Below, piece by piece: positions 1 through 31,418 of a DNA stretch of 31,418 nucleotides (positions are counted from its first letter, which is position 1; each line of letters begins with the position of its first letter). Origin of the DNA: Lysobacterales bacterium CG02_land_8_20_14_3_00_62_12 (GTDB lineage Bacteria > Pseudomonadota > Gammaproteobacteria > Xanthomonadales > Ahniellaceae). The position numbers and the translations under genes are program-made. The stretch covers positions 1 to 31,418 of the forward strand of contig PEUI01000314.1 of the NCBI GenBank assembly GCA_002785585.1, read 5' to 3'. The notes beneath the pieces are model-generated. The model was given only the letters and a program-made list of their open reading frames with translations, was not told the DNA's origin and searched no databases.

Positions 1-218
1 AGGGCGGCGAGGATGGCATCGAAGCAGGCCCAGTCGCGGGCGGCGCGACCGATGCCGCCATAGACCACCAGTTCCGCTGGATTTTCGGCGACTTCGGCAT
101 CCAGATTGTTCTGGATCATGCGATAGGCGGCTTCGGTCAACCAACTTTTGCAGCTGAGCGTCTGGCCTCGGGGCGCCGAAATATGGCGATCCGGATCAAA
201 GCGGGCACTCGTGTTCAT
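1..218 (-). CDS. hutU: Urocanate hydratase, N-terminal 72 codons (runs off the window edge)
   Basis: Absent from the ORF track because there is no stop in the window. Manual translation from ATG at 218 gives [72 protein letters not shown], the typical urocanase N-terminus. SD TAAGGA lies just upstream. Confidence 0.95.
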
Positions 219-240
219 CGGCATTCCTTATCGACCGCCG

Positions 241-255
241 ACAATTATAGGGCCA
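241..255 (-). promoter_or_regulatory. Putative hutU promoter: perfect -10 TATAAT inside a sigma54-like -24/-12 element
   Basis: The minus strand reads TGGCCCTATAATTGT, with TATAAT at 249-244. There is no recognisable sigma70 -35 at 17 bp. The GG-N10-GT spacing matches TGGCAC-N5-TTGC except that the -12 C is T. Confidence 0.4.
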
Positions 256-338
256 GCCGCTGCCGCCGCCGCTGTCGTGAGTGATCGACGGTCGCGATGG
301 CGTTGGGCTGACCCGCCGCCGCTAACCGCCGGTTACGT

Positions 339-2486
339 TCAACGCTTCGGCAGCACCAGCACAAACCGCGCACCGCCGCCATCGGCGTTTTCGCCGTGGA
401 CGCTGCCACCATGTTCCTCGGCAATCTTGCGGACCATCGCCAGACCGAGTCCAGTGCCCTTGGTTTTGGTGGTGGTGTAGGGCTCGAACCAGCGATCATC
501 AAAACCCGCTGGCAGGCCGAGGCCATGATCGCGCACGGCCAGTTCAACGGCATCGGTGTGTTCGGTCAGCCGCAACGCGATCCGTGGCAGGGTGCCAGCC
601 TGGCCGGCTTCAATGGCATTGGTGAGCAGATTGACCAAGGCTTGGCGCAGCCGATCACGATTGCCGAGGATCGACACCGGTGCGCTGCCGAGTTCGCGCT
701 CGATCAGGCATTGACCACTGTGCTCGTACAGGTCGAGCACTTCGTTGCAGAGTAAGGCCAGATCCAGTGGCCGACGTTCGCCCAGCGGCGGACGCGCATA
801 ATCGGCAAACGCGTTGACGATATTTTTCAGCGCATCGACCTGGGCGACAATGGTGTGGGTAGCGCGATCCAACACCTCGGCATCGGCGGCGGCCATTTTG
901 CCCAGATATTTGTGGCGCAAGCGCTCGGCCGCGAGCTGGATCGGCGTCAACGGATTCTTGATCTCGTGGGCGAGACGCCGCGCCACTTCGGCCCAGGCGG
1001 CTTCGCGCTGGGCGTGCGCCAGGACTTCGGCATCATCGAACACCGCAACATAACGCGCCAGCGCGGTTCCCGGCAGGCGCACCGCGCGCAGCAGCAGCAC
1101 CCGCTTGGGTTCACCGGCCAAAATGATTTCTTCGCGCCACTGCGGCTCGGCCCGCGCGGCGTGTGCCGAGAGCCCGGCGAACAGGGCGGCAGCCCGCGGA
1201 AACTGCGCGACCGCCGCGGCGATCGGGCAATCGATCAGCGCGTCCGCTGCCAGATCGAGCAAGGCGCCAGCGGCCGGGTTGGCGGTCAGGATGCGCTCGC
1301 CATCGAAGCTCAAAACGCCAGCGCTGAGCCGCTCCAGCACCGCTTGCAAATGCGTGCGATGCAACTCGATCTCGGCGCGACTGGCGCGTTCCCTGGCGTC
1401 GGCGGTGTGGAGTGCCGAGGCCATCCGGTTGAAACTGGTGGTCAGAAATCCGAGTTCGTCCTGACTGCTGACCGGCAGGTGTTGGTCGTAGCGCCCAGCG
1501 GCGATGTCGCCAGTGGCGGTGGCCAGATCGGAGATCGGCTGGATCAGCCGAGCGCTGGCCATCAGCGCCGTGTACAGCGCGCCGAGCAGCGCGAGCAGAC
1601 TGACCAGACCGAGGATCAGCACGAAGCTCAACTTGAGCGCGCGGCGCTGGAAGCGCAGTTGCGCGTAATCGACGGCGGTGCGTTCGAGGATTTCCAGTCG
1701 CGGCGTCAGGTCCACCGGCAGCGGAAAAATGGCCTGCAACAAGCCGACGCCGGGCACCCGATCGAGTACCCGCCAAGCCAGCGTATCCTGGATGCGCTCA
1801 CTCTTGCCGAGTTGGCCGGCTTGGCGCACTTGCAAGCGTTCGGCCTCGCTCGGCGCCTTCGGCAAAACGATGCTGCTGCTGTTGAAAGCCAGCGCCAGCA
1901 AGACACCATTGTCATCGTAGACGGTGAGATAGAGCGGCTCGTCGATGCCATCGACCAGGGCATCGAGGCCCGCTTGCAGGTCGCCGCCGGCGGCGAGCGC
2001 GGCGCGCTTGGCGAGCGCATTGGAGCGATCCCGGGCGCGGCGTTCAAACGACCGCAAAACATCGCGGCCGAGTGCCTCCGCCGCCGCCTGTGAGGCTTCG
2101 ACATCGGCGCGAAACCAACTGTCGATACCGACTTCGACGAAGCGCATGGCGAAGCCGGAAACCAGCAGGGTCGGCGGAATCGCCAACAGCGCAATCAGTA
2201 CCGCCAGCCGCAGATTGAGCCGACTACCGGGCCGGCCGGCACGCCAGCGTTGACCGAGTCGCCAGGCCTCATCGATGACGGCGCCGACCAGCACCAGCAC
2301 GGCTATCGCGGCGATCACAAACAGGCCGACATAGGCGCTACCGATCTGGCTAGTTGCGCTTTCGGCATCGGCGGCCAGCCACAATGCCGCCAATAGCAGC
2401 AGCAGTGACGCGGCGATCGGCAGGCCAACCCACCACCAGCGTTGGCGGCCGGTTTTGGCCAGGCGCCGCAGCGGAGGCGCGCTCAT
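339..2486 (-). CDS. ntrY: NtrY-like membrane sensor histidine kinase (TM-HAMP-PAS-HisKA-HATPase), about 715 aa
   Basis: H-box AHEIKNPLTPIQL, N-box LRQALVNLLTNA, G-boxes DHGLG and TTKTKGTGLGLA, HAMP segment DELGFLTTSFNRM. Start moved to ATG 2486 because it forms an ATGA overlap with the upstream stop. The position after rsmB-DUF4390 is the usual ntrY context. Confidence 0.85.
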   Translation of the reverse strand: MSAPPLRRLAKTGRQRWWWVGLPIAASLLLLLAALWLAADAESATSQIGSAYVGLFVIAAIAVLVLVGAVIDEAWRLGQRWRAGRPGSRLNLRLAVLIALLAIPPTLLVSGFAMRFVEVGIDSWFRADVEASQAAAEALGRDVLRSFERRARDRSNALAKRAALAAGGDLQAGLDALVDGIDEPLYLTVYDDNGVLLALAFNSSSIVLPKAPSEAERLQVRQAGQLGKSERIQDTLAWRVLDRVPGVGLLQAIFPLPVDLTPRLEILERTAVDYAQLRFQRRALKLSFVLILGLVSLLALLGALYTALMASARLIQPISDLATATGDIAAGRYDQHLPVSSQDELGFLTTSFNRMASALHTADARERASRAEIELHRTHLQAVLERLSAGVLSFDGERILTANPAAGALLDLAADALIDCPIAAAVAQFPRAAALFAGLSAHAARAEPQWREEIILAGEPKRVLLLRAVRLPGTALARYVAVFDDAEVLAHAQREAAWAEVARRLAHEIKNPLTPIQLAAERLRHKYLGKMAAADAEVLDRATHTIVAQVDALKNIVNAFADYARPPLGERRPLDLALLCNEVLDLYEHSGQCLIERELGSAPVSILGNRDRLRQALVNLLTNAIEAGQAGTLPRIALRLTEHTDAVELAVRDHGLGLPAGFDDRWFEPYTTTKTKGTGLGLAMVRKIAEEHGGSVHGENADGGGARFVLVLPKR

Positions 2487-2992
2487 GGCAACGCTGTCCA
2501 CGCCGTTGCGGCCGACTGCAAGTGCCAGTCGCGATCAAACAGCGCCGGCAACCTGAGTGGCGCGGGCAAGGCTTGGGTATCCAGGCGGAAGCTGACGCGG
2601 CCGGCCACCGGCTGGGCGGCGGCCACCGGCAAGCGCAGCCGATCCAGCGCCGACAACAGTTGCAGGCGACTGGCAAAGCTCTGTGCCGGATTGCCACCGG
2701 AGTCCAGCTCATAGCGGCGCAGCAGCGGCAAAAAACGCAAGGACACGCGCTGGTGCTGGCGCGGTCCGTGGGCCGGATCGATCCGAAAATCCAAGGTCAG
2801 CGGGATGCCGTGATCGAGCGCGGCGAGCATCGTCGGCGAAAACGTCAGCGCTAACGTCAGGTCCAGGCTGCTGCTGGCGCTATGCCAGGCGGCGGCGTCG
2901 ATGCGGGCAGGGTTGGGGTCCGCCGATCCGGCGCAGCCGACGACCGCCAAGCTAACCAGAATGGCGCTCCAGCACGGCGTAAAAAAAGCCAT
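2483..2992 (-). CDS. DUF4390-family exported protein, probable lipoprotein, about 169 aa
   Basis: [20 protein letters not shown] looks like a signal peptide with lipobox. Motifs ALDHGIPL, LRFLPLLRRY and LPAPLRLPALFDRDWHL, plus the position between rsmB and ntrY. The ORF-track start at 3148 lies deep inside rsmB. Confidence 0.75.
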   Translation of the reverse strand: MAFFTPCWSAILVSLAVVGCAGSADPNPARIDAAAWHSASSSLDLTLALTFSPTMLAALDHGIPLTLDFRIDPAHGPRQHQRVSLRFLPLLRRYELDSGGNPAQSFASRLQLLSALDRLRLPVAAAQPVAGRVSFRLDTQALPAPLRLPALFDRDWHLQSAATAWTALP

Positions 2993-4280
2993 CGGCGTCG
3001 CCCTGTCCCGGAAAGTTCTGCCGTCCCCAGCGGCGATCACTGCCAAACCACGACGGCAGCACGGCAGCGACCCGCGCATCGGCGGTGCGGGCAACAAACG
3101 CGGCGATCTGGTTTTCGTTTTCATCTTTGAGCACCGAACAGGTCGCATAGACTAGCCTTGCACCGGCGGCGAGCAAAGGCCACAGGTGATCGAGCAACCG
3201 CGCCTGTTGCTGGCACAGGGTGGCGATATCGCTGGCGCGGCGCAGCAGGCGAATATCCGGATGGCGGCGGATCACACCGGTACCGCTGCAGGGCGCATCG
3301 ATCAGGATGCGATCAAAGCGCTCGCCTTGGCACCAAGTCTCCGGCTGGGTGGCATCGCCCTGCTTGAGGGTGGGCTGCAAACCCAGCCGACGCATGCCCT
3401 GGCGGGTACGCTCCAGGCGTTTGCCATCGAAATCGACGCCCAGCAATCGCGCCAGTTCGGGCTCGCGTTCGGCGATGTGGGCCAGTTTGCCGCCGGGCGC
3501 GGCGCAGGCATCGAGCACGCGCAGGCCCGGTTGCAGCTCCAGCAGTTCCACGGCCAGTTGGGCGCTGGCGTCCTGGACACTGATCCAGCCTTCATTCCAG
3601 CCCGGCAGATCGGTCACGGCACCGGCCACCGGCACCTGCACGGCGTCGGCCAACTGTGGATGTTGGGTGGCCTCGATCCCGGCGGCGCTGAGGCGGGCCC
3701 GCAACTGGTCGCGACCGCAGCGGCGCCGATTCACCCGCAGCCAGAGCGGCGCTGCGCAATTATTGGCGAGCAAAATGGCGGCCGCTTCGCTGGGCCAATC
3801 GGCGTGCAACCGCTCGATCAGCCAATCCGGATGATTGCAGCGAAGGCTTTCGCTATCGGGCAGACGCTGATACAGCGCAGCGCCTTGACGCAAGGCATTA
3901 CGCAAGACCGCATTGACCAATCCCGAGAGCGTGCCCCAGCCCAGCGCGCGGGCGGCATCGACGCTGGCATCGACGACGGCATAAGCGGCGTCGATGCCTT
4001 CTTCGAGTTCGGTCAGACCGATCAGCAACAGCGCTTCCACCGGCGCAGCACGCGCCTGCAAAGGTTTTTCCATGAGCAGCGCGAGCGCCGCTTGGCGTCG
4101 ATAGATCGAACGCAAACTGGCGTAGAGGATGACGCGCAACTGCGCGCGGTCGCGCCGATCAGTCAGCGCCTGATCGGCGGCGGGTAACACGTCTTGCAAC
4201 GAGCCCTGCCCCGCCAGCACCCGCGCCAGCGCCCGCGCCGCGATCGCGCGCAAGGGCAGGTTGGTGGTTCGGGGGTTCAA
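2952..4280 (-). CDS. rsmB: 16S rRNA m5C967 methyltransferase RsmB (Sun)
   Basis: NusB-like N-terminus, [54 protein letters not shown] start overlaps the fmt stop. Confidence 0.96.
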
Positions 4281-5209
4281 GGCCGCTGCCGCAGTTCGGG
4301 GCGGGCGTTGAGATAATCCCAGGCCGAGAGCGGTTTGCCGCCGGCGCGTTGCACCCGGGTCAGCCGCAGGGCGCCCTCGCCACAGGCGATGTCGATGCCC
4401 TCGCGGGTGGCAGCGAGCACGCTGCCCGGCGCCGCGCTGGCCAGGGCCGGCACTGCCAGCGCTGCATGCACGCGCAGGCGTTCGCCGGCCAGCTCCAGTT
4501 CGGCAATCGGCGTCGGCGAAAACGCACGCACTTGGCGTTCCAAGGCGATCGCGCTTTGCGTGCAGTCCAATGCTGCCTCCGCTTTTTCAATCTTGTGCGC
4601 ATAGCAAATGCCAACGCTGGATTGCGCCTGCGCGGCGGGCAACGTACCCAGTGCCAGTCGGGTCAGGCCTTCGCTGAGCAGGTCGGCAGCGAGCGCAGCG
4701 AGACGATCCTGCAAACTGCCGCCGCTATCGTCAGTCTGTATTGGCGTGCGTCGGCTGAGCAATACCGGCCCGCTATCGAGGCCCGCCTGCATCTGCATCA
4801 GATCGACGCCGGTGGCGTCGTCGCCGGCCAGAATCGCCCGCTGGATCGGCGCGGCGCCACGCCAGCGCGGCAGCAGCGAGGCGTGCAGATTCCAGCAACC
4901 ATGGCGGGGCACAGCGAGCACCGCTTCGGTCAGCATCAGGCCATACGCCACGACGATCAGCAGGTCCGGCTCCAGTGCTGTCAGTTGTCGGCGAACGCTG
5001 GGTTTGCGCAAGGTTTCCGGTTGCAGCACCGGCACCCCCGCTGCCAACGCCTGCAGTTTGATCGGGCTGGCCGCGAGCCCGCGGCCACGGCCGGCCGGCC
5101 GATCCGGTTGCGTCAACACCGCGACCACCGGGTGGCCCGAAGCCAGCGCCGCCTGCAACGCGGGCACGGCAAACGCGGGCGTGCCCGCAAAGATCAGCCG
5201 CAGACTCAA
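4277..5209 (-). CDS. fmt: Methionyl-tRNA formyltransferase
   Basis: [46 protein letters not shown]. It follows def. Confidence 0.97.
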
Positions 5210-5736
5210 AGCGCGTGCTCGCGCTGCCCGGCATCCACCCGCGCGCGTCGCGCCTTCTCCAATTTTTTTCGCACCATCGCGCGCTTCAACACCGACAGGT
5301 AATCGACAAATACCTTGCCGACCAAGTGATCCATCTCATGCTGGATGCAGATCGCCAGCAAGCCATCGGCAGCGAGCTCGAAGGCCTGCCCCTGGCGATC
5401 CAGTGCCCGTACCTGGATCGAGTGAGCGCGGGTGACATCCGCATAAATGCCGGGTACCGACAGACAGCCCTCCTGATAAACCTGTTCGCCCTCAGCCGCC
5501 AGCAGTTGTGGATTGATCAGCACCAGCGGCCGATTTTTTTCTTCGGACACGTCCAGCACCAGCAATTGCCGATGGACATCCACCTGGGTCGCCGCCAGCC
5601 CGATACCGGGTGCGGCGTACATGGTCTCCAGCAGGTCGTCGATCAACTGTGACAGCGCGGCGTCGAAGCGGGTGACCGGGACCGCGCAGGTGCGCAGGCG
5701 CGGGTCAGGAAATTCAAGAATCGTGAGCTTGGACAT
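5206..5736 (-). CDS. def: Peptide deformylase, about 176 aa
   Basis: The three PDF motifs [15 protein letters not shown] and QHEMDHL are present. SD GAGGA precedes ATG 5736. Confidence 0.97.
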
Positions 5737-5811
5737 GGTTTTTTCCTCGGACCTCAAAGATGCTGGTTTGGTCGCCTGCTGGCAAGCCGTTCGCGTTGAC
5801 CGACAGAACCA

Positions 5812-5840
5812 TTCCCGGCCTTTATTATTTGGGTTACACT
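5812..5840 (+). promoter_or_regulatory. Possible sigma70 promoter for the LysM gene (TTCCCG-N17-TACACT)
   Basis: AT-rich divergent spacer with hexamers at 5812-5817 and 5835-5840. The -35 is weak. Confidence 0.3.
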
Positions 5841-5879
5841 CACCTTTAGTCCTTCTGACAAATCAGGAGCTTAGCCGCC

Positions 5880-7082
5880 ATGCTTAAACGAATGCTTGCA
5901 GTTGTTGCCGGATCGCTACTTGCGGCCTCAGGTTTTGCTGCCAACCCCGAGTTGCGCAGTGACCACCCGCAAACCTATACCGTGGTTCGCGGCGACACGC
6001 TTTGGGATATTTCCGCGCGCTTCTTGAAAAGTCCCTGGTTGTGGCCAGAAATCTGGCAGGCCAACAGCCAGATTGAAAATCCGCATCTGATCTATCCCGG
6101 CGATCAGATCAGCTTGGTCTACATCGATGGCCAGCCGCGCCTGGTCCGTGGCAACGGCGGCAATCGCCCCGATGTCGTGAAACTGTCGCCGCAGGTCCGC
6201 AACGTCGGTGGTGATCGGGCGATTCAACCGATTCCGCTCGAACATATCAAAGCCTTCCTTGAGCAGACGCGGGTGTATTCCGACGAAGCCATCAAGCACT
6301 TGCCCTACGTCGTCGAAAACGAGGAAAGTCGCTTGGTGAGTGCGCCCGGGCAGTTGGTTTACGTGCGCGGCCTGGACGCGCGTCCCGGCGACGCGGTCGA
6401 TGTGGTGCGCCCGACGGTGGTCTATCGTGAGCTTCCGGCGCGCTTCCCGTGGACCAAATCGGTACCGCGCAAGTTTGACAGAAAACCTTACGTCGGCGTG
6501 CGCCAAGTGACCTTTGCCAGCCTCTGGCTGGAGGGTTTCAACAACCTGCATCGGCGCCACAGCTCGGAGATTCTTGGCCACGAAGTGCAGCAAGTGTCGC
6601 GGGCGCGGGTGTTGAAAAGCGGCGATCCGGCCACGCTGGAATTGCTCGATTCCAATTTTGAAGTGATGAAAGGCGATCTGGTCGTGGCCGCCGATACCCA
6701 TCCTTACGACGCCAGCTATTCGCCCCATGCGCCCGATGCGGTGCCCGCCAACATGCGCGTGTTGGGGGTCTCCGGAGCCGAGCGCTACACCGGGTCGTAT
6801 CGACTGGTCGCGCTGTCGCGTGGCGCCCGCGACGGCGTCGCCAATGGCGAGGTGTACGCCTTGTACCAGCCCAGCCGCAAGCAACGCGACAAGGTCAAGT
6901 TTGCCAATGAAGACCTGCGCACGGTGTTTCCGAACAAAGCCGCCAAGGTCGTCATTCCGGAAGAGTTTCTCGGCCACGCGATGGTGTTTCGCACTTTCGA
7001 GAAGGTCAGCTATGCCTTGGTGATGGACGGCATCCGGCCGATCCAGTTGAACGACATCGCGCTCGCTCCGCAGGCGTTGTAA
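5880..7082 (+). CDS. tsaP: LysM peptidoglycan-binding periplasmic protein, TsaP-like (secretin-associated)
   Basis: Signal peptide followed by the LysM motif YTVVRGDTLWDISARFLKSPWLWPEIWQANSQIENPHLIYPGD. Divergent from def, as for PA0020/tsaP homologues. SD AGGAG. Confidence 0.8.
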   Translation: MLKRMLAVVAGSLLAASGFAANPELRSDHPQTYTVVRGDTLWDISARFLKSPWLWPEIWQANSQIENPHLIYPGDQISLVYIDGQPRLVRGNGGNRPDVVKLSPQVRNVGGDRAIQPIPLEHIKAFLEQTRVYSDEAIKHLPYVVENEESRLVSAPGQLVYVRGLDARPGDAVDVVRPTVVYRELPARFPWTKSVPRKFDRKPYVGVRQVTFASLWLEGFNNLHRRHSSEILGHEVQQVSRARVLKSGDPATLELLDSNFEVMKGDLVVAADTHPYDASYSPHAPDAVPANMRVLGVSGAERYTGSYRLVALSRGARDGVANGEVYALYQPSRKQRDKVKFANEDLRTVFPNKAAKVVIPEEFLGHAMVFRTFEKVSYALVMDGIRPIQLNDIALAPQAL

Positions 7083-7093
7083 GGCGGTCGGGC

Positions 7094-7197
7094 GTAGCTC
7101 GGGTTTCCACCCGACAAGGCTGAATCGTCGGTCGGGTGGCAACCCGACAAGGTTTCCACCCGACCGGTCATTCCGGTCGGGGCAAAGCCCAACCTAC
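7094..7197. repeat. REP cluster (GTAG-type inverted doublet with internal hairpins) between convergent genes
   Basis: GTAGCTCGGGT-TTCC-ACCCGAC at 7094-7115 (+). GTAGGTTGGGC-TTT-GCCCCGAC at 7197-7176 (-). Internal perfect hairpin GTCGGGT-GGCA-ACCCGAC at 7131-7148, partial copy GGTTTCCACCCGAC at 7151-7164, and GACCGG-N5-CCGGTC at 7162-7178. Confidence 0.8.
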
Positions 7198-8468
7198 CGC
7201 CGGGCTACCGCCGACTTACTGGCTGGCGGACCAAGTTGGCGGATAAACGCGCGCACCACCGGGTACACTTTTTCGCGCCAGCGACGGCCGGAAAATACCC
7301 CGAAATGACCAGCGCCTTCGGCGATGTAGTGCTGCTTGCGGGCCGCCGGGATATTGCTACACAGCGCCTGCGCGGCTTCGGTCTGGCCACTGCCGGAAAT
7401 ATCGTCGAGCTCGCCCTCGATGGTCAGCAGTGCCGTGGTTTTGATGTCTTGCGGGCGCACATTTTCGCCATCCACAAACCAGCTGCCGTTGGGCAGGTCG
7501 AACTGCTGGAACACACTGCGGATGGTGTCGAGATAGAAACTGGCGTCGATGTCGAGCACGGCGTTGTATTCGTCGTAAAAGGCCACGTGCTGGGCGGCGT
7601 CGTCTTTGTCGCCGCGGACCAGGTCCAGAAAATAATCCCAGTGTGCTTTGAAGTGCCGGTCCGGGTTCATCGCGACAAAACCGCTGTGCTGCAAAAACCC
7701 CGGATAGACGCGCCGTCCAGCGCCTGGATAACGCGCCGGTACGGTATAGATGACGCTGTGTTCAAACCACGAGTACGGCCGCGTCGTCGCCAGCGTATTG
7801 ACCGCAGTCGGACTTTTGCGGGCGTCGATCGGGCCGCCCATCATCGTCATGCTGGCCGGCGTAGTCTCGCCGCGCGAAGCCATCAGCGAGATCGCCGCCA
7901 GCACCGGCACGGTGGGTTGGCAGACCGAGATCACGTGCAGATTTTCGGCGCCGATGTGGCGGATGAATTGCTGGATGGTGTTGACGTAGGCATCGAGCCC
8001 GAAGTCACCTTGATCGAGCGGCACCATCCGCGCATCGATCCAGTCGGTGATGTAGACCTTGTGCTCGGGCAGCAAGGTGCGCACGGTGTCGCGCAGCAAG
8101 GTCGCGTGGTGGCCGGAAAGTGGCGCACACACCAGCACCACCGGGTCGTCTTTCAGCGCGCGAATGGTGTCGACGTCGTCGGCATAGCGCTTGAAGCGCA
8201 ATAGATTGCAGAACGGCGTTTTCAGTGCGGTCAATTCCAACACCGGAACTTCGCGGCCGTGGGCGGTCACCGACTTGATGCCGAACTCGGGCTTTTCGTA
8301 TTCTTTGCCGAGCCGATACAGCAGCTCGCAACCGGCGGCCACCCGCTGCGCGCCGGGCAACATCGACCAGGGGCTGGCCGAATGGACAAAGGTCCGGCCC
8401 AGGTCGCCCATGGCGGCGGTCATCGGTGTCATCAGCGAACGCTGCCACTCGACCAGTTGATACAACAT
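7194..8468 (-). CDS. phaZ: Intracellular polyhydroxyalkanoate depolymerase (PhaZ1 type), about 424 aa
   Basis: MLYQL start with SD GGAGG, YEKPEFGI, APLSGHHATLLRDTV, lipase-box-like SVCQP (Cys nucleophile type), GGPIDAR, VYPGFLQ, EGELDDISG, GHFGVFSGRRW. Confidence 0.93.
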   Translation of the reverse strand: MLYQLVEWQRSLMTPMTAAMGDLGRTFVHSASPWSMLPGAQRVAAGCELLYRLGKEYEKPEFGIKSVTAHGREVPVLELTALKTPFCNLLRFKRYADDVDTIRALKDDPVVLVCAPLSGHHATLLRDTVRTLLPEHKVYITDWIDARMVPLDQGDFGLDAYVNTIQQFIRHIGAENLHVISVCQPTVPVLAAISLMASRGETTPASMTMMGGPIDARKSPTAVNTLATTRPYSWFEHSVIYTVPARYPGAGRRVYPGFLQHSGFVAMNPDRHFKAHWDYFLDLVRGDKDDAAQHVAFYDEYNAVLDIDASFYLDTIRSVFQQFDLPNGSWFVDGENVRPQDIKTTALLTIEGELDDISGSGQTEAAQALCSNIPAARKQHYIAEGAGHFGVFSGRRWREKVYPVVRAFIRQLGPPASKSAVARR

Positions 8469-8518
8469 GCGCAAACCCCTCCGCAGGCGCATGACCGGGA
8501 GCCATGGACGCCGGGTCG

Positions 8519-8547
8519 ATTCTGGCCCAGATCGGCCATTGCTGCAA
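8519..8547 (-). promoter_or_regulatory. Putative sigma70 promoter of phaZ (TTGCAG-N17-CAGAAT)
   Basis: -35 at 8547-8542 and -10 at 8524-8519, exactly 17 nt apart, about 50 nt upstream of the phaZ ATG. Confidence 0.5.
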
Positions 8548-8554
8548 TGCACCA
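8539..8554. promoter_or_regulatory. PhaR-type operator (TTGCTGCAATGCACCA)
   Basis: TGC-rich element upstream of a PHA gene. TGCAATGCACCA fits the TGC-N3-GCA class of PhaR sites; the consensus is recalled from memory, not computed. Confidence 0.6.
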
Positions 8555-8640
8555 TCGCGGCCACCGACGACGCTTTAGTAGACCGACGCCAGCCCCAAAA
8601 GCCGTTTTACCCGCAGCCAATCCGGCCGCGCATGGCGGTT

Positions 8641-9857
8641 TCAGGCGAGCAACGCTGCCAACGGCTGCTGATCGTCTCCCAGGCGCTCGGGATCGATCGA
8701 CCGGCGTTGGTTGACAATGGTTTTGGCGGCAGCGAAGTCTTGCGCCCGGTTGACCGCGTCGATGGCGATGACGCGGCCATGCTGAAGATAGATCGCCAGA
8801 AAGCTGCGCGAAGCGGGATCACCACGCACGATCTGCTGATCGAAACCGGCACTCAGGCCGACCATTTGCAGCTTCAGATCGTATTGGTCCGACCAGAACC
8901 AGGGAGCGCTTGGGTCAGCCAGCGGTTGCCCGGCAATCACCTGGGCGACGCGGCGGCCTTGCTCGATGGCATTCGGCACCGATTCGAGGTGCCGCTGGCC
9001 GCCGAGAAATCCATGTTCGGCGCGGGCGCAGTCACCAATCGCGTAAATCGTCGGATCGCTAGTTTGCTGCCGCAGGTTGACCAGAACGCCGTCATCGACG
9101 CTGAGTCCGGCGGCGGCGGCGAGCTCGCTGTTGGCCTGAAGACCGACGCTGAGCAGTACCAAATCGGCCGCAATCGCGCCATCGGCGCAGCGCACCGCTT
9201 CGACGCGCTCGGCGTTGCCGACCAAACCCAGCACCTGCGCTTGCAAGCGCACATCGACGCCGGCCTGGCGGTGCACGTCGGCGAGAAACTTCGCCAGTAG
9301 CGGCTGCGCCACCCGCGCCAGCAGTCGCGGGGCTGCCTCCAGCACGCTGACGGCCATGCTGTTGTGTCTTGCCAACGCCGCGATTTCCAGCCCGATATAG
9401 CCACCGCCGATCACCACCAGGCGTTGTTCGGGTTTGAAATAAGGGCGTAGCTTCAGGGCATCGTTCAGGCTACGAAGACGGAACACGTTGGCGCGGTCGG
9501 CGCCGGGCAACGGCAGTTGTCGGGCACGGCCGCCGGTCGCCAAAATGAGTTGGGAATAAGCCAGGCTGCGGCCGTCGGACAAAACCACCTGGCGGTGCCG
9601 CCGATCAATTTTGTCGGCGGTGACCGAAAGCTCGATTCCAATGCCCGCCTTGGCGAATGCGGCCAGTGGTTTGATGAAGGTGCTCTCCGGTGCCTGCGTG
9701 CTACTGACAAAAGCTTTCGACAGCGGTGGCCGTCGATACGGCAGGTAGGCCTCATCGCCAATCAGGGTGATGTCCGCGTCGACGCCGTACTGGCGCAGCG
9801 CAAAGGCAGCCTCGCAACCGGCTTGACCGGCGCCGATGATGACGATGCCGGGCGCGG

Positions 9858-9861
<4 letters not shown>
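8641..9861 (-). CDS. FAD-dependent NAD(P)H-ferredoxin reductase (putidaredoxin reductase / BphA4-like), about 406 aa
   Basis: IIGAGQAG (FAD), PYRRPPLSK, VIGGGYIGLE (NADH), IYAIGD, PWFWSDQY. ATG 9861 overlaps the glmS stop (ATGA). Confidence 0.88.
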
Positions 9862-11690
<1,829 letters not shown>

Positions 11691-11720
11691 GAGGTTCAAC
11701 CCAGGGCTGTGACCGGCGCC

Positions 11721-11726
11721 ATTCTA
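11721..11726 (-). promoter_or_regulatory. Possible -10 element (TAGAAT) of the glmS promoter
   Basis: TAGAAT 30 nt upstream of the ATG. No convincing -35. Confidence 0.3.
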
Positions 11727-12033
11727 ATCGTGACCAGCAACCGAGTTGGGGCAAGGCCGTGGCAGCACCGGCCGGTGGCGGTCGGGCAACCGCGCCTGGG
11801 GCAGGCTCCGGTCTCCCCCTTGACACCTCGCCTATACTGGTCAGCCCGTTCCGATAGGAATGGGACCGGCGGCATTGGCAGCCGGCGATTTCAGCCAGCC
11901 TGCTATTGGCAGGTGCTGGCACCAAACCGATCATGAACCGGCCGCCGCGCTTGGGCGCAGCGCTGCTTGGCTGTCCGTTGTCTGCCCCCAAATACGTTAT
12001 CTATCCACAGTTCAAGTTTGCAGAGGAAGGTCT

Positions 12034-13938
12034 ATGGCCGTTATCGATTTAGAGCCGCGCGATCAGCAATCCGAGATCAAAAAGCTGATCACCAAGGGCA
12101 AAGACCAGGGTTACCTCACCTACGCCGAAGTCAATGACCATCTGCCCGACGACATCGTCGATCCGGAGCAGATCGAAGACATCATCGGCATGATCAACGA
12201 TATGGGCATCCAGGTACTGGAAGCAGCGCCGGACGTGGAAACGCTGTTGTTGCAGGAATCGTCCTCGGTACAGGACGATGAAGCCGTCACCGAAGAAGCC
12301 ATCCAGGTGCTGTCGGCGGTCGAAGAAACCGGCCGCACCACCGATCCGGTGCGCATGTACATGCGCGAGATGGGTACCGTTGAACTGCTCACCCGCGAAG
12401 GCGAAATTGTCATCGCCAAGCGCATCGAAGAAGGTTTGGCGCAAGTGCAGAACGCATTGGCGCAGTTCCCTTGGTCGATTTCGTTGTTGCTGTCCGAATA
12501 CGCGGCGCACCTCGATGGCAAGAAGCGCATGAGTGAGTTCCTCACCGGCTTCTACGATCTCGAAGCGATCGCCGCCGCCGAAGCCGCCGCCGCCGCCGCC
12601 GCCGCCGCGGTACTCGCCGAAGAATTGTTGCTGGCGATCGAAAACGGCACCGCCCAGGCCAAAGACGAAGACGACGACGAAGAAGCGCCAGCCGAAGCGG
12701 AAGAAGCCAGCCCCGGCGATACCGGTCCCGACCCGGCCGAAGTGAAACGGCGGATGGAATTGTTCGCCGAGCTGTACGAAAAGTTCAAGGCCGCCCACGC
12801 CAAAGTGGGCGCCGAAGACAAGAAAACGCTGAAGTTTCGCAGACTGATCAGCGACGAGTTCCTCAAATTGAAACTGCCCTCGATCATGATCGACGGCATG
12901 GTCAAAAAATTGCGCGAAGTGGTCAACACCATTCGTAGCCACGAGCGCGGCATCCTCGATATCGCTGTGCGCCACGGCAAAATGCCGCGCAAAGAGTTCA
13001 TCAAGGTGTTCCCGGGCAAAGAGACCAACCTGCGCTGGGTCGATAACGAATGCCGCAAAAATGTGAAATGGGCGGCCACGCTCAAAAACTACAAGGCCGA
13101 AATCCAGGAGCATCAGGAGCGACTGCTGGGCCACGAAGTTGCGCTTTTCTTGAGTCTGCCGGAGATCAAAGACATCAATCGGCACATGTCGATCGGTGAG
13201 GCCAAAGCCCGTCGTGCCAAGAAAGAGATGGTCGAAGCCAACCTGCGCCTGGTTATTTCCATCGCCAAAAAATACACCAATCGTGGCCTGCAATTCCTCG
13301 ACCTGATCCAGGAAGGCAACATCGGCCTGATGAAAGCTGTGGACAAGTTCGAATACCGTCGCGGCTACAAGTTTTCGACCTACGCCACCTGGTGGATTCG
13401 CCAGGCGATCACCCGTTCGATTGCCGATCAAGCGCGCACCATCCGGATACCGGTGCACATGATCGAGACGATCAACAAGTTGAACCGCATCAGTCGCCAG
13501 ATGTTGCAGGAAATGGGCCGCGAGCCAACGCCCGATGAGCTCGCCAAGCGCATGGAAATGCCCGAAGACAAAATCCGCAAAGTGCTCAAGATCGCCAAAG
13601 AGCCGATCTCGATGGAAACCCCGATCGGCGACGACGAAGATTCGCACCTGGGTGACTTCATCGAAGACGGCGGCGCCGAATCTCCGGTCGAATCGGCCAC
13701 CACCACCGGCCTGCAGGAAACCGTCAAGGACGTGCTGTCGGGGCTGACGCCGCGCGAAGCCAAAGTGCTGCGGATGCGCTTTGGCATCGACATGAACACC
13801 GACCACACCCTGGAAGAAGTCGGCAAACAGTTTGATGTCACCCGCGAACGCATTCGCCAGATCGAAGCCAAAGCCCTGCGCAAGCTGCGTCATCCGAGTC
13901 GCTCCGAACAACTGCGTTCGTTCCTCGATCTGGAGTGA
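12034..13938 (+). CDS. rpoD: RNA polymerase primary sigma factor sigma70, about 634 aa
   Basis: Region 1.1, [13 protein letters not shown], acidic non-conserved region, [106 protein letters not shown] precedes ATG 12034. Confidence 0.99.
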
Positions 13939-14046
13939 CCGGGGGCGGGGGCGCTCGCGAGACCGAACACGCGCAGGGAGGCGCGGGCTGGCGCCCAGCA
14001 CCATGGATGGTTCGGTGCCGCTTCTGCGACAATCTGCCATTACGCC

Positions 14047-14248
14047 GGGCCTATGGCACGACGGTTAGGCATAGGTTGGGGTGAGCGCAGCGATGCCCAA
14101 CCAAGCCGGAGGCGGAGCAAGGTTTGGGTGGTTCGCGTTGTGGTGGGGTTTGTTGGGGTGACCGGCCGTCGCCGTTAAAGACCGCTACGCTCACCGCCAA
14201 CCTATGCGCTCTCGGTTCCAGGTTCGAGTTCTGGTGGGGTGAGGGCCC
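14047..14248 (+). pseudogene. Disrupted copy of tRNA-Ile(CAU): 5' 22 nt, REP insert, T-arm and acceptor 3' strand; anticodon arm and CCA missing
   Basis: GGGCCTATGGCACGACGGTTAG (14047-14068) and TCGGTTCCAGGTTCGAGTTCTGGTGGG (14212-14238) align to the intact tRNA with substitutions at tRNA positions 9, 14 and 61. Confidence 0.9.
14069..14207. mobile_element. REPIN-like non-autonomous element (inverted REP doublet, 139 bp)
   Basis: The ends are inverted repeats: GCATAGGTTGG-GGTGAGCG on the left versus GCATAGGTTGGCGGTGAGCG on the right, reverse-complemented. The left unit ATAG-GTTGGG-GTGAGCGCAGCGATG-CCCAAC is a GTAG-like REP hairpin. The right unit (14152-14205) carries an extra ~20 nt in its loop. 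Confidence 0.8.
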
Positions 14249-14370
14249 GCGTTCGCATGATGCCCGCAGGCATCGTGCGCGAGACCGAACGCACGCGCAG
14301 GGAGGCGCGGGCTGGCGCCCAGCACCATGGATGGTTCGGTGCCGCTTCTGCGACAATCTGCCATTACGCC

Positions 14371-14446
14371 GGGCCTATAGCACAACGGTTAGTGCAGCAG
14401 ACTCATAATCTGTCGGTTCCAGGTTCGAGTCCTGGTGGGCCCACCA
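14371..14446 (+). tRNA. ileX: tRNA-Ile2 (anticodon CAU, lysidine-modified type), 76 nt with encoded CCA
   Basis: Folds as a cloverleaf: acceptor GGGCCTA/TGGGCCC, D stem GCAC/GTGC, anticodon stem GCAGA/TCTGT with loop CTCATAA, T arm CCAGG-TTCGAGT-CCTGG, A73, CCA. The G1-C72 pair and the lack of three anticodon-stem GC pairs exclude fMet. The position after rpoD fits ileX. Ile versus elongator Met is an inference. Confidence 0.88.
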
Positions 14447-14456
14447 ATCCGCATCC

Positions 14457-14485
14457 GGAACTTTGCCCCAATAGTTAAACTCTCA
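14457..14485 (+). promoter_or_regulatory. sigmaE (RpoE/AlgU)-type promoter for dsbC: GGAACTT-N17-TCTCA
   Basis: -35 GGAACTT at 14457-14463 and -10 TCTCA at 14481-14485, 45 nt before the dsbC ATG. dsbC is a known sigmaE regulon member in E. coli. Confidence 0.62.
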
Positions 14486-14530
14486 AGCCCACCGCCCAGC
14501 CGGTGGCTGACCCCTACCCGAGGATTTCCG

Positions 14531-15262
14531 ATGCAAAAGCTTGCCCTGGCCGCACTGACGGTTGTTCTATCCAACGCCGCGCTGGCCGATGCCGCCGGCG
14601 AGCAGAAGGTGCGTGATGCGATCAAGTCGATGGTGCCAACGGCCAACATTGAAACCATCGCCGATTCGGCATTGCCCGGGTTTTTCGAGGTGGTGATCAG
14701 CGGCAACGTGCTTTACGCCAGCGCCGATGGCAAGTATTTGGTGCAGGGTCGCGTCTACGATGTAGCGCTGAAGCGCGACCTCACCGAGGGCAAAGAGGCC
14801 GGCCTGCGCAAGGGCAGCGTCGACAAGATCGGCGCCGACAAGCGGATCGTCTTTGCGGCGCGCAATCCCAAGCACCGCATCACCGTTTTCACCGATATCG
14901 ATTGCGGCTATTGCCGCAAGCTGCACCAGGAAATTGCCCAGTACAACGACCTCGGGATCAGCGTCGAGTACTTGTTCTTTCCGCGCGCCGGACTCGGTTC
15001 GCCGTCGTTTGATAAAGCGGTAACGGTGTGGTGCTCGGCGGATCGCAACCAGGCGTTGACCGATGCCAAAGCCGGCGTCGTCATCAAGCCAATCACTTGC
15101 AACAACCCGGTCACCGAGACGTTCATGCTCGGTCAGCGCGTCGGCGTCACCGGCACGCCCAGCATTGTTGCCGCCGATGGCACGCTGATTGGTGGCTACA
15201 TGCCGCCGCCGACCTTGCTGCAACGGCTGGAAGCCATTCAATCGACCGCCAAAGCGCTCTGA
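14531..15262 (+). CDS. dsbC: Periplasmic disulfide isomerase DsbC, about 243 aa
   Basis: Signal peptide MQKLALAALTVVLSNAALA, dimerisation domain, TVFTDIDCGYCRKLH active site, GVTGTP cis-Pro loop. SD GAGGA. Confidence 0.93.
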   Translation: MQKLALAALTVVLSNAALADAAGEQKVRDAIKSMVPTANIETIADSALPGFFEVVISGNVLYASADGKYLVQGRVYDVALKRDLTEGKEAGLRKGSVDKIGADKRIVFAARNPKHRITVFTDIDCGYCRKLHQEIAQYNDLGISVEYLFFPRAGLGSPSFDKAVTVWCSADRNQALTDAKAGVVIKPITCNNPVTETFMLGQRVGVTGTPSIVAADGTLIGGYMPPPTLLQRLEAIQSTAKAL

Positions 15263-15301
15263 TCGGCCAGCGCGAGTGGTGCTGCGTCGGCGCGGTTGGT
15301 T

Positions 15302-15329
15302 TTGGCCGACGCCGCGATGCCGCTATGCT
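15302..15329 (+). promoter_or_regulatory. Possible sigma70 promoter of purL (TTGGCC-N16-TATGCT)
   Basis: Hexamers at 15302-15307 and 15324-15329. An 8-bp inverted repeat GCGTCGGC/GCCGACGC (15284-15312) overlaps the -35. Confidence 0.3.
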
Positions 15330-15361
15330 CGCCCGCCTCATCTGAACCGGTAGATCCACCG

Positions 15362-18300
15362 ATGCTGCTGCTTGCGGGACATGAACACCGTTCGGCGTTT
15401 CGGCGTGAGCGGCTCGATCAAGGATTGCGCGCGGTTGTCGCCGATCTGCGGCTGGCTCAGGCGAGCAATTTTTTTGTCGTCAAGGCGGCCTCGGTAGTGA
15501 TTGATGGTGCGCGTCTCGCCAGCGTGCTGGATGCCGATACCGATGCCCCGGACGAGGTCGTCGATAGCCTCTGGGTGGTTCCCCGGATCGGCACCTTGTC
15601 GCCCTGGGCCAGCAAGGCCTTGGAGCTGTTGCGGGCGGCCGGTTTGGCCGTAGCCAGCATCGAGCAGGGCTGGCGTTATGTGGTGCCGGGGTTTTCTGCG
15701 TTGACCGCGGCGGTTAGGGCGCAGGTGCTTGCCGTGCTGCACGATCCGATGACGCAGTCGGTGTTGATGCAACGCCGTGAGCTGGCCGGGATATTCCAGG
15801 TGCAGTCACCGGCCGCGTTGCAAATAATCAGCCTCGGCGCCGAGCCGCAGCAGCAGCTTGCCGCCGCCAACCGGCAGCTTGGGTTGGCGCTCAGCGACGA
15901 CGAAATCGACTATCTCGCCGACTGCTATCAGCGCCTCGGCCGCGATCCCAGCGACGCCGAACTGATGATGTTTGCGCAGGCCAATTCCGAGCACTGCCGG
16001 CACAAGGTGTTCAATGCCAATTGGGTGATCGATGGCGCCCTCGCCGAGCGATCCCTGTTTGCCATGATCAAGACCACGCACCAGCGGCAGCCGATCGGCA
16101 CGCTGTCGGCCTACCACGACAACGCCGCGGTGATCGGTACCACGGCGGTGGCGCGTTTCTATGCCAGCGCCGCAGATCGTCAGTGGCGCGCATGCGCCGA
16201 GCCGGTCGCCATCGCCATCAAGTGCGAGACCCACAACCACCCGACCGCGATCGCGCCGTTTGCCGGTGCCAGTACCGGCAGCGGTGGCGAGATTCGCGAC
16301 GAAGGCGCGACCGGACGTGGCGCCAAGCCAAAGGCGGGGCTGACCGGCTTTACCGTGTCGCATCTGCGCATTCCCGGCTTGCCCCGGCCGTGGGAGGCGG
16401 CGCGCGAATTGCCGCCGCGCATGGCCAGCGCTTTCACCATCATGCGTGATGCGCCGCTGGGCGCGGCCGCGTTCAACAATGAATTCGGCCGCCCTGCCTT
16501 GTGCGGCTATTTTCGAGCTTTTGAACACCGCCAGGGCGCGCTCATTCGCGGTTACGACAAGCCGATCATGCTGGCCGGTGGTTTGGGCAATCTGCATCCG
16601 GATCAGGTGCAGAAACAGAAACTCCAGCAGGGCGATGCGATCATCGTGCTGGGCGGCCCGGCGATGCTGATCGGCCTCGGTGGCGGCGCGGCGTCGTCGC
16701 TGGCATCGGGAGACTCCAGCGCAGCGCTGGATTTTGCTTCGGTGCAACGCGACAACCCGGAGATGGAGCGGCGCTGCCAGGAAGTGATCGACCGCTGCTC
16801 GGCACTTCGCGCCGACAATCCGATCGTCAGCGTGCACGATGTCGGCGCTGGCGGACTGGCCAATGCGATCCCGGAACTGCTCAACGATTCCGCCGTCGGC
16901 GGGGTGATCGATTTGCGCGCGATTCCCAACGATGCGCCGGGCATGAGCCCGATGCAAATCTGGTGCAACGAGTCGCAGGAGCGTTACGTTGTTGGACTCC
17001 GGCCGCAGGATCTGCCGCGGTTCCTGGCCATCTGTCGGCGCGAACGCTGCCCGTGCGCGGTGGTTGGTCGGGCCACCCAGACAGCGCAGCTTGTGGTCGC
17101 TGATGCCCGGCTCGGCGGCAACCCGGTCGACTTGCCGATGGCCGTGCTGTTTGGCAAAGCAACGTCGCTGCAGCGCAACGCCGAACGCCTGCCGGTGGGT
17201 TCGGTTGCGCTCGCGATCGACACCAGCATCGATCACGCCCTGCGCCGCGTACTCTGCCATCCGAGCGTCGGCAGCAAGAGTTTCTTGATCAGCATCGGCG
17301 ATCGCAGCGTCGGTGGTTTGTGTGCGCGCGATCAGATGGTCGGCGCCTGGCAAACGCCGGTGGCCGATTGCGCGCTTACCCTGAGTGATTTTTCCGGATT
17401 TACTGGCGAAGCGATGGCGGTCGGTGAGCGCAGCCCGCTGGCGCTGCTGGACGCGGCTGCTTCGGCGCGCATGGCGGTAGCCGAGGCGCTGTTGAATATT
17501 GCGGCGGCGCCGATCAGCCGCCGCGAAGACATCAAACTCTCTGCCAATTGGATGGCGGCGGTGAATCATCCCGGCGAAGGCGCGGCGTTGTTCGATGCGG
17601 TGCGTGCCCTCGCCATGGAGTCGTGCCCGGCGCTCCATCTGAGCATTCCGGTTGGCAAAGATTCGCTCTCCATGCAAGCGGCTTGGCCGACACCGGCCGG
17701 CGTCCAGCGCGTGGTTTCGCCGTTGTCGTTGGTGGTGTCGGCGTTTGCACCGGTGGCCGACGTGCGTCGTGCGCTGACCCCGGAACTGCGCCTGGATGCG
17801 GGCCCGAGCCGGATCGTGCTGATCGATTTTGGCGGCGGCAAAAATCGTCTCGGTGGCAGCATTCTCGCGCAGTGCTTTGGGCAACTTGGCGAGCACGCCC
17901 CCGATCTGGATGATGCGGCCGCGCTGGCGGCTGGGTTCGATACCGTGCAACAACTCAATCGCGATGATCGCCTGCTCGCCTATCACGATCGCTCCGATGG
18001 TGGTCTGCTCGTGGCCTTGCTGGAAATGGCTTTCGCGGCGCGCTGCGGACTGGATATCGACCTGGGTACGACGCCAGAACAATCGCTCGCGGCGCTGTTC
18101 AACGAAGAACTGGGGGCGCTGATTCAAGTCCGGGAAGCGGATCTGGAAATCGTCCAGACCGCGTTTGCCGAGGCCGGATTGGCGGCCTGCTGGCGGCCGT
18201 TGGCGACACCGCGCGCGGACTCGAGCGACGTGCGTTTGCGCGACGCCAGTGGTGCCACCCTGGTTTGGTCGCTGGCGGAACTGCTCGCGCTCTGGCAGCA

Positions 18301-19216
18301 GACTTCGCACGCCATGCAGCGCCTGCGCGACCACCCCGATTGTGCCGATGAAGAGCGCGCCAGTGTCGTCACCACCGGCGCGCACGCGCTGATGCCGGTG
18401 GTGGGCTTCGATCTCGCGGAAAACGTAGCCGCACCGTTTATTGGCCGGGGTGCGCGGCCGCTGATCGCGATCCTGCGCGAGCAGGGCGTCAATGGCCAGG
18501 TGGAAATGGCGGCGGCTTTTGTGCGCGCCGGCTTTGGCGCCATCGACGTACACATGAGCGATCTGCTGTCCGGTGAAGAAACCCTGGCGCGCTTCGCCGG
18601 ATTGGCCGCCTGTGGCGGTTTTTCATACGGGGATGTGCTCGGTGCTGGCCGTGGTTGGGCCACTTCCATCCTCCACCACGGCAACTTGGCGACGCAGTTT
18701 CAAGCCTTTTTCCATGACCCGAACAAGTTTGCCCTGGGGGTTTGCAACGGCTGCCAGATGCTGGCCGAGATCAAGCAACTGATTCCCGGCGCCGAACCGT
18801 GGCCGCGGTTCAAACGCAATCGCTCCGAGCAGTTTGAAGCCCGGCTCAGCTTGGTCGAAGTGCTCGATTCGCCGTCGATCTGGTTTCGAGGCATGGCCGG
18901 ATCGCGCTTGCCGGTGGTGGTTTCGCACGGCGAAGGCCGGGTCGATTTCAGTACCAGCGGCGATGTTGGGCAGGCGTTGGCGACCCTGCGCTACGTCACC
19001 GCCGCCGGCGCGGTTGCCGAAACCTATCCAGCCAATCCCAACGGTTCGCCCGCAGGCTTGACCGGTTTTACCAATGCGGATGGCCGCATCGCGTTGTTGA
19101 TGCCACACCCGGAGCGCGTTCACCGCTCGGTGCAGTTAAGCTGGCGGCCGCGCCACTGGCCGGATGACTCGCCGTGGATGCGCCTTTTCCAGAATGCCCG
19201 AGCCTGGCTGCAATGA
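15362..19216 (+). CDS. purL: Phosphoribosylformylglycinamidine synthase (large single-chain PurL), about 1284 aa
   Basis: PRIGTLSPWASKA, MFAQANSEHCRHK, KCETHNHPTAI, GSGGEIRDEG, HDVGAGG, HDRSDGG, GGFSYGDVLGAG, GVCNGCQM, LMPHPER. Start at 15362 is the most likely one. Confidence 0.97.
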   Translation: MLLLAGHEHRSAFRRERLDQGLRAVVADLRLAQASNFFVVKAASVVIDGARLASVLDADTDAPDEVVDSLWVVPRIGTLSPWASKALELLRAAGLAVASIEQGWRYVVPGFSALTAAVRAQVLAVLHDPMTQSVLMQRRELAGIFQVQSPAALQIISLGAEPQQQLAAANRQLGLALSDDEIDYLADCYQRLGRDPSDAELMMFAQANSEHCRHKVFNANWVIDGALAERSLFAMIKTTHQRQPIGTLSAYHDNAAVIGTTAVARFYASAADRQWRACAEPVAIAIKCETHNHPTAIAPFAGASTGSGGEIRDEGATGRGAKPKAGLTGFTVSHLRIPGLPRPWEAARELPPRMASAFTIMRDAPLGAAAFNNEFGRPALCGYFRAFEHRQGALIRGYDKPIMLAGGLGNLHPDQVQKQKLQQGDAIIVLGGPAMLIGLGGGAASSLASGDSSAALDFASVQRDNPEMERRCQEVIDRCSALRADNPIVSVHDVGAGGLANAIPELLNDSAVGGVIDLRAIPNDAPGMSPMQIWCNESQERYVVGLRPQDLPRFLAICRRERCPCAVVGRATQTAQLVVADARLGGNPVDLPMAVLFGKATSLQRNAERLPVGSVALAIDTSIDHALRRVLCHPSVGSKSFLISIGDRSVGGLCARDQMVGAWQTPVADCALTLSDFSGFTGEAMAVGERSPLALLDAAASARMAVAEALLNIAAAPISRREDIKLSANWMAAVNHPGEGAALFDAVRALAMESCPALHLSIPVGKDSLSMQAAWPTPAGVQRVVSPLSLVVSAFAPVADVRRALTPELRLDAGPSRIVLIDFGGGKNRLGGSILAQCFGQLGEHAPDLDDAAALAAGFDTVQQLNRDDRLLAYHDRSDGGLLVALLEMAFAARCGLDIDLGTTPEQSLAALFNEELGALIQVREADLEIVQTAFAEAGLAACWRPLATPRADSSDVRLRDASGATLVWSLAELLALWQQTSHAMQRLRDHPDCADEERASVVTTGAHALMPVVGFDLAENVAAPFIGRGARPLIAILREQGVNGQVEMAAAFVRAGFGAIDVHMSDLLSGEETLARFAGLAACGGFSYGDVLGAGRGWATSILHHGNLATQFQAFFHDPNKFALGVCNGCQMLAEIKQLIPGAEPWPRFKRNRSEQFEARLSLVEVLDSPSIWFRGMAGSRLPVVVSHGEGRVDFSTSGDVGQALATLRYVTAAGAVAETYPANPNGSPAGLTGFTNADGRIALLMPHPERVHRSVQLSWRPRHWPDDSPWMRLFQNARAWLQ

Positions 19217-19929
19217 GCAACGACCCGAACCCCGCCTCTGCATCCGCCGAAGTCGCCGAGCCGATTTCGCTCAAGGCGTTTTTTCTGCTCGGCGTCCTCT
19301 GGCTGCCGCTTGCGGTATTTGTCTGGTTTGGCCTGCGCAGCGTCGTGGTCTATCCGATCACCCGGCTGGCGCGGATTTTTCTCGACTGGTGGCTGCCCGG
19401 CGTGATCCACGATTCCAGCCAGTACGTACACTATTTCAAGTTCACTGCGGTGGTGCCGTTGCCCCCGGGCATGGTCGCCCAGGCCGGTCAGATTCCGGCG
19501 GTCGATGGCAGCTCCAACGCGTTGCTGTTCACCTATGGATTGGCGGTGTTCTGGGGTTTGGTGTTCGCCACGCCAGACACCGGCGACTACTCTTTGCTAC
19601 GGCGCTTGCGCACGGCGCTGCTCGGTTGGTTGCTGTTGATGCCGATCCAGGCGCTCTCCATCTGTGCCGATGTCGCCAAGCAATTGTTCATTGATCTGGG
19701 TCCGGCCGGAATGCAAATGGCGACCGAACATCGGGTCAATCTGGAATGGGTGGCGTATGCCTATCAGGCGGCGACGCTGATCGTTCCGATGATTTCGGCG
19801 CTGCTGGTATGGGCGCTGTTTCATCGCCGTTTTCTGGAACACATCCGCTTCGATGCCGCGCCGACAGCGGAACCAGTCGCCGTGATCGAAGGTCGCAAGC
19901 AGCCACCGCACGAGCCAGAAAACCCATGA
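19213..19929 (+). CDS. Multi-pass membrane protein resembling exosortase-H-associated membrane proteins (exosortase-like fold, catalytic residues absent), about 238 aa
   Basis: About 5-6 hydrophobic helices flanking one ~50-aa soluble beta-rich loop. Pattern WLPL...NALLFTYGLAVFWGLVFATP...LLGWLLLMP...AYAYQAATLIVP. ATGA overlaps with both the purL stop and the gspE start. The family call is by recall; no HMM search was run. Confidence 0.6.
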   Translation: MSNDPNPASASAEVAEPISLKAFFLLGVLWLPLAVFVWFGLRSVVVYPITRLARIFLDWWLPGVIHDSSQYVHYFKFTAVVPLPPGMVAQAGQIPAVDGSSNALLFTYGLAVFWGLVFATPDTGDYSLLRRLRTALLGWLLLMPIQALSICADVAKQLFIDLGPAGMQMATEHRVNLEWVAYAYQAATLIVPMISALLVWALFHRRFLEHIRFDAAPTAEPVAVIEGRKQPPHEPENP

Positions 19930-21671
19930 CCGAAGCCGAACTCGCTGTTGCCGATGCCTTGAGCGCGCCGCTCGACGAAGTCAGCTTGGAAGACCGCATC
20001 GCGACCTTCTTGATCGCCCGCGGCCGCCTCAAGGAAGCTGACCTGTTGCGGGCTCGGCGTTTGCAGGAAGAATCGCCCAACGCCGATTTCATTTCGCTGA
20101 TGGTGCGGTTGGGTCTGGTCTCGGAACGCGACGCCGCTGAAGCGCTGAGTGAAGTGCTGCAGATGCCCTTGTTGTCGGCGCGGGATTGCCCGGATGCGCC
20201 GCCAGCGAACGTGCAATTGTCGATCCGTTTTCTCAAGCAGTACCACGTCGTGCCGATCGGTGAAGACGAACAGGAATTGCACCTGCTGGTGGCCGAACCG
20301 CAAGACCACTACCCACTCGACGCGGTGCGTTTGGCGGTCGGCAAACCGGTCACCGTGCGCGTGGGTATCCGGTCCGAGATCGACGACCTGATCGAGCGTT
20401 ATTACGGCAGCGGCCGTTCGGCGATGGGTACGATCGTCGAAAATCTTTCCGAAGACGCCACCCGCAGCGAAGACGACGTTGAGCACCTGCGCGATCTGGC
20501 CTCGGAAGCGCCGGTGATCCGGCTGGTCAATCTGGTGATCCAGCGCGCCGTCGAAGCGCGCGCCTCCGATATCCACATCGAGCCGTTCGAGACCCGCCTC
20601 AAAGTGCGTTATCGCATCGACGGCGTGCTCGAAGAAGTGGAATCGCCGCCGGCCAATTCGACCGCAGCGGTGATCTCGCGCATCAAGATCATGGCCAAGC
20701 TCAACATCGCCGAACGCCGCCTGCCGCAGGATGGCCGCATCATGTTGCGGGTGCAGGGCAAAGAACTGGATCTGCGCGTGAGCACGGTGCCCACTTCGTT
20801 CGGCGAATCGGTGGTCATGCGCATTCTTGATCGTGAATCGGTGGTGCTGGACTTTCACACGCTCGGCTTTACCGACGAGTTTCTGCCGCAGTTCATGGAA
20901 GTCTTGAGCATGCCGCACGGCATCATGCTGGTGACCGGCCCGACCGGCTCCGGCAAGACCACCACTTTGTACACCGCGCTCAGCAAGATCAACACCGCGG
21001 ATGTCAAAATCATCACCGTCGAAGACCCGGTCGAATACCAGATCGAGGGGGTCAATCAGATTCAGGTCAAGCCGCAGATCGGGCTGGATTTCTCGCACGC
21101 CCTGCGCTCGATCGTGCGGCAGGATCCAGACATCATCATGATCGGCGAAATGCGTGATCTGGAAACCGCCAAGATCGCCATTCAATCGGCGCTTACCGGC
21201 CATCTGGTGCTGTCCACCCTGCACACCAACAACGCCGCTGGCGGCATCACCCGTTTGCTCGATATGGGCGTGGAAGATTATCTGCTCAGTTCCACCGTCA
21301 ATGGCATTCTCGGGCAGCGCCTGGTGCGGCGCGTCGAGGTCGGTCATCGTCAGGCTTACGCCGCCTTGCCGGAAGTCGTGCAGCAGTTTGAGCTGGAGCG
21401 CTATACCGATCAGCGACCGGTGCAGTTGTATAAACCCGGGCCTTCGGAATTGACCCCCACTGGCTATTTGGGCCGCACCACGATCATGGAGTTTTTGCGG
21501 ATGACCGATCCGCTGCGGCGCTTGGTCATGAAGCACGCCGACATGGGGGTGATCGAACAAGCCGCGCGCGAAGAAGGCATGCGCACCATGTACGAAGATG
21601 GTTTGGTCAAAGCCCTGGCCGGGGTCACCACGCTGGAAGAAATCCTGCGTGTCACCCAGCAGGACGGCTGA
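19926..21671 (+). CDS. gspE: T2SS ATPase GspE (XpsE type, long N-terminal domain), about 581 aa
   Basis: RASDIHIEP, IAERRLPQDGR, Walker A GPTGSGKTT, TVEDPVEY, RQDPDIIMIGEMRD, TGHLVLSTLHTN. Confidence 0.96.
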   Translation: MTEAELAVADALSAPLDEVSLEDRIATFLIARGRLKEADLLRARRLQEESPNADFISLMVRLGLVSERDAAEALSEVLQMPLLSARDCPDAPPANVQLSIRFLKQYHVVPIGEDEQELHLLVAEPQDHYPLDAVRLAVGKPVTVRVGIRSEIDDLIERYYGSGRSAMGTIVENLSEDATRSEDDVEHLRDLASEAPVIRLVNLVIQRAVEARASDIHIEPFETRLKVRYRIDGVLEEVESPPANSTAAVISRIKIMAKLNIAERRLPQDGRIMLRVQGKELDLRVSTVPTSFGESVVMRILDRESVVLDFHTLGFTDEFLPQFMEVLSMPHGIMLVTGPTGSGKTTTLYTALSKINTADVKIITVEDPVEYQIEGVNQIQVKPQIGLDFSHALRSIVRQDPDIIMIGEMRDLETAKIAIQSALTGHLVLSTLHTNNAAGGITRLLDMGVEDYLLSSTVNGILGQRLVRRVEVGHRQAYAALPEVVQQFELERYTDQRPVQLYKPGPSELTPTGYLGRTTIMEFLRMTDPLRRLVMKHADMGVIEQAAREEGMRTMYEDGLVKALAGVTTLEEILRVTQQDG

Positions 21672-21676
21672 TCGGC

Positions 21677-22891
21677 ATGGCCCTGTATCGATACAAAGCG
21701 GTGGCGCCGACCGGTGAGACCCTGGTCGGCGAAATGGAAGCGCTATCCCGCAACGAAGTGGTCGTGCGCCTGCAGGATGCCGGCAACATTCCGATCGAAG
21801 CCGCCGAGGCGGGGTCTGGCGGTGGCCGTGCGCTTGCCGCGCTGTTCAAGCGCTCGGCCCTGGGCGGCGATCAACTGGCCCAATTCACCAGCCAACTGGG
21901 CACCTTGCTCGGTGCCGGTCAGCCGCTGGATCGGGCCTTGCACACGCTGTCGGAAAATGCCGAAACCGATACTGCCCGCGCCCTGATCGAGCGCATCAAA
22001 GATGGCGTGCGCAGCGGCACGCCGCTATCCACTACGCTGGAGCAGCAGCACGGCGTGTTCTCGCGGCTCTACGTCAACATGGTGCGCGCCGGAGAAGTCT
22101 CCGGCTCGCTCACCGATACCTTGAAGCGCCTCGCGGAATATCTGGAACGCTCGCGGCAGTTGCGTGGCACGGTAATCAACGCGCTGATCTACCCGGCCAT
22201 ACTGATCGGCTTGGTGACTTTGACCCTGTTCGTGCTGATGATCTTTGTCATCCCCAATTTTCAGCCGGTGTTTGATGAACTCGGCAGTCGCCTGCCGATG
22301 ATTACCCGGGTCGTGCTATTCGTTGCCGGGGCGCTGCAAAACTTCTGGTGGTTGATGGTGGTCGTTGGCGTGGCGGCGCTGGTGTACTTGCGCAACCAGT
22401 ACGCGCAACCCGAGCCGCGCCGCCAGATCGAGCTGTTCATGCTGGCGCGTGGCGGCATCGGCCCGCTGATTGCCAAGATCGAAACCGCACGCCTGGCGCG
22501 GACCCTCGGCACCCTGGTGCAAAATGGGGTGCCGCTGCTGACCGCGCTCACCATCGGCAAAAATGTCATGGGGAACACGGTGCTGGCCGACGCGGTCGAA
22601 AAGGCCAGCAACGAAGTCAAAACCGGTTCCGGTCTGGCCTATGCACTGGGACTCAGCAAACGTTTCCCCAAATTGGCGTTGTCGATGATCGCCGTCGGTG
22701 AGGAATCTGGCGAACTCGATGGCATGTTGAACAAGGTCGCCGAAACTTTCGACCAGGAAGTCAAGAACACAGTAGAACGCTTGCTGGCGGCGTTGGTGCC
22801 GGTGGTTACTGCCATCATGGCGGTGATGGTCGGCATGATTATGCTGGCGATCGTTCTTCCCCTGCTCGAAATGAGCTCGCTAGCGGAGTGA
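21677..22891 (+). CDS. gspF: T2SS inner-membrane platform protein GspF
   Basis: LGTLLGAGQPL, MVRAGEVSGSL, LIYPAIL, GEESGELDGML, three TM segments. Confidence 0.95.
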   Translation: MALYRYKAVAPTGETLVGEMEALSRNEVVVRLQDAGNIPIEAAEAGSGGGRALAALFKRSALGGDQLAQFTSQLGTLLGAGQPLDRALHTLSENAETDTARALIERIKDGVRSGTPLSTTLEQQHGVFSRLYVNMVRAGEVSGSLTDTLKRLAEYLERSRQLRGTVINALIYPAILIGLVTLTLFVLMIFVIPNFQPVFDELGSRLPMITRVVLFVAGALQNFWWLMVVVGVAALVYLRNQYAQPEPRRQIELFMLARGGIGPLIAKIETARLARTLGTLVQNGVPLLTALTIGKNVMGNTVLADAVEKASNEVKTGSGLAYALGLSKRFPKLALSMIAVGEESGELDGMLNKVAETFDQEVKNTVERLLAALVPVVTAIMAVMVGMIMLAIVLPLLEMSSLAE

Positions 22892-22895
22892 TGTC

Positions 22896-23321
22896 ATGAA
22901 ATATGTGTCGCGTTTTCACGGTTCCCGGGTCGGTGGCTTCAGCCTGATCGAAATGCTGGCGGTGATTGCCTTGATCGGTCTGATCGCCAGCGTGGTGGCG
23001 CCCAACGTGCTGGGCAAATTGGCCGGTGGCAAGTTCAAGGCGACGCGGGCCAAAGTGGCCGCCACCAGTTCCAAGGTCGAGCTCTACGTGCTCGATGTCG
23101 GCAGCCTGCCGGAGCGCATGGAGGACCTGGTCAGCAAACCCGGCAATGCCGAAAACTGGAACGGCCCCTACGCCAAGGAATCGGATCTGAAAGACGCCTG
23201 GGAAATGCCGTTCGTGCTGACCGTGCCGGGCGCCCATGGCGAATTCGATCTGGTCTCGCTCGGTGCTGACAAGCAGCCGGGCGGGGAGGGCAACAACAAA
23301 GACATCGGTAACTGGGAATAG
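22896..23321 (+). CDS. gspG: T2SS major pseudopilin GspG
   Basis: G|FSLIEM prepilin site, WNGPY, DAWEMPF, Ca-binding loop SLGADKQPGGEG. Confidence 0.95.
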   Translation: MKYVSRFHGSRVGGFSLIEMLAVIALIGLIASVVAPNVLGKLAGGKFKATRAKVAATSSKVELYVLDVGSLPERMEDLVSKPGNAENWNGPYAKESDLKDAWEMPFVLTVPGAHGEFDLVSLGADKQPGGEGNNKDIGNWE

Positions 23322-23346
23322 ATCTCCCCGGTTGGAGACCTGAGCC

Positions 23347-23793
23347 ATGCGCCCGCGTTCCCGTGGATTTACCTTGGTCGAGCTGCTGGTCGTGCTGATG
23401 CTGATGGGGCTGATCGCCGGCATGGCGGCGTTCTCGTTCGGTAGCAATATGCAGGGCGCCAAGACCCGGGCGGCGGTGCGCGATCTGACGGCGGCGCTGC
23501 GTTACACCCGTGGCCAGGCGATCATTGGTCATCAGCCACAAAGTCTCGAGGTGGACGTGGAAGCGCGCACTTACCAGGCGCCGAAGCGGCCGTTGATCGT
23601 CCTGCCCAAAGGTCTGGACATGAAACTGCTGACCGCAGCGCGTGAACGCACCGGTGATACCAAGGGCTTGATCCGGTTTTTTCCGGACGGCAGCTCCAGT
23701 GGCGGCCGCGTCACCTTGATCCGTGACCGCCACGAGTGGCGCGTCGATATTGCCTGGTTGACCGGCGAAGTGCGCATGGAAGAAGGGCAATGA
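23347..23793 (+). CDS. gspH: T2SS minor pseudopilin GspH
   Basis: RG|FTLVEL, IRFFPDGSSSGG, WLTG. Position after gspG. Confidence 0.92.
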   Translation: MRPRSRGFTLVELLVVLMLMGLIAGMAAFSFGSNMQGAKTRAAVRDLTAALRYTRGQAIIGHQPQSLEVDVEARTYQAPKRPLIVLPKGLDMKLLTAARERTGDTKGLIRFFPDGSSSGGRVTLIRDRHEWRVDIAWLTGEVRMEEGQ

Positions 23794-24302
23794 CCAGTCA
23801 GCGCTCGCCCGCGCCGTTGCGCGCGGTTGGCGGTACCGAATTCGCGACGCCAGCGGCGTTCCCACCATTCGCGCTGTGGCGCGCGTCTGGCCGGGCCCCT
23901 GGCCGTCAGCGCGGGTTTTCGCTGCTCGAAATGTTGGCGGCTTTTCTGGTCTTCGCCATCGGCTTTGGGGTAATGATGGAGATGACCTCAAGCTCGCTGC
24001 GCAATGCGCGCCACGGTGCCGAGCTGACCGAAGCGGCGTTGTGGGCGCAATCGAAGATGGACCTGGCCGGTATCGACGAACCGATCCAGCCGGGCAGCGC
24101 CCGCGGCGAGTTCAACCGCAAATATCGCTGGGAAATGAACGTCACCGAATGGCAACCGCCGGGCGACGCTTCGCCGCTGGTCGATCTCAACGCCCTCGAT
24201 ATGTATCAAATCGAATTGGTCGTGCATTGGGGTGATCGTGACCACCAGCGCACGGCGCGCTTCGTCACCCTGCGCGCCATTCAACCGGGGCCGCCGACAT
24301 GA
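23790..24302 (+). CDS. gspI: T2SS minor pseudopilin GspI (long predicted leader), about 170 aa
   Basis: RG|FSLLEMLAAF prepilin site. ATG 23790 overlaps the gspH stop (ATGA). Confidence 0.88.
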   Translation: MTSQRSPAPLRAVGGTEFATPAAFPPFALWRASGRAPGRQRGFSLLEMLAAFLVFAIGFGVMMEMTSSSLRNARHGAELTEAALWAQSKMDLAGIDEPIQPGSARGEFNRKYRWEMNVTEWQPPGDASPLVDLNALDMYQIELVVHWGDRDHQRTARFVTLRAIQPGPPT

Positions 24303-24994
24303 GCCGCCGCCGATACACCGGCGGATTTACCCTGGTCGAGTTGCTGTTGACCACCTTGCTGCTGGCGTTGTTGATGGCCGGTGCCTTTGCCGGTATCAGC
24401 ACCGCCAATAAAGCGGTAATCAGTGGCGAAGCCTTGATTGACCGCACCAATCGAGTGCGCGTGGCGCAGGAGTTTTTGCGTCGGCAATTGCGCAACGCGC
24501 TCGCGCTCAGCTACCCGGTCGATTCGACCAACGGCGAAACCCGCATGTTCGAAGGCGACGCCGACACCCTGCGTTTTGTGTCGACGATGCCGGGCTACCT
24601 GAGCCACGGCGGCGCTTATGTGCAAAGTTTGTCGATCAAGTCCGGGCGCGGGGGGCGCGAATTGTTGTTCGCTTTTCAATTGCTCAATGGCTTCGGCGAC
24701 GAGCACGCCAACCGGCACAGCGAAGAAGCTGATCGCGAACCCGAGCTGCTGATCGAAAACATCCGCAGCGGCGGCTTCGAATACCGCGGTATCGACGACA
24801 CCGGCAAGATGTCCGACTGGACCGAAAAATGGGAAAACCCTTTGCAGTTGCCGGCCGCGGTGCGCTTGAAATTGACCATGGATGCGGATTCACGCTACGT
24901 CTGGCCGGACATCGAAGTGGCGGTGCTCGCCAACGCCTCGGCGGCCGCCGCCAGCGATCCCTTCCTGGCGCCATTTCGCGGCGCGGAGCGTTGA
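24299..24994 (+). CDS. gspJ: T2SS minor pseudopilin GspJ
   Basis: GG|FTLVEL, W..PLQLPAAVRL. ATGA overlap with gspI. Confidence 0.9.
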   Translation: MSRRRYTGGFTLVELLLTTLLLALLMAGAFAGISTANKAVISGEALIDRTNRVRVAQEFLRRQLRNALALSYPVDSTNGETRMFEGDADTLRFVSTMPGYLSHGGAYVQSLSIKSGRGGRELLFAFQLLNGFGDEHANRHSEEADREPELLIENIRSGGFEYRGIDDTGKMSDWTEKWENPLQLPAAVRLKLTMDADSRYVWPDIEVAVLANASAAAASDPFLAPFRGAER

Positions 24995-24995
24995 T

Positions 24996-25895
24996 ATGTG
25001 CCGACCACCGATCGCGCAGCGTGGCATCGCCTTCATTGTCGTCATTTGGGTGATGGTGCTGTTGACCGTCGTCCTCAGCGGCTTCGTCGTAGTGGCGCGG
25101 ACGGAAGCGCTGCAATCGCGGTTTCTGCTCGACTCGGCGCAAGCCCGCTACGCCGCCGAGGCCGGCATCAGTCGCGTCGTTTGGGAACTTCACAACACCG
25201 ATCCACTCACTATGTGGGTGCCCGACGGGCGCGCCTACGACATGGATTTTGCCGGAGCCAAGGTGAGCATCGAAGTACACGACGAATCCGGCAAGGTCGA
25301 TATCAACGCCGCCGATCTGGAAACCCTCAAGCGTATGTTTACGGCGGTTGCGGTGGATGCCACCGAGGCCGAACAGTTGGCGGCGGCGGTCGTCGATTGG
25401 CGCGATGTCGATGATTTGCTCACGGTCAATGGCGCCGAGGACGGCGAATACGAATCCGTTGGCCTGGCCTACGGTGCCGCCGACGCGCCGTTTTCGACGA
25501 TTGGCGAGTTGCAGCAGGTGTTGGGCATGAACTACGAGATCTTCGAGAAGCTGCAGAACGACATCACGATTTACGGTGGTGTGGGTCGGCCGAATGCGGC
25601 GTTTGCCTCCGCGCTGGGCTTGCAGACCATCGACGGCATTGACCCGCAACAGGCCGAGCAGCTACTGAACGCTCGCCGCCAATTTCGCCCCGGCGATGCC
25701 GGCAGTGTCGGCGTGACCTTGCCGGATGGCACGCCGTTGCTGTCCGCCGGTGGCAGTGGCACGTATACTGTGCGGTCCAAGGCCACGCTGGCCAACGGGG
25801 CTTGGACCCTGGTGGATGCCACCATCCGCCTCGGCGGAGCCCCCGGCGCCCGGGCTTATTCCATTTTACGCTGGCGCGAAGGGAGCGCCGATTGA
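24996..25895 (+). CDS. gspK: T2SS minor pseudopilin GspK, about 299 aa
   Basis: QRG|IAFIVVIW (no Glu+5, typical of GspK), DESGKVDIN, VVDWRD, FSTIGELQQVLG. Confidence 0.92.
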   Translation: MCRPPIAQRGIAFIVVIWVMVLLTVVLSGFVVVARTEALQSRFLLDSAQARYAAEAGISRVVWELHNTDPLTMWVPDGRAYDMDFAGAKVSIEVHDESGKVDINAADLETLKRMFTAVAVDATEAEQLAAAVVDWRDVDDLLTVNGAEDGEYESVGLAYGAADAPFSTIGELQQVLGMNYEIFEKLQNDITIYGGVGRPNAAFASALGLQTIDGIDPQQAEQLLNARRQFRPGDAGSVGVTLPDGTPLLSAGGSGTYTVRSKATLANGAWTLVDATIRLGGAPGARAYSILRWREGSAD

Positions 25896-27040
25896 TGGCC
25901 ATGAACAAACTTCAGCGTTGGCTGGCGCCGTATCGCACCGCCTACCGCAACAGCGCGCTGCATCGATTCCTGGCCTGGTGGGGCGCGGAGTTGGCACGAC
26001 TGCTGCCGGTAGCGTGGCGCGACTGGTTCATCGAACGCCGGGACGCCGTGCAAGTGATGGCGACCGCCGATGGCTGGAGCGTGACGCGCTTGGGTAGTCT
26101 GCCGATGGCGACCGAATCGGTGGCCACCGACGCCGGTGCCGAAGTCTTGCGCGCCCTCGCCGAACGCATGTTGCAAGCCGGTGAAATCAAAGCCGACCTG
26201 GTGGCCCTGCTGGATGCGGCGCAGGTGCTGGAACGGCGTCTGCCGTTGCCGGCCGCCGCCGAGGAAAATCTGGCCCAGGTGATTGCCTTCGAGCTGGATC
26301 GGCAAACCCCGTTTCGTGCCGATCAGGTGCGCTACGATTTTCGGATCGGCGCCCGCGATGCCATCGCCAGGCAAATTCAAGTGGACATGATGCTGGTGCC
26401 GCGCCCGCTCGCCGAGCAGACGCTGGCGCCACTGACCGCCGCCGGGCTAGCGCTGGATGCGCTCGATGCCGTGGCCGCCGATGGCGCCCGTCGTGGTTTC
26501 AACCTGTTGCCCGCAGAAGCGCGTGCCGAACGGGCCAATGCGGGTGCCCGACTGAACTGGATTTTGGTGGCGGTTGGGCTCGGCCTGCTGTGGCTGGTCA
26601 TGCGCCAGTCGATCGTGGCCCGCGAACAGGCGTTGACCGACCTGCAACAGGCGGTCGACAAAGTGCAAGTCGAAGCCGCCCACACCACCGAGCTCAAGCG
26701 CAAACTGACCGATGCCGTCGATGGCGCCAACTTTCTGGCCGGGCGCAAAAAGCAGCACCCGGTGGCGGTCAATATTCTGCGCGAACTAACGCAGTTGTTG
26801 CCGAAAAACACCGCCCTGGTCCGGCTCTCGGTCAATCGTGGCGAAGTACAGATTCAAGGCAATAGCGACGAGGCCGCGCAGCTCATCGCCATCCTGCAAA
26901 AAGCCCACAGCATCGAAGGCCCGGCCATTCAAGGTGCCATCACGCCCGATGCGCGCACCCGCAAAGAGCAGTTCCTGATCCAGGCCAAAGTTCGCGCCAG
27001 CAGCCCGGAGAGCGCCCATGCAGCTACTGCCAAATCCTGA
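25895..27040 (+). CDS. gspL: T2SS protein GspL (XpsL type), about 381 aa
   Basis: FLAWWGAEL, FELDRQTPF actin-like cytoplasmic domain, one TM segment, PilN-like periplasmic domain. TGATG overlap with gspK. Confidence 0.88.
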   Translation: MAMNKLQRWLAPYRTAYRNSALHRFLAWWGAELARLLPVAWRDWFIERRDAVQVMATADGWSVTRLGSLPMATESVATDAGAEVLRALAERMLQAGEIKADLVALLDAAQVLERRLPLPAAAEENLAQVIAFELDRQTPFRADQVRYDFRIGARDAIARQIQVDMMLVPRPLAEQTLAPLTAAGLALDALDAVAADGARRGFNLLPAEARAERANAGARLNWILVAVGLGLLWLVMRQSIVAREQALTDLQQAVDKVQVEAAHTTELKRKLTDAVDGANFLAGRKKQHPVAVNILRELTQLLPKNTALVRLSVNRGEVQIQGNSDEAAQLIAILQKAHSIEGPAIQGAITPDARTRKEQFLIQAKVRASSPESAHAATAKS

Positions 27041-27665
27041 GCAGGGCCGCTTGCTGGCGGTGGTGCTATTGCTGATCGCCTTGCTGCTTGGCTATTACTT
27101 CAGCGTGCATTGGTGGTTCACCGCGCGCCATTTCGAAGTGGCGGGCGCGATTGCCGACCTGAAGGAACAAGAGTTGCGTTTTCGCAGCATCGCCGCGGGT
27201 CGGCCGATGCTGGAAAAAAAGCTGGCAGAAGTGGCGCAGTACGAATCGAACAATCCGGCATTTCTGCCCGAGGCCGATTTCGATTCGGCGGCGGCCGGTC
27301 TTACCCAGCGGCTGAAAACCATCGTCGCCACCCATGCCACCGATCCGGCGCGTTGCCAGATCATCATGAATCAATACGCCCACAGCAATGATCCCGAGCG
27401 CTTCGAGCGGGTCACCATCAAGGTGCGCCTGCGCTGCGACCTGGAACCGTTTGCCGGCATGCTCTACGACCTGGAGAGCGCCAGCCCGGTGTTGTTCATC
27501 GACGATTTGCAAGTGTTTCGTCAGCAGGGCTACGTGCGGCCAGGGCAGAACAAGATTTCCAGCTATCTGGACATTCGCTTTGACCTGTTTGGCTACATTC
27601 GCAAGCAGATCGAAATCGATGCGAAGACCGGCAAGGTCAAAGTCAAAGCCAAGAATCAACCATGA
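27018..27665 (+). CDS. gspM: T2SS protein GspM (XpsM type)
   Basis: N-terminal TM segment, coiled coil, LYDLESASPVLFIDDL, LDIRFDLFGY. Position after gspL. Confidence 0.85.
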   Translation: MQLLPNPEQGRLLAVVLLLIALLLGYYFSVHWWFTARHFEVAGAIADLKEQELRFRSIAAGRPMLEKKLAEVAQYESNNPAFLPEADFDSAAAGLTQRLKTIVATHATDPARCQIIMNQYAHSNDPERFERVTIKVRLRCDLEPFAGMLYDLESASPVLFIDDLQVFRQQGYVRPGQNKISSYLDIRFDLFGYIRKQIEIDAKTGKVKVKAKNQP

Positions 27666-28438
27666 TCCCGACCAAACGCATCACGATGATTCTGGGTTCG
27701 CTGGTCGCCACTTTGGCTGGCCTGGGTAGCGCCCAACAATTCGGTTTGGGCGACGGCTATACGCTGCTGCCGGCCGATCCCAAGGCAACCAACGCGGGCG
27801 TTGCCCTGGCTCTGGATCGCCAGCCATTCCAGCTCGCGTCCTGGGGGGAATACACCGCCATCCTCGATCATCCAGTGTTCAATGAATCGCGCGAGCCGAC
27901 GCCGGTAGAAGAAAATCTGGCGGGCGAGGGCGCCAACGCCGAGCCGACCGCGCAGCCGATCAACGTTACTCTGACCAGTATCATCATCACCCCGAAGTTG
28001 AAACTGGCGATCGTCCGCGACAACAATTCCGGCAAGTCGCAAGTGGTAAAAATCGGCATGCCGCTGGACGCTGAACAAAACGGCTGGAAGTTGGTCGAAG
28101 TCAGTCCTCGTGCCGCGGTGTTCGAGGGCCAGGGTCTGGGTCGGCAGAATCTGGAGCTGCTGGTCAGTGGTGCCGTGGCGGGTGCGGCGGGTGTGGCACC
28201 GGTAGCGGCGTCGTCGCCCGCCAACGGCTATGGTCGTGCAGACGCCCCAGTCCCCGGTAACCGTGGTCCGCAAACCCCCAATTCAGCGCCGATGAACCCC
28301 CCCGGCGGCGTCGAAAATCCAGCCATCGCGGCCGCCGCCCAGGACCGCACCGAAGAAATCCGCAAGCGCATCGAAGAACGCCGTAAACAACTCCGCGAAG
28401 AAGCCGCGCGCATGCGCACAGAGGAATCCAAGCAGTGA
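27662..28438 (+). CDS. xpsN: XpsN / GspC-equivalent protein (TM, HR domain, Pro-rich linker, C-terminal coiled coil)
   Basis: HPVFNESREP, LTSIIITP..KLAIV, C-terminal EEIRKRIEERRKQLREEA coiled coil in place of a PDZ domain. Lies between gspM and gspD as in Xanthomonas xps. Confidence 0.8.
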   Translation: MIPTKRITMILGSLVATLAGLGSAQQFGLGDGYTLLPADPKATNAGVALALDRQPFQLASWGEYTAILDHPVFNESREPTPVEENLAGEGANAEPTAQPINVTLTSIIITPKLKLAIVRDNNSGKSQVVKIGMPLDAEQNGWKLVEVSPRAAVFEGQGLGRQNLELLVSGAVAGAAGVAPVAASSPANGYGRADAPVPGNRGPQTPNSAPMNPPGGVENPAIAAAAQDRTEEIRKRIEERRKQLREEAARMRTEESKQ

Positions 28439-30912
28439 ACCAGAATCCGACCGTGATGCGCAGCCTCACCGATGCTTTGACCGCCCTGCTGCGCACGCTG
28501 CCCGGGCTATTGCTGTTGGCAGCGGGTTGCGCCAATAGCGGTGGTAGCCGTGAGGCGCTGGCCAGCGCCGAGGCGCCCGCAGCGACCGTGGCACCGGCAG
28601 CGTCCGAAGCTGCGGTCGCCATACCCGCACCAGTAGCTGCCAGCGGTGCAGACCCGGCGACGCCCGTTGCGGAAACCAAAGTGGTCCCGGATGCAACCGC
28701 CGCCGCCGCCGTCCAAGCGGACCCGGCGCCTGCCACAGCAGCACCGGTGGCCGCCAGTGCCGCGCTGGCGCAGCCGTCAGTGGTCAGCACGGCCAATCTT
28801 CCTGCTGCCACCAGTGCCGATGCCATCCAGCCTTCGGTCGTGACCGATGCGGTAACCGTGCGTTCTGCTGCCCATGTCGAACCCGGCACCGCCAAGTTTC
28901 TCAATGAAGACGCCGCCAATCGGCGGCCTGCGGATTCCACCGCTGCGGGTGAAGTGGTATTCAACTTCGAAGCCGAATCGTTGCCCGCCGTCGTCAAAGC
29001 CATCCTCGGCGACTTGCTGCAAGAGAACTACGTCATCGCGCCGGGCTTGGCTGGCCAAGTCACCTTTGCCACCGCCAAACCGATCAGTGCCGATCAGGCG
29101 ATGGGCGTGCTGGAAATGTTGCTGTCCTGGAACAACGCCACCCTGGTCTATCGGGATGGCCGCTACACGGTGTTGCCGGTAGCACAGGCGGTGGCCGGCA
29201 ATCTGGTGCCGCGCACCGGGCCGATCACCACCGCCAAGGGTTACGAAGTGCGTGCGGTGCCGCTCAAGTACATCTCGGCCACCGCCATGCAGGAAGTGTT
29301 GACGCCCTACGCGCGCGCTGGCGCCATCCTCAAAGCCGACAACACCCGCAGCATGATCGTCATCGCCGGCACCCGCGCCGACCTGGGAAATTATTTGCAG
29401 ACGATCGAAACCTTCGATGTCGATTGGTTGGCTGGCATGTCGGTCGGTGTCTATCCGCTGGAGCGCGTGGAAGCCGCGACCGTGGTCCCGGAATTGGAAA
29501 AAATCTTTGGCGAGGGCGGGCCAACGCCGCTGGCGGGCATGTTTCGCTTCATGCCGATCGAACGCATCAATGCCGTCCTGGTGATTACCCCGCAACCGGA
29601 ATACTTAAGCCAGGCCGAATCTTGGCTGGGCCGTCTGGATCGCGGCGGCAGTGAGTCCGGCGCGCAGTTGTTCGTCTACTACGTCAAGAACGTCAAAGCG
29701 GTGGATCTGGGCGACAAACTCAGCGAAGTCTTCGGCAGCGCTGGCAACGCCGGGGCCAGATCTCCCGCCAGTGTCGGTCGGGTGGCGCCCGGGGGCTCGG
29801 TCGAAATCAAGAGCATCAACAGCCAGCAGGGTCGCAAGGACGCCGCCAGCGAAGCCAAGGCCGAATCGCGAGCCTCCTTGCAGCCGAGCTCCAGCGAAGG
29901 CATATCCATCAGCAGCAGCGATGACATTCGCATCACCTCGATCGAAGAAAGCAATGCGCTGATGATCCGCGCCACCCCCGGCCAGTACGAATCCATCCTC
30001 GGGGCGATCAAGCGTCTCGACATCGTGCCGCTGCAAGTCCATATCGAAGCCAAGATTTTGCAAGTCAGCTTGACTGGCGAGTTGTCTTCCGGCGTCCGCT
30101 GGTTCTTCGAAAATGCCACCGGCCTGACTGGCAGCGGCACCAGTGCTGCTGATTTCAACGCCATTCGCCCCAACCGTGGTGTTTGGAACAGCTTCGCGGG
30201 ATCTTTCACCAGCACGGCTGGTCTGGCCTGGACCTTCCTGAAGAACAATCAGGAAGTTTTTATTAGCGCATTGCAATCGGCGGGCAACACCAAAGTGCTG
30301 TCGGCGCCGTCGATCGTGGTGTTGAACAACAAGACCGCCAGCCTCAATTCCGGCACGCAGATTCCGGTCAACAGCACCTCGTTTCAGCCCATCGGCGGTA
30401 CCACCGGGGGTACCACCGGTGGCAACAACTCGTTTTTCAATTCCACCCAGTTCCGCGATACCGGCATCACCCTGGATGTCACCCCACGGGTCAATCCCGG
30501 TGGCTTGGTCTACATGGAAATCCGCGAGGAAAAAAGCGTGCCTGGCGCAGCCAGCAGCGCGGTCAACGGCAACGTGTCGGTGGACAAGAGCACGATTGAA
30601 ACCGAAGTGGCGGTACAAAGCGGTGAAACCGTGGTCTTGGCCGGCCTGATCGAAGACACCAGGACCTCGAGTCGCTCTGGCGTCCCTGGACTGGTCAAGA
30701 TCCCGCTCCTCGGACGGCTGTTTGGCAACAATAGCAACGGCTCCACCCGCAGCGAAATTCTGGTGCTGATCACCCCCACAGTGATCGACAGCTCCGAGTC
30801 TGCCCGCAATCTCACCATCGAATATCAATCCCGCTTCAAAGGCATCCAACCCCTGCTGCATCCACAGCCAGAGCCACAAAAAGGCAAACACAAACCAACC
30901 AGCAAGGAATAG
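28435..30912 (+). CDS. gspD: T2SS secretin GspD (XpsD-type liposecretin), about 825 aa
   Basis: Lipobox LAAG|C (Cys32), N0 domain FNFEAESLPAVVKAILGD, SNALMIRAT, QVHIEAKILQV, KVLSAPS, DTGITLDVTPRV, GVPGLVKIPLLGRLF, RSEILVLITP. The start is GTG 28435 or ATG 28456. Confidence 0.96.
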   Translation: MNQNPTVMRSLTDALTALLRTLPGLLLLAAGCANSGGSREALASAEAPAATVAPAASEAAVAIPAPVAASGADPATPVAETKVVPDATAAAAVQADPAPATAAPVAASAALAQPSVVSTANLPAATSADAIQPSVVTDAVTVRSAAHVEPGTAKFLNEDAANRRPADSTAAGEVVFNFEAESLPAVVKAILGDLLQENYVIAPGLAGQVTFATAKPISADQAMGVLEMLLSWNNATLVYRDGRYTVLPVAQAVAGNLVPRTGPITTAKGYEVRAVPLKYISATAMQEVLTPYARAGAILKADNTRSMIVIAGTRADLGNYLQTIETFDVDWLAGMSVGVYPLERVEAATVVPELEKIFGEGGPTPLAGMFRFMPIERINAVLVITPQPEYLSQAESWLGRLDRGGSESGAQLFVYYVKNVKAVDLGDKLSEVFGSAGNAGARSPASVGRVAPGGSVEIKSINSQQGRKDAASEAKAESRASLQPSSSEGISISSSDDIRITSIEESNALMIRATPGQYESILGAIKRLDIVPLQVHIEAKILQVSLTGELSSGVRWFFENATGLTGSGTSAADFNAIRPNRGVWNSFAGSFTSTAGLAWTFLKNNQEVFISALQSAGNTKVLSAPSIVVLNNKTASLNSGTQIPVNSTSFQPIGGTTGGTTGGNNSFFNSTQFRDTGITLDVTPRVNPGGLVYMEIREEKSVPGAASSAVNGNVSVDKSTIETEVAVQSGETVVLAGLIEDTRTSSRSGVPGLVKIPLLGRLFGNNSNGSTRSEILVLITPTVIDSSESARNLTIEYQSRFKGIQPLLHPQPEPQKGKHKPTSKE

Positions 30913-30940
30913 CCCGGCCATCCCTTTGTGGGAGCGATTG

Positions 30941-31012
30941 TTGTGGGAGCGCCGCTTGCGTCGCGATGCTTTGGCAGTAGTCAGCATCGCGACGCAAGCG
31001 ACGCGCCCACAA
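30941..31012. repeat. REP doublet (TGTGGGAGCG family), 30-bp inverted arms with a 12-nt spacer; possible terminator or RNA-stabilising hairpin after gspD
   Basis: TTGTGGGAGCGCCGCTTGCGTCGCGATGCT (30941-30970) pairs with AGCATCGCGACGCAAGCGACGCGCCCACAA (30983-31012) at 28 of 30 positions. There is an extra partial copy TTGTGGGAGCG at 30926-30936. Confidence 0.85.
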
Positions 31013-31042
31013 TCTGCTCCCCCAACCCGCCTCCACAACCTG

Positions 31043-31086
31043 ATCCCACCGTTCATCCCACCCTTCACCCCACCGAGACCCCAACC
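31043..31086. repeat. Degenerate 12-nt tandem repeat, C-rich on the + strand and G-tract-rich on the - strand
   Basis: ATCCCACCGTTC, ATCCCACCCTTC, ACCCCACCGAGA, CCCCAACC, directly before ATG 31087. Confidence 0.6.
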
Positions 31087-31418
31087 ATGACCTTTCTCTC
31101 TCGCTTTTTTTACGCCGGCTTGCTCGGCACGATCATCGCGCTTAGCGCTTGCGCCGGCAGTGCCAGCAAGAATTCGCCGCCCACCGCTGTAGCGACGGCG
31201 CCCGCCGTAGCCGCTGACCCGCGTGATTTGGTATCGACAGAGCCGCAACCCGCGCCTGTCCCGGGGGGCTATTGGCCGCCGAAACCAGGTGCCGACGAGG
31301 CGCCTGTTGTGGCCCCCGAATTGCACTTGAGTACAGATGCCATTGATCTTAAGGCGGTGCGCGACCCCAAAGCCGACCTGGAGCATCGGGTCATTGAACG
31401 CTGGGCCCTGTTGATCGC
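31087..31418 (+). CDS. Hypothetical lipoprotein, N-terminal part (truncated by the window end)
   Basis: Absent from the ORF track (no stop). Manual translation: MTFLSRFFYAGLLGTIIALSA|CAGSASKNSPPTAVATAPAVAADPRDLVSTEPQPAPVPGGYWPPKPGADEAPVVAPELHLSTDAIDLKAVRDPKADLEHRVIERWALLI. Lipobox LSA|C followed by a Pro/Ala-rich tether. Confidence 0.75.
   Translation, partial: MTFLSRFFYAGLLGTIIALSACAGSASKNSPPTAVATAPAVAADPRDLVSTEPQPAPVPGGYWPPKPGADEAPVVAPELHLSTDAIDLKAVRDPKADLEHRVIERWALLI

What the first reader, a model, noticed from the sequence alone, without database searches (positions are those of the whole stretch)
13956..14446. Tandem duplication of the tRNA-Ile(CAU) gene with its leader; the first copy is wrecked
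Seen: two copies offset by 322-324 nt, each with ~90 nt of leader plus tRNA sequence. Copy 2 is a complete tRNA; copy 1 has the 5' 22 nt and a 27-nt T-arm piece but no anticodon arm or CCA. Known: tRNA-Ile2 is usually a single, essential gene for reading AUA. Inference: duplication supplied a spare copy that let an otherwise lethal insertion persist. This would be a snapshot of how REP elements can colonise essential loci. Annotation tools would call only copy 2.
Basis: partly seen in the sequence, partly recalled or inferred. Interest (0 to 1): 0.7.

Follow-up and report, generated by a model that had tools for sequence, protein, structure and literature searches.

The report
Dead tRNA-Ile2 stub beside working gene
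Just upstream of this bacterium's only AUA-reading isoleucine tRNA gene lies a dead partial copy of it, one unit of a repeat-linked tandem array seen in at least two dozen related species, and this copy was already broken before a second hairpin repeat landed in it.

Summary
Between rpoD and dsbC lie two head-to-tail units of leader plus tRNA-Ile(CAU). Only the second (14371-14446) is a tRNA. The first keeps tRNA positions 1-22 and 41-69. A 140-nt hairpin repeat (REP-A, about 60 hits in this genome) stands in place of positions 23-40. Contigs from four metagenome runs tile every junction, so it is not an assembly artefact.

Copy 1 ends at tRNA position 69, where it is fused to the head (GTGAG) of a second structured repeat, REP-B. 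REP-B is followed by the leader and the intact tRNA. The same joint occurs in at least two dozen Lysobacterales species in four families, including cultured Rehaibacterium terrae and Tahibacter soli. Some arrays hold three stubs. In some species the stub carries an Azoarcus-type group I intron and the working copy does not. So the stub lacked its 3' acceptor strand from the moment its unit was made, and REP-A hit an already dead copy, not a spare essential gene. A tRNA-Arg gene in a sister species shows the same layout.

How the joint forms is unresolved. I found no published description. This scan has noted similar layouts in other phyla.

The parts
11860..13938 (+). rpoD (primary sigma factor), upstream neighbour
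   Evidence: ORF list; six Sigma70 Pfam domains
13956..14046 (+). Leader copy 1. It is a 5'-truncated REP-B/X element (GTGAG head and first hairpin missing) plus a spacer with a TGCGACAAT box (14025-14033).
   Evidence: 91 of 93 positions match leader copy 2, with one 2-nt indel and no substitutions
14047..14068 (+). Stub, tRNA-Ile(CAU) positions 1-22 (2 substitutions vs copy 2)
14069..14209 (+). REP-A: composite hairpin repeat with about 11-nt inverted termini (CATAGGTTGG... / ...CCAACCTATG). It stands in place of tRNA positions 23-40.
   Evidence: 64 hits and 61 hits in the own genome; about 10 near-full copies define the ends; folds as a long hairpin
14210..14238 (+). Stub, tRNA positions 41-69 (variable loop, T arm, first 4 nt of the 3' acceptor strand). 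It ends at the array joint.
14239..14336 (+). REP-B / X element, full copy: GTGAG head, long hairpin, a second small hairpin, and a CCATGGATGG tail. It forms the joint with the stub at 14238|14239.
   Evidence: Homologous dispersed copies in same-genus genomes. In this genome it occurs only at this locus. DNA fold.
14337..14370 (+). Spacer and leader of the working gene, with a TGCGACAAT box at 14349-14357 (possible extended -10; inferred only)
   Evidence: Sequence. The motif recurs upstream of working copies in relatives. The consensus promoter scan found nothing.
14371..14446 (+). Intact tRNA-Ile(CAU) (ileX type), the only one found in the genome
   Evidence: ARAGORN; Rfam 70.5 bits; genome-wide tRNA list; best E. 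coli match is annotated tRNA-Ile, 76% over 76 nt; TilS
14531..15262 (+). dsbC, downstream neighbour
   Evidence: DsbC_N plus Thioredoxin_2

Best explanation
The locus is a two-unit tandem array. The repeating unit is [REP-B hairpin element + short promoter/leader + tRNA-Ile(CAU) positions 1-69]. Only the last unit runs on through positions 70-76 and is a gene. Each earlier unit ends at the GG of position 68-69, fused to the GTGAG head of the next REP-B. Such a unit therefore lacks a 3' acceptor strand and CCA from the moment it is made, and it is a pseudogene. In this genome the array was made or re-expanded recently, because the leader copies differ only by a 2-nt indel. The left end was trimmed back to 17 nt after the rpoD stop codon. 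A different dispersed repeat, REP-A, then replaced positions 23-40 of the already dead stub. This is ordinary neutral decay, of which relatives show other versions. Shown: the anatomy, the shared joint, the spread across species, and the dead state of the stub. Inferred: the order of events, and that the joint arises by breakage and joining at the REP-B head (a nick, a stalled fork at the hairpin foot, or trimming of DNA to the hairpin) to a nearby GG inside the tRNA, followed by unequal crossing-over that adds or removes units.
For: The joint TGGTGGG|GTGAG at 14238|14239 is found in the same form in same-genus G005 and G001. It is found in 9 species in a scan of about 185,000 species' genomes. 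A variant head, GGGG|CGA, is found in 13 more species. In an even sample of the order, 11 of 401 genomes in 4 families carry it, and the reversed control pattern has 0 hits. In every case a complete tRNA (70-76 Rfam bits) lies about 180-200 nt downstream, and the stubs score 34-61 bits. Array sizes vary: 1 stub in most genomes, 2 in L048, 3 in G107 and in Rehaibacterium terrae DSM 25897. This fits unequal crossing-over. Stubs decay in different ways. One has a REP in the D loop (L050). One has a 60-nt insert after the anticodon (G047). One has an anticodon-loop substitution (Tahibacter). Two are truncated at position 29/30, again joined to a REP-B head, GTGAG in G001 and GTGCG in G003. Here REP-A is the damage. 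Both copies in the window share a genome-specific TCGG variable loop and a near-identical leader, so copy 1 is a young unit of the same array. The same layout occurs at a tRNA-Arg(CCG) gene in G008. There, exact REP-B copies separate 45-nt repeats spanning -26 to +19, with the joint again at GG|GTGAG. In most arrays a whole or degenerate REP-B also lies upstream of the first unit, as a tandem duplication of the unit predicts. I saw this in the window, L042, L047, G028 and the G008 tRNA-Arg array.
Against: Several arrays have no recognisable REP-B upstream of the first stub (G107, G005, L045, L048). A plain tandem duplication of the unit does not predict this. Wherever one copy has a group I intron, it is the stub and never the working copy. 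Two cases reach the Rfam threshold (G005 and L049). Two more rest on homology (L045 and G051). A plain duplication predicts the intron in both copies. No enzyme is identified: 14 Y1-transposase loci examined have no REP-A or REP-B within 1.5 kb. The microhomology at the joint is only 2-4 nt. The number of independent origins is unknown, because kin are not independent and I could not build a species tree that included G001 and G005. In the window the stub's tRNA pieces carry 4 substitutions in 51 nt. The first leader has none in the 79 nt of the exact repeat, or in the rest of its 91 nt (Fisher p = 0.02). This is unexpected if the whole first unit is neutral.
Confidence: 0.7

Rival explanations
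1. Self-restoring cassette. The unit [REP-B + promoter + tRNA 1-69] is itself a small mobile or imported cassette. It enters a resident tRNA-Ile2 gene exactly after position 69, either by single-strand transposition of the IS200/IS605 or RAYT kind, or by one-sided homologous recombination of incoming DNA whose end is protected by the hairpin. It overwrites the resident promoter and body and re-uses the resident positions 70-76. The resident gene is left as the stub. The window would then be a cassette array whose older unit has decayed.
For: The intron asymmetry fits: in G005, L049, L045 and G051 the stub has the intron and the working copy does not. The G005 stub intron is as intact as, and 93.5% identical to, the working intron of G008. 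In at least 7 species the stub's leader is unlike the working copy's leader. Some arrays lack a REP-B upstream of the first stub. All joints lie 3' of GG, and REP-B copies abut each other as ...GGATGG|GTGAGG; this suggests insertion after GG with no short target duplication. X is conserved across four families even in genomes where it is not dispersed.
Against: Stub and working copy share lineage-specific tRNA variants, for example the GCAC/GTGC D stem of this genus and the CAAC/CAAT and GAAT/GAGT variants that differ by genome. This points to local origin or heavy gene conversion. The P1 and P2 boxes (TGCTACCAT and TGCGACAAT) look homologous, 7 of 9, as expected for diverged duplicates. No transposase is linked to the element. 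No free-standing cassette was seen away from a tRNA gene. Collapse and re-expansion of arrays by homologous recombination can interconvert the observed states.
Confidence: 0.2
2. A fresh duplication made two working tRNA-Ile2 genes, and the spare copy allowed an otherwise lethal REP insertion into one of them.
For: The leader copies are nearly identical. REP-A is a real dispersed repeat. A single intact Ile2 gene remains.
Against: Copy 1 ends at position 69 at a joint shared with about two dozen species, so it never had a 3' acceptor strand. REP-A replaces 18 nt rather than inserting cleanly.
Confidence: 0.05
3. The stub plus REP-A is a functional chimeric RNA: a tRNA-like scaffold that presents a hairpin. 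This is the reading of scan note e1-5291472.
For: It lies behind a duplicated leader with no substitutions. It folds into a long hairpin flanked by a T arm.
Against: The fold z-score is only -2.3, and the acceptor ends do not pair. There is no Rfam match. No other genome examined has REP-A in its stub, and stubs elsewhere carry unrelated damage. The REP-A body is an ordinary family member, 88-90% identical to the other near-full-length copies.
Confidence: 0.04
4. Assembly artefact: mis-joined repeats in a metagenome-assembled genome.
For: The genome is a 419-contig assembly, and REP-A copies often sit at contig ends.
Against: Independent contigs from four runs cover every unique junction with no differences, and the shared leader has twofold depth. 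The same architecture is present in many independent assemblies and in two isolate genomes.
Confidence: 0.01

Closest known systems
E. coli tyrT locus: 178-bp tandem repeats that each carry a piece of tRNA-Tyr (rtT region). Recalled from the literature, not retrieved here; also named in scan note e1-1551367.
   Same: Tandem units next to a tRNA gene, each containing a fragment of that tRNA. They are presumed products of unequal recombination, and the fragments are non-functional.
   Different: The tyrT repeats carry the 3' end of the tRNA and lie downstream. Here the units carry the promoter plus the 5' 69 nt and lie upstream. A structured dispersed repeat sits exactly at every joint, and the layout recurs across four families.
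REP / BIME / REPIN elements and their RAYT (Y1 HUH) transposases (PMC3116915, PMC2817692, PMC3686654, seen as search results)
   Same: REP-A and REP-B are short GC-rich palindromic repeats. They are dispersed (REP-A in this genome, REP-B in sister genomes) and sometimes occur in arrays. They have a conserved short head (GTGAG) next to the hairpin, like the GTAG head of classical REPs.
   Different: No RAYT gene was found beside them. REP-B is about 105 nt with two hairpins. It has only about 10 detectable copies per genome, and in this genome none outside the tRNA locus. Classical REPs are not reported to sit at joints of tRNA partial duplications.
Integrative elements and genomic islands that target tRNA genes with tyrosine integrases
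   Same: A tRNA gene is interrupted, yet an intact tRNA is regenerated, and a partial tRNA copy remains as a scar.
   Different: Those elements carry and duplicate the 3' part of the tRNA, encode an integrase, and are kilobases long. Here the 5' part with a promoter is duplicated, the intervening DNA is about 130 nt, and there is no integrase.
[quoted passage not shown]
   Same: Relatives carry a 233-268-nt group I intron in the anticodon loop of tRNA-Ile(CAU), directly after CAT. Rfam Intron_gpI scores are 54-70 bits.
   Different: The window itself has no intron. In this order the intron is found both in working single-copy genes and in dead stubs.
IS200/IS605-family single-strand transposition and its non-autonomous derivatives
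   Same: Insertion 3' of a short specific sequence without target duplication, and hairpins next to the ends. Bypass of one end could mobilise neighbouring DNA. This would give exactly stub|X...tRNA(1-69)|70-76.
   Different: No TnpA is linked to the element, no excised circle has been observed, and the target is only a GG. This is an analogy of mechanism, not a demonstrated membership.

Membership tests
tRNA-Ile2 (anticodon CAU, lysidine-modified; ileX type): copy 2 | Complete cloverleaf with CAU anticodon | tested here: met
   ARAGORN; Rfam tRNA 70.5 bits, model positions 1-71
tRNA-Ile2 (anticodon CAU, lysidine-modified; ileX type): copy 2 | Ile2 identity rather than initiator or elongator Met | tested here: met
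   The best E. coli matches are annotated tRNA-Ile, 76% over all 76 nt, two places per genome. The other CAT tRNA in the genome is initiator-like by sequence. C4-G69 and C5-G68 are present; these are TilS determinants by my recollection of the literature, not tested here.
tRNA-Ile2 (anticodon CAU, lysidine-modified; ileX type): copy 2 | Lysidine synthetase TilS encoded in the genome | tested here: met
   TIGR02432, 179 bits (cut-off 93.6), at C374
Functional tRNA: copy 1 (stub) | Anticodon arm present | tested here: not met
   Positions 23-40 are replaced by REP-A. Not called by ARAGORN or Rfam.
Functional tRNA: copy 1 (stub) | 3' acceptor strand pairing with positions 1-7, plus discriminator base and CCA or a processable 3' end | tested here: not met
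   After position 69 the sequence is GTGAGGG, which gives G-G mismatches at 1-72 and 3-70 and no CCA. The ends are unpaired in the fold.
REP / REPIN-type repeat: REP-A | Many dispersed copies in the genome | tested here: met
   64 and 61 hits; about 10 near-full copies at 78-92% identity
REP / REPIN-type repeat: REP-A | Palindromic, with inverted REP units forming a hairpin | tested here: met
   Inverted termini and a long stem
REP / REPIN-type repeat: REP-A and REP-B | Cognate RAYT (Y1 transposase) gene flanked by the same repeat | tested here: not met
   Y1_Tnp hits exist. None of the 14 loci fetched has REP-A or REP-B within about 1.5 kb. Not all Y1 genes of G008 were fetched, so absence is not proven.
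REP-type repeat: REP-B / X | Dispersed copies away from the tRNA locus | tested here: inconclusive
   Met in sister genomes G001-G008, about 10 copies each. Not met in this genome or in G107, where the only copies are at the tRNA-Ile2 locus.
Tandem duplication array | Head-to-tail units with one constant novel joint, and variable unit number among relatives | tested here: met
Integrase-borne island at a tRNA gene | Duplicated 3' segment of the tRNA and an adjacent integrase gene | tested here: not met
   The 5' segment is the one duplicated. Only about 130 nt lie between the copies, with no ORF of that kind.
Group I intron in the stub of this window | Intron_gpI covariance-model match | tested here: not met
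   No match in 13500-14900 even at E up to 10. Present in relatives' stubs.
IS200/IS605-like non-autonomous element: X plus tRNA 1-69 | Y1 TnpA acting in trans, an excised circle junction, and target-specific insertion without duplication | not testable with these tools
   Only the sequence pattern (always 3' of GG, no short target duplication) is compatible.

The most novel reading that the evidence does not exclude
REP-B/X with its promoter and the first 69 nt of tRNA-Ile2 is a small selfish cassette. It inserts after a GG inside a tRNA gene and rebuilds an intact tRNA from its own 5' part and the host's last 7 nt. It thereby displaces the resident gene, including residents that carry a group I intron, and makes itself indispensable. 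It would be the proteobacterial member of a wider, undescribed class of hairpin elements that enter tRNA genes while leaving an intact copy next door. This scan has noted such layouts in CPR and Omnitrophota genomes.
Probability: 0.2. Interest if true: 0.8.

Novelty: new variant of a known kind. Interest (0 to 1): 0.5.

Why it matters
For this window alone the result is sobering: the 'wrecked' copy is a pseudogene that was never a spare, so it is not a snapshot of a repeat colonising an essential gene. The wider pattern is more interesting. A structured repeat sits at one fixed joint inside an essential single-copy tRNA gene in at least two dozen species of four families, always with a rebuilt intact gene downstream. 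A second tRNA shows the same layout. This points to a specific and apparently undescribed way in which hairpin repeats and tRNA genes rearrange together. It also offers a route by which a group I intron can be retired from a tRNA gene: the intron-bearing copy becomes the stub. Two cultured strains carry arrays, so the question can be tested experimentally. For annotation, these stubs score 34-61 bits with the Rfam tRNA model and can be miscalled as extra tRNA-Met or tRNA-Ile genes.

Tried and rejected
1. RAYT link. Y1_Tnp genes exist in the own genome (one lies 20 kb downstream on the same contig) and in five sister genomes, but blastn found no REP-A or REP-B in the 14 loci fetched.
2. Promoter and terminator scan of 13850-14560: no consensus hits. 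The TGCGACAAT promoter is therefore only an inference.
3. Rfam at E up to 10 gave nothing credible for REP-A or REP-B.
4. Literature searches on REP or RAYT with tRNA duplication, on truncated or pseudo-tRNA tandem duplication, and on the tyrT repeats returned no description of this layout. The library is incomplete, so this is not proof of novelty.
5. A species tree to count independent origins could not be built, because rpoD was not found in G001 and G005.
6. The Persicobacter diffluens hit of the second pattern scan is an ordinary unrelated tRNA, a false positive.
7. No single Logan contig spans the whole interval, and no RNA runs were listed, so expression of the stub could not be examined.
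8. Considered and dropped: copy 1 as a direct descendant of an intron-bearing stub with REP-A replacing the intron. Copy 1 shares the genome-specific TCGG variable loop and the P2-type leader with copy 2, which argues for a young unit of the intronless type, but a former intron cannot be excluded.
9. A fixed long target-site duplication made by a transposase was considered. The duplicated lengths differ (45 nt at tRNA-Arg, about 95 nt at tRNA-Ile2), and most arrays have a REP-B remnant upstream of the first unit, so tandem duplication of the unit fits better.

Full report
WHAT IS THERE. The interval between rpoD (11860-13938) and dsbC (14531-15262) holds two head-to-tail units. Unit 2 has four parts. 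The first is a structured repeat that I call REP-B or X (14239-14336): a GTGAG head, a long hairpin, a small second hairpin and a CCATGGATGG tail. The second is a 34-nt spacer with a TGCGACAAT box. The third and fourth are tRNA positions 1-69 and 70-76, which together form a complete tRNA with anticodon CAT (14371-14446). Only this tRNA is called by ARAGORN and by Rfam (70.5 bits).

Unit 1 starts 17 nt after the rpoD stop codon. It begins with a REP-B that has lost its head and first hairpin (13956 onward). Then comes the same spacer, which differs from unit 2 only by a 2-nt indel with no substitutions. Then come tRNA positions 1-22 (2 substitutions), a 140-nt block (14069-14209), and tRNA positions 41-69 (2 substitutions). 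At 14238|14239 the stub is joined directly to the GTGAG head of unit 2. The stub therefore lacks positions 23-40 and 70-76.

THE INSERT. The 140-nt block, REP-A, has 61-64 matches in the 3.1-Mb, 419-contig genome. About ten are near-full-length copies, and their alignment defines the ends: CATAGGTTGG... on the left and ...CCAACCTATGCGC on the right. It folds into a long hairpin closed by its inverted termini. It replaces 18 nt of the stub, so it is not a clean insertion.

IS IT REAL? Logan contigs from four aquifer or groundwater metagenome runs cover every unique junction with no differences. They link rpoD to leader 1, leader 1 to the 5' stub and into REP-A, and REP-A to the T arm, the joint and leader 2 (three runs). 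One 360-nt contig runs from REP-A to the end of the intact tRNA. The shared leader unitig has twofold depth. The tandem order is the only linear path through these pieces. The same architecture also appears in many independent assemblies (see below).

IDENTITY OF THE WORKING GENE. The genome has 43 tRNAs, of which two have CAT anticodons. The other one is initiator-like. The best E. coli matches of copy 2 are annotated tRNA-Ile, cover all 76 nt, and occur at two places per genome. TilS is encoded. Copy 2 is therefore the single ileX-type tRNA found. The genome is 96% complete, and an elongator tRNA-Met was not assembled.

WHAT RELATIVES SHOW. Same-genus genomes carry several states of this locus.

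- G004, G006 and G008 have one gene with a group I intron directly after the anticodon, at the site known from Azoarcus pre-tRNA-Ile. G012, from another genus of the same family, has the same. Evidence: Rfam Intron_gpI 54-70 bits for G004, G008 and G012. In G006 only the 3' part of the intron lies on the contig, seen by sequence. PMC13168695.
- G002 has one intronless gene.
- G005 has an intron-bearing copy that stops at position 69. It is fused to GTGAG and REP-B, and then comes a complete intronless copy.
- G001 has an intron remnant plus exon 2 up to position 69, then a REP-B unit, then a 29-nt stub, then another REP-B, then the complete gene.
- G003 has a 29-nt stub, REP-B, and the complete gene.

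The joint after position 69 in G005 and G001 is the same as the one in the window.

An exact-pattern scan of one genome per species (about 185,000 species) for the T arm plus this joint found 9 species. A scan for the variant head GGGG|CGA found 13 more, after removing one false positive. All are Lysobacterales by their record titles: Chiayiivirga, Aquimonas, Lysobacter, Rhodanobacter, Rhodanobacteraceae, and the cultured Rehaibacterium terrae DSM 25897 and Tahibacter soli BL. In an even sample of 401 genomes of the order, 11 carry the joint, in four families, and the reversed control pattern gave none.

Every locus has a complete tRNA about 180-200 nt after the joint, scoring 70-76 bits, while the stubs score 34-61 bits. 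Unit number varies: two stubs in L048, three in G107 and in Rehaibacterium.

Stubs carry different lesions. L050 has another GTGAG-headed repeat in the D loop. G047 has a 60-nt insert after the anticodon. Tahibacter has an A37C change. The first Rehaibacterium stub has a badly diverged anticodon loop. G001 and G003 have truncations. REP-A in the window is one more lesion of this kind.

A unit that ends at position 69 never had a 3' acceptor strand. In the stub, pairs 1-72 and 3-70 would be G-G, and no CCA follows. The upstream copy was therefore not a working spare that absorbed a lethal hit. REP-A landed in a pseudogene. The near-identity of the two leaders and the shared genome-specific TCGG variable loop show that the window's stub is a young unit of the array. 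It is most simply explained as a product of unequal crossing-over in an older array whose upstream part was later deleted back to rpoD. That order of events is inferred.

THE MORE INTERESTING ELEMENT IS REP-B. In sister genomes REP-B is a modestly dispersed repeat of about 105 nt, with about 10 detectable copies. Its outer stem varies while staying paired. Copies can abut as ...GGATGG|GTGAGG, which defines both ends. In this genome and in G107 it exists only at the tRNA-Ile2 locus.

In G008 the same layout occurs at tRNA-Arg(CCG). A short REP-B remnant is followed by a 45-nt segment spanning -26 to +19 (a TGCGATAAT box, the leader and tRNA positions 1-19). This segment is repeated three times, with exact REP-B copies between the repeats. 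The joint is again GG|GTGAG, and the last repeat runs on into the complete tRNA.

All joints seen fuse a GG to the REP-B head: Ile position 69, Ile position 29/30, Arg position 19 and the L050 D loop. At least three different positions therefore share one partner, the exact end of REP-B. Random tandem duplication does not predict this. It suggests breakage or stalling at the foot of the REP-B hairpin.

MECHANISM: WHAT I COMMIT TO AND WHAT STAYS OPEN. The most likely account (about 0.7 for the status of the stub and the array; less for the enzymology) has two steps. First, REP-B lay upstream of the promoter. Second, a break-and-join event between its head and a GG inside the tRNA duplicated the unit [REP-B + promoter + tRNA up to that GG]. 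Homologous unequal crossing-over then expands and collapses the array, and stubs decay neutrally.

Collapse by crossing-over in exon 1 or in exon 2 can regenerate the single-copy states seen in G002 and G008.

Two observations fit less well. Some arrays lack a REP-B before the first stub. Also, whenever only one copy has the intron, that copy is the stub (G005 and L049 at the Rfam threshold; L045 and G051 by 74-81% identity to the other introns).

Both observations are explained by the rival model (about 0.2). In it, the unit is a cassette that enters after position 69, by single-strand transposition of the IS200/IS605 kind or by one-sided homologous recombination of incoming DNA. It overwrites the resident gene and re-uses the resident's last 7 nt.

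Several points count against the rival. Stub and working copy share lineage-specific tRNA variants. The two promoter boxes look homologous (7 of 9). No transposase is linked to the element.

COMPARISON WITH KNOWN SYSTEMS. The nearest textbook case is the E. coli tyrT repeat region, which has tRNA 3' fragments lying downstream (recalled from memory). REP, BIME and REPIN elements share the kind of repeat, but not the association with tRNA joints and, so far, not a RAYT partner. Integrase-borne islands duplicate the 3' part of a tRNA and are ruled out. I found no paper that describes this layout.

Notes from this scan report similar layouts (a hairpin element, a 5' tRNA stub and an intact tRNA) in CPR and Omnitrophota genomes. 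I did not test those notes. They are leads, not support.

VERDICT. The window's feature is an ordinary decaying pseudogene, but it belongs to a recurrent and apparently undescribed repeat-tRNA array in Lysobacterales, and that array deserves experimental follow-up in the two cultured carriers.

Noticed in passing
L033 (G008:C39), L036 (G004:C42), L037 (G006:C64), L039 (G012:C2); stubs in L032/L046 (G005), L049, L045, L088: Azoarcus-type group I introns (233-268 nt) sit directly after the CAT anticodon of tRNA-Ile(CAU) in several Lysobacterales. They occur both in working single-copy genes and in dead stubs. The intron-bearing alleles of this genus have a GGGGA/TCCCT anticodon stem, and the intronless ones have GAAGA/TCTTT.
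   Followed up: partly
L063 (G008:C32:23900-25100), positions 90-530: A tRNA-Arg(CCG) gene is preceded by three 45-nt copies of its own promoter, leader and first 19 nt. Exact REP-B copies separate them (period 138). This is the same architecture as at tRNA-Ile2.
   Followed up: partly
G000 contig C178:33888-34148 (about 2.5 kb beyond the window's end; about 20 kb downstream of the tRNA locus), locus L051: A Y1_Tnp (IS200/RAYT-like) match of 37 bits in a 161-aa frame lies on the same contig. No REP-A or REP-B lies within 1.5 kb of it.
   Followed up: partly
L089 (G357:C1), minus strand, about 1290-1500: Upstream of the usual stub there are further repeats of about 123 nt. Each carries a tRNA-Ile2 5' half that ends after the anticodon arm and is fused to a different repeat.
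   Followed up: no
L031 (G001:C226), minus strand, about 975-1100: The stub's intron is cut off at its 5' side by low-GC DNA unlike its surroundings, possibly a separate insertion.
   Followed up: no
own genome contigs C5, C68, C105, C138, C141, C290 (ends): REP-A copies and arrays of its 33-nt module sit at many contig ends (and in the C319 array), so this repeat is one cause of the fragmented assembly.
   Followed up: no
window 13956-14046 vs 14047-14068 and 14210-14238: The first leader has no substitutions relative to the second, while the stub's tRNA pieces have 4 in 51 nt (Fisher p = 0.02). The first leader may be kept as a second promoter or homogenised by gene conversion.
   Followed up: partly
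window 19213-19929: An earlier scan note (e1-5291473) describes a catalytically dead exosortase-like membrane protein heading a type II secretion operon here. I did not examine it.
   Followed up: no

Follow-up and report, generated by a model that had tools for sequence, protein, structure and literature searches.

Exosortases are widespread and their mechanism is almost wholly obscure. In the XrtA and XrtB systems, accessory proteins of the EpsI type are encoded beside the exosortase or fused with it, and they co-occur with it; EpsI is not known to be an exosortase paralogue. The 238-aa protein studied here would likewise be an exosortase accessory protein, but it is multi-pass and is predicted to have an exosortase fold. 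A literature search found no paper describing exosortase H (XrtH) or the XrtH-associated membrane protein family NF041730/PF28117. By analogy only, the protein can be compared with the iRhoms, pseudoproteases of the rhomboid type whose role is to regulate a different membrane protease (PMC5436907). In both cases a membrane pseudoprotease would have kept the fold, lost the catalytic residues and acted via protein contact; however, the iRhoms are eukaryotic and of unrelated fold, and their partner is non-homologous, whereas the partner predicted here is an active paralogue.

Other C-terminal sorting systems, i.e., GlyGly-CTERM, MYXO-CTERM and Synerg-CTERM, have been tied to the T2SS (bioRxiv 10.1101/2023.06.07.544157). 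In the rhombosortase/GlyGly-CTERM and myxosortase/MYXO-CTERM systems, the inner membrane is where a tripartite C-terminal signal is processed, after which the T2SS moves the protein outward, and a sorting gene at a T2SS locus fits such logic (bioRxiv 10.1101/2023.06.07.544157; PMC11980579). However, these enzymes belong to families different from XrtH, and the possible link between XrtH and the T2SS is read here from gene order. The window, that is, the whole stretch of 31,418 nucleotides analysed, contains the following features.

15296..19216, + strand: purL (FGAM synthase), with Pfam domains GATase_5, FGAR-AT and AIRS_C
19213..19216, + strand: ATGA overlap of the purL stop and the start of the XrtH-associated gene, read from the sequence
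19213..19929, + strand: gene of the XrtH-associated membrane protein (putative pseudo-exosortase), 238 aa in a stop-free translation; NF041730; AF2 model
19926..19929, + strand: ATGA overlap of the stop of the XrtH-associated gene and the gspE start, read from the sequence
19926..21671, + strand: gspE/xpsE, T2SS ATPase; TIGR02533 at 675.5 bits (cut-off 630) and Pfam T2SSE
21677..22891, + strand: gspF/xpsF, inner-membrane platform protein; Pfam T2SSF, NCBIfam XpsF and GspF
22896..30912, + strand: remaining xps-type T2SS genes, gspG through gspD, from Pfam matches

The 238-aa reading frame and its overlaps with purL and gspE, as described in the original prediction, were confirmed directly from the sequence. 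The ATG at 19213 overlaps the purL stop codon (TGA at 19214-19216), and the TGA at 19927-19929 is overlapped by the ATG at 19926 that opens a 581-aa GspE. An alternative in-frame gspE ATG is located further upstream, at 19746; the start at 19926 is favoured because the N-termini of GspE in relatives align from it. Matches of gspF to NCBIfam XpsF (496.5 bits) and GspF (378.3 bits) were strong, yet under the curated cut-offs of 650 and 424. The remainder of the cluster comprises gspG, minor pseudopilins, gspK, gspL, gspM, one unassigned ORF and the gspD secretin (Pfam T2SSG, N_methyl, T2SSJ, T2SSK_1st, PilN/PilM_2, T2SSM_b and Secretin). A sigma-70 promoter scan over 14200-23500 gave no site, and the terminator-like matches inside the XrtH-associated frame (19302-19317) were weak, with 5-bp stems; the scan therefore gives no basis for transcript boundaries.

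The 238-aa protein does belong to the family of exosortase H-associated membrane proteins, as the original prediction had proposed: it matched NF041730 with 124.5 bits (cut-off 35) over model positions 1-184 of 184, while none of 14 control genomes matched this model. All of its close homologues carry PF28117. The Pfam scan, at E up to 0.1 and with a release predating PF28117, assigned no family; the NCBIfam scan returned only NF041730, the exosortase superfamily models TIGR04178 and PF09721 being silent, and the T2SS families of Pfam and NCBIfam did not match. Apart from the full-length HMM match, the protein resembles its family in size, in predicted fold (TM 0.74 to the Atlas cluster) and in co-occurrence with XrtH. 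It differs in location: in the class-level sample the usual site is immediately behind xrtH, a habit of other orders and no part of what the HMM defines, whereas the Lysobacterales copy is unlinked to xrtH and has purL and gspE as its neighbours.

Presence of the family tracks XrtH, not the T2SS. An intact xrtH, which the original prediction had proposed to seek in the genome, was found on contig C278 (30942-31436, - strand; TIGR04177, 167 bits) with Cys72, Arg113 and His143 in place. This contig is not the one carrying the gene of the 238-aa protein, and in complete Lysobacterales genomes 0.06 to 3 Mb separate the two genes. Both genes were present in 119 of 151 sampled Lysobacterales genomes, neither in 28 and one only in four; three of these four mismatches fall in genomes 70-87% complete. 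Of the 12 genomes with XrtH that the class sample contains outside the order, 11 carried the associated gene, which in this sample never occurred without XrtH. The complex prediction for XrtH and the 238-aa protein scored 0.62, a model confidence and not a measurement, against 0.01 for the best control; scores this high were obtained for 58 of 80 solved complexes and for 2 of 110 mismatched pairs, counts that are approximate here owing to custom alignments. The predicted interface involves residues 70-80 and 144-166 of XrtH, flanking Cys72 and His143, and residues 104-112 and 182-212 of the partner, including Y108, Q185, L189 and P192, the most conserved of its family. The 238-aa protein is most likely primarily an XrtH subunit, packed beside the active site.

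The predicted fold resembles that of exosortases. In the AF2 model (pLDDT 89, pTM 0.81), helices at 20-40 and 42-60 are followed by a three-stranded sheet (65-71, 74-80, 96-102) and then by helices at 103-119, 128-161 and 164-214, which bears out the layout described originally, with transmembrane segment, beta-rich loop and later helices. The order of secondary structure elements is identical in the XrtH model; the 238-aa protein has about 50 more residues, a longer sheet and additional C-terminal helices. When the model was searched against the AFDB clusters with Foldseek, the matches after its own family were almost all exosortase/archaeosortase models (E 3e-4 to 0.1, TM 0.4-0.53), and the probability was 1.00 for several exosortase and archaeosortase clusters. 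The comparison with an exosortase cluster of the ESM Atlas gave TM 0.50/0.68. In the reverse direction, the XrtH model retrieved the associated family's cluster V4LA15 (E 2.7e-4, TM 0.58/0.53), so that the expected exosortase-like fold gained reciprocal matches, although these TM-scores are near 0.5 and not high and both sides are predicted structures. In the hhalign comparison of the two families, 115 columns were colinear with a score of 25.4 (reversed profile 15.9; maximum of 22 column shuffles 20.6), a weak match at P 0.001-0.005 and probability 7-21%, and this alignment pairs a common motif of a helix ending in Pro plus a basic patch. The PDB-wide structural search gave generic helical bundles only and no exosortase structure; its best Z of 5.5 is under the noise level of the tool for helical proteins, and there is accordingly no solved relative. 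Compared with XrtH (TIGR04177) and the superfamily (TIGR04178, PF09721), the 238-aa protein has the same element order and the reciprocal Foldseek matches, but lacks the conserved Cys and His and is missed by the exosortase HMMs. On these models, the family is probably a degenerate paralogue of the exosortase fold.

The catalytic residues were compared across families. In the alignment of 49 members of the XrtH-associated family, Cys occurred in at most 12 sequences and His in at most 23 sequences of any column, whereas Cys72, Arg113 and His143 of XrtH were kept in 38/38. As conserved Cys and His are missing from the family, the designation as a dead exosortase-like protein is supported. Of the replacements of Cys, Arg and His claimed originally, only the loss of Cys and His is firm, as K156 of the long helix is K or R in 45/49 members and could correspond to the exosortase Arg. 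As a separate observation, K/R156, N102, Y108 and Q185 might point to a different chemistry and not to the absence of any.

The order purL, XrtH-associated gene and gspE was found in all 30 Lysobacterales loci examined, including those of named Dokdonella, Rudaea and Tahibacter and of Chiayiivirga flava, and is kept in 11 of the 12 sampled families of the order; the predicted conservation of the link to gspE was thus upheld. In two of these loci, from two genomes of one family, a 3-kb insertion with a protease gene precedes gspE. At the junction with gspE, 28 related loci comprised 12 overlaps, 10 gaps of at most 15 nt and 6 gaps of 35-292 nt, and most relatives show similar overlaps or gaps of 1-15 nt at the junction with purL. 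The gene had been called in effect the first of the T2SS operon; its tight link to gspE is conserved across the order, but the coupling to purL is equally tight, which weakens that description. Outside the order, the gene is located immediately 3' of xrtH with no T2SS genes within ~9 kb, and unlinked copies there are found among GT2 glycosyltransferases and an epimerase; within the order, an SDR epimerase-like gene follows xrtH in 16/30 loci. Sequences from the purL-gspE position formed one side of a tree branch with support 93/93. Judged from these sequence comparisons, the relocation from xrtH to purL/gspE is apparently single and old, placed in the ancestor of Lysobacterales, with vertical inheritance since. 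In that ancestor the gene would have moved from its site behind xrtH to one flanked by purL and gspE, and this position probably brings co-transcription and translational coupling with the Xps genes.

Clean deletions of the gene, with purL-gspE adjacency kept, were found in Arenimonas, Pseudoxanthomonas, Luteimonas, Silanimonas and one Xanthomonas MAG, and XrtH was also absent from the five genomes checked among them. No gene remnant was present in the purL-gspE gaps of genomes lacking the gene. Xps-type gspE without it occurred in named Xanthomonadaceae genera and in a single sampled genome from the family whose members mostly lack the gene. The absence of such a gene from standard xps operons, as stated originally, holds only for Xanthomonadaceae-type genomes; 121/151 sampled genomes of the order carry it.

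Candidate substrates, which had also been suggested for search, were recognized in the genome. About five ORFs have an IPTL-CTERM-like tail, in which [IV]P-x-[LMN] is followed by a hydrophobic helix and then a basic end, on bodies of the DUF11, SdrD-B, GEVED and DUF4394 surface-protein types. Matches to the IPTL-CTERM HMM in the genome were all sub-threshold (16-18 bits, cut-off 20.5), and the substrates were therefore called from the architecture of the tail.

Based on the results of this study, the best overall explanation, with a probability of about 0.7, is that the 238-aa protein is a dead pseudo-exosortase subunit of XrtH whose gene was relocated before gspE. As a non-catalytic subunit lying against XrtH next to its active site, it would process jointly with XrtH the few IPTL-CTERM-type surface proteins of the bacterium; its share of the work could possibly be substrate capture, acceptor presentation or regulation. 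If this is true, a dead paralogue as second subunit of XrtH would offer a concrete, testable architecture, and a bacterial instance of an inactive membrane protease that controls its active paralogue. The placement before gspE, conserved across Lysobacterales, and the clean deletion together with XrtH loss provide a natural experiment.

The gene order in Lysobacterales suggests a link between sorting and secretion, and a route by which XrtH-sorted proteins reach the surface via the T2SS would fit the gene position. The gene is tight to purL as much as to gspE, and a hand-over to Xps therefore stays plausible only. The position before gspE could be neutral, frozen synteny, the protein being purely an XrtH accessory, and we give this a chance somewhat short of even. 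It would account for the similar coupling, by a 4-nt overlap or a spacing of a few bases, to purL, which is unrelated to secretion, for the purL-gspE adjacency that outlasts deletion of the gene, for the protease gene that separates gspE from the XrtH-associated gene in a pair of genomes from one family, and for the xrtH pairs outside the order with no T2SS nearby. It accords less well with an arrangement kept in nearly all sampled families, with frames overlapping or nearly abutting in 22/28 loci, with the three other C-terminal sorting systems tied to the T2SS (bioRxiv 10.1101/2023.06.07.544157), or with GspE above cut-off in 11/12 XrtH genomes outside the order, although the excess over 192/300 is small and kinship was ignored. 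The converse view, that the protein is an adaptor bridging XrtH and Xps and passing processed IPTL-CTERM proteins to the T2SS, draws on the conserved, translationally coupled position before gspE across the order, the predicted binding to XrtH beside its active site, and known cases in which the display of C-terminally sorted proteins depends on the T2SS. However, we consider it rather doubtful, as the family functions with no T2SS genes nearby in other Gammaproteobacteria, Xanthomonadaceae-type genomes keep Xps although they lack the gene, and presence or absence of the gene follows XrtH. Similarly, a heterodimeric sortase made up of XrtH and the dead paralogue and feeding Xps, with IPTL-CTERM proteins then becoming T2SS cargo, seems unlikely at present; if true, it would be the first exosortase-to-T2SS surface-display route, encoded in the operon structure of a whole order.

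A further alternative is that the 238-aa protein is alive with different chemistry and performs a second sorting step, e.g., attachment of a lipid or glycan acceptor after XrtH cleavage. The conserved polar residues in its membrane helices (N102 in 38/49 members, Y108 in 46/49, K/R156 in 45/49 and Q185 in 46/49) would agree with this, as would the unlinked copies among GT2 glycosyltransferases and an epimerase outside the order and the SDR epimerase-like gene after xrtH. On the other hand, no enzyme family in Pfam or NCBIfam matched, no PDB fold rose above background, and Y108 and Q185 lie on the predicted XrtH interface, which itself would explain their conservation. We consider an active enzyme quite improbable, and the reading as a dead subunit of XrtH is preferred.

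Several minor points concern the searches. T2SS enrichment among XrtH genomes was dropped as support, the excess being too weak with kinship ignored. The FG-GAP proteins encoded beside xrtH were rejected as substrates, as a C-terminal sorting tail is absent from them. A search for related loci with the single 238-aa protein as query yielded one relative. Fusions with XrtH, which could have served as a Rosetta-stone argument, were absent from the best 150 of 836 representative clusters, all of which were stand-alone proteins of 149-289 aa. A 350-aa AFDB entry named 'Exosortase H', matched by both models, could be a fusion.

The gene lying between purL and gspE encodes a member of a known protein family that is best read as a non-catalytic, exosortase-derived subunit of exosortase H (XrtH), the enzyme sorting IPTL-CTERM proteins; we put the probability of this reading at about 0.7. 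The family named in the original prediction was the right one: the protein (XrtH_assoc below) matched the whole 184-position model of NCBIfam NF041730, 'exosortase H-associated membrane protein', at 124.5 bits (cut-off 35). No match was obtained in a Pfam scan with a release older than PF28117; this newer entry is found on all close homologues in a large protein collection, one of which, in a Lysobacterales MAG, bears the exosortase H-associated name. Searching 1.84 billion representatives with a family profile gave 836 clusters at E <= 0.001, and every one of the best 150 was stand-alone (149-289 aa). In one genus of the Lysobacterales (G026, G037, G345, G354, G363, G371, G379, G387) the NF041730 match falls into two pieces (model positions ~1-51 and 54-184) within a single open frame, which points to inserted sequence in the loop that follows helix two. 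In an Acidobacteriota cluster (ESM Atlas row 2; AFDB A0A0S7XAE2) the XrtH_assoc domain occurs together with SEC-C, the zinc-binding motif at the C-terminus of SecA, which hints at contact between some members of the family and the Sec pathway.

A fold in common with exosortases is supported by the AlphaFold2 model of XrtH_assoc, which was built from a 49-sequence alignment and was confident (pLDDT 89.1, pTM 0.81). In Foldseek searches of AFDB clusters, unnamed relatives came first and were followed by nearly nothing other than exosortases or archaeosortases (E 3e-4 to 0.1, TM 0.40-0.53), including 'Exosortase H' and 'Archaeosortase A'. The ESM Atlas returned its own family at TM 0.74/0.76 and an exosortase cluster at TM 0.50/0.68 (146 residues, rmsd 3.2). 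The reverse search, using the model of XrtH from the same genome (pLDDT 95.1), recovered among exosortases V4LA15, the top relative of XrtH_assoc (E 2.7e-4, TM 0.58/0.53). The elements follow one another identically in the two models: a pair of helices, a three-stranded sheet, one helix, a long helix and finally the C-terminal helices. No match was found among solved structures searched with the XrtH_assoc model (best Z 5.5). The two sequence profiles agree weakly (hhalign P 0.001-0.005, probability 7-21%); their colinear match of 115 columns scored 25.4, whereas a reversed profile reached 15.9 and the best of 22 column shuffles 20.6. Common descent is likely. The 350-aa AFDB entry A0A1I4WDC1, 'Exosortase H, IPTLxxWG-CTERM-specific', was matched by the XrtH model (TM 0.89 by query) and by the partner model, and may be a natural fusion of the two.

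Residues Cys72, Asn110, Arg113 and His143 of XrtH were kept in 38/38 sequences. Single columns of the 49-sequence XrtH_assoc alignment hold Cys in at most 12 sequences and His in at most 23; since no Cys or His column is conserved, this excludes that the protein works by an exosortase-type mechanism, be it as a cysteine protease or as a transpeptidase. The order of structural elements puts the lost Cys at S101/N102, just past the third strand, where it had been placed from the sequence. K156 occupies a conserved basic position (K/R in 45/49) and may be the counterpart of the exosortase Arg.

Co-occurrence points to XrtH as the partner. A single XrtH (TIGR04177, 167 bits) is encoded in this genome, on a contig other than that of XrtH_assoc. 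Both proteins were present in 39 of 41 relatives and neither in the other 2. Among 151 genomes drawn evenly from the order, each was found in 121 (both in 119, neither in 28), and three of the four mismatched genomes were 70-87% complete; in the two families of the order with mixed presence (1/18 and 6/17), the same genomes were positive for both. Outside the order, XrtH passed its cut-off in 12 genomes of a 300-genome gammaproteobacterial sample, and all of these but one, which is 62% complete, also had XrtH_assoc (11/12); XrtH_assoc without XrtH was not found in the 300. In most XrtH genomes outside the order the XrtH_assoc gene lies directly 3' of xrtH on the same strand, frequently overlapping it. 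In one genome of the class, two such pairs lie in tandem (locus L092, G275:C5:10000-29000, at ~7570-10430), with a 194-aa ORF between them and then a murG-like GT28 gene.

The XrtH-XrtH_assoc complex, predicted from the alignments of the two proteins, scored 0.62 (0.66, 0.62 and 0.62 in single runs; best control 0.01), a mark reached by 58/80 solved complexes and 2/110 mismatched pairs; these rates are a rough guide here, since our prediction used custom alignments. The predicted interface involves XrtH residues 70-80 and 144-166, flanking Cys72 and His143, and XrtH_assoc residues 104-112 and 182-212, including the most conserved positions of the family (Y108, Q185, L189, P192). In the model, a live and a dead version of a single fold seem to pair in a pseudo-symmetric way.

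Candidate substrates also occur in this genome. The IPTL-CTERM HMM matched only at 16-18 bits, below its cut-off of 20.5, and tail-architecture scans gave about five ORFs whose C-terminus runs from [IV]P-x-[LMN] through a hydrophobic helix to a cluster of Arg/Lys. These tails start with IPSL (contig C58), IPTL (C344), VPAM (C73) and VPVN (C177 and C249), and the domains in the protein bodies (DUF11, SdrD-B, GEVED, DUF4394) are characteristic of surface proteins. Thus the genome lacks neither an exosortase nor CTERM-like tails; their absence would have spoken against the original prediction. After xrtH, on contig C278 (locus L085), follows a 283-aa NAD-dependent epimerase/dehydratase-like gene in an overlapping frame (6054-6905(-)). 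Its homologue is directly 3' of xrtH in 16/30 loci across the order (L037-L066), in the slot of the partner gene elsewhere; outside the order, partner genes unlinked from xrtH sit among GT2 glycosyltransferases and an epimerase. Such neighbours may mean that sorting involves a sugar or lipid group. Divergent from xrtH in L085 are genes for an FHA-domain sigma-54 activator (7511-9352(+)), whose best NCBIfam match, below cut-off, is the PEP-CTERM-box response regulator, and for two FG-GAP repeat proteins (9567-11234(+) and 11128-13308(+)) that have no C-terminal sorting tail.

The arrangement in the window is as follows.

Upstream of the XrtH_assoc gene, + strand: purL, 1306 codons (Pfam GATase_5, FGAR-AT and AIRS_C domains)
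19213-19929, + strand: XrtH_assoc gene, open frame of 238 codons
Directly downstream, + strand: gspE, 581 aa (TIGR02533, 675.5 bits against a cut-off of 630)
3' of gspE: gspF, gspG, minor pseudopilins, gspK, gspL, gspM, one unassigned ORF and secretin gspD

The coordinates and both overlaps first described proved exact on rereading the sequence: ATGA is common to the purL stop and the XrtH_assoc ATG, and again to the XrtH_assoc TGA and the gspE start. The set from gspE through gspD makes a complete xps-type type II secretion (T2SS) cluster.

It had been proposed that the protein is an adaptor to this Xps system, and the link to gspE is indeed kept across the order. The XrtH_assoc gene is 3' of purL in 30/30 order loci examined and directly before gspE in 28, with overlap in 12, gaps of 3-15 nt in 10 and 35-292 nt in 6; in the other two, from one family, a protease gene of ~3 kb is inserted. 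Carriers include Dokdonella, Rudaea, Tahibacter, Chiayiivirga flava DSM 24163 and Rhodanobacteraceae MAGs. A maximum-likelihood tree places the proteins of purL-gspE context on one side of a branch (support 93/93), which fits one relocation event in the ancestor of the order. Surface display via T2SS is established for GlyGly-CTERM/rhombosortase and MYXO-CTERM, and Synerg-CTERM co-occurs with a T2SS (bioRxiv 10.1101/2023.06.07.544157); these precedents give the idea a reasonable prior. However, purL is packed equally tightly (overlap or 1-15 nt in most loci), so that gene order favours secretion no more than purine synthesis. Arenimonas, Pseudoxanthomonas, Luteimonas, Silanimonas and a Xanthomonas MAG keep purL then gspE without the XrtH_assoc gene, and no remnant of it was found there; Xps therefore does not need it. 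Because the five of these genomes checked were all without XrtH, the gene follows XrtH. No T2SS genes were found within ~9 kb of the xrtH-XrtH_assoc pairs outside the order; the genes flanking these pairs were housekeeping genes of unrelated function or, in two cases, a probable substrate gene. GspE was above cut-off in 11/12 XrtH genomes outside the order versus 192/300 in the class sample (one unpublished genome, G078, included), a small excess that is uncorrected for phylogeny. We consider it less likely than not that the relocation reflects a real sorting-to-secretion pathway.

In the literature searched, no paper dealt with XrtH, its partner or any pseudo-exosortase, and IPTL-CTERM appeared once, in the S-layer protein of Methylomirabilis lanthanidiphila (PMC8671808). 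Three findings, also absent from that literature, seem to be new: XrtH_assoc being an exosortase-fold paralogue that is catalytically dead, the heterodimer predicted to form at the active site of XrtH, and the order-wide move of the gene to the head of the xps cluster.

Subtilisin-like S8 protease genes adjoin gspE in two separate lineages (L016:5-1408(+) of genome G028 and L081:13-1239(+) of G036), one inserted between the partner gene and gspE and the other replacing purL and the partner gene; they may encode T2SS cargo. In the window, the 258-aa ORF between gspM and gspD (27662-28438(+)) had no Pfam match and, judged by position, could be an XpsN/GspC-like component. Two GspE matches (E below 1e-180) in this genome suggest that a further T2SS-type ATPase may be encoded at another locus.
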